Source: a virus
Lineage: Duplodnaviria; Caudoviricetes
Length of the DNA stretch: 64,000 nucleotides
Virus record (IMG/VR): IMGVR_UViG_2939702853_000005
Location: 1-64,000 of that record
Reading direction: 5' to 3' (one strand)
How positions within the stretch are numbered: position 1 is the first letter of the stretch; every line of letters starts with the position of its first letter. The notes under the pieces were generated by a model. It did not search any database. It was not told the DNA's origin and saw only the letters and a list, made by a program, of their open reading frames with translations. Of the stretch, positions 1-64,000 are shown piece after piece. Both the position numbers and the translations under genes were made by a program.

Positions 1-462
1 ATGACAATATTATTGAAGAGAATTACACACAATGTTCAACAGGTAAATACATACATTATAGAACAACCACCTTGCAATCATAACATTACATTAGAACAAC
101 TGCTTGTCGAATTTGAAATAAAACCTACAGCAGTTATCCTTATCGACCTAATGAAGTTCCACCTGAACACTGTTGAACGTATGAATGAATTTGCTAATCG
201 GATGCCCAGTGAGATCTTCCCACTATCATTACTTACTAAAATGCGCAATGAAGACATAGACGCTTATGGCTATCGTGATAAGTTTTCATTTGTACATGAT
301 TTTTATAAAGACAAACGTTCAGCATTTGAACGACTCTTCCAAGAGCCAGCACACGATTGGAAGATGAATAAGTACAAAACTGACGATCCAGAACGTATCT
401 ATGATGTTTATCTTGAGCAAGGCAGATACTCACATATGACACAAGTCTCGATGTTTGCTTAA
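1..462 (+). CDS. Hypothetical protein, paralog of 19389..19823; C-terminal QVSMF resembles a beta-clamp binding motif
   Basis: Shares MKFxLNTVERxNEF, KMRxExIDAYGY and KTDDPExIYDxY blocks with 19389..19823. Confidence 0.8.
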   Translation: MTILLKRITHNVQQVNTYIIEQPPCNHNITLEQLLVEFEIKPTAVILIDLMKFHLNTVERMNEFANRMPSEIFPLSLLTKMRNEDIDAYGYRDKFSFVHDFYKDKRSAFERLFQEPAHDWKMNKYKTDDPERIYDVYLEQGRYSHMTQVSMFA

Positions 463-474
463 ATAAGAAGACCC

Positions 475-511
475 AAAAAAGCCCTTCTAAGAAATTAATC
501 TTGTGGAGGGC
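475..511 (-). terminator. Intrinsic terminator-like hairpin (U-tract on minus strand)
   Basis: gcccttc..ggagggc stem preceded by an A6 run on the plus strand. Confidence 0.45.
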
Positions 512-661
512 AGGGGAGATGTATCTTTATAAAATGATAATTTGATTACAATGCATTGTGATCTGATTTACCCAATAAACTATACATAACATAAAGACGA
601 TACCTTTAATCATGAAATCATCGGAAACTATCCAAAAAGGTATCACGTTTGATATAATTAA

Positions 662-806
662 GTTGTCCCTAATCAGGTTTAATCCGGTGATACAAGAACA
701 ACATAATAGGACGGTAAAAGGATTGCCAAACTTTGGACGGTTGGGACAGCCCTTTTACTATTTACCTAACTAACAGGAAGCCGCCCACAACGGGCGGTTT
801 TTTTTT
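662..806 (+). ncRNA. Candidate stand-alone small RNA
   Basis: Extended -10 TGaTATAAT at 650-658; gttgtccc/gggacagc and gtaaaagg/ccttttac complementary pairs; terminator gccgccc-acaac-gggcggt plus a long T-run; no credible ORF. Confidence 0.5.
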
Positions 807-927
807 GTTATTCGAGGCGTTTAGAGGTTTTGCTGCCCCGTCTAGATCATCATCACGCCACCCATTAATACGGGGGCTGGAACAATTACACCAGCTAGTC
901 ACGGAATATTCTAATAATATTTAGTGT

Positions 928-961
928 AAATAACGACTTCTTACTGGAGTCGTTATTTTTA
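928..961. terminator. Bidirectional terminator-like hairpin
   Basis: aaataacgactt..gagtcgttattttt inverted repeat. Confidence 0.6.
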
Positions 962-1105
962 TTTTGTGATTATTGTCGAATCCAGTATAATAAGCAGTAC
1001 CAAAGAATCATTTTCCAAAATTCTTATATATTTATACAGACATTTCCTTTTGACGTGGTATAATGGTTAAGTATTCCACATATTATAGAAAAGGAAGTGT
1101 CTTAA

Positions 1106-1831
1106 TTGAAAATGAAGAAGACAGCAATTATCCTTACAAGTGCATTGGCTCTAATGGCAGTAGCTCCCGTAGCTGCATTCGCCGCACCAGAAAACGTGGA
1201 AGTGCAAGAAGTTTCATCTCAAGCGAAAAGTAATAGTTTAGAAGGTTTGAATTTGATTGACGCTAGTAAATATATCAGTCAAAAAGACTCAGCAAAGGCA
1301 ACAAAATATAAAACAGCAGATGAAGTCTTTGCCGCTCATGGTGGGACAGCAAAGCAAATTGATTTGTCCACCTTACCTAAAGGTACTGCTGTCATTAACG
1401 TAAAATCTGTAGACGAATTGGATGCATTACTGTCAGGCGTTTCTGGTTCTCTTGCTGGAGAAGATGTTACTATTAATGCAAATGAGTCAAAAGATACAAA
1501 TGGCACTGGTACTACATCTAAAGTAAGTCCTGCCGCATATACTGCAACAATGAGTAGCAACATGTACGATGCAAAAACTTGGTGGGTTAGACTGTACTCA
1601 AATTACACAGCTAATAACACAGGCATTACAGACGTTCAGGCTTACACTGCTCTGAATGGGCTTGTAGTAGGTATAAACTGGAGTCAAACTTCTGCAACAA
1701 GTACCAAAATTACAAATAAACAATGGTTAACAAAAGGTTCTGGAACATATAGTTTATATGTGTTCATAAATGGCATAGGGAATATATACTCTGAAAGCGT
1801 AAATGGATCACACTATGTAACAGTAAATTAA
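1106..1831 (+). CDS. Secreted protein with Sec signal peptide and beta-rich C-terminal domain
   Basis: MKMKK plus hydrophobic stretch plus AFA cleavage site; RBS aaaggaag; TGgTATAAT upstream. Confidence 0.85.
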   Translation: MKMKKTAIILTSALALMAVAPVAAFAAPENVEVQEVSSQAKSNSLEGLNLIDASKYISQKDSAKATKYKTADEVFAAHGGTAKQIDLSTLPKGTAVINVKSVDELDALLSGVSGSLAGEDVTINANESKDTNGTGTTSKVSPAAYTATMSSNMYDAKTWWVRLYSNYTANNTGITDVQAYTALNGLVVGINWSQTSATSTKITNKQWLTKGSGTYSLYVFINGIGNIYSESVNGSHYVTVN

Positions 1832-1837
1832 TAGGGT

Positions 1838-1876
1838 ATTGGTGACTCTTGTAGGCATAATGAGAGTCACCAATAT
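1838..1876. promoter_or_regulatory. Strong intergenic hairpin (stabiliser or attenuator)
   Basis: tattggtgactct / agagtcaccaata 13-bp perfect inverted repeat. Confidence 0.6.
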
Positions 1877-1922
1877 TATTTTGACACATCTTTTCTAAAA
1901 TGACTGTCAATAAGGAGGATTC

Positions 1923-2312
1923 ATGACAAATTCTTTTTCATCAATATTGACATACAGCATACAAACAATCGCAATTTTACTAATTATCTATTATTTGTTG
2001 AGAAGAAACAAACAAAAAATAGGTTGGGGAACATTTTCACTGCTGTTATCTCTTTTTGGCATATCTGTTTCTTTTGAATTTGGAGATTACATACTTGGTG
2101 ATCATTTTTTTTCCTTTTTAGGATTATCCGCATGGTCTAATAATGACAACACTGGGTTTCACTACACCATTTTTCTATCCAGTATTTTCTTTATCCCTAG
2201 TTTGATCATTGGATACAAAAAACCTAATGATTTTGGAGCTAAAATTGGGAAGCTGGTTTCTAGTATATATTTAACTATAATAGTAATTACGCTTTTGTTT
2301 TTTATTTTTTGA
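1923..2312 (+). CDS. Multi-pass membrane protein (about 4 TM)
   Basis: RBS aggagg; four hydrophobic segments. Confidence 0.85.
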   Translation: MTNSFSSILTYSIQTIAILLIIYYLLRRNKQKIGWGTFSLLLSLFGISVSFEFGDYILGDHFFSFLGLSAWSNNDNTGFHYTIFLSSIFFIPSLIIGYKKPNDFGAKIGKLVSSIYLTIIVITLLFFIF

Positions 2313-2367
2313 AACACACAGTTCATTTCGTCTCAGGTCTCTGCTATAAGGGAGTGATGTTTTAACA

Positions 2368-2647
2368 ATGAATGTCTATTTATTTGCTGTTCTTGTTTTA
2401 ATCCTTGTAGGTAGCCTGTTGTTTCATTTCTTCAAAAAAAGTAGAGTAAGGGACAGCAAAGCTCCAGATAGTCACAATTGTAGGACTTATTGTTGCAGTT
2501 GCTGTGGGCATATCTCCTGTATTTCTTAGTGGACTACAGGCGTGGACGTGGCATACAACAGTCCTTATTGTTGGATGTGCATTAGTTATTGGTCGCATCT
2601 TGTATAGCTGGAGAAAAAGTAGCGGCAATAAAACGAAAAAAGGCTGA
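2368..2647 (+). pseudogene. Frameshifted small membrane protein (about 92 aa if repaired)
   Basis: RBS aagggag plus ATG (MNVYLFAVLVLILVGSLLFHFFKK); a second frame from about 2450 continues TAKLQIVTIVGLIVAVAVGISPVF..KTKKG*; span is 3n+1, fitting one extra base near aggg at about 2449-2452. Confidence 0.6.
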
Positions 2648-2721
2648 GGGCTGTAATTTAACTTTCCCTGTATCACATTACAATTGAATTGTTGTAAATG
2701 CCATAACACAGCGTCCAAAGC

Positions 2722-2752
2722 AAGAGCCTTCCTTTAATGGAGGGCTTTTTGT
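2722..2752. terminator. Terminator between convergent genes
   Basis: aagagccttcc-tttaat-ggagggcttttt. Confidence 0.65.
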
Positions 2753-2814
2753 AAAATGACAAAATAATAACTAAAGGGGAACCCTCAGTATTAACGAGAG
2801 TTCCCCTTTAGTTA

Positions 2815-3228
2815 TTATTTTGTTACAGGTGTGGCAGCTACCGATGTATCCAATAAGCGATTACCTTTATGGACTAGAATTTCGATCAACTTCAATTCTT
2901 TCTCAGTTGGTGTAACTTTCAGCCTACTCAACAATCCATCAACTGTTTCAACGGCTACCTTCTCCTTTTGTTCAAATGTCAAAGTATCATTGGAATAGTT
3001 ATGTACATATTCAATTACTTCACTTGCCACATCTAAAACAAAATTAGCTTTGCCTTTATGCTGTTCAGCAATTGGAAGTATCTCTAAAATCAATTTGCCT
3101 ACATCGACACTCCCAAGAATACTATCCGTATCACTCAGATTGACACCTCTCTTTTTAAACCAAGTAATAACCAATACGCCTAATAGCACAAACAACACTG
3201 TTCCACCAATAATATAAATATCATTCAC
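2815..3228 (-). CDS. Probable LL-H-type phage holin-like protein
   Basis: GTG start with aaggag RBS; single N-terminal TM then a soluble domain with KEKVAVETV..TEKELKLIEILV pattern; lies just after the endolysin. Confidence 0.6.
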   Translation of the reverse strand: MNDIYIIGGTVLFVLLGVLVITWFKKRGVNLSDTDSILGSVDVGKLILEILPIAEQHKGKANFVLDVASEVIEYVHNYSNDTLTFEQKEKVAVETVDGLLSRLKVTPTEKELKLIEILVHKGNRLLDTSVAATPVTK

Positions 3229-3297
3229 TTTACATTTCTCCTTGTTATAAGAATAAAAAGAGACGATAATTATCATCTCTTTGAAAAACTGAATTAT

Positions 3298-4041
3298 TTA
3301 ATTTTTATCAACAACATGTCTCTCGACATTGAATTCACTAGAACGACCAGCAGAAAGAATATCAGTTCGTAAGCTCCTTTTCTTAGCCCAAGTTTGGCCT
3401 TCTTTGGGATTGGAGAGAGAAGGTAATTTCTTCGTTTTAACTGTCTGTATAAATCCCGGCTTATACCAAAGATCGCGCATCCTATACAAAATACGTTCTT
3501 CCTTATTACTCCAATTAGACCCAAACATTAATTGACCTAATTGTTCATCGGTTGGATTATTAATCCCTCGCACACTAAAGTATTTTCGTAAGCATTTCTG
3601 GAATTTATTAAAAACGGTTGCATCCGGTGTTAGAGGTAATGTAACAGATGAAACGAGAGTCTGGATTTCGTTTTTCCAATGTTGTTCATCTGCGACATTC
3701 TGAAGCATGGTAACGCCAGATTGCACATCTACAACGCCCTTAATAACATTGAAACGAATGATACATGTAGAACCTACAGACAATTTACAACCAGTAATCC
3801 TATTATGTAAAACAAAGTTGTATTTTAAATGTGAAGTATGGCACAATTGGCACATATCAGAAAAATCATCAGATGAAGAGTCGGCTATACCTTCAATTTC
3901 CCATTCTTTTTTGGCTTCTTCGAAATCACTAGCAGAACATCTTTCCAACATATTTTTGACGATTATGCCACTAGGGATTGAATTCTCAACCTTAGAATCA
4001 TATTTGACAACAATACGCTTCCTGCTATTAAAATTCTTCAG
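3298..4041 (-). CDS. Zn-binding hypothetical protein (CxxC..H..GSxCI), probable CTG start; moron inside the lysis cassette
   Basis: CQLCH and VGSTCI motifs; frame open 30 codons upstream of the track start (3951) to a CTG 9 nt after GGAGAG. Confidence 0.75.
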   Translation of the reverse strand: MKNFNSRKRIVVKYDSKVENSIPSGIIVKNMLERCSASDFEEAKKEWEIEGIADSSSDDFSDMCQLCHTSHLKYNFVLHNRITGCKLSVGSTCIIRFNVIKGVVDVQSGVTMLQNVADEQHWKNEIQTLVSSVTLPLTPDATVFNKFQKCLRKYFSVRGINNPTDEQLGQLMFGSNWSNKEERILYRMRDLWYKPGFIQTVKTKKLPSLSNPKEGQTWAKKRSLRTDILSAGRSSEFNVERHVVDKN

Positions 4042-4098
4042 TTTCTATCACTCTCCATACTATATTTAGAGATCATGTAACGTTTAATCTCCACATAT

Positions 4099-4127
4099 AG
4101 TATATCCTAAATATTTCCGACTGTAAA
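4099..4127 (-). promoter_or_regulatory. SigA-like promoter for 3298..4041
   Basis: TTTACA-17 nt-TATACT on the minus strand. Confidence 0.6.
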
Positions 4128-4171
4128 CGACAAAATAAGATATTTTATGTCGATTAATGTCGAAATGTGAA

Positions 4172-5047
4172 TCATTTAAAGAATCCTTTGCGGTATAACA
4201 CAGTAATTAACCGATAAAAGTCATAACTACCGCCAGAAGTCGTATCAACCGCTCCAGCGTTTTTGGCTGCAACACAAGCTTCCATTGCCCAATCTGGGAT
4301 AGAATCCATTTGCAATTTGGCTGTCAATTCTTTTACTTGATCCTGTAGTGCTTGAAAATCTGCTTTTTCTTGACTTGTCATAGGTTGTTGATCATCCTCA
4401 CTAATATTATTTTTAATCTTTCCATTCAATCTATCTAATTCTGCTTGAATCTGAGGGAGAAAGTTTTTCATTGCAGCGGCAATAGTGTTTCCATCACCCC
4501 AGAATGCAGTACCGGGGCAAGTTTTACTTGATTTGTCGGGAATAAAATCATTCAAACGTTCGCCTGTACGTGTAAACCACGCATGAAATACAATGTGATC
4601 TATATCAATTGGAAGGTTGAACTTCTCAGCTAAACAGGCGTAAAGGTGAATAATCGTCTTCTTTTGTTCGTCTGTAATGATATCTCCACCAGAATCAAAG
4701 TTGCCAACATTCTCGATACAGATACATTTATTATTAAAACCTCTGATCCCAGCAGGAATTCTATTCAGAGGTCTATCAAGGCTAATTGCAATTTGTCCAT
4801 TTTCCAGAGTCGTAATATTCTGTCCAGTAGCAGCCCAACCTTCCGATAGGTGATAATTTCTCATTCCCTCTAGACATTTAAATGCGTCTTGTTGGGCAAC
4901 TCCATTTACCATTTTCCTTGTGGAATAATTGGGTGAGGCTGTGTGATGAACTTGTAAAAATTGAATAGGGCGAGTAACGACTTGTTTCTTTAACCATTCA
5001 CGGAATTCATCTCGCTCCATAAGTAAAAAGTTACCTTGTTGAATCAT
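4172..5047 (-). CDS. Endolysin, N-acetylmuramoyl-L-alanine amidase (Amidase_2 type)
   Basis: QVHHT, CIENVGNFD, VFHAW, KTCPG Zn-ligand motifs; overlaps the holin stop. Confidence 0.9.
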   Translation of the reverse strand: MIQQGNFLLMERDEFREWLKKQVVTRPIQFLQVHHTASPNYSTRKMVNGVAQQDAFKCLEGMRNYHLSEGWAATGQNITTLENGQIAISLDRPLNRIPAGIRGFNNKCICIENVGNFDSGGDIITDEQKKTIIHLYACLAEKFNLPIDIDHIVFHAWFTRTGERLNDFIPDKSSKTCPGTAFWGDGNTIAAAMKNFLPQIQAELDRLNGKIKNNISEDDQQPMTSQEKADFQALQDQVKELTAKLQMDSIPDWAMEACVAAKNAGAVDTTSGGSYDFYRLITVLYRKGFFK

Positions 5048-5507
5048 CCGAATTTTCCTCTCTTTCTTCTTTTAAAGCTTCATTTTCTTTTCCCTTTAGA
5101 ATACGAATAGCATATTTAATCTGAGGAGGAAGATACCATCCCATTCTTCCGTAATTTTCAACCAAGCTAATCAATTCATTTCCTATGTAGAAATACGTTA
5201 CACTCGCCATCAAACTCAATGCACCAGTTAGTCCGAGCATTATATCTACACGATAGAGCAAGCCAATAGTAAGAAACATGAAAACTTTTTTAAAAATCCC
5301 CCAAAATCCCTTACTTGAATTCCAGCCCTTTGAAATATCGTTGGGATTTTTTCTGCCTTCCACATAGGCTGCGGCTAATCCAGATGCATAATCTAGAAAC
5401 ACTAAAAAGGTTAAGACAGTCAGGGCTTCGCTCCACCCACCAAATAAAAATGTAAGCAGAGAGCCGCCTAGCGTATACAATAAAAATTTAACAACAGATT
5501 CAAACAC
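5031..5507 (-). CDS. Phage holin (toxin secretion/phage lysis holin family)
   Basis: LDYASGLAAA..SSKGFWGIFKK..YIGNELISLVENYGRMG..P pattern, 3 TM. Confidence 0.88.
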   Translation of the reverse strand: MFESVVKFLLYTLGGSLLTFLFGGWSEALTVLTFLVFLDYASGLAAAYVEGRKNPNDISKGWNSSKGFWGIFKKVFMFLTIGLLYRVDIMLGLTGALSLMASVTYFYIGNELISLVENYGRMGWYLPPQIKYAIRILKGKENEALKEEREENSDDSTR

Positions 5508-5569
5508 ATGATTTTCCTCAATTCTTGTAATATAAAAAGACTCCTCATATAGAAGAGCCTTTGTGTTGA

Positions 5570-5914
5570 TTAAATATTGGATTTAAAATAATCACATATT
5601 GCTTTAAACAAATAATCTTTAGTTCGTTGTTCTCGTGGAAGTTGATCGTAGGGGAGGATACAAGGGTGAGTTTTATTCTCAATATCCTTTGTCTCGCCAA
5701 ATATCCAACCATCTTCAATTTTTTGCTTCATCCAATTGTTGTGACTATATTCAGGAGTAGTATCATTTTCTATATGATATTTAACTCCAGCAATTGAACT
5801 TTCTTTTTGCCAAGATGGGGACTCGCTCTATTTATTTTGAGAATAATCTCCAATACTTTCGCAATATCCTCTGTTTACTTCATGACACAATTCCGCAATT
5901 TGATCTATATTCAT
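5570..5914 (-). pseudogene. RyR-domain phage protein with one in-frame amber (codon 29)
   Basis: RBS aaaggag plus ATG; MNIDQIAELCHEVNRGYC..NK*SESPSWQK..SHNNWMKQKIEDGWIFGETKDIENKTHPCILPYDQLPREQRTKDYLF; TAG at 5828-5830; not in the ORF track. Confidence 0.8.
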
Positions 5915-5943
5915 TTTGTACTCCTTTATGTAAAATGTCTCTT

Positions 5944-7782
5944 TTATAAAATGTACCAATACACACCAGATGAACGTCCCTTGACTATAATAAAGCTGCT
6001 TAAGTCGCTAACATCTCTTTTTCTAATCTGAGCAACAGCAATTAAATCATTTGTTCTCGCTAACCTTGGATATAAGAACCCACCTAATTCTGGTCTACTA
6101 ATCATCACTTCAGACTCAACGTTATTAACATTCTTGATATCTACAATCGAATCCAAATCACTCTTCTGACGAATGTCAATGGTTGCACCTAAATATTCAC
6201 GATTCTTTACATATAGAGTACCGTCAACATCGTAAAAGTTTTTCACTTCAATATATGCGCCTAAGTCTGGACGTGAAATCGTTACATTGGCATCACGATA
6301 GTCATATGAAGGAACCTGAACAAATGAATCTAAGTCATTATTTCCAATAGCTCTGATAACAACACTGCTACCCAAATCTGGCTTATTTACAATCAAGCTG
6401 CTATCAATATCTGAAAATCTTATGCCTTGAACCATTAGACTTGACTCTAGATCGCTATTTACATGTTTAAATTTAGACACAGTTAAACTTGCAAGCATAT
6501 CTGGTCGTGAAACAGTTATTAAGCTATCAGTTGTAGATTCTCTTCTAAATGCAACCGTAAGCTCACTTTCAAGGCTCATTTTAGGATCGACAGTCAATCC
6601 TGCTCCTAAATCAGGTCTAGATATTATCAAAGTTGAATCAGTTGCAGATGCTCCATAGCTGGCAACACTAATGGATGCGGATAGATCATTACCTTTGTGA
6701 TACACAACTTTTAATGTACTATTTATGTCTGGTCTGGAGATTGACAATGTTGAGTCGGTATCATGCTGCATAAAGTCTTTGTACTTGTGGACATACAGAG
6801 AGGACGGGAGATAATTTAATCCGACATTGCTCTTTACAGTAATACTACCAGTTACTTCTTTTCTTCCAGCGCCATAGATGAACAGGGAAGAATTTAAATC
6901 AGCTCGTCCAAAGCTATAGTTTTGGCTTGTAATATACTTAAGCTGAAGAACAGGGGGCTTAAGCGATTCTCTTGTATTAAAATAGGTGGGATGTGAACTG
7001 TCAGACTTGATTATCAACCCATAATTGATTAGCGATTCATCCTGCCAACGCTTAACCAAGTCAAACACGTCAAATTCAATGTATTTATCCGTTCTGTTGA
7101 CTGTATAAGAGTCCAATAACAACTCTGTTCCATAAGGCTTGTTTGCATATGTAATACCATACTCTCGCCACAGAGTATTAGGTTGGTACACTTTAATATC
7201 CGTGTCATCCATAAAGCTTCCACTATAATATAGTCGTAACTTAGCTTCTTCGAGCTTATTTAAGTCAGGAACTACAATTTTCAAATCACCAAAGTTCACA
7301 AACGATTCAAATTGTTCTATATCTGACTGCCCAATCATCATAGATTGTGTATCGCCATAGTTTACAGTTTGTAAATCTGAACGACTTCGTGTTGTAGCAT
7401 CTTCAATAGGATTTAAATCTTTGACGACTCTAGGCGCTTCCATAAGCTCAAACTTACCAAGCAATCGGTTATGTGGTCTTACTTCCAGAGTAGCAGATAG
7501 ATAGTTGACAGATGTTGATTCCAATACTGAATTGATTTCAGTATTACCTTTATATTTTATATCCAATCGACCGATAACATCTGCTGGTCGCTGAACACGT
7601 GCTGTAATCGTCGATTCTACAATTGTTTCACGGCGATAAGCAACCAACATTTCAGAATTTACTTCACTTACTTCTTGCCGATATAATACAAATTTACCCT
7701 CCATACGATTGGAGGGCGATTTTATAAATATTTCACCGCCTAAATCATTATATGCATCCAAATAGTCACTTCCTATCATCAC
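5944..7782 (-). CDS. DNRLRE (CBM96-like) domain tail-associated protein with repeated beta-strand motifs
   Basis: QTVNYG..MMIG..ESFVNF..AKLRLY..W.EYGITYANKP..FDVFDLVKRW..NYGLII pattern; repeated ISRPDL motifs. Confidence 0.75.
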   Translation of the reverse strand: MMIGSDYLDAYNDLGGEIFIKSPSNRMEGKFVLYRQEVSEVNSEMLVAYRRETIVESTITARVQRPADVIGRLDIKYKGNTEINSVLESTSVNYLSATLEVRPHNRLLGKFELMEAPRVVKDLNPIEDATTRSRSDLQTVNYGDTQSMMIGQSDIEQFESFVNFGDLKIVVPDLNKLEEAKLRLYYSGSFMDDTDIKVYQPNTLWREYGITYANKPYGTELLLDSYTVNRTDKYIEFDVFDLVKRWQDESLINYGLIIKSDSSHPTYFNTRESLKPPVLQLKYITSQNYSFGRADLNSSLFIYGAGRKEVTGSITVKSNVGLNYLPSSLYVHKYKDFMQHDTDSTLSISRPDINSTLKVVYHKGNDLSASISVASYGASATDSTLIISRPDLGAGLTVDPKMSLESELTVAFRRESTTDSLITVSRPDMLASLTVSKFKHVNSDLESSLMVQGIRFSDIDSSLIVNKPDLGSSVVIRAIGNNDLDSFVQVPSYDYRDANVTISRPDLGAYIEVKNFYDVDGTLYVKNREYLGATIDIRQKSDLDSIVDIKNVNNVESEVMISRPELGGFLYPRLARTNDLIAVAQIRKRDVSDLSSFIIVKGRSSGVYWYIL

Positions 7783-7794
7783 ATTGTATTGTGA

Positions 7795-9816
7795 TTATAC
7801 TGCTTTGTTTGAATTGATCTTGAGTTCAAATATGCCGTTCGGTACTGGTTTGGCCTCTATATCTGCAACAATTCTCACGTAAAATTCTTGGGTTTCTAGG
7901 GGGTTAGTCAACCCATATGTAATATAATCTGTTGCTAAGAATGGAGACTGTGTACGCGACAATTCGATAGTTACGCCTTTAGGTAGTATCTCTTTGTTTA
8001 CTTCTAGCAGTAAATTATCGATAGGGTAGCCAAGTTGATTCTTGATTACAACCTTTTGATCCAATGTAGTCTGACCAGCGAAGATCATACCGAAGTCTAA
8101 ATACTTAAGGATGCCACCAAATGTATCAGATAGATACTCTCCAGACCCATCCATAAACATTAGACCTGTGTATGTACCAGCAAATGTTGTTTCCCAATGT
8201 TCTGTCTTACCCCAATAATCTTTAAATTCAACACGTAGTTTATTGTCTTTGTCAAAGTACATGTCTCGTTCAGATATATTGAGATTGATATCGACAGGGG
8301 ATGGGGCTAAACGAGTGAATGTTCCATCATTGGGGAAATACGGAAGATCATTAAGTAGCACTCGATACTGTACTTTACCCTTATCCTCATCATAAATTTG
8401 CCCAAGAATCTTTCCACTGTTGAAGGTTAACTGAATCGTTGCTTCTGTGTTTAACACATAAAAAGATAAATTCTGAAATTTAGTACTATCAACGTTTGAT
8501 TTAATACCCAATTGAGTAACATCAATTTTTGTAGGATTAAGCGATTCTTGTTTCTTGTCTTCTATGTAATATCCAAATTTAATTTTGTTGCCCTGATTCT
8601 TAAAGTTACTATCAACCAGCTTAGAGATTTCTTTATAGGACATTGCTTGCTTCTTAATTGCGTTCATATCATCTATAACTTCAATCCATTTTCCATAGCG
8701 ATAAGACTTCCAAGTCAAACCAGAGTCGAATGACAGCAAAAACTTTGCATTGTCACTAGCATTCTTGATTACAGTGATTGCCTGTAGGGAACCGGGTAGA
8801 GTGAAATCATCGGATTGCTTAATGAATTGGCCTACAGGTAAAGCACCAAGCGAGAGATTAAGTGGATTATTTGATTCGTCTGTCCACGTTACAACTTCAT
8901 AATTATTTGAGATATCATCCAATGGGGAATAATTGGCAGTATACTCTAAAGAAGCTGTTGTCTTAGTTAATTCATCTGTGTAATAGAGAACATCAATATT
9001 GTCACCAAGTTCATCATATAAAGTAAAAGGTTCGGTTTCTAATGTAACAGTCGATTCAGCCTTTTGTGGATCATCTGTGTATTCAATAATACTAATTTCT
9101 TTATCTTTCCATATCTCGGCAAGAGTAAACGGGGGAGCTTCAATAATGAATTGAGCAGATGTTGTATTTGGATTATCTGTGTAGTAACATAATTCTACTT
9201 CACCTTGAAGTTGCGACCACGCTGATTCTGGAATTATAGAGACATCGTTCATCCCATAATCCAAAAAAGACTGTTCATTCGCCATACTGGATAGAATTTT
9301 CCAATCACCGCTGCCGCTGTCATAATAAAAGAAATTACTTTCATTAAAAACTAAAAATTTTTCATTAAAAACAAATCCCATCATTTCTATGCCGTATATA
9401 TTGATTACCTCAGCTACATTATTTCCTTTTACTCTAACTCTGTAGCTTGTATAAAATTCGTCGGTAGTAATTGTAAACGTCAATTTACCGTTATTCACTT
9501 TCCAGTCTGAGACCGAATAATTACTTTTTGTATCTAATACTACCCATGTAGTTTCATTATTACTGGCTTCAAACACCCAAGAATTAGGAGGAGCATTACT
9601 TTCTACACAATAGAGTGAGTATGCTCCTAATAGTACAGGTTTCGTAAAAGTATAGCATACCCAAGTATTTGTGTCCCTGTAAGTTCCATAGAATGTATTA
9701 TCATCTCCATCGAAAGCTTTATACCCATAATAAACACCGTTGGCAGTTGAATACGTGACTTTACCTTCCGGGGCCGTATTGGATGTCATCTTTGGTATTA
9801 AATTAACAAGTTTCAT
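7795..9816 (-). CDS. Tail/receptor-binding protein with N-terminal discoidin (F5/8-C)-like domain
   Basis: LIPKMTSNT..YKAFDG..PPNSWVFEASN..WVVLD; RBS aaggag. Confidence 0.75.
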   Translation of the reverse strand: MKLVNLIPKMTSNTAPEGKVTYSTANGVYYGYKAFDGDDNTFYGTYRDTNTWVCYTFTKPVLLGAYSLYCVESNAPPNSWVFEASNNETTWVVLDTKSNYSVSDWKVNNGKLTFTITTDEFYTSYRVRVKGNNVAEVINIYGIEMMGFVFNEKFLVFNESNFFYYDSGSGDWKILSSMANEQSFLDYGMNDVSIIPESAWSQLQGEVELCYYTDNPNTTSAQFIIEAPPFTLAEIWKDKEISIIEYTDDPQKAESTVTLETEPFTLYDELGDNIDVLYYTDELTKTTASLEYTANYSPLDDISNNYEVVTWTDESNNPLNLSLGALPVGQFIKQSDDFTLPGSLQAITVIKNASDNAKFLLSFDSGLTWKSYRYGKWIEVIDDMNAIKKQAMSYKEISKLVDSNFKNQGNKIKFGYYIEDKKQESLNPTKIDVTQLGIKSNVDSTKFQNLSFYVLNTEATIQLTFNSGKILGQIYDEDKGKVQYRVLLNDLPYFPNDGTFTRLAPSPVDINLNISERDMYFDKDNKLRVEFKDYWGKTEHWETTFAGTYTGLMFMDGSGEYLSDTFGGILKYLDFGMIFAGQTTLDQKVVIKNQLGYPIDNLLLEVNKEILPKGVTIELSRTQSPFLATDYITYGLTNPLETQEFYVRIVADIEAKPVPNGIFELKINSNKAV

Positions 9817-9868
9817 AAACTCATCTCCTTTCAAAGTTTAAATAAATCAATCATTTTATTTTGAATGA

Positions 9869-11083
9869 TTAAGTAATTGTTACTTTTTTAATCAGTATTT
9901 TAGATGTATCTAATCTTTGCTTAAAAACTTTTCCCGATCCCATTTCTATACTATTAGTTTTGAGTTTGATTGAATTGTACTTATCTTCTAGATTGACTAC
10001 ATCTCTTTTTTTATATCCATACTTAATGTAATCACTCTCAATCGGTACTGTATTAATTAAGACAGGAACAGAGCTGTAAAACTGAACCATAGAAATTCCC
10101 ACCCGATCAGATATCGTTGTTGCTTTTGTTGTCTCTAATTTGTAGTAAATATAGGGATCAGAATTAACTACACCAAAAGATTTAATATTGGCAGTATCAG
10201 CCTTTTGATTAGTTCTTTCATCAAGTAGTTTCCAATTTACCCCATCATTTGAACAGAGAAATTTAAAATCTACTAGGCCAGCTATAAACTCATATCTTCT
10301 CACAATTGTTGGGGGGTTAAATTTGTAGCCTATATATACAGGCGATGTGGCAGTCGGAACAAAACTTGAGATGTATTTGGTCGTATAATCATCATCAAAA
10401 GATCGCCAAGCAATGTTATCATAATAAGCGGAGGAACTGATAGCAGTTCCATTGGTTCCAGTGTTTGAATTTAATTTTGGAACGAGGGCATTAAAAATAG
10501 CTCCACAAGAAACATTGTTCTCAGGGTCTATTACAACGAATCTATCAGAAAAAGTCATTGTGTAGGGATTAAATCCGTTAGGTGGCGAATATGTAAATGG
10601 TACTGCTCCAAAATTAAAGGTAACTGTTTTTGTATCTCCATTTCCACCACCAACATGTAAAGGACAAACTTCTCCCATGTTTTGTAGATCGGTATGTGAT
10701 ATACCCATGCTGGTTCCATTTTTAAAAAACTCTAAAATGTAATTATCTAAGTCTAAAGCAATCCCAATGATATCTCCAATTCTCCAAGCCGCTCCATACA
10801 ATATGCCTTCGGGATATTTGTATCCGTTGCTCCCAGAATAAACTCTTAAAGCTGTGTTTCCTGCTATGGCACTATTCTGTACATAACTATTACTTGCCAC
10901 ACCAATAGAAGACGATGTGTTGCCGCCATTAAACTTCACTTCCCAATACCATTTTCCCGAACTCTTGCCAACAGTAGCTTTAATACTGAAACCATAAAGA
11001 TTAGTAAGAGTTAGATTTCCATTTGACAAGGTATTGCCAATGCTTAAATTATCGGGATTTAACGTCACCTTAATGGATTCCAT
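9869..11083 (-). CDS. SPRY domain plus discoidin-like domain tail protein
   Basis: GKSSGKWYWEV..IGVA..GDIIGIALDLD..FFKNG..TFNFG SPRY pattern; C-terminal GSGKVFK module. Confidence 0.85.
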   Translation of the reverse strand: MESIKVTLNPDNLSIGNTLSNGNLTLTNLYGFSIKATVGKSSGKWYWEVKFNGGNTSSSIGVASNSYVQNSAIAGNTALRVYSGSNGYKYPEGILYGAAWRIGDIIGIALDLDNYILEFFKNGTSMGISHTDLQNMGEVCPLHVGGGNGDTKTVTFNFGAVPFTYSPPNGFNPYTMTFSDRFVVIDPENNVSCGAIFNALVPKLNSNTGTNGTAISSSAYYDNIAWRSFDDDYTTKYISSFVPTATSPVYIGYKFNPPTIVRRYEFIAGLVDFKFLCSNDGVNWKLLDERTNQKADTANIKSFGVVNSDPYIYYKLETTKATTISDRVGISMVQFYSSVPVLINTVPIESDYIKYGYKKRDVVNLEDKYNSIKLKTNSIEMGSGKVFKQRLDTSKILIKKVTIT

Positions 11084-11096
11084 CTTCAGTCTCCTC

Positions 11097-12551
11097 TCAT
11101 TCGAATTTAATTGTGTTTACCTTTTGTTTATTTAGATCGACTCTATGTCTAAATACTTTACCCGAATCTAGGACAGTACTCGAAATCAAACTATTACTGT
11201 ATCTATTTAAACGAGAGCTAAGGTTTAATGCATTGTCAAAATTCATTCCATAATTCATAAATGAATTTTCGTTGTTATCTGATATTGAAATTAGACTTGG
11301 TATATTTAAGAGTTCGAACATTTTTAGTTCCCCAACAGTAGTATAGTCTGTAGCTCCGTTATTTGCTGTCCAATTCAATCTATACATATTAAAAGATTTG
11401 ATGTTATCAATTTCAAATACCTTGTCAGTTGTAGGAGTTGTCCAGCTCTGTTTTGTTTGTCTGTCTAAGATTTCCCAATTTCCATTAAACCCATCAGTAC
11501 TATCATTGCTGCCTTCAAATATCCAATTTCTAGGTAAACGATTATAACTATTCAGCGTCCCATTTCGAACGGCATATTTAGCAATAATTTTAGGTGTTGT
11601 AAATTTATAACCTAAGAATCCAACACCGCCCGAACTATAGGTGGCGCAATAACCTTCGAGTTCATCTGTTTGGTTGAATGCAAGGTAGGCTTCATTGACC
11701 CCCATCGCACCTTTTGAAAAAGCCAATCCAGACGTGGCGTTGTTCGTCATTTTAGGAATAATTGTTGTATCGGAAACTTTTTTTGAAGTAGTAGAGAAGA
11801 ATTTATTGTTTGATGAAAGTATTACTTTAATATACTTTAGGGTACCCCAAGCAAATTCACCATTGTATACGCCGTTCGTAGTTGTTTCTGTGGATGGATT
11901 ATAGTCGCTGTCAAAGGTAGTGACTATATTACCAATATCAGAGGTGAAATTATTGGCTATTGCACAATTAATAAAGTCACCAGTTGTTACACGTGCATTC
12001 GTGTCCTTGTCTAGAAAGGTGGGTAGAATGCAACAATTCACGTATTCCAATTTTACAATGGTTGCTCCACTCGAATTACCTGAATACATCAAATAATTAG
12101 TAGGAGAATAAGGAGTTTTATCCCAAACGCAGTTTTGAAAAGATAGATTAAGTGTTGTCCCATCAAACAGGTATTCAAATATTCGTGCGTCTCCAGCACT
12201 ACTTTGTTTTTGAATAATTAGACCAATAATTTTATTTAACTTTTTCATAACTATAGTGCCACCTGAAGTGCCAGTTAGATTTAATATTACTCGTTTAGTT
12301 TTATCTCTTAGAGTAATAGCTGCAATAGTGATATCGTAATTAGTATTAAATATGGATGTAAGCTTAGACTCAGTGTATGTTCCTTCTTTTGCTATATAAA
12401 TCAAGGTATTATCCATAGTAACGGAAGATACTGCTTTTGATATCGTTTTAAATGGAGAATTAGCAGAACCACTATTTGCATCGTTACCTGTCGTGCCATC
12501 CACATATAAAACTCTGGAGAACGAATCAAGAAATCCACCAAAACTAGGCAT
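11097..12551 (-). CDS. Pectin-lyase/DUF1565-like N-terminus plus discoidin-like domain tail protein
   Basis: LYVDGTTGNDANSGSANSPFKTISKAV; PRNWIFEGSND; C-terminal DSGKVFR module. Confidence 0.8.
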   Translation of the reverse strand: MPSFGGFLDSFSRVLYVDGTTGNDANSGSANSPFKTISKAVSSVTMDNTLIYIAKEGTYTESKLTSIFNTNYDITIAAITLRDKTKRVILNLTGTSGGTIVMKKLNKIIGLIIQKQSSAGDARIFEYLFDGTTLNLSFQNCVWDKTPYSPTNYLMYSGNSSGATIVKLEYVNCCILPTFLDKDTNARVTTGDFINCAIANNFTSDIGNIVTTFDSDYNPSTETTTNGVYNGEFAWGTLKYIKVILSSNNKFFSTTSKKVSDTTIIPKMTNNATSGLAFSKGAMGVNEAYLAFNQTDELEGYCATYSSGGVGFLGYKFTTPKIIAKYAVRNGTLNSYNRLPRNWIFEGSNDSTDGFNGNWEILDRQTKQSWTTPTTDKVFEIDNIKSFNMYRLNWTANNGATDYTTVGELKMFELLNIPSLISISDNNENSFMNYGMNFDNALNLSSRLNRYSNSLISSTVLDSGKVFRHRVDLNKQKVNTIKFE

Positions 12552-12580
12552 TTTTTATCACCGTCCTTTGAATAAAATTG

Positions 12581-12838
12581 TTATTTTACTGTAATGCCTG
12601 TAATGTCAAAATACTTCTTTATGTCAACTGTGGATTTAAATACTTTACCTGAACCCAACACTCCATTGTCACTCATAGATTGATTGATCGTTTTGGCATT
12701 TCGACTTAGCACATTTAAATCATCCATCCCTTTTGTCGTAAAGGTATCTTTAGTGGGGATAGTTGTAGCAACTGTTTGCCACGTTCCATTTAAAAATGTT
12801 TTGTATGTACCCTTATCATTGATGAGGTGTTTTTGCAT
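12581..12838 (-). CDS. Small protein made of the stand-alone GSGKVF C-terminal module
   Basis: KGMDDL..LGSGKVFKSTVDIKK..ITVK resembles the ends of the two downstream proteins. Confidence 0.8.
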   Translation of the reverse strand: MQKHLINDKGTYKTFLNGTWQTVATTIPTKDTFTTKGMDDLNVLSRNAKTINQSMSDNGVLGSGKVFKSTVDIKKYFDITGITVK

Positions 12839-12847
12839 ATATTCCTC

Positions 12848-13426
12848 CTATTTTTGAACACTAGATAGAGAGTCGATTTTTTTCCAAATAGTTTTATCGA
12901 TTGTTTTTCTATATAAGCGCCCATCTTCTGACCAAGATGAGTCTACGACATAATCAAGAGTATAATTACGTTTCATCTCTAGATAGTCATTAGATGTATT
13001 CAAGTATTCATTGTTGTAGCGACCATCATTGAATTCATCTACAGTAAAATTTAGATTTTCGGTAGGAGAACTGAATAGTTCAATTTTGATACGTGCATAT
13101 GTATTTGTAGGCGACTGGATAGAACCATCGATACCAACTTCCATATAAGGAGACCATTCGATACCATCAATTGAGGATTGCGTATAAATTTTAAATGTTG
13201 AAGTTGTGCCGTTAACAATTGTATTCTTTACAACTTTCTCAAATGATTTAATCTTATCGGCAATTTGAATCATCTCTGATTGCCAAGATCCAGATGAGGC
13301 ATAAACTATCTTGCCTGCGTCACTTTTTTGCAATTCAACTAGCTGAAGTTTGCCATCTTTATAAATCGTGTTATCGTATTTACCTTTTGATAAATCTATT
13401 GGAAATCCTATTTCGGTTATACTCAT
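12848..13426 (-). CDS. Putative tail/baseplate structural protein
   Basis: Coupled ORF in the tail operon; YTQSSIDGIEWSPY beta-sandwich-like motif. Confidence 0.7.
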   Translation of the reverse strand: MSITEIGFPIDLSKGKYDNTIYKDGKLQLVELQKSDAGKIVYASSGSWQSEMIQIADKIKSFEKVVKNTIVNGTTSTFKIYTQSSIDGIEWSPYMEVGIDGSIQSPTNTYARIKIELFSSPTENLNFTVDEFNDGRYNNEYLNTSNDYLEMKRNYTLDYVVDSSWSEDGRLYRKTIDKTIWKKIDSLSSVQK

Positions 13427-14041
13427 TTATCTCAGCTCCCAATTTAGATTGTTGCTCATATTTGCTAGTAGGGGAGCATGTACTTCTTCAGATACGAGTC
13501 CATTATTACGGATAATTAATTTTCCGTCCAAATTCTTATCAGAAGTGACCTTGATTTGAAAATATATAGCATCTCGAAAAGGAATGGAGCAGATACATTG
13601 AAAATTAATGTTTACGCCTTCTAATTGCATTTGTTTTTTGTAGCCGATGTTATATTGCTCTACTCGACTAGCGAATCTTCCGTTTTCTTCTCTCGTTAGC
13701 AGATTAGCATCGCTTGAAGCGTCTTTGTATTGAATGATATCGTTATACAGGAAGGTTCGCCCTGTTAGCGGATATTCATTTTCTTCAGTTGCATATGAAA
13801 TCATAAAACGATGACCATTAACATTGAAGATACCGTTAGCTACATCGAAGTAGATTTGTGATCCTTCGCCAATGTAACCAAAGGCAAGTAATTTATCTTT
13901 CTCGATAGAGGCAAATTCATTATGTTTGTTGTTGTGTGTGTCGTATTCAAGAAGAGATGTTGAATCCCAGTAGTCAGCCACCCAGATGAACTGTTGAAAG
14001 GGAACGGGCGAACGACTGTATTGCATATTACCTAGAATCAT
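13427..14041 (-). CDS. Conserved SPbeta-like tail-region protein
   Basis: RBS ggagg; RSPV..FIWVADY..YNDIIQYK pattern. Confidence 0.7.
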   Translation of the reverse strand: MILGNMQYSRSPVPFQQFIWVADYWDSTSLLEYDTHNNKHNEFASIEKDKLLAFGYIGEGSQIYFDVANGIFNVNGHRFMISYATEENEYPLTGRTFLYNDIIQYKDASSDANLLTREENGRFASRVEQYNIGYKKQMQLEGVNINFQCICSIPFRDAIYFQIKVTSDKNLDGKLIIRNNGLVSEEVHAPLLANMSNNLNWELR

Positions 14042-14116
14042 ATGTAACCTCCCTAAAACTAAAATAGACAGGGAGATTATCCCTGCCTCAATGATTCGTT
14101 ACTTCAATTTAATCTT

Positions 14117-14677
14117 TTACACATATCTGTAAGAAACACGCAGCTTAAAATTCTGTTTGCCGCTTGAAGCATCCAAAGGTACAGCACATTGCAATGTAAC
14201 AGTTACATAGTTACCTGCTGCATCCAATGGTGTACCGTTATTAGCTACACCTAGAATTTCTTTGGCTCCCGGCTTGAATGGAGTATCATAAACTGTACCA
14301 TCCCAATTTTTCGTTGTGCTTCCAGTTGTACCGATTGGCTTAGAAGCAATTTTACCAATCTTTGAACTATCTTGATCAAGGTCAGTCTCCTGTAAAGTAT
14401 CCACTTGAGCATGGAACCAACTATTTTTCACTACTTCTACTACATTACCAACTGTATCACCTGTACCACCCGTCACGTCACGAGTGGTTATTGTGCAGTC
14501 TTCCATTTTTGCTACGTCTGTTTTACCTGTGCCTTTTGTGGCATCATATCTGTTGTTCCAAATATTGAAAGTAAAAGGTGAAGATTTAGTATCCGCATCA
14601 ATAACACCGAAATCTTGTGTAATTATTTCAGTTGCATGCGTAGAATTTCTCCATTCAATCACTGGTTGAAGACCCAT
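14117..14677 (-). CDS. Putative tail structural protein
   Basis: RBS aggagtg; ends QNFKLRVSYRYV. Confidence 0.7.
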   Translation of the reverse strand: MGLQPVIEWRNSTHATEIITQDFGVIDADTKSSPFTFNIWNNRYDATKGTGKTDVAKMEDCTITTRDVTGGTGDTVGNVVEVVKNSWFHAQVDTLQETDLDQDSSKIGKIASKPIGTTGSTTKNWDGTVYDTPFKPGAKEILGVANNGTPLDAAGNYVTVTLQCAVPLDASSGKQNFKLRVSYRYV

Positions 14678-14688
14678 ATGTATCACTC

Positions 14689-15840
14689 CTAAGTTCTAAC
14701 TGTTATTGTTACTGTTAAATTCTGAATATTAATTCCATTCTTAATTGTGTTAACTCTAAAAACGTCTCCTGCGTTTACGGTCTTTGCTTTGACTTCTAAT
14801 GTCTTGTCATCGAAATGCTTTAGTGCTTCAAAGTGAATCTTTTTATTTAAGATACTAGTCCAAGTATTTAAATCTCTTGATTTCTCTATGTCTAGTTCTG
14901 TTTCTGTATCGCCCTCTACACCTAAGTAAGCCTTAATTTCTACAATCTCTCCATTGAAAGGGAAGGCTGCTAATCCGAATGGTTCTACAAATACATAAGA
15001 ATCCTTGCATAGCACAATAACTCTATCCTGTACTTCTAATGGAATATCATTTACCTTTTCAAGCAATGCTACCGTCATTAGCCCATCTTTATCCTTGCTA
15101 ACTGGCTGAAGATTGTCTCCAAACAGGTCAATTGGTATCCAGCGATTACCATCATAGCGATATCGAATGCCATCTTTTGTAGTTTGAACTGTCCAACCAA
15201 GTTCAGGGTGAGGGTAAGTAGCAGTCAGTTCCTGCATATCTCTGACGTAAGGTTTGAAAGCAAGTCTTGTGGTTTTATATGCATCTATTGCATTGTTAGC
15301 TGCATTGTTCGCTAAATCTGCTGCTTGATTGGCGTTGTCTGCTGCTTTTTCTGCTGTGCTTGTAGCAACTTGAGATTGTCTAATAATTTCTTCGAGTCTA
15401 CCAATTGCTAATTGAGTGTCGTTTAGTCGTTGATATGCTTCGTCTACAATATCTTGTAGAGTCTTCACAATGTCTGGATGGCGTTGCACCATAGCATATA
15501 TACGTGATGCAGGTTGCATAACTAAGCCTTTGCCCATGTAGCGACATAGCTTTGTCGTACCTTCTAGCGAGGGATGGACTTGGATTGCTCCAGTCTGATA
15601 TTGTACAAGAAACTCATTTTCATTTATAAATGGTCTGTTTTCAAACACTTGCTGACTAATCTCTGTTAATCCAGCAATGGAAACACCGTGAGCAGAGGAA
15701 GGCAGTTCAAACAATGTTATAAGTCCATTCATAACAGGCAATGAATCAGCACGATTAATAAATGGATCTTCAGGTGTCCCCTTGCGAGTAATCATTATTA
15801 CGGGATCATTTAACTCTAAGTAAGTATGTAATTCTGGCAA
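14689..15840 (-). CDS. YomF-like baseplate/tail protein with coiled coil
   Basis: NDPV..RKGTPEDPF..YP.PELGWTV..RYDGNRW resembles SPbeta YomF as recalled. Confidence 0.7.
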   Translation of the reverse strand: MPELHTYLELNDPVIMITRKGTPEDPFINRADSLPVMNGLITLFELPSSAHGVSIAGLTEISQQVFENRPFINENEFLVQYQTGAIQVHPSLEGTTKLCRYMGKGLVMQPASRIYAMVQRHPDIVKTLQDIVDEAYQRLNDTQLAIGRLEEIIRQSQVATSTAEKAADNANQAADLANNAANNAIDAYKTTRLAFKPYVRDMQELTATYPHPELGWTVQTTKDGIRYRYDGNRWIPIDLFGDNLQPVSKDKDGLMTVALLEKVNDIPLEVQDRVIVLCKDSYVFVEPFGLAAFPFNGEIVEIKAYLGVEGDTETELDIEKSRDLNTWTSILNKKIHFEALKHFDDKTLEVKAKTVNAGDVFRVNTIKNGINIQNLTVTITVRT

Positions 15841-15855
15841 TATTTCACCTCCTCA

Positions 15856-16287
15856 CTAGCTTGAAATGTTTAACTTATCATTGCCAGTTTCAATCGTAGT
15901 GTCTGTATTTAGCATAGTTTTGACAGTAGAACCTATGAGTGCTACAGCTTTACCATTATAAAAAACCTTCTGGCTACCAGTTGCTATCTCACCATTTCCG
16001 CTACCTGATGTACCGGGAGAGATAGAAGTAATGTGACCTTTTGGTGCTCGTGGAGGAGGGTTAGCTTCCCAACTTTCAGCAGTTTTATCGCCAACTGTTG
16101 CTAGGGAAATGCCATTCAAAAATATTTTATTGGAACAGACAATTTTACCAATCACATCGGCATTGGTATTGCCAGAACCAGGCGTAGGTCTATGTCTTCT
16201 GCCTTCCTCATATACATAATTAAAGTGTACATAGTCCTTTTTTGTTGATAGCTTTATTTCAGAACCATTCAACGCTACTCCAGCCAT
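15856..16287 (-). CDS. PAAR-like spike-tip protein
   Basis: Two repeats SNKIFLNGISLATVGD and GSQKVFYNGKAVALIGS. Confidence 0.65.
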   Translation of the reverse strand: MAGVALNGSEIKLSTKKDYVHFNYVYEEGRRHRPTPGSGNTNADVIGKIVCSNKIFLNGISLATVGDKTAESWEANPPPRAPKGHITSISPGTSGSGNGEIATGSQKVFYNGKAVALIGSTVKTMLNTDTTIETGNDKLNISS

Positions 16288-16298
16288 ATGACACCTCC

Positions 16299-16937
16299 TT
16301 AAATTCTCTTATATTGATACCTCCATTTGATATCTGCATCTCCATCAACTTTGAACACATTCTTTCCGACAGGTAAACTTAGGTAATTGTCGTTGAAATC
16401 TTTATACCGATAAGTTACAGCAAGCGTGGTCTCAATGTCTTGACGCTCGTTGTTTACATACACCGTTTCACCATCCACAAGTCCAGTAAACCTAAACTGC
16501 TCGTTATTACGAGATGTGTTGGTCATAGTAAAATCACCGCTACCAACTTTAGTGATCCATATTTCAGGCCGGCAAGGGAGATCGCCTTTGTTGTGAAACA
16601 CAAGTACTGGTTGAAAATGAAGTGTGGTATTGGGATCAAAGAAGGGGCGAATAGAATAGTCCGTTGTCTGAATAATTACGCGAATACTCAATTTTGTATT
16701 GTAGAGAGGAGTATCTTCATTTATTTCAGGTATTTCTCCACCGTTAACGCAGTTACGCCATTCAGACCAATTGCGTCCATCGTCTGACTTACGAGACTGA
16801 ACAACTATCGTTGATCCTTCAGGTTGTGTCTGATTCCACGATATTTTGCTTAATGCTCCATCGGTTACAACAGGTATAGTGACTGTAGGATATGTATAGA
16901 TGCCATTTTTATTTGTGAGCGAATTCCAAGTAGCCAT
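16299..16937 (-). CDS. Phage tail (Dit C-terminal-like) domain protein
   Basis: NKGDLPCRPEIWI..YLSLPVGKNVFKV..WRYQYKRI siphovirus tail-component pattern. Confidence 0.7.
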   Translation of the reverse strand: MATWNSLTNKNGIYTYPTVTIPVVTDGALSKISWNQTQPEGSTIVVQSRKSDDGRNWSEWRNCVNGGEIPEINEDTPLYNTKLSIRVIIQTTDYSIRPFFDPNTTLHFQPVLVFHNKGDLPCRPEIWITKVGSGDFTMTNTSRNNEQFRFTGLVDGETVYVNNERQDIETTLAVTYRYKDFNDNYLSLPVGKNVFKVDGDADIKWRYQYKRI

Positions 16938-16939
16938 AG

Positions 16940-17578
16940 TTATTCAATCTTCCCATAGGGTCTAAAGTTAGATGCTACACCAGCTTCTTTCCATTTCAAC
17001 ATCTTATAGCTTACCCAAGAAGCATTTTTATCGTATGTTGTTTGACCATCTGCCAATCCCCATGTAGGTTCGACGTCACCTGATTCACCAGCTTGGAGAC
17101 AAACATAAAATCGACCATTGTCAATAGTGGGTAATACAATATCATCTTTTTTATATTGAGTTGTTGCTTGCCAAGTGTTACTGCCACGAACATCGCCAAA
17201 TTCTATTCTCACTGATACTGGAAAGACAGGTTCAGTTAAGCCAGAGTACCCTGACTGGATACATTTATAAATATGTCCATTATCTATAGCAGGAACAATT
17301 AAATCGCCATTGGTATATTGTTTGAGTTTTTGCCACGTTGGGGCGCTAGTACCAGTTCGAGTATTTACCCATCCGATATACTCGCCAGATTTAGGTGTTT
17401 TCTTATAAAATCGTTTTGCGATGGGATATGTACCAGATAGGGGAAGGGAGTCAACATAGTCATCGCTGTCATCATCTAGTTTTTGAAAATTGTCAGCTAA
17501 TTCGTTTAATGTATTTTCGATATCATCTGTTGCAAAGTTGGGCTTTTTAAGTCCTAGTTTAGTTGTCGTTGTTGACAT
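16940..17578 (-). CDS. Tail protein with two carbohydrate-binding-like repeats
   Basis: Repeat W....QY..GD.V.P.IDNG..Y.C.Q.G.SG..EP occurs twice. Confidence 0.75.
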   Translation of the reverse strand: MSTTTTKLGLKKPNFATDDIENTLNELADNFQKLDDDSDDYVDSLPLSGTYPIAKRFYKKTPKSGEYIGWVNTRTGTSAPTWQKLKQYTNGDLIVPAIDNGHIYKCIQSGYSGLTEPVFPVSVRIEFGDVRGSNTWQATTQYKKDDIVLPTIDNGRFYVCLQAGESGDVEPTWGLADGQTTYDKNASWVSYKMLKWKEAGVASNFRPYGKIE

Positions 17579-17597
17579 AGGCATTCTCCTTTCTTAT

Positions 17598-18188
17598 TTA
17601 ATTTGAAATTTCATACCACTTCTTCCCACGAAATTCAGTCCACATTGTCTTATTCGGATTCAAGGTAAGTTTGCCATTCTCGATAATAACTTTGTTTCTC
17701 TCACCGTTAGTATTGTTTACCTGTACATCGAATGGCTGGTATCTCCATTGGTAAACTGGTGGATTATAAATAGAAGAGTAAGCGTAGGGAGCATCGCATC
17801 GAAAGGTAAGTGTGATATATCCTTGTCGAGCACAATTGTGGACCAGATTTATATCGTCCACACAAATCGCATAATATATTTTTTCTGGATCATCGGAAAA
17901 GAAGAGGGGTTGATAATAAGATTGTTCAGTCAGCCACTTAGCGACTTCTCTAATTTTTACGTCATCCCAAGTATCCTCAAAAGCAAAGGATACATTAAAC
18001 TTTAGCGGCTCTTTTTTTGTTTGTTGGAAGTATGGCTTGTTCCTGCCTTTGATGGATACTTCGTTAATAGATCGAGAGGCAGCGAAAACTTCTTCTTGCA
18101 TACCAGACGACATATTAACGTTTACGATTCCGTAGAAATCGGATTGAATACCAGCATAAGAAAAGTAGAGGGATTCGCGTATTGTCAT
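17598..18188 (-). CDS. Distal tail protein (Dit/YomH-like)
   Basis: YFSYAGIQS..KEPLKFNVSF..WL....YQPL.F..GYITLTFRCDAPYAYS; RBS ggaggtg. Confidence 0.8.
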   Translation of the reverse strand: MTIRESLYFSYAGIQSDFYGIVNVNMSSGMQEEVFAASRSINEVSIKGRNKPYFQQTKKEPLKFNVSFAFEDTWDDVKIREVAKWLTEQSYYQPLFFSDDPEKIYYAICVDDINLVHNCARQGYITLTFRCDAPYAYSSIYNPPVYQWRYQPFDVQVNNTNGERNKVIIENGKLTLNPNKTMWTEFRGKKWYEISN

Positions 18189-18219
18189 ATTTATCACCTC
18201 CATATTAAATTTAGGCATA

Positions 18220-18247
18220 ATAAAAAAGCCTTATAAATAAAGGCTTT
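18220..18247 (-). terminator. Intrinsic terminator at the downstream edge of the accessory island
   Basis: aaagcctttat-tt-ataaggctttttt on the minus strand. Confidence 0.6.
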
Positions 18248-18584
18248 TGATAGGGGAGAGTCTTTATAAAATTGGGATTTTACGGACTGTTCTGGTCTAA
18301 TAAAAAGATGAGTTATTGAGGGATATTTCAAGTTGAAATAAGCCTATCTAATTTCACTTAAATCATCTAAAGTTTTTTGATTTTTTTGCTGGCTTTTTTC
18401 AATAGATTTCAGTAAAGTATTTAGAAACATGTTCCCCATATCTAATAGGCATCTTACCTACAAAACTTTTCATGATTTCCTGTTGTTTTTTTACTCAATC
18501 CATTTTGGGATTTTTTGGGATGAGTTTAGGTTTCATTTCTCCTCTTTCTCGTATTGTAAATACTCCAAAAGGTGTGATAAAATA

Positions 18585-18735
18585 TTGCCAAGAAGTATAT
18601 ACTAAAAAAGAGCAGGATGCGCTAACATCCTAACTCTTTTGGCAACAGCCGCCTTGAAGAGCGGTCGGCAGTGTCTTGGTACAACGAAATAGACCGTTTA
18701 CCTTTCCACAGGGCGGTCTATTTCTTTTTGTTTTG
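18585..18735 (+). ncRNA. Type I antitoxin RNA (cis-antisense to the toxin 3' end)
   Basis: ttgtaa..TGaTAAAAT promoter at about 18555-18583; terminator aaatagaccg..cggtctattt plus T-run overlapping the toxin stop codon. Confidence 0.7.
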
Positions 18736-18837
18736 ATTCAATGCAATAACAATTGTGACGATCAATCCGATCAACGCTACGATCAGCGTACCGAACATCA
18801 TCATTAATGTTAGAGCATCTTTAACCTCCACAGGCAT
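18718..18837 (-). CDS. Type I toxin, holin-like (BsrE/BsrH-type) 39-aa hydrophobic peptide
   Basis: MPVEVKDALTLMMMFGTLIVALIGLIVTIVIALNQNKKK; SD ggaggtg (GTG at codon 3 is an alternative start); TGgTATAAT upstream; not in the ORF track. Confidence 0.85.
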   Translation of the reverse strand: MPVEVKDALTLMMMFGTLIVALIGLIVTIVIALNQNKKK

Positions 18838-18955
18838 CACCTCCCTTCGGGGAGACTAGCCGACCGCCCATCTAAGCCATTCTGTTGTTAAGAAATATTA
18901 TACCATATTGATAGATAAGTGAAAATGATACATAAGGTGCGTTAGTTTTTTGGAA

Positions 18956-19297
18956 TTATTTGGATGATTTAAAAGAAGATTCATTGTAATCTTTCTGATT
19001 CTGTTCTTTTTTCCATTCCATAAACTGATTTAACTCTTTGTTGTTCATTTCGTCAATAGATTTTGAATCAGGAGTGCTATTGTCAACACACGAAGAAATT
19101 AGAGAGAATATCCCCAACACAAAAAGAATAGTCGCTAATAACAAAATCAGTTTGAGAAAAAAATTTTTATCTAAACTTAATTTAGGTTTTTCATAACCTA
19201 TTGTGTCATTCCGCTGATCATACAGTAAATTTCCACAATTGGCACAATGAGTTGTACTATTTTTATACTCTTGTTCACATTTCAAACAACGGAACAT
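18956..19297 (-). CDS. Zinc-ribbon single-pass membrane protein (possible lipoprotein-like Cys after the TM)
   Basis: CLKC..CANC; hydrophobic helix; RBS gagaggtgg. Confidence 0.8.
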   Translation of the reverse strand: MFRCLKCEQEYKNSTTHCANCGNLLYDQRNDTIGYEKPKLSLDKNFFLKLILLLATILFVLGIFSLISSCVDNSTPDSKSIDEMNNKELNQFMEWKKEQNQKDYNESSFKSSK

Positions 19298-19388
19298 AGT
19301 AAAATTCCACCTCTCAAATAATACCAATAGTTTACCATGTCTTGGGTAATGGGTCTATAGTATTATGAGAGAGGAGGGGAATGGGAGA

Positions 19389-19823
19389 CTAGATGAACAA
19401 AGCCACTTCTCCAGATGTTGAATATTTGCCTCTTGATACATAGGTGTCGTAAATTAGTTCAGGGTCATCCGTTTTGAAACGGTTGAGTTTCCAAGCTGGC
19501 ATATGTTCTTGGAACAACTTTTCTAAAGCTGATTCCTTGTCACGATAATAGTCGAACGCAAAAGTTGCTTTGTCAGTGTAACCATAAGCATCAATGTGTT
19601 CTTTTCTCATTTTGACCAGTAAGGATAGTTCGTTTATGTCAGATGTTTTACGTTCAAGAAACTCATTTAGTCGTTCAACAGTGTTAAGCATAAACTTCAT
19701 TGTATCGATTAGCGATATTGCCTTTGGTGAGATATCGAGATAGTAGCAGACTTGTTCTAGTGTTAGATCAGGATGATAGGGAATTCTCCGAGTTTGTACA
19801 GCCACAGCGTTTACGATTGACAT
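19389..19823 (-). CDS. Hypothetical protein, paralog of 1..462
   Basis: RBS aaggag; shared conserved blocks; ends EVALFI. Confidence 0.8.
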   Translation of the reverse strand: MSIVNAVAVQTRRIPYHPDLTLEQVCYYLDISPKAISLIDTMKFMLNTVERLNEFLERKTSDINELSLLVKMRKEHIDAYGYTDKATFAFDYYRDKESALEKLFQEHMPAWKLNRFKTDDPELIYDTYVSRGKYSTSGEVALFI

Positions 19824-19848
19824 ATGTATCTTCTCCTTTGTATTTGGA

Positions 19849-21555
19849 TTAAGATAGAGCAGGGGAGACAGGGACAGGTAAGATGTTTAGTTGGGCAAGT
19901 TTTTCGTCAAGTATTTTTTCTATGTTGTCAAATTCGGTATACTTGATTCGTATCAACGGGATGTTATGTGATTTGCAGTAGTCATCTTTGATCTTGTCTC
20001 GTCTTCTTATATTGTTAAACGTTTTTTGCCCACCCCAATATTTAACAGGTTCGTAATGTTGTAGACCGTCAAATTCGATTAATAGAAGGGGTGGTAGATC
20101 TTTTCTCTCTAATACAGCAAAATCAAATTTAAGAGGAGTGCGATCCCTGCAATCCTCAAATTCAAATTGAGGTACATAAACATAGTTATTATTAGTCAAG
20201 TACAAACGAATCCGTTCTTCACCTTTTGATTCTGATTTCTTAGGTGGTCTACATCTGGGACAACGTGAACCTCCTTGAATCAAGTTAGAGGGAATAGTTT
20301 TGTAAACATGTCCACATTCAAGATGTTTGAGCTTTACCCTGTCTGAATCGGTAATGTATTCGCTGACTAATTGATACTCTCCTTCAGTCAACAAGTTAAC
20401 TTGTTGTGCGAACACTTTGGTGTCTTTTTTACAGTAACCGTGACAAATAGGACAGGATGCCTTTTTAAGAAGGTTGTATGCCGCTGTTTCAAATTCACAG
20501 CCACACTTAATATGCTTTATCTTCATTTCTGACACTGTGTTGATATATTTACTCAATATTTTATAATCATCGAAAAAGTTAGGTCTTCTTGAATTTAGAA
20601 CGTTGATAAACTCTTCATGACTATAAGAAATTCCACCCTTGCAAAAATGACATCTTTTTCCCCTTAAAAATGCCGATGGAGTAGTAGTGTAAGATTTACC
20701 GCATTTTCGGTGTTTTATACTAACATTAGCTCTGGCATTAATATACTCAGACATAAGCTCATATTCATTTTTAACTAATCTATACATCTCGTGTTTAAAT
20801 TGTTCAGTAGTCTTTTTCTGATTCCCAAAACAAATTGGACATCCAGTATTATATTTTACTCTAGTATACACATTTGAACACCAGCTATGACCTTTACTGC
20901 ATTTCCAAGCTACTTTAGCAGTAGAGGTAGCTAGTACTTCAGAAGGTTGGATCTCATTTTTATGATAATCCCATTCAACTAATAATTCTGGCGCTCTACT
21001 CTCTAAGGAATTGGTGTGATTTATTTTAGTGCTACTACAATACGGACAGCCACGCCCTTTATGCCTTTCTTTTGGTGTTTTCTCATAAATACTTTTGCAA
21101 TCTGTACAAATCCACTCATATTTTGTATGACTTGAACAATACACTTCGTAGGCTGAAATTTTGTTCTTGGTAATATTCCACTCATTAACTAACGATGGAT
21201 TGATATAACCAAAAGATCTTTCCAAGGGAACATTTCTCTTCCGGGTTATTCCCGATTTTTTGTTTGAGCAAATTATACATCTGTCCTTTCCGTCCCCGTT
21301 AATCCTGTTTCTAATAAGTGATCCATAGCCAATATTTTTAGTTTCATGACCGCATATATCACATATTCTTGTAATTTTATTTATTCCACTGGTCAATGAA
21401 AGGTCGGAAACCTTCGCTTTAATCTTAGTTCCTTTAGCAACAGATGTTCTGCCTTTCTTATCTAGCCTTCTAGGAATATGATATCCAAGATTCTCGTAGT
21501 ATGAAATTGTTGTAGGATTCAAAGTGACTTCAATATATTCCTCTTTAATAGCCAA
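19849..21555 (-). CDS. Multi-zinc-ribbon putative homing endonuclease with C-terminal PD-(D/E)XK/DUF2726-like domain
   Basis: Many CxxC/GCPYC repeats; SKGEERI..KFDFAV..LIEFDGLQHY..RDKIKDDYC..LIRIKY. Confidence 0.8.
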   Translation of the reverse strand: MAIKEEYIEVTLNPTTISYYENLGYHIPRRLDKKGRTSVAKGTKIKAKVSDLSLTSGINKITRICDICGHETKNIGYGSLIRNRINGDGKDRCIICSNKKSGITRKRNVPLERSFGYINPSLVNEWNITKNKISAYEVYCSSHTKYEWICTDCKSIYEKTPKERHKGRGCPYCSSTKINHTNSLESRAPELLVEWDYHKNEIQPSEVLATSTAKVAWKCSKGHSWCSNVYTRVKYNTGCPICFGNQKKTTEQFKHEMYRLVKNEYELMSEYINARANVSIKHRKCGKSYTTTPSAFLRGKRCHFCKGGISYSHEEFINVLNSRRPNFFDDYKILSKYINTVSEMKIKHIKCGCEFETAAYNLLKKASCPICHGYCKKDTKVFAQQVNLLTEGEYQLVSEYITDSDRVKLKHLECGHVYKTIPSNLIQGGSRCPRCRPPKKSESKGEERIRLYLTNNNYVYVPQFEFEDCRDRTPLKFDFAVLERKDLPPLLLIEFDGLQHYEPVKYWGGQKTFNNIRRRDKIKDDYCKSHNIPLIRIKYTEFDNIEKILDEKLAQLNILPVPVSPALS

Positions 21556-21579
21556 TTAGATTTGTCCTTTCTTATATAG

Positions 21580-21641
21580 GTTATATAACTAATATAACTA
21601 TACGATTGTCTGTTGTCAATATAAGATATATAACTTAAAAT
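21580..21641. promoter_or_regulatory. Overlapping divergent SigA promoters with TATATAAC operator-like repeats
   Basis: Plus strand TTGTCA(21613)-17-TAAAAT(21636); minus strand TTGACA(21619)-17-TATATT(21596); palindrome gttatataac at 21580-21589. Confidence 0.7.
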
Positions 21642-21666
21642 ACTATGTATCGGAGGTGTGTTTAGT

Positions 21667-21831
21667 TTGGCAATTGATAAAGATAAGAACACTCAAGTTC
21701 TTGTGACTTTTCCAAATGAATTGCTTGATGAAATTGAGATGTTCTGGCACGAAAACAAATTAAAAAATCGTTCTGAAGCAATTAGAAAATTGATTGAAAT
21801 TGGATTAAAACAGAAGAGCACAGAGATGTGA
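21667..21831 (+). CDS. Ribbon-helix-helix (CopG-like) regulator, 54 aa
   Basis: RBS ggaggtg plus TTG; TQVLVTFPNELLDEIE..NRSEAIRKLIEIGL; not in the ORF track. Confidence 0.85.
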   Translation: MAIDKDKNTQVLVTFPNELLDEIEMFWHENKLKNRSEAIRKLIEIGLKQKSTEM

Positions 21832-21859
21832 CGTTAACTTAATGGTGTATAAGACAAGA

Positions 21860-21885
21860 AAAAGAGCCTTTAAGAGGCTCTTTTT
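21860..21885. terminator. Bidirectional terminator
   Basis: aaaaagagcct-ttaag-aggctcttttt. Confidence 0.75.
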
Positions 21886-21910
21886 GCTCAGTTTGTTTAT
21901 TCATTTTTAC

Positions 21911-22645
21911 TTACATCATGTAAGCTTCAAGAACGATATAGTTAGAACTTTTTTTATCCAGAAGATCAATTGGTCTTTGTCCATTTTTATTCTTGATATT
22001 AGCATTCGCTTTATAAGTAATGCCAGTCAGTTCCCCTAAATAAAAGTTATTTTTATCTAAAATACTCTCATGCAATGGGGAATTTCCAAGTGAATTAACA
22101 AGGTTCACGTTCAACGCATTTTTCTTAATCACAAGGTATGTCGCATAATCATTCTTGCGAATTACCCAGTGCAGAATCGAATCACCATTTGCATCCTGTG
22201 AATTAATCGTTAACTCGCCACTAGCAATGGCTGCTGCAATCTTCTCTGAATCCAGCTTATCTCCTTTTGTATATTGATCCACGTTAAAAGTTTTTCCTCC
22301 TGACTTAACCGCTGTTGTTGCTGGCTCACTTTTTGTAGTTGTTGTAGCTGATGGAGTAGAGGAGGGAGTAGAAACCGTTCCATTACTTTTAACTAGCTCA
22401 ATTTTACCGCCACTGGCGCTTGCTACATTATAGCCCATTGCTGAAGCCGTATCTCTAAGAGGAAGATACGCTTTACCGTTCACATTGATCGGGCTGTCAC
22501 TGAGCTTTGCTTGTTCTCCATCAACTATGATCTTGGTGGGTGTCAATGTTGCTTTTAAATATGTACTTGCTCCTGCTACGCCACTAACTGTTACTGCAAC
22601 ACCAAATATTGCACCAGCAAGAAACGTTGGAATCCGCTTTTTCAT
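21911..22645 (-). CDS. Secreted stalk-domain (Cu-amine-oxidase N-terminal-like) plus ankyrin-repeat protein
   Basis: Signal peptide; VNGKAYLPLRDTASAMGYNV; GDSILHW, GNSPLHES, GQRPIDL ankyrin motifs. Confidence 0.85.
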   Translation of the reverse strand: MKKRIPTFLAGAIFGVAVTVSGVAGASTYLKATLTPTKIIVDGEQAKLSDSPINVNGKAYLPLRDTASAMGYNVASASGGKIELVKSNGTVSTPSSTPSATTTTKSEPATTAVKSGGKTFNVDQYTKGDKLDSEKIAAAIASGELTINSQDANGDSILHWVIRKNDYATYLVIKKNALNVNLVNSLGNSPLHESILDKNNFYLGELTGITYKANANIKNKNGQRPIDLLDKKSSNYIVLEAYMM

Positions 22646-22737
22646 TGTATATCCTCCAAATATTCGATTAGCATATGTTTTTACACATACTTACAATATA
22701 TATCGGATAGGAGGGAGTAGAAGTTTATAAAAAATAT

Positions 22738-22764
22738 AAAAGACCCTCAAAAATGAGAGTCTAA
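22738..22764 (-). terminator. Terminator after the kinase operon
   Basis: agactctca-tttt-tgagggtct followed by ttta on the minus strand. Confidence 0.55.
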
Positions 22765-22775
22765 ACAAAGCAATA

Positions 22776-22967
22776 CTAAAAAGTTTTTTTAGCATCAATT
22801 GGTTTTATTTTAACAAATCCATTTGCGTCACACTCTAGATTTAGATTGTTACGTAAATCAATGGATTCATTCTTTTTAAGTCTGTTAATCATTGGTGTAT
22901 CAGAGAAGGGATTAGCTAACTTTTTTCTTGTCAATGAGTTATTAGCTTGTTTGACAGTACTTTTCAT
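22776..22967 (-). CDS. Small basic hypothetical protein
   Basis: Strong RBS ggaggg; follows the kinase gene. Confidence 0.6.
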   Translation of the reverse strand: MKSTVKQANNSLTRKKLANPFSDTPMINRLKKNESIDLRNNLNLECDANGFVKIKPIDAKKTF

Positions 22968-23020
22968 AAGAAACCCTCCTTCCCTTACGATTATATCACA
23001 CTTTATGGGAACATGCGATC

Positions 23021-24052
23021 TTATAATTCCTTGATGAATTTAGCTAATTGTTTATAAGCAGCTTCCTTTTGATCATGAATCTTGAAACATTTTGTGATTC
23101 TTGATGCTCTTACCGTCTTTTTCGAATGGCTGTATCCTTCGATTTTCCATTTTCCTGAATCTTCGCATAGACTCAGTGTCTTAATGGTCTTATCACCTTC
23201 AAGTGACCACTGCTCTTTACCATCATTAATTGAATATAACCAATCAAGATTATCTGAAACAGCACTAATGCTATTCATTAGCTCCAATACGCTTTGGTAT
23301 CTTTTATCAGGATCAACTTCCAAAGCTTTTTTAATACTTTTCCTCAAGCTGTTCGGTATATGAGGAAGAAATTTGTCTCGTGAAGGAAATGTTCCGTTCA
23401 TAACATTTTTCTGAGTAAGAGATGTACATTGTGAATTAAAATCGTCGTTTCCATTGCACATCCGATATAGAGTCAACCCAGCTTGGTAAATATCATACTG
23501 ATTTGTCAGACTGGTGGTCACCAATGCATCTGGTACATAATGTTTCATATAGATTTTATCAGGAGATGCAAACCCATTAGCATCGGTGTATTTAGTAAGA
23601 CCAAAGTCAGTAAGAATCGCTTTATTAGAATCGTTAATTATAATATTGGTTGGTTTGATATCAAAATGGACAAGTTTCTTCGTATGTACAAAGTGTAGCC
23701 CACTTAAAAAATCAAGCGAGTATTTAACAATTTCTCTTACGCTCAAAAACCTCTTATTCATCAGAGTATTCAGTGAGCCTCTTGAATGAAACGGCATGGA
23801 TAGATATATCTTATCTGTATCTTCACAAGCGTAATTAATCACCATGATATTGGGGTGACGACCACTGTACAACATTTTAGACTCGTTAAAGTAATCTTCT
23901 TTCATTTGAAAATCAGATTTTGGAATTGATTTCACAACTATTTCAGCATCGAGTTGAGGGTCATGGGCAAGAAATGCTTTAGAATTAGCACCTTCACCAC
24001 CAATTTCTCTAATGAAATTAAAAGTTAATTGTGTTATAACTTGATGTGTCAT
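23021..24052 (-). CDS. Hanks-type Ser/Thr protein kinase, cytoplasmic, non-RD
   Basis: GGEGANS loop, VVK, alphaC Glu (NESKML), HFDIKPTN, DFG, DIYQAG; no TM segment. Confidence 0.92.
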   Translation of the reverse strand: MTHQVITQLTFNFIREIGGEGANSKAFLAHDPQLDAEIVVKSIPKSDFQMKEDYFNESKMLYSGRHPNIMVINYACEDTDKIYLSMPFHSRGSLNTLMNKRFLSVREIVKYSLDFLSGLHFVHTKKLVHFDIKPTNIIINDSNKAILTDFGLTKYTDANGFASPDKIYMKHYVPDALVTTSLTNQYDIYQAGLTLYRMCNGNDDFNSQCTSLTQKNVMNGTFPSRDKFLPHIPNSLRKSIKKALEVDPDKRYQSVLELMNSISAVSDNLDWLYSINDGKEQWSLEGDKTIKTLSLCEDSGKWKIEGYSHSKKTVRASRITKCFKIHDQKEAAYKQLAKFIKEL

Positions 24053-24531
24053 AGAATCACCTCTTCTTCTAATTCACTAGCTGCAACGGCGGTGATAATA
24101 CTTTCCCTTACGCCCTTGGCTGATTTACTAACTCCTTCAACATTCAATAATTCGTTATCACCATCAATAAAGTCCTTTATTTTTGAAGCAGTTTCTTCAA
24201 CCAAACTTGCAATCTTAGAAATTGTACCGAGAAAATACTTGTGTATGCTACAGTCGGCAAGCAATTCTTGAATTACCCCTTCTAAGTAGATTCTCTCAAT
24301 GCTCACATTCTGAGCAGTCCCTTCGTGAACCCTGATACCTGCATATACAACGGAATACTCAATAAAAATAGAATTGAGATTCGTTCTTACATAGGCCAGT
24401 TGATCAGGGACTTCTAAAGCTTTTGGGATAATAATTTTATCGTGGGTTAGAATTGATATCTCGTCTTCAATTTTTTCAGTTAAACAATAAAAAACTTCTG
24501 ATGGTGAAACTCGTATTCCTATTGATCTCAA
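24049..24531 (-). CDS. RuvC/RNase H-fold-like protein with degenerate catalytic residues
   Basis: SIGIRVSP (cf. LGIDPG), AGIRVHE, RESIITAVAA pattern; 4-nt overlap with the kinase start. Confidence 0.6.
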   Translation of the reverse strand: MRSIGIRVSPSEVFYCLTEKIEDEISILTHDKIIIPKALEVPDQLAYVRTNLNSIFIEYSVVYAGIRVHEGTAQNVSIERIYLEGVIQELLADCSIHKYFLGTISKIASLVEETASKIKDFIDGDNELLNVEGVSKSAKGVRESIITAVAASELEEEVIL

Positions 24532-24540
24532 AATTTATCA

Positions 24541-24625
24541 CTCCCCTATAGTTCTACTATACGACATATGGGAACATATTCCTACAGAACAAATGTTTGA
24601 TATAGTCGTATAGTAGGAGGGAGGA
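24541..24625 (-). promoter_or_regulatory. Leader inverted repeat with anti-SD and a LexA-box-like site
   Basis: ctactatacgac (24616-24605) / gtcgtatagtag (24565-24554) perfect 12 bp; ctccc versus SD gggag; GAACAAATGTTT at 24587-24598. Confidence 0.55.
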
Positions 24626-24650
24626 GAGAGAAAGATAGCAGTCTTAAGGA

Positions 24651-27600
24651 TTACATGAAGTCGTAGCGAGTACCGTTGAAGGTGATTTTGCCATCAGCAG
24701 AGAGGACGATGGATGCTTTGCCATTGGAAATTTTGATTTCATTTTGGTTGCTGATTATTGATACCTGATTTGCTTTTGCAATAAAATTCCCGCCATCACT
24801 ATTTATAATAATACCCAAATCTTGTAAACTTACACTTCTTTCTTTTCCTGTATTGCTTGCTCCATACAAAAAATCAAAAGAACCATTAGGTTTGTTTATA
24901 AAACCTTTGCCGCTTTTCTCAGTTGCTCCGTCACCAATACCCATTTGAATGTATGGAGTTGCAGCATCGCCTGAACCATCAAACGAAAACTTGGCTTTTA
25001 CTTTTTCCTCCATTTTATATTCAAGAACAGGCCATGAGGTTTCTTCTGTAGTCATTTTCCCCGATTGAGTAGAGTTAACCCAATATAGAGGTCGTCCATC
25101 AGCTAATTTCTTCTGAGTTCCGCCACCTGAAACTTTTCCAGTAATCCACTTGGCTTCATTACCTTCGATTCGAATATAATTTGACCAATCCGATAAAGCG
25201 GCATTAGTTAAAGTCGATAACTTACCTGCTACTAATGAGCTAACAAAACCTTCTGTCGCTGTAACAATGTTAGCCGCTAACAAATCTGTATCAATAGCCG
25301 CTGCGCCCACGATGTCAAAATTATTCATAAAAAGATTTCCGGTCATGGAATTCATAAGAGGTTTACCATCTGGCTTTGTGATTTCTATTTTCCTAAATCT
25401 CGCAGTACCGTCCATATATATTGCTGCTGGAGCCGCATCTATATCTTCGTTTCCCAACCGAAGACCCTCTGCCGAAATAACAACGATCCTGTTGCCGCTA
25501 CCAACGATCAACTTTCCATCTTGAAACACACCACCATTAGCGTACATTATACCGTCTGGACTAACCCTGAACGCACTAGCCGAGAACTGCTCACTTCCCA
25601 AATAGATACCCTGCATATCGGCTGAAAACACGTAATTACCTTTACCGATACGAATGCTACCATCAGCAATAATACTATCACTAATCCTCAAATTCTGTGC
25701 ATTTAACAATCCATCTAAACTAGTCCACAATGTTTTCTTGTATGTAGTTCCACTTTTCTGATCAATAAAGAACCCCGAATCACTATCAATTCCTACATGA
25801 TTGATGACGTTTGTATTGCCACAGTCAGTTGATGCGTAATGGTTAAATCGTAACCCAAACTTATCTGGATTTTCTTCAAGCAATCCCAGTTTAACTACTT
25901 CACGCTTACATCTGTCCTGAATGGTTAGTTTGGAACCTTCGATTGTAAATACACCAGTTGTATCACCAATTACTACACGTTCACCAAGGATAAGCTTCCC
26001 TAGTACCATTTCTGCAATAACGCCATCCGCGGAAATCGCAGTTTCCCATTTATTTCCATTCGACCGAGTTAATCCTATTACGCCGTGTGTTAGCTTGAGG
26101 TATCTCATAGGATCTTTGTCGTCAATAATTGTTATCCCAGTGTGATCTAAAAGAACCGTTTCATTGATAGCCATCTCTAAACGTTCTTTTTCTCTATTCC
26201 ATACATTTTCAAACAGCTTGTTCATTTCACTTGAATCAAACACTGCTTTGTCATATTTAAACTTATTCAAATCTAACGCAATGCCATGAGTCCTCACATC
26301 TTGGAACAACTTATCAAACTCATTGCCCATTCTACTTACGTCTTTTACATTGGATATTGTCAGACTAATATTCGACTGTTCATAATCATACTCAATCTTA
26401 ATAATCCTTGCAGTCACATCAACGCTAGTTGGTTCATATTTGATGTTAACGAAATCCCCAAGATTTAGCTTCTTCCAGTCATATTGGGCTTCAATTATCT
26501 CTAAAAAGTTGACAATATCAATCTCCATGCTAAGTTGAGGACGTAGCAATTCCTTAAATTTCTTCATTGTTTCGTCGTACAAGTCTTGCTCATCTATGTA
26601 TTTACTATCTGAATAATCCTGAGTAATAATATATGACTCACTTAACTCCATCATTTGCTCATGTGTAAAATTCTTATCATAAGCGAATGAACTTCTAAGG
26701 TTGCTTATTTTATTTGAAACAGTAGTCAGGTTAGCTTTAACTGCATCTATTTCTGCTTGTTTCTGTTTAATCTGCATTTCCTTATTATCTAAACTATATC
26801 GCTCAATAATCTTTGAATCTGTGCCAGAATCATACTCATCAATGCTGATGTTACATACCTGAATGTATACGCCTGTATTGCCACCGTTAATAGACACACT
26901 AACAGAATCTTGATATCGAACTTTGCCTAGAAGTCTCCATTGATTAGAAGAAACAGCTTTACTTGATCCATTTAAGCTAACTGTAACACCAGTTGTATCA
27001 TCAACCTTAATCATAACTGCATAGCCAAAATCAGAAGATAATTTGAAACTACGCGAACTACTACCAGAATGTTGGTATTTCTCAAAAAACATCTTCGTAT
27101 CAAATTGCTGAGATATTTTTGTATCCGCTACTACAACTTCATTTTTTACTAACTTATCCATATCAACTTCAAGCAATCCTAATTGTTTTTCATACCCTTG
27201 TTGCTCTTTAAGATATGTATTAAACTCTGTTTTCTTAGATTCAATTAGCGCTTCAAAGTCGAGGAGAGCATGACACAATGAATCACTCATGAAATCACTG
27301 TGTTTAATCACATTGCGATTGGCATCGCGTTCAAATGGATACATGAAATATTGAAAACTTTCCACATAGTTTTGTCCAGTTGGGTTTACCTTTTCAAATG
27401 TCATGTCATCTTGACCAAAGCCTTTTAACCTAGTAACCACAGGTTCAGAGGTAGAATGTCTGGTCATTGATTTTAAATACTTATTCCAACTGAAGGTTAA
27501 TCCTTTATTTGTACCAGTCAACTCTGGTTTTTGTAATGAAATGGTGTTTTTATCAGTATTGAAAATTGTTATAGCATTATATGTTTCACCGACAGTTAAA

Positions 27601-28106
27601 ATTGCATCTAGTACATTTGTACTTGAGAAGTCAAATGCTCTATAGGTTAACTTGAAATCAGCATCAATGTAGTCGATTTTCCAAGTTGTTGGCGCAAGAA
27701 TTTCATTTAGTATTTGTTCGGCATGATATGATTCTACGGTCAATCCCCGTATTGCAAAACCAACTAGCAGACCAGCAGTAGAAATGCAATTCAATGTACG
27801 AATGTCAGATTCATCTGAGATAGAATCTTCAATGTTTTTAATATAATACCAGTCAACATTGTTTCCACTTACAACCTTGATCAGATATCTTTCTCTAATT
27901 AGGTCAATGTTTTTATTGGGAACTAAACGATGATTGACATCAATGTAAAAAGGGAGGGAAAGCTCTAACTCACTAATATCGTGCCATTGAGTAGTTATTT
28001 TATCGTTAAACGCCTCACTTATTTTGCTTATGATTGTCCTGTCTGGTCTACATAAGAAATACTGAGGTTGAATAGGTTTTAAATTGTAATCAATTTCTCC
28101 AAGCAA
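24651..28106 (-). CDS. Tail-tip/central spike protein (YomG-like, prophage endopeptidase-tail family)
   Basis: Follows the tape measure; VTRLKGFG, TAISADGVIAE motifs; beta-repeat C-terminus. Confidence 0.8.
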   Translation of the reverse strand: MLGEIDYNLKPIQPQYFLCRPDRTIISKISEAFNDKITTQWHDISELELSLPFYIDVNHRLVPNKNIDLIRERYLIKVVSGNNVDWYYIKNIEDSISDESDIRTLNCISTAGLLVGFAIRGLTVESYHAEQILNEILAPTTWKIDYIDADFKLTYRAFDFSSTNVLDAILTVGETYNAITIFNTDKNTISLQKPELTGTNKGLTFSWNKYLKSMTRHSTSEPVVTRLKGFGQDDMTFEKVNPTGQNYVESFQYFMYPFERDANRNVIKHSDFMSDSLCHALLDFEALIESKKTEFNTYLKEQQGYEKQLGLLEVDMDKLVKNEVVVADTKISQQFDTKMFFEKYQHSGSSSRSFKLSSDFGYAVMIKVDDTTGVTVSLNGSSKAVSSNQWRLLGKVRYQDSVSVSINGGNTGVYIQVCNISIDEYDSGTDSKIIERYSLDNKEMQIKQKQAEIDAVKANLTTVSNKISNLRSSFAYDKNFTHEQMMELSESYIITQDYSDSKYIDEQDLYDETMKKFKELLRPQLSMEIDIVNFLEIIEAQYDWKKLNLGDFVNIKYEPTSVDVTARIIKIEYDYEQSNISLTISNVKDVSRMGNEFDKLFQDVRTHGIALDLNKFKYDKAVFDSSEMNKLFENVWNREKERLEMAINETVLLDHTGITIIDDKDPMRYLKLTHGVIGLTRSNGNKWETAISADGVIAEMVLGKLILGERVVIGDTTGVFTIEGSKLTIQDRCKREVVKLGLLEENPDKFGLRFNHYASTDCGNTNVINHVGIDSDSGFFIDQKSGTTYKKTLWTSLDGLLNAQNLRISDSIIADGSIRIGKGNYVFSADMQGIYLGSEQFSASAFRVSPDGIMYANGGVFQDGKLIVGSGNRIVVISAEGLRLGNEDIDAAPAAIYMDGTARFRKIEITKPDGKPLMNSMTGNLFMNNFDIVGAAAIDTDLLAANIVTATEGFVSSLVAGKLSTLTNAALSDWSNYIRIEGNEAKWITGKVSGGGTQKKLADGRPLYWVNSTQSGKMTTEETSWPVLEYKMEEKVKAKFSFDGSGDAATPYIQMGIGDGATEKSGKGFINKPNGSFDFLYGASNTGKERSVSLQDLGIIINSDGGNFIAKANQVSIISNQNEIKISNGKASIVLSADGKITFNGTRYDFM

Positions 28107-28155
28107 TGTATCACCTCTTTAGAATGATGGTGGGGGAGAGGCGATCCCCACCGAT

Positions 28156-31100
28156 TTATAAATTAAAGCCATAATTATTTCCTAAAATACCTCTCTTGGA
28201 TTGTGTCTTAGCGGCATCAATCAATTTGGTTAAGATAGTCGATCCTGAATCCTTATCGTTTGCATGAATTTCTACCTTCTCAATGTGAATACTGTTATCG
28301 CTAGAGGCAGTAGAAGTATTATTGTTTTTAACAATATTGGGGTTAAACGTACTCTTAACCGAATCGACGATGCCGCGGGTTACATCAATGATTTTCAACA
28401 AGTTTCCTGTATCGCTTTTATTTAAGATTAATTCCTTTTGGTGAGCCAATAAGAATTGACCTTCTTTAGGCATATTAGCAGGAGTCATACCGCCAGTTTC
28501 AGCAGAGAACGGTTTGATCTTATTCAGATAGTCATATGACCCATCTGGGAATCCCCATTTAGAACGCATCGCATCATTTTCTTGTTTTAATTGTTTGAAT
28601 TGCGCCTGAAGACTTTTAATCTTATTGGTATCAGGTTTTTTCTCTCTCTGAAGCTGAACTACTTGTTTGGAGATGTTCTCAGCCTTTTGTTTATTAGACA
28701 AATATTTGTCCCAATCACCTTTTTGGCTTGCCTTGTCATCACCTTTACCTGTTCCTGTCCCACCGCCAATTCCTACACTAGAACCGTTGCCTATACCGCT
28801 ATCCAAATTCAAGAAATCATCGAGTCTACCTTGATCCATAGAAAGACTATCTAACATGTTCTGCATTTGCTTGCTTGTTTCTAATGATTGTTCTTGGAGG
28901 AAAGTGAAGAACTTCGAATACTCGCCTTTTAATTCATCAATCACAGATTTAACCTTGGTCTTATCGTCGCTCATAAGATCCTGTTTCATCCTGTAGAAAC
29001 GCTGCTCATCTTCTAAAATATCATCATACTTTTGCTCTGTAAGTTCTTTTTCTCTTTCGATGTTATCAGTAATTGCGTCATGAGTTCGATCTTCAGTATC
29101 TTTGGTCTTATCTAAATACTTCTTACGGTCTTCGAGCTGGTCATTTAAACCTTCTTTACGCAATTCACGCTCACGATCAAGTTTAAACTTGTCGATTTCT
29201 TCATTCTTTGCATCTAGCTGATCGGTTAATTCTTTCCTTTTAGCTTTAGCTTCGTAAGAATTGTTCAACGCAAGCTCATTAATTTTATCTTGAATCTTTT
29301 GACGCTCGTCTAGCTTCTTCTTTAGTTCCTTGTCATAATCATCTGATTCACTTGTCCGATCCAATTCTTGAAGTTGACGTTTAATGATCTCTTCAAATCG
29401 GTCTGATTCTTCCTCAAGATTTTTTAATCGAGCTTCATGCCTTTTATCCTCAGCTTCTTTTTGCTTATCGATAGCCTTTAAAGCCAAATCCTTCTGTTTC
29501 TCAACCATCTTCTTATAAGCCTCAATAATCTTATCAGCAGCAGCAGATTTTATGGAGTAGATCGCATTGTTATACTCAATGTTCTTCAGAGTTAAATCTT
29601 GCAAACGTTTAGACAATTCTTCTTTGTTCTGCAAATTTAACTTTTCATTTTTCAATTGTCTCTCTACAGCTAAAATTTCTTTTTCTGTAGCTACACGTTG
29701 CTCGTTTATCAGCCCAATCTGAGTAATAAGCTCTTGTTGATATGCCTTCGAATTTTCGTCCAACGATTCCATACGAGCCTTAGAAAGAGCTATCTTATCA
29801 GCAGCAGCATTAACCTTCTTCTCATATTCATCAAGATTAGAGACAATAACAGCATAGTATTTTTCCTGTTTCTGTTGTTCAAGCTCCCACCACTTTGTAC
29901 TGTTGGAAGATTTTTGTTTATCAAACTCACCAGCCGTAATCTTATTTTGCTTAACAAGGTTATCCAAGTTGATATTCTGAGATACAAGTTCTTTTTGCTG
30001 CGCTGTTAGCGACTTAATTTGAGCAGATTCCTCTTTTCGCCAGTTTGCTGACACTTGATCATATTTAGCCTGTCTGCCTTGAGATTTAGCAATGTCAACA
30101 TCCAAGGCATCCAACTTGTTCTGGCTCATTGTTACGTAGTTTTCAATATAATCTACACGAGCTTTATAAATGTTATCGTATGCAGTTGTTCTATTTTTCC
30201 GCGCATCTTCTTGAGCCTTATCCATATCAGAAGCAGAAGGGAGAGTGTACTTGTTTTTAGATTTCCCGCCCGTAACAGAAGAAGTGTCGCCATTATAGTA
30301 TCTCAATACGTTGCCTACATAATTTACGTCACCATAAATCTTGCTGCCTAATTTGTTCTTTTGCATGGCAGAGAACTTTTTCATGTTCTCAGCGCTGTAT
30401 CCACCATTTTTATTAAAATAATCCAGTATTCCCGGCCCCATGTTATACATAGCCAAAGCAACGTCCACATTACCCGTTTGATTTAAATACTTAGCAAACA
30501 TTGAAGTTCCAGTCTTAATACTACTTTCAACGCTAGTATTTTTACCAAGGCTACTGACCTGCATAACATTTTTTATACCATTAGCACCATTGGAGGATTC
30601 TTGCTGGATGATGGCTTTGATTAGCGCAGGGTCTACGCCATTAGCTCCAGCATATTTGTTTATCAAGTCGGCGTTTTTACCAGTTACTTTTGTAGATGTA
30701 GAAGTAGAGGGAGACTGAATTTCTGGAATAGCATTTGCACCGGGAACACGTCTTGCTCCACTATATCTAGTAGACCAATACTTGTCGTTCAGATTCCCTT
30801 GCTTTATTCCAGAGTCGCCCATCTGCATAAAGTTACCGTCACCCATGTAGAAACCAACATGAGAATTAGCCTTGCCTTTGATAGTATTGAAGAATACAAG
30901 GTCGCCTTTTTGCAAATCCTTTTTATTGGTTACGGCTTGACCCTGCTTAACTTGTTCTTGAGTAGTTCGGGGCAGTTTAATATCAAGGAACTCTTTAAAC
31001 ATTTGCTGCACAAATAGAGAGCAGTCGGATACAGCAGTAGCTGTAAATTGATCGTAACTAACATTTGATTTAGCAGCTTGACTATATTTGAACGTTTTGG

Positions 31101-34100
31101 ACGAAGACAAGGACAAAGCTTCGGAAATCATCGAATCTAAGCCAGTTCCACCTTTTGTAGTAGTGGTAACTTTAGTAGACACTAACTTAGATGGATCTTT
31201 AATGCCTTCTGTATACAATTCAGCTTGCTTTTCAAGAAGTTTTATTTGTTCCTTTAAAGCCTTGCCGTATTCCTCTGTTCCTTTTTTTAATCGACTCATT
31301 CGACTAGTTTGTGCATCTTGAGCAGCAGCAATCGCTTTAAGCTTCTTCTGAGTTTCGGTTAAAATTTCATTAGTCTCTGACAAAGAATCATTATATTGTT
31401 CATTTTTCTTTGTAGCTTCTTTGCTAACACCTAAGTCAGGATCGCTAAATATACCCAACATTTCTTTGGCTTGTTTGGATTTCTCGTCAAGAGCAGATGT
31501 AAACTTATCTAATTCACTTCGTTGTTCTTCAAGTACTTTTGTTCTAAAAGTTGGAACCTCTTGATCTTTTGAAATTCCTAAAGCATTCTTTAACCCATCT
31601 GTCATAGGTAATTTGCTTTTAGCAATCTCTTCATCTATCTTAACAAGCGCTTTCTTAGCGTCTGCTAGATCCTTTATGCTATTAAGCTCAAGACCATAAG
31701 CGTTAATGTTGCTAATAACAGAGTTAATGTTGTTAATTTCACGCTGCTTTTCGCCTTCTAATGCTTGTTTAACCATTAGGATTTGTGCTTGTCTTAGATT
31801 CTCAATTGCTCCATTTTCAAGAACATAACCATCCTTGACTTTCTTGATACTAGCCGCCAATTGAGGATTTTTCTTTATGAGGTCGGCAACAGTAGCAGCA
31901 CTTAGGTAGCCATTTTTCTGCTGGTCATACATGATTTGATTCAATGTCTTTAATTCAGATGCAGAGTCATCTAATGTCTTATTTAACTTTTCCCTAGATT
32001 CAGAAGCGTCTTCGGTAGCATTGGCAACCTTACCCTCTGTGGCAGCTAATTGATCTGATTTGAGTGTGCTTTCAGCGTATAGGACATTAACATCAGCCAT
32101 GCTGTTTCTTAAGTTAAGAAGTTCTACTTTTAGTTTATCTACTGCTTTTTTTTGTTCTTCGTATTCTTTTACTCTGAATTGATGTACATTAGGCCCTTTT
32201 AAATACAATGCTTTATTATTAAGAGTGGCTTCAGCCTTAGCTATTTCATCTTGCTTGTCTTTAATATCTTGATTAATAGAGTTTTTTTGAGAGATTAAAC
32301 TTTGACGGTTCAATTCTTCTTTTTCAAGTTTTAAAGCCTTCAATACTGCAATTTCTTTATTTGCAGCTTCTTCTGTAAATCCTGCCGCCTTCAGTCTTGC
32401 CAATCCTTCATCACCAATGGTAACAGCTATAGCTTTTGAAATTTCATCTAATTGCTTTTTCGCCTTGCCTTGGGCTATTTCTGATAGAGTACCGCTATTG
32501 ACAACCTTGGTAAGATCATTGTGTGCCTTAATTAATTTAGGAAAGAAGTCGATTTGTCTATCTATTTGACTTATCTGTTGTTCTCTAGCCGAGATATTAT
32601 CTTTAATCTTTTGTGTTTCATCTCTTTGAGCTTTTTCTGCTGTTCCCATTCCAAGTGCTAGGGAGGCTAGTAAACCAATAGCTACAGATATACCCATAGT
32701 TGCTACACTTGTCATAACAGCGGCTCTTGCAGAAGCAGCAGTTTGTGCATTAATTGCTACTGTAGTTGCCTCTGTAGCAACCGTTCTTCCAACTTCGGCG
32801 GTTGTAGCAGTTCTAGAAGTAACTGCATGTGCAGCATTAGCCACTGAACTGGCAGTTACAGCAGTAGTTTCAGAATTCGTAACTACGACTAATCCTTGTC
32901 TCATACCTCTAACAACAGTTAATGAATCAATCACATTTTTTACAGGAGATTTTAAAGCAAGGAAAGCTGCACCCAACCCCACAGTAGCAGCAGTTACACC
33001 GAAAACACTTGAAGGTATCTTTGTTAAACCAATAAACAGTTGATCGGTTATGTCGAGTACAGTTTTAATCATACTTCGCAATCCATCGTTACCAGCAGTA
33101 TTGAATATATCAATGAAAGAGGTTTTTACTTGTGATGCTTTGCGAGAGATAGTATCCATCTGGGTAGTCAAGTACTCTAATGTTGAACCAGTTGAACCGA
33201 TAGAATATGCCGTACCAAGTAGGATATCACCCGGATTTAATGAAGCAGCCAATTTAGCGTATTGATAAACCCCACGGGAAATAGCCGCGTATGATTGAGT
33301 TAAATCATAGTTTTTATCTGTAACAGCAACAGAAAGGTCAAGTAGAATATCTTCAGCCTTACGCCATTGCTCAACACCATTTACAACTTCCTTGGTTTTA
33401 ACACCTAACTTTTCAATTTCACTAACTGCTTTACCTGTACGAATAGTACCCAATACGGTTTTCCACATGTTACCCAAGTTTTCACCAGATAAAGCAGTAT
33501 TACGCATACCCGATGAAATCAAACCGTTCATAAAATCAAAACTAACACCAGTCTCTTGAGCAATTTTACCTGTGCGTTCAAATGCTGCACCCAAGTCTCT
33601 AGCAGGAGCCATAGTTTCGTGCGCTACCTTGCTCCAAGAGTCAAGGATTCGACCTCCATATAGTTGTGCATCATTTGTATTCTTAAGTTGTACACCATAT
33701 TGAGCAAGCACAGATTCCATTGATTTTGTGGCATCTTCAAGACTCACCAGGTCAACTGTTGAAAGCATAGTAGATTGACGCACTAGGGTCTGAACAACAC
33801 CAACATCTTTATACATACGACCCCAGAGACGTGCAGACTCAATTACGTCATTAATAGCAGCGCCTTGATCGTGTGCTGTTTGAATGAATTGTTTAGATTG
33901 ATCATTGACTTTTTGCATGTCTAAAGCGCCGTGTTGCAAGCCTTGGAAGTAATGTTCGTTAGTCTGGATATATCCAGCCATCTTTGTTTCAATATCAACC
34001 ATACCTTTAAATCCTTCTGAAATAGAAGAAAATACAGTACCATACAACGCACCAGCAATTAAATGTGCGCCAATCGACTTGAATGCATGGCTAACCTTAT

Positions 34101-35148
34101 CGCCAAATGACTGAACTTGCGTACTTGCAGTTTTAGCGGAAGACTCTAAATCCCTGAATCCTTGTTGTATCTGTTTGATTTTATTTTTCAAACCAGAATC
34201 ATTAATGTCTAATTTTGAAGCATTGTTCAAAAGAGAAGTCAGATCAGCTTGATTAACTGTTGACCCATATTTAGTATTTAAACGTTTAGCGCTTGCTTCA
34301 GCTTGTTGTTTAAACTCATTCAGATTTTGGAGTTTACTTTGATTGGTTTTCGTTTCAGATATTTCTTGTTGTCGTAGGTTTCTAGTCCACCAATCCGCGT
34401 ATTCTTTTCTAGATTGTTGATTTTTTAAATCAGCGGCTCTTTGTAGTTCAGCATTCTTTTGAATACCCTGCTGTTGATTTGTTGCTAGTTGTCTCTCTGA
34501 ATCTCTAACTCTTTCCATAGACTTAATACGTCCATCATACATCTGATTGACAAGAGACTCTTGATCTTTCAACATTTTAGCATGGTTAATTATCTCGTCG
34601 TACTTCTTTACAGTGCCATTTTGATCAATATTAGCTGTAACTTTTTGTCCAGTTTCTTTATTTTCGTATGTATTTTTATAACCAACTACTTGACCTTTAC
34701 CATTCTTAATAGCTTTCTCGTTTGCTAGATTATAGCCTTTTAACTCAGCTTCCAATTGTTGAATTGACTTTCGTTGTTTATCATATGCTTCAGTCTCTTG
34801 CTGTAACTTCATTCTATGTTCATCAATAACTTTATTGGTCTTGGTAATGATATTGTTGTCGGCTGATCTTAGTTCAGTTATTTTTTCTATGCTTCCATCT
34901 AATCGTTTATATGTAGTTGTAGTTTCACTAACAATCTTATTTTGCTGCTCCATTGCTAAATTTAACTTATTGGCAGCGGATACAAAGCTATTCATAGTTG
35001 CTACAAAACTCTTATCAATATTGATTTTAATATTCAAACTTTGAAGAGAAGGGTGTTTGCTTAGAGCCTTCAATTTTTCATTGATGTTTTTAACACTGGA
35101 ACCCATATTGAGGTCAGCTTGCACTAAAATTTTTAATCTATCAGGCAT
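28156..35148 (-). CDS. Tape measure protein with NlpC/P60 and lytic transglycosylase (SLT) domains (YomI/CwlP-like)
   Basis: 2330 aa coiled coil; tape-measure core; SDCSLFVQ..LQKGDLVFF..HVGFYMG; VDPALIKAIIQQES..ALAMYNMG. Confidence 0.92.
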   Translation of the reverse strand: MPDRLKILVQADLNMGSSVKNINEKLKALSKHPSLQSLNIKINIDKSFVATMNSFVSAANKLNLAMEQQNKIVSETTTTYKRLDGSIEKITELRSADNNIITKTNKVIDEHRMKLQQETEAYDKQRKSIQQLEAELKGYNLANEKAIKNGKGQVVGYKNTYENKETGQKVTANIDQNGTVKKYDEIINHAKMLKDQESLVNQMYDGRIKSMERVRDSERQLATNQQQGIQKNAELQRAADLKNQQSRKEYADWWTRNLRQQEISETKTNQSKLQNLNEFKQQAEASAKRLNTKYGSTVNQADLTSLLNNASKLDINDSGLKNKIKQIQQGFRDLESSAKTASTQVQSFGDKVSHAFKSIGAHLIAGALYGTVFSSISEGFKGMVDIETKMAGYIQTNEHYFQGLQHGALDMQKVNDQSKQFIQTAHDQGAAINDVIESARLWGRMYKDVGVVQTLVRQSTMLSTVDLVSLEDATKSMESVLAQYGVQLKNTNDAQLYGGRILDSWSKVAHETMAPARDLGAAFERTGKIAQETGVSFDFMNGLISSGMRNTALSGENLGNMWKTVLGTIRTGKAVSEIEKLGVKTKEVVNGVEQWRKAEDILLDLSVAVTDKNYDLTQSYAAISRGVYQYAKLAASLNPGDILLGTAYSIGSTGSTLEYLTTQMDTISRKASQVKTSFIDIFNTAGNDGLRSMIKTVLDITDQLFIGLTKIPSSVFGVTAATVGLGAAFLALKSPVKNVIDSLTVVRGMRQGLVVVTNSETTAVTASSVANAAHAVTSRTATTAEVGRTVATEATTVAINAQTAASARAAVMTSVATMGISVAIGLLASLALGMGTAEKAQRDETQKIKDNISAREQQISQIDRQIDFFPKLIKAHNDLTKVVNSGTLSEIAQGKAKKQLDEISKAIAVTIGDEGLARLKAAGFTEEAANKEIAVLKALKLEKEELNRQSLISQKNSINQDIKDKQDEIAKAEATLNNKALYLKGPNVHQFRVKEYEEQKKAVDKLKVELLNLRNSMADVNVLYAESTLKSDQLAATEGKVANATEDASESREKLNKTLDDSASELKTLNQIMYDQQKNGYLSAATVADLIKKNPQLAASIKKVKDGYVLENGAIENLRQAQILMVKQALEGEKQREINNINSVISNINAYGLELNSIKDLADAKKALVKIDEEIAKSKLPMTDGLKNALGISKDQEVPTFRTKVLEEQRSELDKFTSALDEKSKQAKEMLGIFSDPDLGVSKEATKKNEQYNDSLSETNEILTETQKKLKAIAAAQDAQTSRMSRLKKGTEEYGKALKEQIKLLEKQAELYTEGIKDPSKLVSTKVTTTTKGGTGLDSMISEALSLSSSKTFKYSQAAKSNVSYDQFTATAVSDCSLFVQQMFKEFLDIKLPRTTQEQVKQGQAVTNKKDLQKGDLVFFNTIKGKANSHVGFYMGDGNFMQMGDSGIKQGNLNDKYWSTRYSGARRVPGANAIPEIQSPSTSTSTKVTGKNADLINKYAGANGVDPALIKAIIQQESSNGANGIKNVMQVSSLGKNTSVESSIKTGTSMFAKYLNQTGNVDVALAMYNMGPGILDYFNKNGGYSAENMKKFSAMQKNKLGSKIYGDVNYVGNVLRYYNGDTSSVTGGKSKNKYTLPSASDMDKAQEDARKNRTTAYDNIYKARVDYIENYVTMSQNKLDALDVDIAKSQGRQAKYDQVSANWRKEESAQIKSLTAQQKELVSQNINLDNLVKQNKITAGEFDKQKSSNSTKWWELEQQKQEKYYAVIVSNLDEYEKKVNAAADKIALSKARMESLDENSKAYQQELITQIGLINEQRVATEKEILAVERQLKNEKLNLQNKEELSKRLQDLTLKNIEYNNAIYSIKSAAADKIIEAYKKMVEKQKDLALKAIDKQKEAEDKRHEARLKNLEEESDRFEEIIKRQLQELDRTSESDDYDKELKKKLDERQKIQDKINELALNNSYEAKAKRKELTDQLDAKNEEIDKFKLDRERELRKEGLNDQLEDRKKYLDKTKDTEDRTHDAITDNIEREKELTEQKYDDILEDEQRFYRMKQDLMSDDKTKVKSVIDELKGEYSKFFTFLQEQSLETSKQMQNMLDSLSMDQGRLDDFLNLDSGIGNGSSVGIGGGTGTGKGDDKASQKGDWDKYLSNKQKAENISKQVVQLQREKKPDTNKIKSLQAQFKQLKQENDAMRSKWGFPDGSYDYLNKIKPFSAETGGMTPANMPKEGQFLLAHQKELILNKSDTGNLLKIIDVTRGIVDSVKSTFNPNIVKNNNTSTASSDNSIHIEKVEIHANDKDSGSTILTKLIDAAKTQSKRGILGNNYGFNL

Positions 35149-35215
35149 TACGTTTAAGTCACTTCCTTTTTTTACTTTTATAAAATAGAAAAAAGAAGAG
35201 ACTTAATATCTCTTC

Positions 35216-35638
35216 TTACTGTTCATCCTTATATTTAATTTGTTCTACAATTTCACAGAAACGGTCATACCAATCAGCAGCAATACCTTCAAACTCGGTG
35301 GGGCCACGATTAATTACCGATTCTTTGATAGATAGAAGCATCAATTTTCGTTCTTCGGTTTCATCGATAACGATTTCTTCTTTGTGTAAGCTGTGTATTT
35401 CCGACAGACGCTCATTGTTATTTTCAAACGTATACTTACCATCTTCTACAACAGGTTCACCGTCAGAGCCTTTAATGACATAATCCATATTTATATCATT
35501 TGTGTCGTTTAGAAATTCATCGTAGTGTTCTAGAAGGAGCTTCTTAAACTTTACTTTATGTCTACTGTCGGTTCTATCAGTCTTTAATGTATCGAGATAG
35601 GCAATAAAATTTTCAAGTTCAAATTTGTATAGTTTCAT
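35216..35638 (-). CDS. Hypothetical phage protein
   Basis: RBS agggag; open 140-aa frame. Confidence 0.75.
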   Translation of the reverse strand: MKLYKFELENFIAYLDTLKTDRTDSRHKVKFKKLLLEHYDEFLNDTNDINMDYVIKGSDGEPVVEDGKYTFENNNERLSEIHSLHKEEIVIDETEERKLMLLSIKESVINRGPTEFEGIAADWYDRFCEIVEQIKYKDEQ

Positions 35639-35686
35639 TTTGACTCCCTTTAAATTAAGATATGTAGTTGTGATAAAAGGATAGTT

Positions 35687-35860
35687 TTACTTAATCCAAC
35701 ACGTGATGTGGGGTTCCTGCCAGCGCTCTTTATTGAAAAGAAGAGGATTATTAGGATAATGTTTATGAGATGGGAATGTTCTATCAAAAGTAAGAAGATA
35801 AAATGCCGCAATCTCTTCGGATGTACCCTCGACTTTAATACCATTGATTTTAGCTTTCAT
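35687..35860 (-). CDS. Small hypothetical protein
   Basis: RBS aaggagg plus ATG (MKAKINGIKVEGTSEEI). Confidence 0.6.
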   Translation of the reverse strand: MKAKINGIKVEGTSEEIAAFYLLTFDRTFPSHKHYPNNPLLFNKERWQEPHITCWIK

Positions 35861-36896
35861 GTTCAACTCCTCCTTCGTCATCTTTACCAATATGGCTCTT
35901 CAGCTTGCCTAAACTCTTCCATTTACGATCTTTAGCTGTTAAATCGTTGTAGATACGATACATGTCGGCACTCGTCCAACCCATAAGTTCAATAATAAAG
36001 TCTGACTCAAGTCCAATACGAGTTAGGTTTGTAACTAGATAGTGTCGAAGGGAGTGAAAATAGAAGGGGGTCTCCAAAAACTTTTCCCACTTAGTACTCC
36101 AACTTCTAACTGTACCGACCTCTGCTGGCTCACCATCCGATTTAATAAAGAGGAAGTCATGTTCTTTATTGTTCTTCAGCATAATCTTTTCTCGTTCAAC
36201 GATCCAAGCTTGGTAATAAGGCCAGAACTTTTCTTTGAATATGTATTTATATAATAGCTTCCCTTGCTTACCAAAACCTTTAGTCTTAATTTCTTTAGTG
36301 GTTTCTAAGAATAGACCGTCAAAGGCCGTATTATTCTCATCAATAATCGAAGTTGTAAACCTCAGCAATTCAGAAACCCTTGCACCACTGTTTGCAGCCA
36401 AAGCGAGAAGACATGCTTCTTGAGGTTTATTCAAGTCATTACTCAAATGTTTGAGAAGGGCATCAACCTGTTCTTCGAGTAAAATAGTTTTCTCTCGAAC
36501 AGGATTATTCTTAAGGTTGTCAATCGATTTAAGAATAACATTACGGAAATTTGGATATTCATCATCAAAAAAGTTCTCAATAAAATTAGAAAAACTACTT
36601 AAACAAGATTTCATTCTACCGAAACGTTTGGGACTCCATTTAAGTTCTTCAATTGCATAACTAAAGAAATCAGAAAATTCTATCTTTTTAATGTCCACAA
36701 AGAACTTATTATCGTTCTCAAGGAGATTCCAAGTGAAAAATATATTCAAATCACTTTTATATCCCTTGATAGTTCCATCCGAGCATTTCATATTTTTTTC
36801 TTTTATAAAACGATTAATCATTTTAACGTTCTTTGGATTAAACTGTGCAGTTAATTCATCACTGGTGATTACTTTCATGTAAGTTTTTCTTGCCAT
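35850..36896 (-). CDS. Tyrosine recombinase (YomM-like)
   Basis: GARVSELL (R), TKG (K), FHSLRH (HxxR), LMGW (W), RIY (Y). Confidence 0.9.
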   Translation of the reverse strand: MARKTYMKVITSDELTAQFNPKNVKMINRFIKEKNMKCSDGTIKGYKSDLNIFFTWNLLENDNKFFVDIKKIEFSDFFSYAIEELKWSPKRFGRMKSCLSSFSNFIENFFDDEYPNFRNVILKSIDNLKNNPVREKTILLEEQVDALLKHLSNDLNKPQEACLLALAANSGARVSELLRFTTSIIDENNTAFDGLFLETTKEIKTKGFGKQGKLLYKYIFKEKFWPYYQAWIVEREKIMLKNNKEHDFLFIKSDGEPAEVGTVRSWSTKWEKFLETPFYFHSLRHYLVTNLTRIGLESDFIIELMGWTSADMYRIYNDLTAKDRKWKSLGKLKSHIGKDDEGGVEHES

Positions 36897-36999
36897 TCAC
36901 ATCAAATCCTTATGTATTATTAATGAGTATTTAGGTGAACTCATCACGGTATTTTGCAATCATATAAAACACTCCCTATGTTTGTATAAAATAGCTCTT

Positions 37000-37434
37000 T
37001 TACTTAACTTCCACATCGAGTCCTTGTCGTTCCAATCCTCTATGAAGAGCTGCAACATGAGCATTTGTATTATGCAACTCCTCGACAGTCTTTTCGACGA
37101 ATGGGCGAGGACGACCAGAATAAGCGAATTCAAAATCATAACCCTGTCCAGTTTCTACAACTAGGCTAACGTTCTTACTTCCATCCATACGCTGGCTTTC
37201 AATGGATACAGTATCTTGTCCAATCATTTCAACTGCAATATTACGTTCATCGGTGAGACCCCCTTGATCGCGTTGCCTCTCATAGACAGTAGGAGTGTAT
37301 ACATCATAAACATTATCCTCTATGGACTGTTTCAAATTATCTTTAACTGTGTGAGCGACATCAACTTGCAAAGCTGAAGCGATTTTTTGCTTCAATAGTC
37401 TTTCCAATTCAGCAAAATTATTCGCTGTCGGCAT
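37000..37434 (-). CDS. Putative tail-completion (HK97 gp10-like) protein
   Basis: RBS gagg; VYDVYTPTVYER..PRPFVEKT pattern. Confidence 0.65.
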   Translation of the reverse strand: MPTANNFAELERLLKQKIASALQVDVAHTVKDNLKQSIEDNVYDVYTPTVYERQRDQGGLTDERNIAVEMIGQDTVSIESQRMDGSKNVSLVVETGQGYDFEFAYSGRPRPFVEKTVEELHNTNAHVAALHRGLERQGLDVEVK

Positions 37435-37897
37435 CAGAGTTTGCCTCGTTACTATTCGTTTCTTCATTTGCTTTTCTTTCAATCTCAGCAAAATTATCTG
37501 CTATTTCCTTAAAACGCTTCTCTAATTTTTTGACCTGAATCTCAGGTAATTTATTTACTACTTCTACGAAAATGTTTGTGTTCAATAAATTCTCATACAC
37601 CTTAATCAAAGTCTGAAAGTCATTTTTATTAGGAATGGGGAGGTCTGTAAATTCTCGCAACATCAAAGTAGATCCAATTTGTGAAGCAATTTGACTGAAT
37701 GTTAATTCTGTAAGTTGTGATTTTTCAATCCCTTGGACAACTTCTATGAGTCCTGTAAAAATGTTGTTGATTGAACTTTCTTTGAAGTTTTGCTTAATAG
37801 TCACTTCAAATTGACCATCCAGAATGGGATGTGTTTTCGTCTGTTCAAGCTCTTTGCTGAGTTTATTCAATTCTGTAGCTGTTATTTTTTTAGTCAA
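37418..37897 (-). CDS. Putative tail assembly chaperone
   Basis: Position between tail tube and tape measure; LMLREFTDLPIP motif; RBS aaggag. Confidence 0.65.
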   Translation of the reverse strand: MTKKITATELNKLSKELEQTKTHPILDGQFEVTIKQNFKESSINNIFTGLIEVVQGIEKSQLTELTFSQIASQIGSTLMLREFTDLPIPNKNDFQTLIKVYENLLNTNIFVEVVNKLPEIQVKKLEKRFKEIADNFAEIERKANEETNSNEANSDADSE

Positions 37898-37912
37898 TAA
37901 TCACACTCTCCT

Positions 37913-39007
37913 TTATTGTGGAAATGTTTCGTCCAACACCTTAGACCATTTCTCTTCCCATCTTTTACTATCAAATGCCATCGAAACTTCTCGGGCATTC
38001 TTACCAAATGTTTCGGCTTTATCTCTATTGTGATATAAATACTCAATTGAATTGCATAGATTGTCTACAGTAGGCTTGATCAGTAATCCATTGTATCCAT
38101 CGATAATTAGATCGCTTAATCCACCTACACAGCTAGCTATAACTGGCTTTCCAAATGCCTGTGCTTCAATGCAGCTCAAACTTGTACCTTCTGCACCGAG
38201 AGTGGGGATTAATACTATGTCTGCTTGTTCGTAAGCACGATACATCTTATTCATATCAAAATGTTCCCATCGAACTCGATCTTGAGTATTTACCCATCGC
38301 TTAAATTGCTGTTCGCCTTCAATAGTGCCTCTGCCTACAAAGTAAAACTCCATGTCTTTGTATTTGGGGAGAAGTTTCTTAGATGCTTCAGCCGCCAACA
38401 AATATCCTCTTAATTCATGAAGTCTGCGAGGAATAAGCACTGTAAATTTACCTTTTCCTTTTTTCTCTCTAGGTTTAAAGGTGTCGGTATTGACATAGTT
38501 CGGTATGTATTCAAATTTATCATATAGTTTTGGATATAAAGCTTTAGTCCAACCAATAGTGTTTGTATCTACAGAAACAATTTTTCCTACACGGCGGTAG
38601 CAGTCTCTAATGTATTCATTGTATCCTTTAGCGTGATACCAGTCTTGAATTTCATTGTCCCACCAGATACCATGTGAAATGGCAATGGAGTTCTTTCGAG
38701 CTTCTGGAAAAGCAAGGGTGGCAACAAAATAGATAGTGTAATCATAATTCTCTGTCCGTTTATGAAACTCAATCGTTAAATCTGGAAAAGATTCTTTGTC
38801 ACCAATGGGGCAGGGGATACCAGTTATTTTTACATCCTTGAAACTCTTTACCCAAGACGTAGTGGATGCTTGAAAAACATCTACACTATAATTCTTTTTT
38901 CTTAATAGACGTACAAGATCAATTAAATACCTTTCGCCGCCACCCATTTGAGTATATGTTCCAGTTAGATCAAAGAATTGCGTTGTCAAAAGTGCTACTT
39001 TTTTCAT
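37913..39007 (-). CDS. Glycosyltransferase family 4 (GT-B)
   Basis: GGGERY; EGTSLSCIEAQAFGKPVIAS (E-x7-E); RBS aaaggag at the MKKVALL start. Confidence 0.92.
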   Translation of the reverse strand: MKKVALLTTQFFDLTGTYTQMGGGERYLIDLVRLLRKKNYSVDVFQASTTSWVKSFKDVKITGIPCPIGDKESFPDLTIEFHKRTENYDYTIYFVATLAFPEARKNSIAISHGIWWDNEIQDWYHAKGYNEYIRDCYRRVGKIVSVDTNTIGWTKALYPKLYDKFEYIPNYVNTDTFKPREKKGKGKFTVLIPRRLHELRGYLLAAEASKKLLPKYKDMEFYFVGRGTIEGEQQFKRWVNTQDRVRWEHFDMNKMYRAYEQADIVLIPTLGAEGTSLSCIEAQAFGKPVIASCVGGLSDLIIDGYNGLLIKPTVDNLCNSIEYLYHNRDKAETFGKNAREVSMAFDSKRWEEKWSKVLDETFPQ

Positions 39008-40004
39008 CTTTTTCTCCTTTGAAAAATTCCTTAATAGCGCCGTTAATGATTTCAAATCTATCATCCCATGAATTGTATTTAGCCATTTCTTTGGCTTTAT
39101 TTTTGTAGTCATTACACTTAGATACTTTAATTGCTTTATGAATATTTTTTATGAATTCTTTGTGGTTTCTGCTTACAAATACTACATCTTTATAATCATC
39201 CATTTCAGGAATATCGGTTGCTACTACTGGAGTGCCATGAGCAAGTGATTCATAAACTTTCAAAGGATTACTGAAGTCACTGATTTGACAGCGTTGAAAC
39301 GGGAGAAGGGTAACATCTGCGTGATGATAATAAGCTTGAAGTTCTTGGTATCCTTTTGAACCCAAATAATGAACCCCTTTAGGCATTTCTTTAATACCCC
39401 AAGGAAGTCCAACAACCAAAACTTGATATTTCTTCGCTATTTTCTCCATAAGCAATAGGTCGCACCAATTCGACGTGAGCGCACCTGAGAATAATACGAT
39501 AGGCTTATTTCTTTTATTGAATGGAGTCAAGTCTTCAGGAATAGGATAGTCGAGATCTCCTAATTCATTAAAACAAGCATTTCGAACCAAGTGTACATTT
39601 TTATGTTGCTTACTTCTTAGTTCTAGCAGAGGTTTAGAAGCAGCCAATAAAATATCTGCCTTACTTATCATGTTTACTTCTTCATGTTCGTTTTCTGGGA
39701 AATTGTCCAGAGAATCGTAAATAACTAAATCGGCTTCAATACTCTCTAAATCCATATGACGCATAGCCCAAGAAGAAAAATATATGTCAACTTTAGGATT
39801 TCTCTTTAAAAAGACTTCCCAGTTATGATAAACCTCAAGTGTATCAGAGATGCGATCACGCACTTTGTCTGTTCGTTGAGTGTAATTAACCCAATAGACC
39901 ATGTACCCATTTTCAGAAAAATACTTCATAAGATGATGCGGTCGCTGTTGTAATGGCTGATCGAAGTCAATAGTATTGGCATAAACAATCGTTTTTTGTT
40001 TCAT
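38970..40004 (-). CDS. GT-B glycosyltransferase (TuaH-like)
   Basis: QRPHHL, IYDSLDNF, NPLKVYESLAHGTPVV motifs. Confidence 0.88.
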   Translation of the reverse strand: MKQKTIVYANTIDFDQPLQQRPHHLMKYFSENGYMVYWVNYTQRTDKVRDRISDTLEVYHNWEVFLKRNPKVDIYFSSWAMRHMDLESIEADLVIYDSLDNFPENEHEEVNMISKADILLAASKPLLELRSKQHKNVHLVRNACFNELGDLDYPIPEDLTPFNKRNKPIVLFSGALTSNWCDLLLMEKIAKKYQVLVVGLPWGIKEMPKGVHYLGSKGYQELQAYYHHADVTLLPFQRCQISDFSNPLKVYESLAHGTPVVATDIPEMDDYKDVVFVSRNHKEFIKNIHKAIKVSKCNDYKNKAKEMAKYNSWDDRFEIINGAIKEFFKGEKDEKSSTFDNAIL

Positions 40005-40763
40005 TTAGTTCTCCCTAAGATATCTTTCTAAATAATCTTGTGACATAATATGATGCGAGAACACGCCTAAATCACAGTAAAGCTCAAACCCTTTGTCTTG
40101 AGCCATCTTGCAAAAATATGCGTCCTCTCCTTGTGGATGAAATCCGTATTTTACTGATTTATAAACTTTGCGACTTAACATGATAATTGCTCCCGTAAGA
40201 TCAACCTGTATAAGAACAGAAGATGGGAGGAAGGGTGCATTTTTCACTTGATTATTTACAATATGTTCAAAGTAACCCTTGGTATTAATCTTCATGATGT
40301 TAGGAAATAAATATGGTTTATCAGGATTAGAGATATAGCCGTTCCAAATTAATCCCGACACAATATCTCGTTTATGCTTGAGTAGATTATTAATGATATC
40401 AGGTTGAACGAGGATATCCGTGTCTATAAACATCAGATGATCAGTTTTAGTCTTTGACATGATATAATTCCGTAATTTACTCAAATGAGTATATATATAA
40501 TTGTTTCTTACATTTAAATCTCTTTTATCTACTGGTGCATTGCGATTATATACATCAATTCGTATATTTTTATATGTATGTTTATTTTCTTTTTTGAAAC
40601 TATTCAAAATATCCAACGAAATATCTTCAGAATCGTTTACTACGAATAATAATTCCATCTTTGCTTTTGGATAATCAATGTCCAGAATATGTTGTAAATA
40701 AGAAGGAAGAATCCAAGCTCTATTTCTAATTGGTGCAGCTATTGTGACTGTTGACGTATTCAA
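40005..40763 (-). CDS. Glycosyltransferase family 2-like (GT-A)
   Basis: IAAPIRNR, FVVNDSED, FIDTDILV (DxD), GEDAYFC motifs. Confidence 0.9.
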   Translation of the reverse strand: MNTSTVTIAAPIRNRAWILPSYLQHILDIDYPKAKMELLFVVNDSEDISLDILNSFKKENKHTYKNIRIDVYNRNAPVDKRDLNVRNNYIYTHLSKLRNYIMSKTKTDHLMFIDTDILVQPDIINNLLKHKRDIVSGLIWNGYISNPDKPYLFPNIMKINTKGYFEHIVNNQVKNAPFLPSSVLIQVDLTGAIIMLSRKVYKSVKYGFHPQGEDAYFCKMAQDKGFELYCDLGVFSHHIMSQDYLERYLREN

Positions 40764-40782
40764 AACTTTCTCCTTTTATGGC

Positions 40783-40810
40783 ATAGCCAAGTCCCGAAGG
40801 ACTCAGCTAT
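40783..40810 (-). promoter_or_regulatory. UUCG-capped hairpin with no U-tract between the tail tube and GT genes
   Basis: atagctgagtcc-ttcg-ggacttggctat followed by gccataaaaggag. Confidence 0.65.
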
Positions 40811-40821
40811 AATTTTATTGT

Positions 40822-41619
40822 TTAAATCATTTCATTTGCATCATAAATGGTCATAGTATAAAGCTGTGTGCTATTTTGTGGTTTTAGAATTTCCAAAGGA
40901 ATGTCAAATACCGAAGGATCGCCACCGGCAGCCATATCAATTTTCCATCCATCTTCCATTTTGGCATTTGTGATATCAATCTGAGCCGCATAATCCTGTT
41001 TATCTCCAACTGCTCGAACAATGACATCAAGTATAACTCTATATGTTCCAGCAAACTTATCAGAAGAGACGGTAATAGTTTTCGCAGATGCACCTGATTG
41101 AGTTTTGTAGTATGCAACGATTTCTGTGTTATCTTCAAACTCTCCATCGGAAAAGGTCAATTCTTTACCAGTAATGGAATATGTGCCTTTACTCAAGGCT
41201 CCCACAGCGAATTCAATCTCTTTTTCGTGAACACCTTCATTTGAAAGCAGATATACGCTATTCAATCCTTCGACTGGAGTCGCTGGAGTATAGTTAAGTG
41301 TAGCTTTATTATTAACGATTTTAATTTCATCACGTTGAATAATTGGTGCTACACCTTTTTGGATATCATTTCCTGTCATCATCGCAATTACTTCATTTGT
41401 AAATACTGCATCTTGCAAAGGAACCTTTGCGCCTCTGTTACCAGAAAACCCAACAATTTTGTTGTTTCCTTCGCCACCTTGGGCATAGACAGTATCTGCT
41501 GAATTCTCAATTCCAGAAGTCTTTAAATTTTTAAGTTGAACTTTTGCTTTACCCGTTTTCAGGTCGTAAAATGTAGCTTTGGCAACTGCTCGAATTGCCC
41601 AAATATCTGGCGTTGACAT
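40822..41619 (-). CDS. Major tail (tube) protein (YomU-like)
   Basis: LKTSGIE..YAQGGEGN..DAVF..IAMMTG pattern; position in the operon. Confidence 0.8.
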   Translation of the reverse strand: MSTPDIWAIRAVAKATFYDLKTGKAKVQLKNLKTSGIENSADTVYAQGGEGNNKIVGFSGNRGAKVPLQDAVFTNEVIAMMTGNDIQKGVAPIIQRDEIKIVNNKATLNYTPATPVEGLNSVYLLSNEGVHEKEIEFAVGALSKGTYSITGKELTFSDGEFEDNTEIVAYYKTQSGASAKTITVSSDKFAGTYRVILDVIVRAVGDKQDYAAQIDITNAKMEDGWKIDMAAGGDPSVFDIPLEILKPQNSTQLYTMTIYDANEMI

Positions 41620-41643
41620 TTTTAAATCTCTCCTATGTATAAG

Positions 41644-42360
41644 CTATTGTTTTAATTTGTTTGCCCAATGAATATCAGACAATTTAATATTTTTACCGTC
41701 TATTGTTCCTGCATAGAGTGCGGTAATGGTATGACGGTAGTTGTCAATACTATTTGTGACATACAATCCATTGTAAATTTGATAAATATTTAACTTAAAT
41801 AAATCAAAAAGGCTTAACCCATTGTTTTTCCAAGCTAAACCAGCGACGATACTATGCAAATCTACTTTTTCTTTTGGTTTTGGTCTCTTAGCATCTTCTT
41901 TTAACATTTCTTCTATCATTTTGGCTGCTCGTGAATTTGCTGGATTGAACTCAGGCTCATTCTGTATTTCAACGTTATTCCCAAGTTTAATAACCGTTTG
42001 TATAGTGTCAAAATTGTTGTGGTTTATCTGTCCTTGACCAATCCCAATAAATACATTATCTTCACCTTCTAGTAAAATAGCTTTCTCACCGAAAAATAAT
42101 TCAATGGCTGCAAAAGCGTGGTATTTAAACATCTCATCTTGATAGCAATATGCAAAGAAAATATCGAAGTTGGAAAGTGGTTTCGCCCAATCGCTTCTAA
42201 TTGTTTCTTTGTCAATCAACATAGCAGCCAGATAAGCATTGTAAACTGACATATTTAACTCGGTTATTGTTTGGAGAGTAGGGATAGTTAACGTTCCAGC
42301 TTGGTCAATTTGGATAGGTAGGCCACCAAGTAATTTAAAATGTATATCTAGTTCATCCAA
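41644..42360 (-). CDS. Conserved SPbeta-like morphogenesis protein
   Basis: Synteny; LNIYQIY..YAG motifs. Confidence 0.7.
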   Translation of the reverse strand: MDELDIHFKLLGGLPIQIDQAGTLTIPTLQTITELNMSVYNAYLAAMLIDKETIRSDWAKPLSNFDIFFAYCYQDEMFKYHAFAAIELFFGEKAILLEGEDNVFIGIGQGQINHNNFDTIQTVIKLGNNVEIQNEPEFNPANSRAAKMIEEMLKEDAKRPKPKEKVDLHSIVAGLAWKNNGLSLFDLFKLNIYQIYNGLYVTNSIDNYRHTITALYAGTIDGKNIKLSDIHWANKLKQ

Positions 42361-42369
42361 ATAACCACC

Positions 42370-42843
42370 TCAATTAAAATCCCAAAGTTTATATTGTATA
42401 TAAAAGCCCACATACTTTTCATTCACAAACATCTCGTCCATTCGATAAAACTGCAACTTACCGATGCCGAGATTTTCGTTCTCATTAAATAAATCATCTA
42501 TGTAGGCCAATATATGATCATATCTTAAAACCTCATAATCAGTAAGAATCAAATCTTTGTGTACTAGTACTTGAAAATGAAGTAATCCCGACTTGAACTG
42601 TGAGCCAGCAGGTCGATAATCCTTAAAAGAGAATGTTACATAAGCTGAAGCTGAGTCGGCTAATGTGGGAACATGATTAAAGGGGAAAATATTCTTATTG
42701 ATCAGCTCCGAGGGATCTTCGATATCTGGTTGTTCAAAATAGTTACTTTGTTCGCACCAAACAGATTTGCAAAGTTCCTGTGAACTAAGTAAATGATTCA
42801 GTACGATCATGCGATTTTTACCCAATTCCTCAAGTCTGGACAT
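42370..42843 (-). CDS. Putative tail terminator/completion protein
   Basis: Synteny; RYDHILAYIDDLFN..GIGKLQF. Confidence 0.65.
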   Translation of the reverse strand: MSRLEELGKNRMIVLNHLLSSQELCKSVWCEQSNYFEQPDIEDPSELINKNIFPFNHVPTLADSASAYVTFSFKDYRPAGSQFKSGLLHFQVLVHKDLILTDYEVLRYDHILAYIDDLFNENENLGIGKLQFYRMDEMFVNEKYVGFYIQYKLWDFN

Positions 42844-42844
42844 G

Positions 42845-43354
42845 TTAGTTCACAATAAAATCTCTGGTCAGTACATATTCCAGAAAACCACTAGTGTTCA
42901 TATCCCTTGTATCATCAAATGTAGCGACGACCTTATCTACCTGATCTAGTGTGAGTGGAGTGGTACGATGTATTTCTTCGCCAAGACTATTTCGAACTTT
43001 GACCTTATAGTAGTTACCGTTTGGTTGCAGATTACCCAATTCATACGTCAAAGCAATACATTTTAAAGCTTCAAGTGCAGAACCTTTATCTATGTGAGTT
43101 TCTTTGGCGAATGCCAATTTAAACTTATTGTCTGTAGCAATCGAATAAGCGTATTTGAATTGTGGGTTAATAGCTACATCCAGATCAGCATCAATGATTT
43201 CAACTGTGGGTGTTGCACTGATAATTACAGAATTATCAATCCCAGATGAGTGCTGAATAGAGTAGGGAAGGGGGGAGAAGATGAGCCAATTATTTGTAGC
43301 TCCTTGAACAAATTGCTCAAGTTTAAGTTCTCCAAAACGGATGATGGCCTGCAT
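42845..43354 (-). CDS. Hypothetical morphogenesis-region protein
   Basis: RBS aaggag; coupled ORF. Confidence 0.7.
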   Translation of the reverse strand: MQAIIRFGELKLEQFVQGATNNWLIFSPLPYSIQHSSGIDNSVIISATPTVEIIDADLDVAINPQFKYAYSIATDNKFKLAFAKETHIDKGSALEALKCIALTYELGNLQPNGNYYKVKVRNSLGEEIHRTTPLTLDQVDKVVATFDDTRDMNTSGFLEYVLTRDFIVN

Positions 43355-43365
43355 GGATACACTCC

Positions 43366-44571
43366 TTATAGTAATGATTTGATTTCAATTTCTTTTGATG
43401 CACAAGCTAATCTGGTAGAGTTTTCAACATGCAAAATTACTCTTCCTTTTTTGTTATTAGCTTTAATTTTACAAACCTGTCCGTCTTGTTCGATTAAGGT
43501 AGCTAAACTGGTAGGAGTTACACTGTCTTCTTCAGTTAACCAAAAATGAGCCTTGTCTTGTCGATCAACCCCATTATCTTTAAACGAGCAAGCAAAGGAT
43601 TTAGTCATGTTGTATTTAATGAAGTCGTCGCCTGAAATGTGGGCAGTGTAATTATTTGTAGTAGAGGACGTTATGTTTACTTGAATGGTTTGCGATATAT
43701 TTCTAAATGAAATGGTTATTTTACTTGTTCCTTTTTTAAGAGGAGTTACTAAACCAGTAGGAGAGACAGATACAATAGTTTCGTCATCAACAGAATATAT
43801 AATTTTATCATCGATTTCTATTACCTTTGAATTATTGGTTAGTTCGATGTTCAATTGCAGAGCTTGATTTTCTTCAATCGCAACAACATCTTTAACATTC
43901 AAAACATTCAGTTGGTAGTCAGCGATACTACCATTGTAATCGGCAATCTCAAGTTCTAAATTATCAGCAGGAATTATATCTTGCTCTTCAAGAGTCAAGT
44001 TTATTAATCCATCGATTAGACGATTAATCCCCACAGTCTTCCAAGCACGACCATCAATAATAAACCTTCTATTTTTCTTTATTTTTTCGGTCTGATTATT
44101 TTTTTGAACTGTTATTTGTCGTCTCTCATTTGGCATCATTAAGATTCGACCTTCCTGAATACCAAAGTTAGACGATGTATCGGTTTTGAAGGAGAGTGGA
44201 GTTTCTTGTATTTCACCTTGACCATCCAACCACTTAAGAGTTGAATAACAAATTAGAATTACACCACGATGATATATTTCCATATCATCAACATGGTTGC
44301 ATAACCAAGTCTTATCCCTCCATATAACCAAATCGCCCATTTTCAACGGATAATTCAATGCAACAATATTTTTTTGTTCTCGAACATCTCCATCATCGGT
44401 AATCCAAACTTCTTGATTTGATTCTCCATTGATATTCACTTGAAAATAATTAGGAAATTGCGAAAACGTTGAACTCATAACTTGTTTCGTATGAATGATG
44501 TTTCTGTCTCTGACATTTGTTTTACAGTTAGAAAGATATGACTTATATGCCTTATATGCCTTGTATCTCAC
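43366..44571 (-). CDS. Head-tail joining protein with Ig-like (Big_2) domain
   Basis: LKMGDLVIW..LKWLD; YSVDDETIVSVSPTGLVTPLKKGTSKITI. Confidence 0.75.
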   Translation of the reverse strand: MRYKAYKAYKSYLSNCKTNVRDRNIIHTKQVMSSTFSQFPNYFQVNINGESNQEVWITDDGDVREQKNIVALNYPLKMGDLVIWRDKTWLCNHVDDMEIYHRGVILICYSTLKWLDGQGEIQETPLSFKTDTSSNFGIQEGRILMMPNERRQITVQKNNQTEKIKKNRRFIIDGRAWKTVGINRLIDGLINLTLEEQDIIPADNLELEIADYNGSIADYQLNVLNVKDVVAIEENQALQLNIELTNNSKVIEIDDKIIYSVDDETIVSVSPTGLVTPLKKGTSKITISFRNISQTIQVNITSSTTNNYTAHISGDDFIKYNMTKSFACSFKDNGVDRQDKAHFWLTEEDSVTPTSLATLIEQDGQVCKIKANNKKGRVILHVENSTRLACASKEIEIKSLL

Positions 44572-44572
44572 A

Positions 44573-44998
44573 CTAATTCACGCTCATATTTTTTAAATAG
44601 TATTGCATCATCAGCGAATCGGCACGTTCAATAGCTTTGTCCCGTAATACAGCTTTTTCTTTAAAGTTCTGAGATTCGCTATACCTTTTCCAGTCTGATG
44701 ATGAAATCGCCAATCTCATATCAAGAATATTATTTACCTCTTTTTCAAACCATTCACCAAGCATAAGTTGCGACAGAATTTCTTGCTCTAATTCGGTTAA
44801 ATCAGCAGTAAAGTTTTTATTTTCTTCATCTCTGTCAGACAGATCGCTTTTACAGTAGCTGAACTTAACCAAGCCTGATTTAAGAAATCCTGTAAGATAA
44901 TCTTCGTAATCTTCAATTGAGCGTAGAAACATTTCATCAATAGTATAATCTTGAATTTTACTTTGAAATCTTTCGAATATTTTTGAATATGGGGTCAT
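44573..44998 (-). CDS. Head-tail connector protein
   Basis: MTPYSKIFERF..LTELEQEILSQLMLGEW pattern; synteny. Confidence 0.75.
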   Translation of the reverse strand: MTPYSKIFERFQSKIQDYTIDEMFLRSIEDYEDYLTGFLKSGLVKFSYCKSDLSDRDEENKNFTADLTELEQEILSQLMLGEWFEKEVNNILDMRLAISSSDWKRYSESQNFKEKAVLRDKAIERADSLMMQYYLKNMSVN

Positions 44999-45011
44999 AA
45001 TTAATCCCCCT

Positions 45012-45698
45012 TTATGCGTTATTCTTTACTTTAGCCAGTTCATACAAATCTTGTTTGACCAATTTACCAATAGCATCAATCTTATATCTGTCTTGAAATT
45101 TATTATCATTAGTCGCAATGCCAACCACAATTCTTTCGATGATATTTTCTTTTAACGTTGGAGATACAGAATTCAAAGTATCAATAATTTCATCAATATC
45201 AAGAGAGATAATGTTATCAATTGTTTCACGACTCACAAATTTTTGATAAACATCGTCGAGATACAAAGCTTTAACTGCTTTTTCACTTTGAATGAGAAAT
45301 GCTCCTTCGTGAGCAAACTTAGTATGGTTGTCTACAATTGCTCGAACATCTTCAAAGGTAATCGTCTTAGAGCTACCGAAATCGTTAAATCTGATGGTAG
45401 ATGTAGTGCCTGTAAGATTCAGACCTCCATTAGTCAGAGAGACCACCCTGATATATTCACGAGGATCAATATCCAATTTATCCTCAACAGATTCAAACAG
45501 AGAATTAACTTTTTTAGCTTCTGTTTTGATTTCCTCATGAGAAGTTTCAATTTTTTTATTTTTCTCCAGTAAGTCTTCAACTAGAGAAGTAAGTTTAGCA
45601 ACTTGGTCTTCTAAAGCGATTTCTTTTTCTGTTTTTTGAGAAGGTTCATTATTTGTGTTTTCAGTATTAGTAATCTCCATTTTTTTTGGTGCTGCCAT
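45012..45698 (-). CDS. YonA-like hypothetical structural-region protein
   Basis: RBS gggagg; follows the capsid gene. Confidence 0.75.
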   Translation of the reverse strand: MAAPKKMEITNTENTNNEPSQKTEKEIALEDQVAKLTSLVEDLLEKNKKIETSHEEIKTEAKKVNSLFESVEDKLDIDPREYIRVVSLTNGGLNLTGTTSTIRFNDFGSSKTITFEDVRAIVDNHTKFAHEGAFLIQSEKAVKALYLDDVYQKFVSRETIDNIISLDIDEIIDTLNSVSPTLKENIIERIVVGIATNDNKFQDRYKIDAIGKLVKQDLYELAKVKNNA

Positions 45699-45761
45699 CT
45701 ATATGCCTCCCTATTATTTAATAAAAAAGGTCGATAAGAATATACTTACCGACCAATGATT

Positions 45762-46871
45762 TTATGAGAATTTATACAAACCATAAGCTGCTGCGGTAAT
45801 CAACTGCACATCGTAATGCTGTGCAACAGAGTAACCCACAGTACGATCTGCGTTATCTTCTGGTTTGGATTGAGTGATTTCTGTGTTACCTTCGAATCCA
45901 ATTTTAACAAGCTTATCAGAGCCAGAAGAGAGTACAACGGCGAAGTCACCGTCAATAGCAAAATCATCGCTATTCGGTTTCAAACGTTGTCCAATTTCAA
46001 ACAGTTCTGTTCCTTGGAAATTGCCCAAATGTCCAGTTTTATTAAACTCTTGTCCAAGACCAAATTGAAGGTATTGATTTTCGGGTAGGATACGGGCAAG
46101 AGCAGTCTTAGTGCCGAACACTACACTCTTATCTGTGTTATTTGCAGCAGAAACACGTTGAACCAGATTGTTGAAAGCTGTAGAAGTAAATGCTGCATTT
46201 TCTTTATATTTAGCACCCAGAGTAGTAAAAGAGTCATAAATAGAAGAGTAGATGCGAGTAGTGATATCTGTTTCAATTGCCTGAGCCACACGTGCAACCC
46301 ATGCTCCCCAATTTGTTTTTCCTGCGAGTACTCGGTACAATTCTTCATAAATCTCTACAGTTCTACGTTGAGGTGTAAGCGTTACATCTTTTCCGAACAA
46401 ACGTTGACGTTGATTGCCGCGTTGCCCGTTAGCCTTTGTACTAACCACAAACAAATCAGGGCTGTCTACGTGAAACAGAAGTTGATCTCCCCAATTTACA
46501 TTCTTAACATCAGCAAATTGATAAAAACTATCAAGCACTGTTTCAGGGATGACAATATCCAATGTTTGAGCGACCAAGGCAAAAGTAGCCCATTGGACAT
46601 TTGGATTAGAAGCGATCATACCTTCAGTAAAATTAGTATCAGATGGAATACCTGCTAGACGGTAAGCCTCTTTTTTCAAGCCTTTGGTAAACAATTCTTG
46701 TTTTGCGTCAAGGTTTACACCATCATTTGCATACTGAGCATACTTATTAAAACGACCATCTTTGTTGCGGTTTTGATAGCAATAGTGATACCATGCTTCC
46801 ACCCCAGCTTGTACAACATCTTTTTCGGTTTGTGACATATTAAAAAACTTAAGATTACTATAGTTTTTCAT
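45762..46871 (-). CDS. Major capsid protein (YonB-like)
   Basis: 369 aa, RBS ggagg, after scaffold and decoration genes; FADVKNVNWGD..F.V pattern. Confidence 0.8.
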   Translation of the reverse strand: MKNYSNLKFFNMSQTEKDVVQAGVEAWYHYCYQNRNKDGRFNKYAQYANDGVNLDAKQELFTKGLKKEAYRLAGIPSDTNFTEGMIASNPNVQWATFALVAQTLDIVIPETVLDSFYQFADVKNVNWGDQLLFHVDSPDLFVVSTKANGQRGNQRQRLFGKDVTLTPQRRTVEIYEELYRVLAGKTNWGAWVARVAQAIETDITTRIYSSIYDSFTTLGAKYKENAAFTSTAFNNLVQRVSAANNTDKSVVFGTKTALARILPENQYLQFGLGQEFNKTGHLGNFQGTELFEIGQRLKPNSDDFAIDGDFAVVLSSGSDKLVKIGFEGNTEITQSKPEDNADRTVGYSVAQHYDVQLITAAAYGLYKFS

Positions 46872-46900
46872 ACTAAATTAGTTCCTCCAATTATTATGTA

Positions 46901-47407
46901 TTAGGCTTCTTTAATTACTTGCAATTTTGTAGCTGGTACACGAGTACGACCAACCGAAATAGTTGTTTTTTCCAAAACTAACAATGCTACTTTTGTTGTT
47001 CCAATAGTTGCACTAGCAATGCCTTTATATTTACCATCTTGTGGAATAACGTATTGATCTACAACAGTTACACCATCAATACCATCGTCAGTAATAGTGA
47101 ACGTATCACCATTCTTAAGACGAAATGCACGAGCAGGGGTGTTGGCTTTATTGGTGAATAGAGCAGGGTCACTTACATCAATTCGAAATCCATTAACTTC
47201 TGGAATTTCTGGGCTTGCAACCAACAACACTTCTTGAGCTGTAACATCAGTTGGAGTTGCAGCGATTCGAACTTCTGGATTACCGGGTAACACTCCTTTT
47301 AGAACTACAAAACTACCGTTATCTACCGCTACAGGTAGTTGCACAGACTGAATAAAGCTGTCTACTTTTGTACCAGCCATCAGATTAAGATTTACAATTG
47401 TACTCAT
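46901..47407 (-). CDS. Capsid decoration/cement-like protein (YonC-like)
   Basis: VDNGSFVVL..LLVASPE..RAFRLKNGDTFTIT. Confidence 0.7.
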   Translation of the reverse strand: MSTIVNLNLMAGTKVDSFIQSVQLPVAVDNGSFVVLKGVLPGNPEVRIAATPTDVTAQEVLLVASPEIPEVNGFRIDVSDPALFTNKANTPARAFRLKNGDTFTITDDGIDGVTVVDQYVIPQDGKYKGIASATIGTTKVALLVLEKTTISVGRTRVPATKLQVIKEA

Positions 47408-47434
47408 TTAAAATATTTCCTCCTATTATTTGGT

Positions 47435-48946
47435 TTATTGAGAAAGTCTATCCCAAACTGTTTTGGGCATTTCTTTATTTTGTTCACTGTCATCTGGAAG
47501 CCCCATTGAAATAAAATTAAAATTCTTTGACTTTGTAGTTTCGATAATACGATCACATACGTAAGATTTGACTTCCTTTTCAAATTCAGCAAAAGTAGTA
47601 AACGTGGAGCGCTTTTCTGTAAACTTAGCCTTTTCATCTTCTGTGAGTAGAGTAGGGTAAGAGTTGAATAGTTCATCGATTTTTTCTACATCTTCAGCTT
47701 CTTTAAACTTTGAAATTTCTTCTTGAAGTTCGTTGATTTTCTCATCTTTAGATGTAATTTGAGATTCTACTTCAGTGAATTTCTCTTGAATTTCAGTTAA
47801 TTTTTGATTCAAAGAAAGAATGGCTTCATCTTTACCCTCGATTTTTTCAGTAAACTCTGCTACCACAGTTTCTTTCTCAGTTTTTTCTTTGTTCAATACT
47901 TCTGTTGCTTTGCTGTTAATTAAATCAATAGTGGATTTAAAGGTGTTGATCTCGTCATCAGTTTCTTCGCCATCTACCCAATCAACAGGGGAATATTTGA
48001 TTCTTGACAGAGTGTCGAAATCAATTACAACGTTGTCTCCTTGCATACTGTAGGATGCTTTTTTATATTTGTATCCGTCTTGTACATCACAAAGATAGAT
48101 GTAATTTTCATCAAAATCACTGAGATAGTAAGAACATCTTTCTACAGATTCTCCATACCAGTTCGTACCTATGTATGTCTTTTTACTGAGCGAATTATCA
48201 ATTTCTTCGTATAATTGATTGGTAGTCAATTTAAAAAGTGACGCAATTTCTTTTTTATTTTTATGCAATTGAAAATCATCCTCCTTGCTACATTTTGTTT
48301 GTGCATCACTGTCCTTGAAATGATGCAGAAACGAATTTAATTCTTTTATTTTTTTGTTGAAATCGTCATCCAAAGAAAACTGCTCAATTTTTGCATGAGC
48401 GTCAATCATACCAGTACCATATTTTTTTCCTAATAGGGTAACGCCAGTATATCTAAAGGATTTGATATCTAAGATTTTTGTCTCTTTGTCATACACAGAC
48501 TCGTCTATTACAATTTCGATTGACAACTTAGTTTCTTCTTGATTGCTGATGATAGTGATTTCATCTTGAGCATACACATTCCATATGTATCCATCTACAA
48601 CAGCATAATTTCTACCATCTATCTCTTCATAATGATAGTTATTATTAACAGCAGAAATTACCCCGATGGGTTTTTCAATGTATGTAATTTTATCTTCAAC
48701 TTCGTCGTATTCCATTTCATGCTCACCAAAATCATCACCTTCAATATGGGCAAGTATAGGAATGTTTATTACAGACGATTCTGCGCTCTTTAACACATCA
48801 AAATCAATGTTACTTTTATTGTTATTTACACCGTCATGAGATATCCACATTCTTAATCTTGAAAATCTAGAATCGTTAAGAGGTTCAATTTCATAGTTCT
48901 CGACGAATAGAGTAACTTTTTTTTTCTTATTTTTTATAATTATCAC
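47435..48946 (-). CDS. Prohead protease/scaffold protein (YonD-like); exact start uncertain
   Basis: ISHDGVNNNKS, PILAH, GYIW, LSIEI, FRYTGVTLLG protease-like N-terminus; acidic coiled-coil C-terminus. Confidence 0.8.
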   Translation of the reverse strand: MIIIKNKKKKVTLFVENYEIEPLNDSRFSRLRMWISHDGVNNNKSNIDFDVLKSAESSVINIPILAHIEGDDFGEHEMEYDEVEDKITYIEKPIGVISAVNNNYHYEEIDGRNYAVVDGYIWNVYAQDEITIISNQEETKLSIEIVIDESVYDKETKILDIKSFRYTGVTLLGKKYGTGMIDAHAKIEQFSLDDDFNKKIKELNSFLHHFKDSDAQTKCSKEDDFQLHKNKKEIASLFKLTTNQLYEEIDNSLSKKTYIGTNWYGESVERCSYYLSDFDENYIYLCDVQDGYKYKKASYSMQGDNVVIDFDTLSRIKYSPVDWVDGEETDDEINTFKSTIDLINSKATEVLNKEKTEKETVVAEFTEKIEGKDEAILSLNQKLTEIQEKFTEVESQITSKDEKINELQEEISKFKEAEDVEKIDELFNSYPTLLTEDEKAKFTEKRSTFTTFAEFEKEVKSYVCDRIIETTKSKNFNFISMGLPDDSEQNKEMPKTVWDRLSQ

Positions 48947-48960
48947 CTCCTCAAAAGAAT

Positions 48961-50514
48961 CTAACGATTATTTAGATCCAGATCTCTTGTCTTTGCACCA
49001 TCATCACTAATATCGTTGTCAGATACTTTTGGACGACCGCCTTCCTTGCCACCATTTTGAACATGAGAGCTGGAAAGAGGGACAAGATATTTTTCAACTA
49101 GATTGATGCTATTTTCATAAGCCAGCAGACTCTGCATATCATCGGGATTGACCCCCATAGCAACCGACACTAAAGTTTTGGAATATCCAAATTGAGCAGC
49201 TTTAAGATAGGCTTCTAATTTTTCATTCCAATTAAAAACAGTTATATCTGGGAAAACAACTTTGTGACGATACTTCCCTGTTTTACTTTTTAGATAACTG
49301 TTAATGAAACGCTCAAATTGGCGATACATATGTATCACATAGCCTTCATCCACTTTGATTGATGCCTGTAAACCAGAAGCATTTAATGCTCCTTCGCCAA
49401 ACAATACAGGACTAGAACCCGCAGCTTGATAAAAATTTTGTTGGCTGTAGCCAACTATATTGTTCTGTGTTTGTGATTGATTAAAATCTACAGTTTTTAG
49501 TTCGAATGGAGTTGTTGCTACTTTTACTCCATTAGGTACACCAGCTTGAAGAATGGCAGTATACTGACCTGCAACATTGGGATCAATTGCAAAATTGTTT
49601 GCTACGGAAGCACCTTTGGTATCGCTCTTCATCGGGATTTGTCCAACAATTATCTTCCAAGTTTCAAGCTCGGTTTTTGTTTTCAGTAAACCTTTATAAT
49701 GTTCTATTTCAGCACTATCTAAAAATAACCCCATTAAAGGAGGGGTTAGTCCAGCTCTTGTTTCATCGAATTTAAATACTGGTGCTTTTATGGGATCAAG
49801 AGGCTGCCAATAAAAATAACGATCTTTTCTATTTTTATCGGTATTAACAAAGTCACTATAATAATCACTGAATTCAGACGCAAAATCATTAATATTCACA
49901 CCTGATTGTAAAAAGTAGTACATATTAAAAGCATATTGATATCCATATTCGGTTTTATTGATGATCTTGCAATATTTTGCTGGCATTTCTTGCAAAGCGA
50001 CAGAATCACCAAACTCACGAACGTAATAGAATTTAGCATCTTCCAAGATTACACCTTTTAAAATATTTGGAAAGGTAGACTTGGGCGATAGTTTTTCAAC
50101 AATGTCTACAGCTTTTCTTCTAGATTTTTTAAAAGCTGTAGATTTCATATCTTCTTCGTCAGCGTTAGTGGCAACTATAAATGAGTCAAAGGTAGGTATG
50201 GTTGAATAATAGTTAACCAATCGATTAAACTGCATTACCACATTAAAAAGGTACTGACTTAAATCCTTTAGAGCGTCTTCGTTAGCTTTTGGATTTTTAA
50301 TCATTTCTTCAATCTTTTTTCGATCAAATGTAGTAGGGGACATGTTCAAGGATTTTAACAATTCGTTTTGCCATAGTGGACTGAATAGAGAACCGCTTTG
50401 ATAACTGTTAGATAGTGCTTTGGCGAATTGTAGCGCATATTCATCGTTTGCAGTAGAGAGAAGAGGGGGTGATTCTCCGTCTTTAGATGTAACTGTATTT
50501 CTTTTTCTGGTCAT
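48961..50514 (-). CDS. Portal protein (YonE-like)
   Basis: 517 aa between terminase and protease; C-terminal GGRPK..SDDG..TRD. Confidence 0.8.
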   Translation of the reverse strand: MTRKRNTVTSKDGESPPLLSTANDEYALQFAKALSNSYQSGSLFSPLWQNELLKSLNMSPTTFDRKKIEEMIKNPKANEDALKDLSQYLFNVVMQFNRLVNYYSTIPTFDSFIVATNADEEDMKSTAFKKSRRKAVDIVEKLSPKSTFPNILKGVILEDAKFYYVREFGDSVALQEMPAKYCKIINKTEYGYQYAFNMYYFLQSGVNINDFASEFSDYYSDFVNTDKNRKDRYFYWQPLDPIKAPVFKFDETRAGLTPPLMGLFLDSAEIEHYKGLLKTKTELETWKIIVGQIPMKSDTKGASVANNFAIDPNVAGQYTAILQAGVPNGVKVATTPFELKTVDFNQSQTQNNIVGYSQQNFYQAAGSSPVLFGEGALNASGLQASIKVDEGYVIHMYRQFERFINSYLKSKTGKYRHKVVFPDITVFNWNEKLEAYLKAAQFGYSKTLVSVAMGVNPDDMQSLLAYENSINLVEKYLVPLSSSHVQNGGKEGGRPKVSDNDISDDGAKTRDLDLNNR

Positions 50515-50547
50515 TTTTCACATCCTTTCTTATGAGTATTGATAATC

Positions 50548-52302
50548 CTAAGATATGTATAGATAATCAAGGATGTTGCTCACAAAAGCTGGTTGGATTT
50601 TGTTATTTTGTTCCTTTAAATGTATCCAAAATAGTCCATACATTAAAGCGGAAAATTTATCTTTTTTAATTCTAGAAGAAACGCGTTCAACTTTAGTGTC
50701 ATTTCCACTCTGTTTATATTTAAGATTCATTATCTCTTCGCATAGTATATCTGTTAGTACATAAGGAATCTGCAATCTTGATATCTCATCGCTGTCTTTT
50801 ATCTTATGTTTCGTCTTCTTTTCTAAATCTTTAATTCCTTCGTGCGGAGATTTTAACAATCCAACATCCATTTTGGCGAATGTTTGCATGAAATGATTTA
50901 TCATATCACTTTCTCGTGTTTCTTTATTTTGAGATTTCAACGCAAACACCATAGGTATGCTATTTTCCGCTTGGTATTTATCGTATCTGTCGTCGTTAAC
51001 CACTGAGTACGGGGGGTTGCCATCGTCTAAATCAAGCACAAGATTATCAACCACAGAAACGCCCAGACCGTTGGCGTCGATCACAAGTATACTTGCTTTA
51101 AATTCGTTCACTTTCTGTTTTAAAAACTTTGCTTGTAATTGGCTATGTTGCCCTTCCATTGAGAAAATATTAACCACTTCTTTAACGTAGTTACCATTGC
51201 TTTTGGGTGTAATTTTGTACACTACAAGACATGACAGTGCATTTTCATCACCCTCATTACGACTGACATCGTAAGCAAGGACATATTCAACGTTTTCGCT
51301 TCCGCAATGTTCCCATTCAGCTACGCCTACGATTCTCGTCTTATTTAGTTTTTCATCAGATACCAAACTGTCAGATGAACTCCCTGTCCAAAGGGACTCG
51401 TACTCCCGCATAAAATCCATAATTGAGTATGTAGGAGAATCTTTAAGTGCCTCAACAAAATCAATGTCTAATTGTTCATAAAGGCAAGGAAGTTCATAAG
51501 AATTTCCAATACAAAAAGCGGATTTTCCGTCCATCATTTCATTGTAAACTTCTCTTAGTTTCTCAAAAGCAAATTGCTGTTGAGTTCCTGCGGTTGTAAT
51601 GTATATTTCAGATTTATGTAATTCATTTGGATCAATTGACCCACTCATAGATGTTCTGTTGTTAGCCATTAGAGGGATAATGACGCTGTTAAGAACATCT
51701 CCATTAAACTTTTTGTCAGCAATTTCTTCTATTGCTCCACCAAATCTTCGTCCACCACGAGTTGCATCTGACATTTGAACAACATCGTATCTTGAACCAT
51801 TATGAAAAATTACTCTAATATAATCTTTTTGCAAACTAATGTCTTTTACTTCACTTTTAAGCATTGGGTAGTGATCAAAAATTTCATCAAGTTTTTCAGA
51901 AACGATTTTTGTGGCTTGTTCTTTACCGGGGGCGCAAATGAACAGTCTGGTTTTCGGATAAAAAATACATTTTAAGATATAGGCTAAATTTTGAAGGTAG
52001 CTTTTCGAAGTCCCACGAGTAGCCGTGAGATATACTTTTCTGTAACGCAACATTATTCGCAAATAAATTCTTTGATAAAAATATAATTGGATTTTTGAAT
52101 CGGGAGAAGAGGTGAAGTCTAAAAAGTGATCGGGGTAATGCCTAAAATAACTGCAATACTCTCTCCATTTATCTTTCATGTCGTCAAAACTTTTCAACAT
52201 TAATTCATTGACGTTATTCGTTTCAAAGTTTTCTGGTGATTTGAACGCATCTGCGTCTAGGTGTTTTCTGTCTCGTTGACTGTAGTTTTTATGTGAAGCC
52301 AT
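50548..52302 (-). CDS. Terminase large subunit (YonF-like)
   Basis: ATRGTSKS Walker A, AIEEIA Walker B, ITTAG, AYDVS, IDANGLG, KDKFSAL nuclease motifs. Confidence 0.92.
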   Translation of the reverse strand: MASHKNYSQRDRKHLDADAFKSPENFETNNVNELMLKSFDDMKDKWREYCSYFRHYPDHFLDFTSSPDSKIQLYFYQRIYLRIMLRYRKVYLTATRGTSKSYLQNLAYILKCIFYPKTRLFICAPGKEQATKIVSEKLDEIFDHYPMLKSEVKDISLQKDYIRVIFHNGSRYDVVQMSDATRGGRRFGGAIEEIADKKFNGDVLNSVIIPLMANNRTSMSGSIDPNELHKSEIYITTAGTQQQFAFEKLREVYNEMMDGKSAFCIGNSYELPCLYEQLDIDFVEALKDSPTYSIMDFMREYESLWTGSSSDSLVSDEKLNKTRIVGVAEWEHCGSENVEYVLAYDVSRNEGDENALSCLVVYKITPKSNGNYVKEVVNIFSMEGQHSQLQAKFLKQKVNEFKASILVIDANGLGVSVVDNLVLDLDDGNPPYSVVNDDRYDKYQAENSIPMVFALKSQNKETRESDMINHFMQTFAKMDVGLLKSPHEGIKDLEKKTKHKIKDSDEISRLQIPYVLTDILCEEIMNLKYKQSGNDTKVERVSSRIKKDKFSALMYGLFWIHLKEQNNKIQPAFVSNILDYLYIS

Positions 52303-52304
52303 GT

Positions 52305-53198
52305 TTACTCCATCACATCTTCAGAATCTATCTTAGGAGTGTCAGACGGAGGCTCAGACATTCGATCTATCTTATTTAGTCTTAAAGTGAAATTTTCTAT
52401 ATGCATAATCGTTTTGTCAACCATATCTTGATCAATTCCCTTAATTTTACGATAATACTCCCAAGGAGGAATGTGCCCATCCTTTTCTACCTCTGCATAG
52501 ATAGTACTGAAGTTTCTGATTCCACCTGTCTTATCTGCTTCCGTTTTGTCGGATGCACGAAACTTGCTGTCTGCCATGTATTTTGAAAATAAATCTCCAA
52601 GCTGTTTGACTTGCCCGTATCTACCAGCCTCTAATTCCTTATCCATCTTCAAAGAGATAACAGATAGTTTTTTAAGATATGTTTCGTCACTAGGTGTTTC
52701 TATTTTATTGGAAGTTTTCATTTTTTGATAAAAGTCTTCTAATTTGATAAAGTCTTCTGCTTCATAGTTTGAACCCCACCGCAAAATTATTTCTGGGGTA
52801 ATTGCAAAATCAAACTTATATTTTTTATTTTCATCGTCTTGGTAATTCTCAATATCCATATCATCTTCAAAAATAGAGTCTTTCCAAGTTAAATGTCTAT
52901 TGTGAGCAAGTTGCACATTCTTCATATACACTCCAAAAATAGTCATTTTACGTCTTACAGCTTCCTCTTTTGAGGATTCCCATAAATTACAGACAAATGG
53001 ACGATTTAGTTTCATAAGTTGGTCTTGAACTTCGCCTATATTTTCGGTGTTAACACTAGTTACTACACAGTTTTTGCAAACGGGGTATAGCTTGTCCGCA
53101 TATTCGTCTGATTCTGATTTATAGTATTTATCTACTGTTTGAGATTTATTACATTTCAAACATACCTTCTTTAATCTATCCGATTTATCTGCCAACAT
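52305..53198 (-). CDS. Putative terminase small subunit (YonG/H-like)
   Basis: CLKC..CKNC zinc motif; RWG..Y..EDFIKLE; directly upstream of terL; RBS gaaggtg. Confidence 0.65.
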   Translation of the reverse strand: MLADKSDRLKKVCLKCNKSQTVDKYYKSESDEYADKLYPVCKNCVVTSVNTENIGEVQDQLMKLNRPFVCNLWESSKEEAVRRKMTIFGVYMKNVQLAHNRHLTWKDSIFEDDMDIENYQDDENKKYKFDFAITPEIILRWGSNYEAEDFIKLEDFYQKMKTSNKIETPSDETYLKKLSVISLKMDKELEAGRYGQVKQLGDLFSKYMADSKFRASDKTEADKTGGIRNFSTIYAEVEKDGHIPPWEYYRKIKGIDQDMVDKTIMHIENFTLRLNKIDRMSEPPSDTPKIDSEDVME

Positions 53199-53249
53199 TT
53201 CACCTTCTTTGTATAGAAGAACATAATAAAATTCCCATTTGATAAAAAG

Positions 53250-53305
53250 CATGGGGTAGGAGGGAGTAGCCTGTTTAAAGGTTCCTATTACGGAACCTCC
53301 CCATG
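53250..53305 (-). promoter_or_regulatory. Compact structured leader element
   Basis: catgggg/ccccatg closing stem and aggttcc/ggaacct inner stem. Confidence 0.45.
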
Positions 53306-53317
53306 AAGAACACATAA

Positions 53318-53350
53318 GAAAAAGCCTGATAAAACATACAACTCAGGCAA
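53318..53350 (-). terminator. Intrinsic terminator after the phosphoesterase gene
   Basis: gcctga..tcaggc followed by tttttctt. Confidence 0.55.
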
Positions 53351-53368
53351 TTGATTTATGTATTCTTC

Positions 53369-54565
53369 TCAGTGATATTGTTTTATATCTTGTAAATTAA
53401 TATCTATTTTGTACTCAATCCGTTCATTCTCATCAAAAATATGCATCTTCTGCATTGCGTCTGCATACATACGTTTACTGATTGCGTAAGAATCAGCACC
53501 ACAAAGACTACCATTCGAAATTACGGTTGTCCTACCAAAATCCTTTACAGTGTCATGATGAATATGACCTTGGAAGAGATATTGAGGAATTACTCCGAGG
53601 AATTGAGGTAGTTGTCGAGCTGAGCTTGAAACATGATCTATATCGCCGTGAACATAGGCATGTGGCTTCGAAAATGTAGTATCTACATAATACCCATCTT
53701 CACCTTTTAGGATTTCAATATTTCTAAAATTACGTAAACGACTCTCCATATACCAAGGAATTAGATTTTCAAAGTTTTCCTTAAGTAGAGAGTCGTTTTT
53801 ATTTGCTATTGTTCTTGAGTGATTTCCGTTTAGGCAAATAACTCTGACTTTGGGAACATACTTAGATATTTCAACTACAGCTTCAGATAATCGCTCTGAT
53901 ATGTATTGAATTTGAGATATAACATCTTCGCTTTGTTCAATTCTTGATGTTAAATGGATAAAGCCAGCAATTTGGTCTCCAATAGAAGCGATTGACAACT
54001 CATCAACATTGTGTTTTTGGCAGTAATGTATTGTTTTTGATACTAAATGACTAAAACGTATATCAAATATTTCTGGATTGTATTTATTTAAAGAATTATC
54101 AGATCCTTGCCCATAGTGAAAATCACTCCACAACACATTCGCCCTGATGAAAGAAGAACTCTCCTTGACTGGAGAGTAGGGGAGAGGCTTAAATTTTTCA
54201 AGTTGCTTTATGCTTGATGAAATTTCTTCTTTCAGATGCTCAAACTTAGCAATCATCTTAATTTTGTTATTTAATTCGCGCTTTTGATCTTGAAATTGAT
54301 ACTTTTGCTTTTGTAATTCAATAGTTTTATCTTGAATTTCACGTATATATTCATCGGTTGACGACTTTTTTAAGCCAATTGAGATGCCACGCGTAAGTAA
54401 ATGAAACTCTTTGCGATATTTAGACTCTGTAAAATCTTCGTTAAGAAACTCATTCATATGCGTAGCAATTTTACTCCAAGACAAGCCCAACTCATCTTTA
54501 TTGGAACCAATTCGTATAAGGTATTCCTCGTATGTTTCGTTATCTAATGATTGAAGAGGAGTCAT
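53369..54565 (-). CDS. Calcineurin-like metallophosphoesterase with N-terminal HTH/coiled coil (YonJ-like)
   Basis: SDFHYG, GDQIAG, GNHSR, HGD, GHIHH motifs. Confidence 0.88.
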   Translation of the reverse strand: MTPLQSLDNETYEEYLIRIGSNKDELGLSWSKIATHMNEFLNEDFTESKYRKEFHLLTRGISIGLKKSSTDEYIREIQDKTIELQKQKYQFQDQKRELNNKIKMIAKFEHLKEEISSSIKQLEKFKPLPYSPVKESSSFIRANVLWSDFHYGQGSDNSLNKYNPEIFDIRFSHLVSKTIHYCQKHNVDELSIASIGDQIAGFIHLTSRIEQSEDVISQIQYISERLSEAVVEISKYVPKVRVICLNGNHSRTIANKNDSLLKENFENLIPWYMESRLRNFRNIEILKGEDGYYVDTTFSKPHAYVHGDIDHVSSSARQLPQFLGVIPQYLFQGHIHHDTVKDFGRTTVISNGSLCGADSYAISKRMYADAMQKMHIFDENERIEYKIDINLQDIKQYH

Positions 54566-54569
54566 TCAT

Positions 54570-54740
54570 TTACTCCTCTTCAATTTCTAGTCCAACTGGA
54601 ATTTCATAATCCTCAATCGGAGCAACTTTGATTTTTTCACCATCAATTGTAATGGTGATCTTAGAGGCATTAGGGTATAGCCCAAAGGCTGCTTCCCGAA
54701 TTCCATTCAAGCCAACCAATTTCTCTTTATTTGATTCCAT
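54570..54740 (-). CDS. Small hypothetical protein, 56 aa
   Basis: RBS agggag; MESNKEKLVGLNGIREAAFGLYPNASKITITIDGEKIKVAPIEDYEIPVGLEIEEE; not in the ORF track. Confidence 0.7.
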   Translation of the reverse strand: MESNKEKLVGLNGIREAAFGLYPNASKITITIDGEKIKVAPIEDYEIPVGLEIEEE

Positions 54741-54794
54741 ATATATTTGCTCCCTATATTATGTATTTTTTGAGTCTAATCTAAATCTGCTTTT

Positions 54795-55130
54795 TGTAGC
54801 TCACCTTGTTTGGGTGAGATAGAGGGGGAGATTCTCCCCTCTTAAAGTATTACAGCTTGTTTTCATCAGTCATCAGTCTGCCATGTCTCATCTTGCGGGT
54901 TCCTTTGTTCAAGGCTTAGTTAAGAATGAAGTCAATGTAGGGCGGCGTATCCTGATCTCTGGTAACTTCCATATTTGTATATAGTAAGCGCGTAGATTAC
55001 CTTTTCTACTTCATTGACTTATATCTGGCTTGTGCCAACTTTACCACTTACTCTTCTATGGTGGTGAAACACCGATTTTTCTGATCCTTGTATATTTTCA
55101 TCTACCCACATGATCCAGTGAGTAGACGTT
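54795..55130 (-). ncRNA. Candidate structured ncRNA or late-operon leader
   Basis: No RBS-led ORF; at least 7 hairpins or nested stems found by eye (see findings). Confidence 0.5.
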
Positions 55131-55156
55131 TTAGTTTATGTATAATTAAAATAAAA

Positions 55157-55480
55157 TTACTGTTTTACTGTGTCTTTCAGAGCTTTAGCGGCTTTAAATG
55201 CTGGTTTTTTGGATGCTGCGATAGCAATAGTGGCCTGCGTCTTAGCTGTATCAGCATCTACACCTTGCTCTTTGAGTTCTGCTAGCAGTTTCGGATTAAT
55301 GCCGTTTCGAGCAGCGGTTTCACGCACCTCAAATGTACCAAAACCAGCAATCTTAATTTCTTCGCCTTTAGCCAATGCACTTGTAATAGTAGCCAATGTA
55401 GATTCAACTACTGCCTCAACATCTTTTTTTGTGTAGCCCGTAGTTTCTGCGATTGTCTTTACCAATTCTGTTTTATTCAT
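55157..55480 (-). CDS. hup: HU family DNA-binding protein (YonN-like) with extended arm
   Basis: MNKTELV..GEEIKIAGFGTFEVRE.AAR.G.NP..PAFKA.KALKD.V. Confidence 0.95.
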   Translation of the reverse strand: MNKTELVKTIAETTGYTKKDVEAVVESTLATITSALAKGEEIKIAGFGTFEVRETAARNGINPKLLAELKEQGVDADTAKTQATIAIAASKKPAFKAAKALKDTVKQ

Positions 55481-55630
55481 GTTATAATTATCTCCCTTAA
55501 TATTGTTTTTTGTTTGATGGGGGATGATGTAAAGATCTCTTCGCTTTGTATATCAGTCAAAACTTGTCCCCCTTAAAGACTATTAAGCGAATTGAAAAAA
55601 AGATTAAAAAATCCAATAAAACACTAGGTT

Positions 55631-58249
55631 TTATGTATACCGCTCGTTTCGTTCCTCATGGGGACAGTTTTTACTTCTTTGTTTTCTCTTTTTATCTCGC
55701 TCTTTTGCCTTTCTTATTATCTTAAAACAGTCCAAACAATAAATTTGACGCTGTTTAGTTATAGTATAATTTTGTCCACATCTTTCGCATCTTCCCATCT
55801 TATTTAGATTTCTCAATAAATTTGCTACTATAATATCACCGAATGATGACCATAAAGTTGTCTTGAAATTACTCTTTTTATTGTTATACAAGTATTCAAT
55901 TAATACATCAACAATTTCATACTTATTCTTTTTACTACTTGAAAATATAGTTTCTCTTATTAATGAATAATGAAATAACTCGTCATTTGACTTTGTGGTT
56001 CCATCGGTAAAAAACATAAATTTTTTGTTTTTATCTAATTTTGTATATGCGTCAACAACATTCTCGTCAATTAGTACAGGAATCGTAGGATCGCTCAATA
56101 AAAGACTATAGTTGAATTTACCAAGACCAGCATTTTTAAAATTAATTCTCGGATTGGGTACAAGGTTTGATAGACGATTCATTACACTGTTATTAGAAAC
56201 CTCAACTTTATTTTCCTCTTTGTCTTTTGCATACATAAAAAATTTAGGTGCTTTTGTTTTAGTATGATTTAATATAATTTTCTTTATTTGCTCTGGACGT
56301 TCTGGTTTATACAATGTTTTTGCATAGTCGATTGTAAAGTTGTTTTCCATACACAAAGTTTTGATAACATTAAGGTCAATATTATCACTGTTCCAAATCT
56401 TAGTAATATCATTACTAATGATTCCAATGTTTCCCCCCGTATAAGCAGCATTTAATCCGTCAAATATACTTTTACTATTGATAAGTTCCGCTCCTGCTTT
56501 AGCCATCTCATAATAAAGGGGGTATATACCTTGCATATTCCTTTTTGCTGCATTAACAAGTGTTTCATCACAACAGACTAAAGCTTTGTCACCATCATTA
56601 TCAAACATCAGTATTTTACTTATGGGGTCATGAATGCTGGTATACAAGCTCTTAGTTACAAACCACCGTTTCATCTCTTTATTCTTAGTATTTTTCCTTA
56701 TCGCATGTTCTCTATAAAGATGTGGACTTCTCAGGCAATCTAAATCAATAGCATTTTCGAATAAATCGCAGAATACTTCTGCATTCTCTAATAACCCTTT
56801 GGGTTGGTCAATTTCCAAGAAAAGATACTCACAAAAAGCATATAAGTCAGGGCTTATGAACGTATACTTGCCATTCACATCAACTTTTCCTGCTTTAGCA
56901 TGTTTGATTAAGCTTTTTTTCACTTGTTTGATTGTTTCTTTGCTATAGGTATCGTTTAATAGCTCTGGATATATTTCTAATGCTTTTTGAAAACTATTTT
57001 TATTCTTATTATAATTTGTGACTCCCAAGGTTTTTAGCATTGTGTTTTTGTCAGTTCCAATTTTATGAATATCTTGTACTGTTTCAGAACTTATGATTTT
57101 TAGCTCCCGATCTGTTATATCGGTTAACGTTTGTAGCATTTGATAATTCAATTTAGCATTCCCAATCGTGTCATCTTCTTCATTACACTTTCCAGCTTGA
57201 CAGTTATAATTTAAATATTTATCTATGTATTCTGACCAAGAATTATAGTATTTCCACATTTTGAACTGACTCTTTGTAAAAATAACCTCTATTTCCTCTT
57301 TTAACACGTCATGTTCTTTACCATAAATATCTTTGATGATTCCATACCTACTATAACCTTGTTGTTTGTTTTTTTCTCTTAAGAATTTATCAAAGGGAAA
57401 GGGGACTAGCAACCCTTTGACCCAAGGAAGACGAATCATCATTGCTTTTTTACTTTTGCGCGGTAAAATCATTCCGCAACCATCTGTATGCTCAATGGGG
57501 ACATCCATAGTTTTGCGTTCAATGTCGTAGGTTTTATCTGAAATGAAGTCAACGGTAGTTTTTAAAGTTGTAGTCATATCATCCACGACAATGGATTTAT
57601 TAATATCAAAATCAAGCCATTGCTCAGTTGCACTATTACAAAGAGCTAGGTACGCCAAATACTTGTTAATGTTCACGCCACCAAGTTCATTGATTTTATC
57701 AATAGTTAGTCCACACATTAATGTGCGCTGATTCCTATGAAAAACTGTTTCTTTTATAAAAACAGTTTTTTTTGTTCTAATTTGCCCAGCACTTGCTGTA
57801 AAACAAACATATTTCTCATTATTATAGAGGAATCCGTTAACAATAATATCCTCCAGTACATCGAAAAAATATGTTTGAACTATAATTATATCTCTAAATA
57901 AACTATTTTCTTTGATTTGAAGCACTCTAGTTAGAGTTGAGTCAAATACAGACACAATATTCTTCAGGTTGTTACTATCAACTTCGCTTGGACGAAGAGA
58001 CCTGATGGTTTTGTTGTATCTAAAAAGGGTATAGAGTAATTCTTTCGATTTCTTTATTCGTTTATTGGTGTATTTTATGTAGCGGTTAACTTTATCTAAT
58101 AAAAACCCATCATTTAATTTCTTATTTTTTATTTCTTTTAATGTTGTTCTAAATTTATAGTTCCGTTTTTGTCTTCTATGTATTTTCATTTCTGTCTCAT
58201 TGTAAAAAGCGCTAGTATCAACACTAAAAATATGTACTTGTTTATTCAA
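55631..58249 (-). CDS. yonO: Single-subunit DNA-dependent RNA polymerase, YonO family
   Basis: NKQVHIFSVDTSAFYN start, TDGCG, IRLPWVKG, RSPHL, FDNDGD catalytic DxDGD, 872 aa. Confidence 0.93.
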   Translation of the reverse strand: MNKQVHIFSVDTSAFYNETEMKIHRRQKRNYKFRTTLKEIKNKKLNDGFLLDKVNRYIKYTNKRIKKSKELLYTLFRYNKTIRSLRPSEVDSNNLKNIVSVFDSTLTRVLQIKENSLFRDIIIVQTYFFDVLEDIIVNGFLYNNEKYVCFTASAGQIRTKKTVFIKETVFHRNQRTLMCGLTIDKINELGGVNINKYLAYLALCNSATEQWLDFDINKSIVVDDMTTTLKTTVDFISDKTYDIERKTMDVPIEHTDGCGMILPRKSKKAMMIRLPWVKGLLVPFPFDKFLREKNKQQGYSRYGIIKDIYGKEHDVLKEEIEVIFTKSQFKMWKYYNSWSEYIDKYLNYNCQAGKCNEEDDTIGNAKLNYQMLQTLTDITDRELKIISSETVQDIHKIGTDKNTMLKTLGVTNYNKNKNSFQKALEIYPELLNDTYSKETIKQVKKSLIKHAKAGKVDVNGKYTFISPDLYAFCEYLFLEIDQPKGLLENAEVFCDLFENAIDLDCLRSPHLYREHAIRKNTKNKEMKRWFVTKSLYTSIHDPISKILMFDNDGDKALVCCDETLVNAAKRNMQGIYPLYYEMAKAGAELINSKSIFDGLNAAYTGGNIGIISNDITKIWNSDNIDLNVIKTLCMENNFTIDYAKTLYKPERPEQIKKIILNHTKTKAPKFFMYAKDKEENKVEVSNNSVMNRLSNLVPNPRINFKNAGLGKFNYSLLLSDPTIPVLIDENVVDAYTKLDKNKKFMFFTDGTTKSNDELFHYSLIRETIFSSSKKNKYEIVDVLIEYLYNNKKSNFKTTLWSSFGDIIVANLLRNLNKMGRCERCGQNYTITKQRQIYCLDCFKIIRKAKERDKKRKQRSKNCPHEERNERYT

Positions 58250-59247
58250 ATTAATTTACGTTCTCTCCTTTGTGAAAGATAGTTGCCCAAAATAGCAGTA
58301 ATATACTTGTAATACCAGTCATAGTCTGTGAATTCCTTGCGTTTGTTGTAGTAGTTAACCCTAAGAATAGCAATTCCTTTACTACGACAATAAGCATCCT
58401 TTATTTCATCTCTATGTTTCGCTGCTATTCTTCTAGTTGATTTATGATCATACTGATGTTCCACATCATCTATTTCAACAAGAGATAAAATGCCTCCGTT
58501 TGACCCGAAAACAACAAAGTCGAATTTTAGAGGTTGTTTATTCTCACCTTTCAGATCATCAAAAGAATATTGAATTTTAAAATTGTAATCGTGATTTTTC
58601 AAATAATCGTAAACAACTCTTTCAGAGAAAGGGAGATTGCAAACAGGGCATCCACGGCCTTTCTTGATGTTTGTGGGTGTAATGCCCCATTTGTACTTAT
58701 CGATATTACATTTCACGGAAACTGAGAGTGTACTTTTTTGATATGGAGAGAGAAGTTTATAATTTTTACTTCTCAGTATTCCTATAATTTCTTCTTCAAA
58801 GTTTCCTTTTCTGCCAGAACAGTAGGGACACCATTGAGACTTGCTAAACAAGCAGTCAGCCGTAGTAAAGAAATTGGGATGATTTTTGACTCCACAATCA
58901 ATCTCATATGTACTTTTAGCTGTTTTCCATTTAGGACTTATTAGGTTACCACCTTTAGATTCACAAAGGTTTCTAAGTCGTTTAAAAAGATATACGTGAT
59001 CTTTTTTGTTTTTACAACAAACACTACTTTTTAAATTACTGCTACAAGCGCCGCAAGGAGAAAAGCTCTTTGCTAATATATTCTTTGCGTTCATGGTTTT
59101 ACGTACATCTCCATGATCATTACAATGGTAAATGAACGATATAGGTTCTGTGCCACCGTTATAATCACTTATAATTTTGACTCGATCTCCAAATTTATCA
59201 TACACTTTCTTTCTGAATTCTTCTGTAGTCTGCTTTTTGATCCCCAA
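58246..59247 (-). CDS. Putative free-standing homing endonuclease (Zn motifs plus PD-(D/E)XK/DUF2726-like)
   Basis: TTEEF, WCPYC, GCPVC, SERVV..LKFDFVV..VEIDD.EH..RDEIKDAYC..ILRV. Confidence 0.8.
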   Translation of the reverse strand: MGIKKQTTEEFRKKVYDKFGDRVKIISDYNGGTEPISFIYHCNDHGDVRKTMNAKNILAKSFSPCGACSSNLKSSVCCKNKKDHVYLFKRLRNLCESKGGNLISPKWKTAKSTYEIDCGVKNHPNFFTTADCLFSKSQWCPYCSGRKGNFEEEIIGILRSKNYKLLSPYQKSTLSVSVKCNIDKYKWGITPTNIKKGRGCPVCNLPFSERVVYDYLKNHDYNFKIQYSFDDLKGENKQPLKFDFVVFGSNGGILSLVEIDDVEHQYDHKSTRRIAAKHRDEIKDAYCRSKGIAILRVNYYNKRKEFTDYDWYYKYITAILGNYLSQRRERKLI

Positions 59248-59287
59248 AAACCAATGTCTCCTTTCATTTATTATTTTATATGTATTT

Positions 59288-59542
59288 TTACTTACTAAAA
59301 GCTATTTCATTTTCTTTACTGGCTACTGTCTTATATGGCTCTCGATAATACTTATTTTGCGCTTCATTCTTAAGCCAAAAAACTTCATCGTCGTACTCTT
59401 CTATGTATTCAATACAATCCTCTGTACCTTCTAACATCCAATCTGATACATTTCTCTCATCAAACACATCTACTTTATACCCATCATAGTACAAATCCTC
59501 CCATGTAGTAATAGAATGATTCCCTTTGCTTCGTTTTTCCAT
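59288..59542 (-). CDS. Small acidic hypothetical protein
   Basis: RBS gagggg; open frame. Confidence 0.6.
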   Translation of the reverse strand: MEKRSKGNHSITTWEDLYYDGYKVDVFDERNVSDWMLEGTEDCIEYIEEYDDEVFWLKNEAQNKYYREPYKTVASKENEIAFSK

Positions 59543-59714
59543 TATGTATTTATTTCCCCTCAATTTTTTATTTTTATATCAGAGACAAGTTATCTCTGTG
59601 TTCACAATATATCACGTCGCTATAAATTCGTCAATAAAAAAGATAATTTAATTATATTTACTTATTGGAAGAGTAAATGTATAATGTATATAAGATGAAA
59701 GGGGGTTGCGTCAC

Positions 59715-60767
59715 ATGAGCGCAATAACAAATAATATAGTTGGATTACATAATAGAAGCGTGTACGAAGATATTGAAACGCACCTAAATAGTTTCGAAAG
59801 TAAATTTACTTCAAACACCTATAGAAATAGTTTGGCTAAATTTTTTATGTGGTACAGCAAGGGAAAGGATATGTCTTCATTAAAAAAAGAGGATTTGACA
59901 ATAAGAAATGCAGATATATTGAGATATAGAAATTTTCTGGTGGGATTGAAAGATGAAGAAGGAGGCAGATTTTATACAAACACCACAGTAAATAATCATA
60001 TAGCTGCAATTCAAAGTTTATATTCTTTTTTTGAGAAAAATGATTATGATGTTAAAGCTATCACAACACATATAAAACCATTATCAGATGACTCGAAGAG
60101 ATGTGGCACTTTATATCCTCATGAAGCTGAACGGATGGCTATCATTATAGAAAAAACAAAAAAAGGAAATGAAAAATCTGCACTGATTCGAATGGCTTAC
60201 ACAACGAGCTTTCGTAAAAGTTCACTTCTGAATCTAGAGTGGGATGATATAGTATATAATGATGTTCACGACTACTATGAGGTCTATATTGTTGGTAAAG
60301 GTGGAATAAAGCATGTTATGCCTATTGAGCCTGAATTGTACAGCTATCTGCTTAAGATAAAAGAGCAGCCTTATTACAAGCAGTACGCAGACAATAAGGT
60401 ATTTCATTTAGATACTAAAACGATACAAAAGATGATGGGTTATTTAAAACAAGAATTAAATATCCCAACAGAAAGAAATGTGGTATTCCACAGCCTTCGA
60501 AATGTAGCAAGTAGTTTTGGAACTCTTGAAGAAGCAAAGAAACATTACAATCATTCGAGTTACGATGTTACTGAACGTTACAGACACAAGGACAATGACT
60601 TAAGTAACAGCTTGAGCTTAAGAATTAGTAATCAAATTACTGATTCAATATTTGAAGAATTGTCAAAAGAAGAGTTGATTGAGATTATTCGAAGTCAACA
60701 CGAAGGAGTGATTTTTCAAATGAAGAGAGATGCAAAAAAAATAAAAGAAGACAAGGAGAATTACTAA
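59715..60767 (+). CDS. Tyrosine recombinase-fold protein (YopP-like)
   Basis: TSFRKSS (R), GKGG (K), FHSLR, NHSS, ERY; TTVNNHIAAIQSLY core-binding motif. Confidence 0.85.
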   Translation: MSAITNNIVGLHNRSVYEDIETHLNSFESKFTSNTYRNSLAKFFMWYSKGKDMSSLKKEDLTIRNADILRYRNFLVGLKDEEGGRFYTNTTVNNHIAAIQSLYSFFEKNDYDVKAITTHIKPLSDDSKRCGTLYPHEAERMAIIIEKTKKGNEKSALIRMAYTTSFRKSSLLNLEWDDIVYNDVHDYYEVYIVGKGGIKHVMPIEPELYSYLLKIKEQPYYKQYADNKVFHLDTKTIQKMMGYLKQELNIPTERNVVFHSLRNVASSFGTLEEAKKHYNHSSYDVTERYRHKDNDLSNSLSLRISNQITDSIFEELSKEELIEIIRSQHEGVIFQMKRDAKKIKEDKENY

Positions 60768-60769
60768 TT

Positions 60770-62944
60770 TTGAATAGTGATATTATTGAAATTAACTTAA
60801 AGCCAGTGAAAAAATTGTATTACGGCTCCGATTTTGGTGTGTTTTCATGTGTCTCAAACTCAACAAGTGTAGTAAATAATCAATATGGTAATTTTGTAAT
60901 CAATGGGCCAATGCCAGAATTGAGTTTGAAGGCTGAATATGTTGCAAGATTACACTATGTTCAACACAAAAAATATGGATGGGGTTATGAGGTACAAAAT
61001 ATACGCCAAGAACTGCCTAATACAATAAAAGGACAACATGCATTTTTACGGTCAATTCTAAGCGAAGCGCAATGTGAACCGATCATTGAAAGGTATCCGA
61101 ATGAAGATATTATTGAAATGATAAGAAGTGGTACACTTAATTATTCAGAAATTAAAGGGATAGGCAAAAAAACTTTTAATAAGATAAGAGAAAAAGTGAA
61201 TGATAACTTTAACATACAAGAGGTATTAATTGAGTTATCTCAATACGGTGTTACTTACACTGTCATTAAAAAATTGCTAGAACGATATTATAACTCGCCA
61301 ACTATAGTAGTTCAAAAGATCAAGGAAAATCCATATATATTGTGTGAAGAAGTAAATGGGTTAGGATTTAAAAAAGTCGATGGCTATGCTTTGATGATGA
61401 ATATTGAAGAGAATTCTCCGTATAGATTGGTGGCTGCTATTGACTACATACTCAAAGACGAAGAAAGTAAAAACGGTCATTGTTGGATTAATATCGATCA
61501 TATGAAAAAATCAATGATATATCTGTTAAATTTATCAAGCGAAATAATCTCCAACTTTCTAACAAGAGAGAATCTAAGGAGTTTTTATTTGGACGAGACC
61601 AGAATAGCTTTGAAAAGGGCATATCAAGATGAACTAAAAATTTTCAACAAAATAATGGAATTATTAAAAGGAGATCCATATAGAATTGAAAATATAGAGA
61701 ATAAGATTGAAAAAGTTGAGAATGAACAAGGTTTTAAATTTACAGAAGAACAAAGACAAACAATCTTTGATTGCGTTGAACATAATGTAGTTATAATATC
61801 TGGTAAAGCAGGTACAGGTAAAACTTCCGTTCTCAAAGGAATATTAAAAATCTTGGACGAATATACATATGAGACATGTGCATTTAGTGGTAAAGCTTCT
61901 CAAAGAATCATAGAATCTACGGGATTAACATCTCAAACAATACATAGGCTTCTTGGATACAATCCTAAAATGGGATTTTTATATGATCATGACAATCCTT
62001 TGTACCAACAAGTTATTGTTCCAGATGAAGGAAGTATGATTCCAAGTTATCTATTTAGATCGCTAATAGTTGCAATTCCAAATGGACATAAACTTATAAT
62101 GCTTGGGGATGTGGAACAATTAGCGGCTGTAGGTTCTGGTAAGCCCTTTATTGATATGATAGATAGTAAAAAAATAAAAGTTTGTGAGTTAACACAAGTA
62201 CATAGACAAGCAATGAAATCAGGGATATTAGTGGCAGCTAATACTATACGAGAAGGAAATCAGATTGTTCAAGCAAACGATTATACGCCAAAAGTAGTAG
62301 GAGATTTAAAAGATTTATTTTTATATCCCAAAGTAAATAGTCAAGATATTTATAATCATATAATAGAGTTATGCAAAAGCAATAAAGATAGGTTCAACTT
62401 AAAAGAGTTCCAAGTAATTGTACCAATGAAGAATAAAGGGATACTTTCAACTAAGAATTTAAATCATGCACTCCAAAATATATTTAATTGTAATTCAGAA
62501 AATGGACTAAAAAGGGCAGATATATTTTTTAAAACTGGAGACAAAATAATAAAAAATGGAAATGACTATGACAATGGAGTTTTCAATGGAACAATAGGAT
62601 TCATTGCTTGTGTTGATTATGAAAACGATGCTTTAACTGTAGATTTCATGGGAGTAGAAGAACAAGTAATCTATAAACGAGAGCAGTTGTTGCAGATCGA
62701 TCTTGCATACGCATTAACTACACATCGGGTTCAGGGCAGTCAATTCGATAATGTTATTTATGCGCTTGATTATTCATCTTATATGCTTCTCAATAGACAA
62801 CAAGTGTATACGGGCCTGACTAGAGCAATTAAAAGGTGTGTGTTTATTTTCGAGTTAAAGGCTTTAATAAGAGCTACTCAAACAAACGATACGAATAAAA
62901 GAAATACTTTTCTCAAAGAAATGTTACAAAAAGGAGTCAACTAA
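60770..62944 (+). CDS. RecD2-like SF1B ATP-dependent DNA helicase
   Basis: HhH GIGKKT; GKAGTGKT; QTIHRLL; DEGSM; GDVEQL; LTQVHRQ; YALTTHRVQGSQF; YTGLTRA. Confidence 0.93.
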   Translation: MNSDIIEINLKPVKKLYYGSDFGVFSCVSNSTSVVNNQYGNFVINGPMPELSLKAEYVARLHYVQHKKYGWGYEVQNIRQELPNTIKGQHAFLRSILSEAQCEPIIERYPNEDIIEMIRSGTLNYSEIKGIGKKTFNKIREKVNDNFNIQEVLIELSQYGVTYTVIKKLLERYYNSPTIVVQKIKENPYILCEEVNGLGFKKVDGYALMMNIEENSPYRLVAAIDYILKDEESKNGHCWINIDHMKKSMIYLLNLSSEIISNFLTRENLRSFYLDETRIALKRAYQDELKIFNKIMELLKGDPYRIENIENKIEKVENEQGFKFTEEQRQTIFDCVEHNVVIISGKAGTGKTSVLKGILKILDEYTYETCAFSGKASQRIIESTGLTSQTIHRLLGYNPKMGFLYDHDNPLYQQVIVPDEGSMIPSYLFRSLIVAIPNGHKLIMLGDVEQLAAVGSGKPFIDMIDSKKIKVCELTQVHRQAMKSGILVAANTIREGNQIVQANDYTPKVVGDLKDLFLYPKVNSQDIYNHIIELCKSNKDRFNLKEFQVIVPMKNKGILSTKNLNHALQNIFNCNSENGLKRADIFFKTGDKIIKNGNDYDNGVFNGTIGFIACVDYENDALTVDFMGVEEQVIYKREQLLQIDLAYALTTHRVQGSQFDNVIYALDYSSYMLLNRQQVYTGLTRAIKRCVFIFELKALIRATQTNDTNKRNTFLKEMLQKGVN

Positions 62945-62946
62945 TT

Positions 62947-63945
62947 ATGAATTTAAAAAATATACATAAAGGATTTGTAGCAAAAAATTATAAACATATG
63001 TGTGAGGTATTAGAGGAAGAGGTTAAAGAGGGTAATTCAAAAAACTCTCAATTAAAAGTCTGGAATAGTTATTTTGAATATGAAAAACGCGGCAATAAAC
63101 TCGTAATAAAAAGAGTATATAAGAAACCAAAAGCAATTCCAGATACAAGAGGAGGAAATAAACTTCCTTATTTAGAAAATATAAATGATTTATTGATACA
63201 AATATTATTAAGGGCTAAAGGCTATAAATTTATACTATCCAAAAATAGGCTGTTATTGATGTTGAATATGATCAATGGGAAATATAATACAGGCAAAGAT
63301 AATATAGAATATCTATGCAAACATTTAAAAATGGATAAAGTAGATATTTATGATTTTTACAATAGTACCGATGACACATTAAAAAGGAATTTAGAATCAT
63401 CGCTAAAAGACTTGAAAAATAAAAAAGCAATTTTTTATAAAACTGTATTGATGATCTGTAAGAATAATGATGTGCATAGAGCAAGTGATGACGAAGAAGA
63501 AATGGTTTTAACAGTACAATCAAGAGTTCTAGAAAGTATGGGATATAAAGGATTGATCGAAGTGTTTAGAGATGGTGTCATTGAAGAATTTACTGAAATG
63601 AGTAATACAATACTATATAATGACTATGGAATTTCTTATGTTTTTGAAGCATACGATGTGACCTTAAACAAAGATAAACTTATTGATTTAAAAAAAATTA
63701 ATGATAAGAAGCTTTTCAAGCTAGAAAATTGCATCAATATATCAATAAAAGATAGACTGCTCGATAATACTGGCAAACGTGTCACACGAGAAATTGAAAA
63801 ATGGGATGACGGATTTGGTGAGTTCAATAGTAAAACAGCATTTAGAGCAAACAGTGATTATTATGCAAATCAAGAGAAATTGATAGATATATTTGTAGAT
63901 GCAAACAGTAAATTCAACATGACTGAATTGAATAAAAGTCAATAA
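62947..63945 (+). CDS. Hypothetical phage protein (possible DNA-binding/replication)
   Basis: Coupled to the helicase gene; NYKHMCEVL..G..KNSQLK N-terminal motif; basic composition. Confidence 0.75.
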   Translation: MNLKNIHKGFVAKNYKHMCEVLEEEVKEGNSKNSQLKVWNSYFEYEKRGNKLVIKRVYKKPKAIPDTRGGNKLPYLENINDLLIQILLRAKGYKFILSKNRLLLMLNMINGKYNTGKDNIEYLCKHLKMDKVDIYDFYNSTDDTLKRNLESSLKDLKNKKAIFYKTVLMICKNNDVHRASDDEEEMVLTVQSRVLESMGYKGLIEVFRDGVIEEFTEMSNTILYNDYGISYVFEAYDVTLNKDKLIDLKKINDKKLFKLENCINISIKDRLLDNTGKRVTREIEKWDDGFGEFNSKTAFRANSDYYANQEKLIDIFVDANSKFNMTELNKSQ

Positions 63946-64000
63946 AATAAAGGGTTTTTGTATCAAAAAAGCATCAAAAGTTGAACAGCAAAAAATCTTA

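Follow-up and report, generated by a model that had tools for sequence, protein, structure and literature searches.

Phage exclusion by the kinase Stk is a little-studied system known from E. coli Stx phages. As citing papers describe it, the exclusion kinase Stk of the 933W prophage (Friedman et al. 2011, PMID 21985444; Tyler & Friedman 2004, PMID 15150234) becomes active when phage HK97 infects the cell and aborts that infection. Before infection the kinase is reported to have limited if any activity (PMC3681748). Lysogens express 933W stk from pRM (PMC3430580), and the gene called res in phage phi24B, a homologue of 933W ST933Wp23, is likewise reported to be expressed in lysogens (PMC4651098). 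ST933Wp23, stk and ST933Wp21 follow one another in the 933W cI operon, which continues into the tM terminator. The HK97 trigger of the kinase is reportedly a small HK97 protein, and cloned stk alone may be sufficient for exclusion; if stk alone suffices, the partner proteins would modulate the system without being essential to it. Two other anti-phage kinases are relevant here. PD-T4-6 defends E. coli by means of one gene, which encodes a Ser/Thr kinase (Vassallo et al. 2022, PMC9519451), and staphylococcal Stk2 is an abortive-infection kinase (Depardieu et al. 2016, as cited in PMC9519451).

Here, we analyse a three-gene cassette of a Paenibacillus prophage, located in a stretch of 64,000 nucleotides (the window), and we assign it to the known abortive-infection family of Stk, of which it would be a new member from a Gram-positive host. 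The initial annotation had presented the cassette as a candidate undescribed anti-phage system to which 933W Stk was an analogy, and it had suggested a Foldseek comparison, a PADLOC search and a co-occurrence survey. The anti-phage part of that proposal is well supported, based on homology to 933W Stk, linkage and defence islands, but the cassette is not undescribed because it is the same operon as ST933Wp23, stk and ST933Wp21 of 933W. What had been taken for an analogy is a homologous and syntenic operon, and the partner of the kinase is already grouped in phrog_3875. For this window, the outcome is mostly a correction, i.e., a known family and not a new system. The comparison extends the exclusion system to prophages of Paenibacillus and Bacillus and to chromosomal defence islands, and the RuvC-shaped partner and the tiny third gene appear to be unstudied.

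Layout of the cassette and its leader

The three ORFs of the cassette all lie on the minus strand, and the cassette carries its own ribosome-binding sites and terminator. Its site is an accessory island of 6.4 kb that interrupts the prophage's tail operon, on the late-gene strand and inside the tail module. The features are:

24532..24650, minus strand: leader of the cassette, preceded by the 1151-aa tail gene, read from the sequence
24616-24605 and 24565-24554: perfect 12-bp inverted repeat in the leader, read from the sequence
24587-24598: LexA-like motif GAAC-AAAT-GTTT in the leader, a chance-level match
24582-24571: palindrome GGAATATGTTCC in the leader, read from the sequence
24546-24541, minus strand: GGGGAG Shine-Dalgarno sequence of gene 1, 9 nt upstream of the TTG start
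24049..24531, minus strand: gene 1 (P0001), predicted RuvC-fold pseudo-nuclease of 160 aa, TTG start, PHROG 3875
23021..24052, minus strand: gene 2 (P0002), Stk-clade Hanks kinase of 343 aa, translationally coupled to gene 1 via the overlap
23024..23263, minus strand: extra domain at the kinase C-terminus (residues 264-343), ~80 aa, from the AF2 model and alignment
22776..22967, minus strand: gene 3 (P0003), Lys-rich protein of 63 aa, GGAGG Shine-Dalgarno sequence
22741..22762, minus strand: intrinsic terminator closing the cassette, 9-bp stem and U-tract

ORF coordinates and the terminator scan agree with the arrangement first described, in which a 160-aa gene overlaps the kinase gene by 4 nt (ATGA at 24049-24052) and a 63-aa ORF and a terminator follow. 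The terminator hairpin is present in both the MFE and the centroid fold (−14.1 kcal/mol for the 91-nt stretch, z −2.3), and its counterpart is the annotated tM after the 933W cassette. The closest related cassette, that of genome G279, has the palindrome in its leader too, as well as a TATAGT/TATGAT −10-like hexamer that is also seen here; a simple scan of the leader returned no consensus sigma-70 promoter. The LexA-box-like motif that had been pointed out is present, but sites matching GAACN4GTTC with one mismatch, as this one does, number 18 in the window versus 19.7 expected, and the motif is absent from the G279 leader. We therefore reject LexA (SOS) regulation of the cassette through this chance-level, unconserved match to the Cheo box.

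Late tail genes on the same strand surround the cassette, and it has no terminator upstream. Both features would suit genes of the phage lytic cycle, in which a host-takeover kinase resembling T7 gp0.7 would act alongside a resolvase that removes branches from the DNA ahead of packaging, and the PHROG name "RuvC-like Holliday junction resolvase" would suit them as well. We nevertheless hold a lytic-cycle role to be very improbable, given that the position of the cassette varies among related prophages, that, outside prophages, the cassette neighbours R-M, Thoeris-like and Hachiman genes, that the 933W copy is part of a repressor operon with stk expressed in lysogens (PMC3430580), and that conserved Arg residues stand in for two of the four carboxylates (Asp7 and Glu67) with which RuvC catalyses cleavage.

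The kinase and its relatives

P0002 is a Hanks kinase (Pfam Pkinase, E 6.7e-36, 124.5 bits), and two lines of evidence place it in the Stk clade. First, it matches phrog_2361 (E 4.2e-68). Second, it is 39.5% identical to 933W Stk over 91% of its length (residues 9-320, E 4e-70), the C-terminal domain included, and 45% identical to the kinase of phage SPbetaL7. In the phage database, kinases at least 39% identical to P0002 carry the partner gene, and the next-best matches are at most 30% identical and cover the kinase domain only. Lys41, Glu57, Asp131, Asn136 and the DFG motif are present and invariant in 114 relatives, and the kinase is predicted to be catalytically competent. As had been read from the sequence at the outset, the kinase is non-RD because HFD stands in place of HRD, and VPD occupies the usual APE position.

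The AF2 model of the kinase has a pLDDT of 93.3. The extra domain, previously put at about 75 aa, is modelled with confidence (pLDDT >95) as a beta-meander of six strands followed by a C-terminal helix; it keeps Trp271 and a second conserved Trp, and is alignable in all cassette kinases, 933W Stk among them. This domain gave no Pfam match, no meaningful PDB sequence match and no named family; a word-based search returned near-identical proteins only, and the ESM Atlas gave no usable match. Matches to the "Cake" and "Scone" designer propellers in the PDB were rejected as repeat artefacts, with no stretch passing alone. A BFVD Foldseek search with the kinase returned only generic eukaryotic-virus kinases.

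Compared to the 933W operon, the cassette has the same gene order, overlapping starts and a terminator at the end, and both are borne by prophages. They differ in that the host here is Gram-positive, that the cassette is part of a tail-module accessory island and not of a repressor operon, that no DUF3024 gene precedes it, and that the similarity of its third protein to the 54-aa ORF of 933W is weak. The closest phage relative is the cassette of the Bacillus phages SPbetaL6 and SPbetaL7 (WIT27998, WIT27997, WIT27996), the proteins of which are all annotated as hypothetical. The three SPbetaL7 proteins are 40%, 45% and 30% identical to those described here, the 4-nt overlap is the same, and that cassette is also near a giant tail gene.

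In the PADLOC search, the kinase matched the mad6 and PD-T4-6 models. The best of these matches is MAD6 of the methylation-associated defence system MADS (mad6, E 1.2e-37), which covers residues 11-328 and, thus, extends beyond the kinase domain. However, the NCBIfam model antiphage_MADS6 scores 100.9 bits, below its cut-off of 460, MAD6 proteins have about 610-660 aa versus 343 aa here, and the other MADS genes are absent from this locus. The PD-T4-6 models match P0002 with an E of about 1e-36 and 124 bits, and both proteins are Hanks-type kinases; PADLOC would label P0002 PD-T4-6. This comparison was made via the PADLOC models, and the match is at the level of the kinase domain, with a score equal to that of Pfam Pkinase. 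The same models give 933W Stk 128 bits, and PADLOC likewise applies the name PD-T4-6 to a housekeeping kinase, the PASTA kinase of S. thermophilus (PMC11514479). On these model scores, we provisionally reject PD-T4-6 as a specific identity. That the kinase is a generic single-gene defence of this type, flanked by unrelated ORFs, is a reading to which we give almost no credence: PD-T4-6 is defined as a single gene without a RuvC-like partner, and the adjacency in 14 of 14 loci and the reciprocal presence of the two genes (see below) oppose unrelated neighbours. Because PADLOC has no model for the partner and labels the kinase as generic PD-T4-6, the Stk system is mis-annotated. Stk2 is alike by description only, as a Hanks kinase that is activated by a phage protein and causes abortive infection. 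No RuvC-like partner is known for Stk2.

The RuvC-fold partner

P0001 belongs to phrog_3875 (E 1.7e-28) and is the homologue of ST933Wp23, to which it is 32% identical in tblastn (E 9e-15). RuvC topology and Arg residues at the first two catalytic acids had been proposed for this protein, and both observations are borne out. The AF2 model (pLDDT 93.7) returned an RNase H-like RuvC fold in Foldseek (TM 0.75 to RuvC, 7w8d), and aligned with PDB 6lw3 over 150 residues in VIA-align (Z 18.3, rmsd 2.7); the match to RuvC resolvases (PF02075; PDB 6lw3, 4ld0, 7w8d, 1hjr) extends over the whole length of the fold. When the protein is aligned by profile-profile comparison with 14 true RuvC proteins (probability 96.6%, E 6e-10), Arg7 falls at the catalytic Asp7 and Arg67 at the catalytic Glu67; the reference carboxylate tetrad in E. 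coli numbering is Asp7, Glu66, Asp138 and Asp141. Arg7 is kept in 118 of 121 relatives, and position 67 is Arg or Lys in all 121. Val141 and Ser144 align to the remaining two catalytic positions in a register that is provisional, the conserved Glu143 being one residue off. Arg49, Glu70, Arg80, Glu84 and Glu89 are also conserved in the family. With Arg at its first two positions, the catalytic tetrad is not intact, and the conserved Arg residues rule out RuvC two-metal chemistry; an active resolvase is accordingly rejected. Based on the alignment and the model, the protein is predicted to be a RuvC-derived pseudo-nuclease.

The 160-aa protein has no Pfam (RuvC PF02075 included) or NCBIfam match at E<=1, no PDB sequence was matched by the family profile, and PADLOC, Pfam and NCBIfam lack models for both this protein and the 63-aa one. 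The family profile does pick up true RuvC in 13 genomes (E 1e-6 to 9e-4). The protein also differs from RuvC resolvases in its kinase neighbour and its acidity. The pI is 4.70 and the net charge −11, and median pI values are 6.3 for the gene 1 family and 8.86 for true RuvC.

These properties bear on the idea, the first option of the initial annotation, that the protein is a nucleic-acid sensor, which would retain the junction-binding architecture of RuvC, bind recombination or replication intermediates of the phage without cutting them and thereby activate the kinase. A RuvC fold kept over 150 of 160 residues is compatible with such a role; where RuvC binds its metals, the invariant Arg could instead touch backbone phosphates, and pseudo-RuvC domains that bind nucleic acid exist, e.g., Cas12k, which is in the list of fold matches. 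Yet the strongly acidic character of the protein counts against generic DNA binding, and Glu70, Glu84, Glu89 and Glu143 beside the conserved Arg may simply neutralise its charge. Moreover, it is HK97 infection that activates the 933W kinase, as far as secondary sources relate it, and the trigger is reportedly a small protein. We regard nucleic-acid sensing as unlikely.

Linkage, defence context and proposed function

Co-occurrence of the two larger genes, surveyed as had been suggested, is strict. In all 14 loci compared, which come from three phyla, the RuvC-like gene is immediately followed by the kinase gene (11 Bacillota genomes, 933W, SPbetaL7 and one Bacteroidales MAG), and matches to P0001 and P0002 are adjacent genes in 41 phage records. 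Among 401 Paenibacillaceae genomes, seven carry the RuvC-like gene, and the identical seven carry an Stk-clade kinase (E<=1e-30). Pairwise identities for the RuvC-like protein track those for the kinase (r=0.95, Mantel p about 2e-4). In the loci examined, the gene 1 family adjoins the kinase and never ruvAB. The gene order in 933W and SPbetaL7 is the same, with a protein of ~155 aa, an overlapping kinase of ~350 aa and a small ORF of 54-60 aa. For the loci compared, no clearer comparative evidence exists that the kinase is always accompanied by the RuvC-derived pseudo-enzyme. The cassette had no nucleotide-level match in phage records, its homology being at the protein level only. Scans for related loci with single proteins gave one locus or none.

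Prophage or integrase contexts were found in G000, G279, G080 and G452. Chromosomal copies of the cassette sit in defence islands: it is adjoined by a type I R-M system and PDC-M54A in G261, by ThsB/ThsA-like (Thoeris-like) genes in G298, by HamB of Hachiman in G088 and by PDC-M11A in G375. Full-length homology to the exclusion kinase Stk of 933W, strict co-occurrence and the location in defence islands together make an anti-phage role well supported.

The mobile-element location, the strict co-inheritance of the pair and a type II-like order, in which a small acidic upstream protein is encoded with an ATGA overlap to the toxin gene, are also what a toxin-antitoxin module would have. The kinase would then be the toxin and the RuvC-like protein a labile antitoxin, so that the module would mainly stabilise the prophage or island by addiction and defence would be secondary. 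We consider this distinctly unlikely. With 160 aa and a well-folded RuvC domain, the upstream protein is unlike typical small, partly disordered antitoxins and has no DNA-binding autoregulator domain, 933W Stk is reported to show limited if any activity until infection (PMC3681748), and the third gene would be left unexplained.

We think it likely that this is a 933W-type Stk cassette of Gram-positive bacteria, i.e., a prophage-borne, horizontally mobile anti-phage module of three genes. We suggest that the latent non-RD Hanks kinase is the effector. Infection by a second phage would switch the kinase on, and phosphorylation of cellular proteins would abort the infection, as was shown for 933W Stk. 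The other two gene products, the pseudo-RuvC protein and the small one, probably have regulatory roles as subunits. The former may act in stoichiometric amounts as a regulator or sensor, probably as a RuvC-like dimer, that would keep the kinase off until a trigger leads to its release or activation. This phage-derived trigger, more likely a protein than DNA, would bind the former active site, which is lined by conserved Arg and Glu residues. The partner proteins make the question of how Stk is activated testable.

A stronger version of this model, which we put forward tentatively and consider doubtful, is that Stk defence, which the literature regards as the work of one kinase gene, is an obligate three-subunit machine, in which a nuclease-dead RuvC dimer would sense a phage protein or branched DNA via the Arg/Glu-lined site and gate the non-RD kinase, with the small Lys-rich protein as a pseudosubstrate or adaptor. 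If true, this would add a new sensor class to bacterial immunity, spanning E. coli phages to Bacillota and Bacteroidota.

In the favoured three-gene module, the Lys-rich third protein would be a further subunit or a modulator. The gene is missing in the divergent subfamily (G088 and G298) and in the Bacteroidales locus. It encodes the motifs LANPF and NGFVxIxPI, and tblastn places homologues directly after the kinase gene in six genomes (G279, G261, G080, G375, G763 and G973). The protein matches its SPbetaL7 homologue with a pairwise E of 4e-8, and in G452 and 933W a positional equivalent with weak motif similarity occupies this place.

Relation to the stk operon of phage 933W

In a tblastn search of 50,697 phage records, homologues of the 160-aa RuvC-like protein P0001 and of the kinase P0002 lie side by side in 41 records, i.e., in 39 Stx or 933W-like phages and in the Bacillus phages SPbetaL6 and SPbetaL7. 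The gene order in the Shiga-toxin phage 933W is cI, a DUF3024 gene, ST933Wp23 (153 aa, "RuvC-like"), the overlapping stk (348 aa), ST933Wp21 (54 aa) and the terminator tM; in SPbetaL7, the corresponding genes are 167, 350 and 60 aa long, with an overlap of 4 nt. Gene 3 is weakly similar to the 54-aa ORF of 933W. On this homology and gene order, what the Gram-positive phage carries is the 933W stk operon. The system is therefore a known one, contrary to the initial proposal that it was undescribed. According to published accounts, infection by HK97 activates 933W Stk, a eukaryote-like kinase with a part in exclusion; judged by sequence, the cassette kinase is a homologue of this exclusion kinase. 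Lysogens express 933W stk from pRM (PMC3430580), and the phi24B homologue of gene 1 ("res") has been reported to be expressed in lysogens (PMC4651098). The DUF3024 gene of 933W, which separates cI from the Stk cassette (L001 3592-3933), matches the PADLOC candidate PDC-S43 (E 4.4e-41). The Paenibacillus and SPbetaL7 cassettes lack this gene, which is therefore probably a separate module. Our literature search found no paper on either the RuvC-like partner or gene 3 of the Stk cassette, and the conserved three-gene architecture therefore seems unstudied.

ORFs and a hairpin confirm the layout initially annotated, i.e., a 160-aa gene with a 4-nt overlap (ATGA) with the kinase gene, a 63-aa ORF and a terminator.

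Features of the cassette
24049-24531, minus strand: gene 1, 160 aa (P0001), TTG start 9 nt past a GGGGAG Shine-Dalgarno sequence
23021-24052, minus strand: gene 2, kinase ORF, 343 aa (P0002)
22776-22967, minus strand: gene 3, ORF of 63 aa (P0003)
22762-22741, minus strand: terminator closing the cassette, 9-bp hairpin and U-tract

The closest proteins in public data come from Paenibacillus. A prophage structural module surrounds the cassette, with a 1151-aa minor tail protein upstream (phrog_6211, E 6e-284) and a 244-aa secreted protein, a 568-aa endonuclease-like protein and a Dit homologue downstream. The cassette is therefore part of an accessory island splitting the tail operon. No terminator was found between the upstream tail gene and the cassette, and read-through from late transcription is therefore possible; a lytic-cycle function of the cassette is nevertheless very unlikely. 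The LexA-box-like leader element noted initially is at chance level (18 sites in the window vs 19.7 expected) and is absent from the leader of the related cassette in G279. Both leaders have in common a GGAA-N4-TTCC palindrome (GGAATATGTTCC here, GGAAGATATTCC in G279) and a TATAGT/TATGAT hexamer. Here, both elements are enclosed by a perfect 12-bp inverted repeat with a 39-nt spacer, CTACTATACGAC ... GTCGTATAGTAG (24554-24616, minus strand), a possible operator or RNA hairpin.

A RuvC-derived protein and the adjoining kinase

P0001 has no match in Pfam, NCBIfam or PADLOC, and matches PHROG 3875, named "RuvC-like Holliday junction resolvase" (E 1.7e-28). An exhaustive HMMER search gave 267 clusters (50% identity), and the 150 that were listed consist almost entirely of stand-alone proteins of ~155 aa. 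Several lines of evidence support the RuvC topology, with Arg for the first two catalytic acids, that was read from the sequence initially. First, in an AF2 model built from 121 relatives (pLDDT 93.7), the fold is RNase H-like, and Foldseek ranks RuvC structures first (TM 0.75, E 1.7e-8). Second, in an all-against-representatives VIA-align comparison, P0001 aligns with P. aeruginosa RuvC over 150 residues (Z 18.3, rmsd 2.7), far above the next class of matches. On these models, evidence for the fold is strong. Third, the family profile weakly detects genuine ruvC genes adjoining ruvA in 13 Bacillota genomes (L013-L025; per-genome E 1e-6 to 9e-4), and the family is therefore a remote RuvC offshoot detectable at sequence level. 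Aligned with those RuvC sequences by hhalign (probability 96.6%, full length), Arg7 and Arg67 of P0001 pair with RuvC Asp7 and Glu67.

Among the 121 relatives, 118 have Arg7 and every one has Arg or Lys at position 67; Arg49, Glu70, Arg80, Glu84, Glu89 and Glu143 are nearly or fully invariant. The former active site is derived and under selection rather than decayed. Where the last two catalytic Asp residues align is uncertain, since the conserved Glu143 is offset from one of them by no more than a single residue. A RuvC-type two-metal nuclease is rejected, the derived site being incompatible with that chemistry. P0001 is acidic (pI 4.70; family median 6.3, true RuvC median 8.86). Because of this charge, its partner would more likely be protein than DNA, and a role as a DNA-junction sensor is possible but unlikely.

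P0002 belongs to the Hanks kinases (Pkinase E 6.7e-36). All 114 relatives keep Lys41, Glu57, His129, Asp131, Lys133, Asn136 and Asp149-Phe-Gly, and the catalytic core is, by sequence, intact. P0002 is non-RD (HFD), with an extra domain and with VPD in place of the APE of most kinases, as first described; the family itself reads PPE at this position. In the AF2 model (pLDDT 93.3), the C-terminal domain (residues 272-343) forms six strands and a helix (pLDDT >95); searches with this domain matched no family.

No named system had been recognized initially. PADLOC gave named matches for P0002, to PD-T4-6 models (E ~1e-36) and mad6 (E 1.2e-37), but only at the level of the generic Pkinase score. 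MAD6 is rejected, as the NCBIfam MAD6 score is far below cut-off. A specific PD-T4-6 identity is disfavoured: 933W Stk scores no better than P0002, and in S. thermophilus PADLOC gives the same name to the housekeeping PASTA kinase (PMC11514479). The name that fits is 933W Stk family rather than PD-T4-6.

Linkage, third gene and genomic context

We searched three overlapping sets of 401 Bacillota genomes, drawn at the levels of family, phylum and class, each including the window's own genome. A true P0001 family member is present in 11 different genomes, in all of which an Stk-clade kinase lies immediately downstream. With a Bacteroidales MAG, 933W and SPbetaL7, the two genes adjoin in 14/14 loci. 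The cassette is rare and patchy (7/401 Paenibacillaceae species), and the reverse search with the kinase (E<=1e-30) returned exactly the same seven genomes. Pairwise identities of the two proteins correlate across 11 loci (r=0.95, Mantel p ~2e-4); as the loci are related, this shows co-inheritance, not independent events. The RuvC-like gene and the kinase gene, whose co-occurrence the initial annotation had proposed to check, are strictly co-inherited and translationally coupled. Generic single-gene kinase defence is the least probable explanation of all, and a pure toxin-antitoxin pair is decidedly improbable. We suggest instead that the kinase is latent and would be switched on by incoming phage, causing abortive infection, that RuvC-derived P0001 would be a stoichiometric regulatory or sensing subunit, and that the small, Lys-rich P0003 may be a third subunit or pseudosubstrate.

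By tblastn, a gene 3 homologue follows the kinase gene in G279, G261, G080, G375, G763 and G973, and the SPbetaL7 small protein matches P0003 pairwise (E 4e-8). Third-gene proteins have in common LANP[FY] and [NST]G[FY]-x-[IV]-x-x-P[IV]. In G452 (L012/L031), the ORF at the corresponding place is 74 aa long and has only the C-terminal motif (TGYVIVEPV) in common with them. The gene is missing from the divergent subfamily (G088, G298) and the Bacteroidales locus. The 74-aa ORF of G452, a high-GC genome, starts with a CxxC...CxxC zinc-ribbon-like motif. In G763 (L034, G763:C71, 7020-8062), the kinase is split into ORFs of 242 and 86 aa in different frames by a frameshift or sequencing error; the RuvC-like and small genes are intact.

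The cassette family is found in defence-island and prophage contexts. The related prophage of G279 carries it in the same tail island, but at a different position; in G080, it adjoins a large serine recombinase and phage genes, and it precedes an integrase-like gene in G452. A complete type I R-M system and PDC-M54A flank it in G261, two ThsB-like genes and one ThsA-like gene are nearby in G298, and PDC-M11A is close upstream in G375. In G088, Hachiman HamB lies immediately before it, and a defence-type helicase is located further upstream. This neighbour pattern is that expected of a mobile defence module.

Other genes of the window were also noted. The 568-aa protein of the same island (19849-21555, minus strand) combines two treble-clef zinc fingers of the DUF4379 type with a nuclease-like DUF2726 domain; it matches PHROG 559, "HNH endonuclease" (E 6e-97), had no PADLOC match, and is possibly either a homing endonuclease or a further defence nuclease. 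In G279, the corresponding island holds a 530-aa ORF. Directly after the cassette, the 244-aa protein (21911-22645, minus strand) combines a Cu_amine_oxidN1 domain and weak ankyrin repeats with an N-terminus that resembles a signal peptide, and may be a surface moron; a 250-aa ORF in the G279 island has a similar signal-peptide-like N-terminus. Finally, a 348-aa tyrosine-integrase-like gene (35850-36896, minus strand; phrog_1, E 2.5e-31), just upstream of a 2330-aa gene, sits within an apparent structural module.

Follow-up and report, generated by a model that had tools for sequence, protein, structure and literature searches.

To our knowledge, actinobacteriophages are the only phages whose particles have been shown to be covalently glycosylated. 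For mycobacteriophages, O-glycosylation of the virion is said to have been described by Freeman et al. 2023 (Cell Host Microbe 31:1216). Passages of papers citing that work (PMC12363180, PMC12619734 and PMC11256854) associate it with Che8 gp108-110, with Corndog gp35-38 and with Myrna, and according to passages of the first two, the virions of these three phages are reported to carry glycans at the C-termini of capsid and tube. In Corndog, gp35-38 are encoded between portal and protease, in the order portal, methyltransferase, gp36, GT2-like enzyme, GT25 enzyme and protease. Our literature searches for virion glycosylation in Paenibacillus or Firmicute phages returned no report, in agreement with the initial annotation of the locus considered here, which knew of no described example in SPbeta-like Firmicute phages.

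We analysed a window of 64,000 nucleotides from a large temperate Paenibacillus siphovirus, a relative of Brevibacillus phage Sundance, the Lactococcus 949 group and the SPbeta-type phages. Between its tail tube gene and its chaperone-type ORFs lies a cassette of three glycosyltransferase (GT) genes, referred to as GT-A, GT-B and GT4, which we regard as a well-supported candidate for virion glycosylation. Three coupled GT genes had been annotated at this site, and all coordinates, as well as the 0-nt and 38-nt junctions, hold. The features of the locus are as follows.

45729..45754, minus strand: intrinsic terminator-like site 3' of the capsid gene, a 10-bp stem followed by TTTTTTATTA
40822..41619, minus strand: major tail (tail tube) gene, coding for 265 aa, immediately 5' of the cassette (phrog_2729, E 3e-52)
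40782..40811, minus strand: GC-rich hairpin with a UUCG loop (sequence and RNAfold), within the 58-nt spacer from tube gene to GT-A
40005..40763, minus strand: GT-A, Anp1-like, 252 aa, first in the cassette without exception
38970..40004, minus strand: GT-B, TuaH-like (Glyco_trans_1_4, PF13692), 344 aa
37913..39007, minus strand: GT4, 364 aa from the ATG at 39007 (PF00534 and PF13439)
37418..37897, minus strand: first tail assembly chaperone-type ORF, 159 aa, preceding the tape measure gene (phrog_7383)
37000..37491, minus strand: second chaperone-type ORF, 163 aa, from the ORF list (phrog_19892)
35193..35217, minus strand: intrinsic terminator-like site after a 140-aa gene and before the tape measure gene

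GT-A begins with TTG behind the ribosome-binding site (RBS) AAAGGAG at 40770-40776, and the ATG of GT-B directly abuts the GT-A stop codon. For GT4, the ATG at 39007, likewise preceded by AAAGGAG, is a plausible start and yields the 364-aa product that overlaps GT-B by 38 nt, the longest-ORF start at 39112 being less plausible. The first chaperone-type ORF opens with TTG at 37897, 15 nt past the GT4 stop (37913) and preceded by AAGGAGAG, and the same position is filled in Sundance, 949 and PJN02. The second overlaps it in the +1 register, is present in all relatives and is consistent with a putative G/GT-type frameshift product. In addition to these two overlapping ORFs, the region 3' of the cassette encodes an XerC/D-like protein and a tape measure protein of 2330 aa. 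Homologues of the tube gene found by tblastn are annotated as tail tube or major tail protein in the Bacillus phages PJN02, Kirov and Thrax and as structural protein in the Lactococcus 949-group phages and Sundance; against PDB, a weak match to a tail tube protein chain was not significant (E 0.3).

The cassette genes sit in the structural transcription unit, with only a hairpin between the tube gene and GT-A. This UUCG hairpin (13-bp stem, -18.3 kcal/mol by RNAfold) lacks a T-run, as had been noted, and most relatives do have one: their tube-to-GT-A spacer combines hairpin and T-run into an intrinsic terminator, with the RBS within ~10 nt. A terminator-like hairpin so close to the GT-A RBS leaves no space for a promoter in these relatives, and a promoter scan of the cassette region returned no promoter-like site above chance, consistent with the initial claim that the cassette has no promoter of its own. 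The transcript segment with the cassette probably begins no further upstream than the terminator-like site 3' of the capsid gene. The gene order points to late expression: the cassette would be co-transcribed with the genes for the chaperones and the tape measure protein by read-through of the hairpin that serves as a terminator in relatives, and such read-through would set its level below that of the tube.

GT-A matches PF03452 (Anp1) at 52.4 bits (cut-off 28.8), over profile positions 19-177 of 263 only, and PF00535 at 29.2 bits (cut-off 23.3). Its D114-x-D116 and E213-D214 motifs are invariant across 15 homologues, and its AF2 model (pLDDT 93) returns GT-A fold matches. From Pfam score, DxD motif and modelled fold, the protein is predicted to be a metal-dependent glycosyltransferase of the GT-A fold. 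The closest solved folds in Foldseek are COLGALT1 (E 3e-17, TMq 0.76), LH3 and then Mnn9 (3zf8, E 4e-13); in sequence, the match to COLGALT1 covers residues 26-165 at an identity of only ~15%. A paralogue of GT-A in the same host genome is encoded among BclA-like collagen-like proteins, a GT2+TPR protein and methyltransferases, adjoining BclA_C-domain and GxT-repeat proteins, and is tied to the BclA-like proteins by neighbourhood only. Together, the fold likeness to collagen GTs and this host paralogue hint at a protein acceptor.

GT-B matches PF13692 at 45 bits and also PF00534, and its AF2 model (pLDDT 90) shows the generic retaining GT4-like GT-B fold of MshA, SPS and BshA. Its best NCBIfam family is TuaH (NF047676), at 44 bits, in an alignment confined to the C-terminal 110 residues, against an equivalog cut-off of 550; a true TuaH of teichuronic acid biosynthesis was rejected at this score, and 'TuaH-like' denotes resemblance, not membership. 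GT4 carries both halves of the GT-B fold above threshold (PF00534, 87.4 bits; PF13439, 32.7 bits) and an E-x7-E motif (EGTSLSCIE) in the C-terminal half, features by which it qualifies as a member of the GT4 family. It also passes PF20706, 'GT4 in conflict systems', at 31.5 bits, far under its PF00534 score. Among PDB sequences, it matches PglA and the GT-B half of TarM (E 3e-11 to 2e-10), the TarM alignment being limited to chain residues 298-505, and a protein search with GT4 gave only two weak metagenomic matches. In four phages GT4 is 98% identical, and the flanking genes there are 20-90% identical.

All three genes are intact in their motifs and their products are predicted to be soluble; no transmembrane segment was found in the three proteins, the maximum KD19 value of 1.7 falling in a core β-strand of the model. 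The dN/dS values are 0.12-0.19 for GT-A, 0.06-0.075 for GT-B and 0.02 for GT4, equal to or below that of the tube gene across the cassette (0.02-0.19), and by this measure all three are under strong purifying selection. Their GC content (0.32-0.37) is like that of the phage and unlike that of the host (0.49).

A cassette occupies the same site in ~30 related prophages and viral contigs (24 IMG/VR contigs and six species genomes), and the site is kept although the adjoining tube gene has been swapped for alleles that are only 20-70% identical. The first gene is always the same GT-A, whereas the followers vary and include GT-B, GT4, GT8, GT32 and CgeB-like enzymes and methyltransferases, some of the latter belonging to the Corndog gp35 family. 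Natural combinations include GT-B with GT4, a GT-B' with a CgeB-like enzyme, and GT8 with GT32. Variation in GT-A identity does not track the tube allele (Spearman 0.04): in some phages the GT-A proteins are 85-93% identical and the tubes 22-32%. DNA searches of GenBank phages with the 8-kb region and with the cassette gave no match.

At least 79 IMG/VR loci contain a GT-A homologue. Members of the family are encoded within the head or tail modules of no fewer than six unrelated viruses, one of them the archaeal virus PhiF1. Homologues lie between the portal and the head protease or capsid genes (L054, L058/L061 and PhiF1), ahead of the portal gene (L051/L052), directly 3' of the capsid gene (L056) and, in L049, with connector genes on one side and the tape measure gene on the other. 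A further homologue is the leading gene of an operon in a second Paenibacillus element (L134-L137); this operon also encodes a phrog_2729 tube homologue and a tape measure protein. Some distant homologues adjoin non-structural genes, among them DNA methyltransferases and exonucleases.

Glycosylation of virion proteins by a late, cytoplasmic, glycan-building cassette is the reading we favour, at slightly better than even odds. It draws on the site shared by ~30 relatives, on the presence of GT-A in the structural modules of other viruses and on the missing machinery of the rival readings; the host paralogue at a BclA locus and the collagen GTs as nearest folds are counted on the same side. The initial interpretation of a virion glycan thus stands as far as context is concerned, since conserved site, morphogenesis modules and the placement of the Corndog GTs between portal and protease favour a virion-linked role. 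It is weakened by the lack of a Ser/Thr tag, the failure of the C-terminal Ser clue, the lack of co-variation with the tube, the cassette-free relatives and the other cargo found in the slot. Mechanistically, the Anp1-like GT-A would set the first sugar on a virion protein during particle assembly in the cytoplasm. The swappable followers, here the TuaH-like GT-B and GT4, in relatives GT8, GT32 and CgeB-like enzymes and methyltransferases, would then extend it to a short oligosaccharide, different from one phage strain to the next.

Candidate acceptors include the tube, the capsid and the Ig-domain protein, along with further virion proteins; the capsid gene spans 45762-46871 and that of the Ig-domain protein 43366-44571. 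The initial annotation had pointed to the C-terminal serine of the capsid as a clue to a mycobacteriophage-like acceptor. The capsid does end in YKFS here, but a survey of cassette-bearing relatives found the ends KFS, KFA, NSLA, MQI or TFSS, so that the serine is not conserved among cassette carriers and the clue fails. The tube end is acidic, contains no Ser or Thr and is the same in cassette-free relatives, and no conserved C-terminal or internal Ser/Thr tag was found on the capsid, the tube or other structural ORFs. Across all window ORFs, the sole S/T-rich tail or stretch in a structural gene is internal to the tape measure protein (~residue 1479), one further stretch lying in a 244-aa ORF at 21911-22645. 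Two S/T columns are specific to cassette-bearing type-A tubes, a TPATP loop at ~residue 111 and the Thr of YYKT at ~residue 170; they were rejected as acceptor because they are missing from tube types B, C and D. The S/T linker of the Ig-domain protein was set aside as well, being not conserved, as was a lineage-specific 169-aa protein considered as a partner, which has no Pfam family or PDB relative and is missing from some cassette-bearing phages.

A more specific form of the favoured reading is put forward tentatively, as less probable than the favoured reading itself: virion glycosylation would be independent of tags, in these Paenibacillus phages placing a strain-variable oligosaccharide coat on folded virion proteins that need no terminal Ser/Thr tail, and the small GT-A family, shared with BclA-like loci of the host, would mark it in many unrelated bacterial and archaeal viruses. 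The swappable extenders would then reflect diversifying pressure on the coat, for example from host sensors that detect structural proteins, adsorption to debris or persistence in soil.

TarM, TarS, TarP and TagE glycosylate wall teichoic acid, and the three enzymes might similarly alter a host cell-envelope glycopolymer from the cytoplasmic side, such as teichoic or teichuronic acid in lipid-linked form, a secondary polymer of the cell wall or the precursor of an S-layer glycan. The resulting change in the phage receptor would lead to superinfection exclusion or keep progeny off debris. The match of GT4 to TarM and PglA and that of GT-B to TuaH fit this proposal, as synthesis of cell-wall polymers is a typical role of the GT4 and TuaH-like families and soluble enzymes of the TarM kind need no transmembrane segment. 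However, these matches are generic and far under family cut-offs. The teichoic-acid rhamnosyltransferase RmlT is also among the fold matches of GT-A (E about 1e-10), but the collagen GT folds score seven orders of magnitude better. Moreover, a receptor change requires lysogenic or early expression, whereas this cassette lies in the tail operon without its own promoter, and the GT-A family recurs in the head or tail modules of unrelated viruses, one of them archaeal with a host that lacks teichoic acids. We consider an envelope target unlikely. Serotype conversion of the Gtr type was rejected separately, as it calls for GtrA together with membrane-bound GtrB/GtrC: a PF04138 (GtrA) profile search of the genome gave three matches, on contigs C21 and C27, and none on the phage-bearing contigs C10 and C11. 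The absence of flippase, GtrA and transmembrane segments claimed at the outset was borne out on the phage contigs and in the three GTs, and no GtrA, Wzx, thymidylate-synthase-like or TGT-like gene was found in the phage part of C10 and C11.

The cassette could also be cargo of a permissive slot, acting on a target unrelated to the particle, such as a host protein or small molecule (in take-over or anti-defence) or a soluble intracellular glycan. It is absent from Sundance, 949, PJN02 and seven closer relatives, and the tubes of some cassette-free relatives are 62-64% identical to that of this phage. In L149 and L175 nothing lies between the tube and chaperone genes, and L150, L146 and L151 have unrelated genes there (small ORFs, a recombinase-like gene and a DUF723 treble-clef protein). 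Genes resembling those of homing endonucleases split the cassette region of L037 and L043. The cassette-free relatives and the empty or otherwise filled junctions indicate that the slot is permissive and its cargo dispensable. The lack of an acceptor signature on virion proteins points the same way, as does the PF20706 match of GT4, although its score is far under the generic one. Chance insertion nevertheless leaves unaccounted for both the GT-A genes in the structural modules of six or more further virus lineages and the one beside a tube homologue in the second Paenibacillus element, and we judge this reading improbable.

Glycosylation of packaged phage DNA, as by the T4 glucosyltransferases or other DNA-hypermodifying phage GTs, had been named as the less likely target and appears very improbable: phage GTs attaching diverse glycans to DNA have been described (Pyle et al. 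2024, quoted in a passage of PMC12619734) and a multi-enzyme cassette could build such glycans, but the genes lie in the tail operon and not in a replication or nucleotide-metabolism module, the Pfam matches of the three GTs include no T4-type DNA glucosyltransferase family, and searches for two base-modification families revealed no such pathway, the sole thymidylate synthase match (PF00303) falling at C10:7660-8445, ~47 kb outside the low-GC phage-like block, with none on C11, and the sole PF01702 match being the host tgt on C41, with no TGT/DpdA-like gene on C10 or C11. A search for the Tet/JBP family gave no match but carries no weight, its control being silent too.

If virion glycosylation is the correct reading, glycosylation of phage particles would be older and more widespread than thought, employing other enzyme families and no terminal Ser/Thr tags. 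The Anp1-like GT-A would then offer a usable genomic marker across bacterial and archaeal viruses, with a bearing on how stable and antigenic the phage is and on how hosts sense structural proteins. The natural cassette variants and the cassette-free relatives provide a ready experimental contrast.

Compared with known systems, GT-A resembles yeast Anp1, Mnn9 and Van1 (PF03452, CAZy GT62) in its passing Pfam gathering score, its Mnn9 fold match and its DxD motif; these mannosyltransferases are Golgi membrane proteins that lengthen N-glycan mannan, whereas the phage GT-A is predicted to be soluble. Its model is nearest to the collagen GTs, enzymes that add sugars to proteins (human COLGALT1 and LH3, and the PLOD-like GT domains of giant viruses). 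A further likeness is to the loci for BclA, an exosporium glycoprotein of spore formers, through the host paralogue beside BclA-like spore-surface proteins. Unlike collagen and BclA systems, the phage parts of C10 and C11, searched for collagen-like repeats, contain none. Gtr serotype conversion and the wall-teichoic-acid GTs of prophages (GtrABC; TarP, TarM and TarS) share with the cassette that the GTs are prophage-encoded, and GT4 bears a weak likeness to TarM in the catalytic half of the latter. In contrast to Gtr systems, the phage contigs carry no GtrA flippase, GtrB-type membrane enzyme or serotype-specific GtrC, and the cassette lies in the tail operon, away from the attachment site and the lysogeny genes.

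With respect to mycobacteriophages, the host phylum differs (Actinomycetota there, Bacillota here), the site of the present candidate system is the tube-chaperone junction, and the C-terminal Ser/Thr acceptors of those phages are without counterpart. Corndog gp38 (GT25) and Che8 gp110 are the essential enzymes of those systems. Compared with Corndog gp37 and gp38, GT-A does not qualify as an ortholog of gp38, with which it gave no significant alignment, and it aligns with gp37 at 21% identity over 145 aa (pairwise E 9e-5), a likeness at the level of fold only. The systems of the Corndog type and the present cassette are nevertheless alike in comprising several phage-encoded soluble GTs, joined by methyltransferases in some relatives, in a gene content that varies between phages, and in GT genes embedded in the virion structural operon.

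The three-gene cassette described in the initial annotation was confirmed, and its most likely function, at slightly better than even probability, is glycosylation of a virion component, combining a conserved initiating GT-A with variable extending enzymes. The surrounding phage genes in the window lie on the minus strand.

Genes and sites around the cassette, in transcription order:
45762-46871, minus: capsid-family gene (phrog_4088)
45754-45729, minus: terminator-like hairpin, next after the capsid gene
after the hairpin, minus: five head-completion/connector-type genes, including a 401-aa Ig-domain protein and a 169-aa protein of no family
between the connector-type genes and the tail tube, minus: 238-aa gene
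40822-41619, minus: tail tube gene (phrog_2729)
between the tail tube and the chaperone-type ORFs, minus: three glycosyltransferase genes, GT-A (40005-40763), GT-B (38970-40004) and GT4 (37913-39007)
37418-37897 and 37000-37491, minus: two overlapping chaperone-type ORFs
35850-36896, minus: XerC/D-like (tyrosine) recombinase gene, between the chaperone ORFs and the tape measure
after the recombinase gene, minus: 140-aa gene, then a second terminator-like site
28156-35148, minus: tape measure gene (2330 aa), after the second terminator-like site

The previously proposed gene junctions were borne out by sequence reading: GT-A starts at a TTG at 40763 with AAAGGAG upstream, the GT-B ATG directly adjoins the GT-A stop, GT4 probably begins at an ATG at 39007 with AAAGGAG ahead, giving a 38-nt overlap, and the chaperone starts 15 nt past the GT4 stop. 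The 58-nt spacer between tube and GT-A contains a UUCG-loop hairpin with a 13-bp stem (-18.3 kcal/mol) and lacks a T-run; a promoter scan returned fewer sites than shuffled sequence and none on the coding strand of this spacer. The corresponding spacer of most relatives has a T-run behind its hairpin, and the GT-A RBS comes no more than about 10 nt later. Transcription must read through this terminator to reach the chaperone and tape measure genes beyond it, and gene order suggests that the cassette is expressed together with them.

Elsewhere in the operon, the tape measure contains, near residue 1479, an internal Ser/Thr-rich stretch (SPSTSTSTKVTG), the sole such stretch in the structural genes of the window. 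The 169-aa protein (42845-43354, minus) has neither a Pfam family nor a PDB relative, is 58-96% identical among relatives, far better kept than neighbouring genes, and among the searched sequences is confined to this Paenibacillus phage lineage, being absent from the branches of the related loci L014, L044 and L046.

All three enzymes exceed Pfam cut-offs (GT-A for Anp1 and GT2, GT-B for Glyco_trans_1_4, GT4 for both GT4 halves), and every NCBIfam match of the cassette proteins (TuaH, EpsE, SdgA and others) falls far under its cut-off. The catalytic motifs are intact, with DxD and ED invariant in GT-A and E-x7-E present in GT4; none of the three proteins has a membrane-spanning hydrophobic segment. 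AlphaFold models were confident for GT-A (pLDDT 93) and GT-B (90). The former most resembles human collagen galactosyltransferase COLGALT1 (E 3e-17, TMq 0.76), followed by the LH3 glycosyltransferase domain, yeast Mnn9 and mimivirus R699, while teichoic-acid, GalNAc-T and SpsA enzymes score no better than E about 1e-10; the latter has a generic retaining GT4-like fold. The cassette genes have a phage-like GC of 0.32-0.37 (host, 0.49), and pairwise dN/dS against relatives was 0.12-0.19 for GT-A, 0.06-0.075 for GT-B, about 0.02 for GT4 and 0.09-0.14 for the tube gene.

Relatives were gathered by searches with three queries (GT-A, the 169-aa protein and the second chaperone ORF). GT-A lies directly behind the tube gene in 24 IMG/VR contigs, most of them 130-220 kb long, and in six species-representative genomes; it is the constant first gene of the cassette, and the following genes vary.

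Cassette composition beyond GT-A in related viral loci (L-numbers):
window, L002, L003, L004, L006: TuaH-like GT-B and GT4
most other relatives: GT-B (40% identical) and a Glyco_trans_1_2 (CgeB-type) enzyme
L012: GT-B alone
L014, L015: GT8 and GT32
L044: methyltransferase added to the cassette
L046: unassigned 290-aa ORF, then GT2, GT32 and a Methyltransf_24 enzyme

Across the window, L002, L003, L004 and L006, the GT4 protein is 98% identical (dS about 0.3, dN 0.007) and the adjacent tube genes just 20-67%, which points to very strong constraint and exchange as a module.

At the protein level, the tube shares 27-35% identity with its counterparts in the Lactococcus 949 group, Brevibacillus phage Sundance and several large siphoviruses of Bacillus. 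In Sundance, 949 and PJN02 alike, the tube is followed by two small genes, a XerC/D-like recombinase gene and a long tape measure gene, but none of the three has a glycosyltransferase at the tube-side site; the cassette is therefore an insertion in a conserved backbone. The recombinase is similarly placed in Sundance (gp33), Lactococcus 949 (ORF131) and Bacillus PJN02, and is absent from, or exchanged for a 28%-identical copy in, some Paenibacillus relatives. The cassette itself is missing in seven relatives, including L162 and L166. Tube adjoins chaperone with nothing between in L149 and L175, one small ORF occupies the junction in L150 and in L146, the latter otherwise near the window phage (tape measure N-terminus 90% identical), and L151 has a recombinase-like gene and a DUF723/treble-clef protein there. 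The junction thus behaves as a cargo slot in which the cassette is frequent yet dispensable. It is also an insertion hotspot, since homing-endonuclease-like or treble-clef genes (HNH_repeat, DUF7487, DUF723) have entered or adjoin it in L037 (6842-7978), L043 (8762-9904) and L151 (4220-5341), and those of L037 and L043 break up the cassette region. That the cassette is cargo with an unrelated function is, in our judgement, unlikely.

Virion glycosylation, the preferred reading, can also be viewed against the wider GT-A family. A profile built from 15 homologues turned up full-length relatives in further viral contigs, at 30-42% identity, and those of their neighbours that could be named are morphogenesis genes.

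Gene order around GT-A in other viral contigs:
L054, L058/L061: terminase, portal, small ORF(s), GT-A, small ORF, head protease/capsid-like; major capsid further downstream
L051/L052: terminase, three small ORFs, GT2, GT-A, portal/head-morphogenesis protein, protease
L056: capsid, 1254-aa multi-glycosyltransferase, GT-A
L049: capsid, four connector-size genes, GT-B, GT-A, small genes, tape measure

Nine more loci, a mixed set, again had terminase, portal, protease and head-morphogenesis families nearby, but the link is not exclusive, because DNA methyltransferases and exonucleases are also found there. Within the GenBank phage set, a single isolate has a homologue: Methanobacterium virus PhiF1, which infects an archaeon and whose ORF15 (MK994522.1 14903-15610; 31% identical) lies between the portal-like ORF14 and head genes. 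As an isolated archaeal tailed virus, it would be a tractable second system in which to look for particle glycosylation.

Paenibacillus genomes are the source of the GT-A homologues with 57-85% identity, and the profile search of 401 Paenibacillaceae genomes gave three classes. Class 1 is the phage gene, in the same seven genomes as the 169-aa protein, the prophage's host among them. Class 2 is a 219-aa form in about 16 of the genus's 59 genomes. It belongs to a second, different element, perhaps a prophage and perhaps tailocin-like, represented by L134-L137 from four further Paenibacillus genomes (for example L135:1644-9930, minus). There the 219-aa GT-A heads an operon that continues with a 363-aa GT-B, a 212-aa gene similar to half a GT-B, a tube homologue (phrog_2729), two small genes and the gene for a 1291-aa tape measure; an endolysin gene lies upstream. 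Class 3 consists of multi-domain host proteins (55/59 genomes). The one in the prophage's host, 1007 aa with Anp1-like GT-A, GT2 and methyltransferase domains, is encoded on contig C14 (L140:8428-15332) beside a BclA_C-domain protein with GxT collagen-like repeats, a second GxT-repeat ORF, a GT2+TPR protein, another GT2 and a methyltransferase, with two YheC/D ATP-grasp genes nearby; by gene content, this locus looks like a spore-surface glycoprotein cluster.

Modification of a cell-envelope precursor (a cell-wall polymer) is improbable: it fits poorly with the late tail-operon position and with the recurrence of the GT-A family in viruses whose hosts lack such polymers. The window lies on host contig C11, with GC 0.35 from about 70 kb to the contig end and 0.47-0.53 before; contig C10 (55000-155605) carries a further window-like 100-kb block of about 0.35, probably the remainder of the prophage running off the C11 end or a second large prophage. 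A GtrA or Wzx gene, as in membrane-linked conversion, was sought on both contigs and none was found. Glycosylation of DNA is very improbable, as the sole thymidylate-synthase-family gene sits outside the low-GC blocks and the sole TGT gene is the host's.

If a virion component is glycosylated, the conserved GT-A would initiate the glycan and the variable downstream enzymes would extend it. The initial annotation took the C-terminal serine of the capsid as a clue to the acceptor, but this residue is not conserved among relatives. Tube C-termini are acidic and free of Ser/Thr, cassette-free relatives share the same ending, and no S/T-rich tail was found on the structural ORFs of the window. GT-A identity co-varies with that of the chaperone (Spearman 0.76) and the 140-aa gene (0.63), and not with that of the tube (0.04) or the 238-aa gene (0.13). 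Two columns of the type-A tube allele class, a TPATP-type loop near residue 111 and the Thr of a YYKT motif near residue 170, hold Ser/Thr in 7/7 cassette-bearing and 0/3 cassette-free members of a small, related sample; the motif is absent from tube types B, C and D. On these results, the initial sugar may be attached to a folded surface feature or to some other virion protein.

Papers citing the work on mycobacteriophages Che8, Corndog and Myrna (PMC12363180, PMC12619734, PMC11256854) describe their virions as glycosylated, with Che8 gp110 and Corndog gp38 essential and with the C-termini of the capsid and tube subunits carrying the glycans. The Corndog genes that separate the portal (gp34) from the protease (gp39) are those for a TylF-like methyltransferase, an unassigned protein, a GT2-like protein and a GT25 enzyme; the cassette enzymes are not orthologues of these. 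Virion glycosylation is known from actinobacteriophages, and the Paenibacillus cassette would be a variant with other enzyme families, in another phylum, at another operon site and with no terminal tag.
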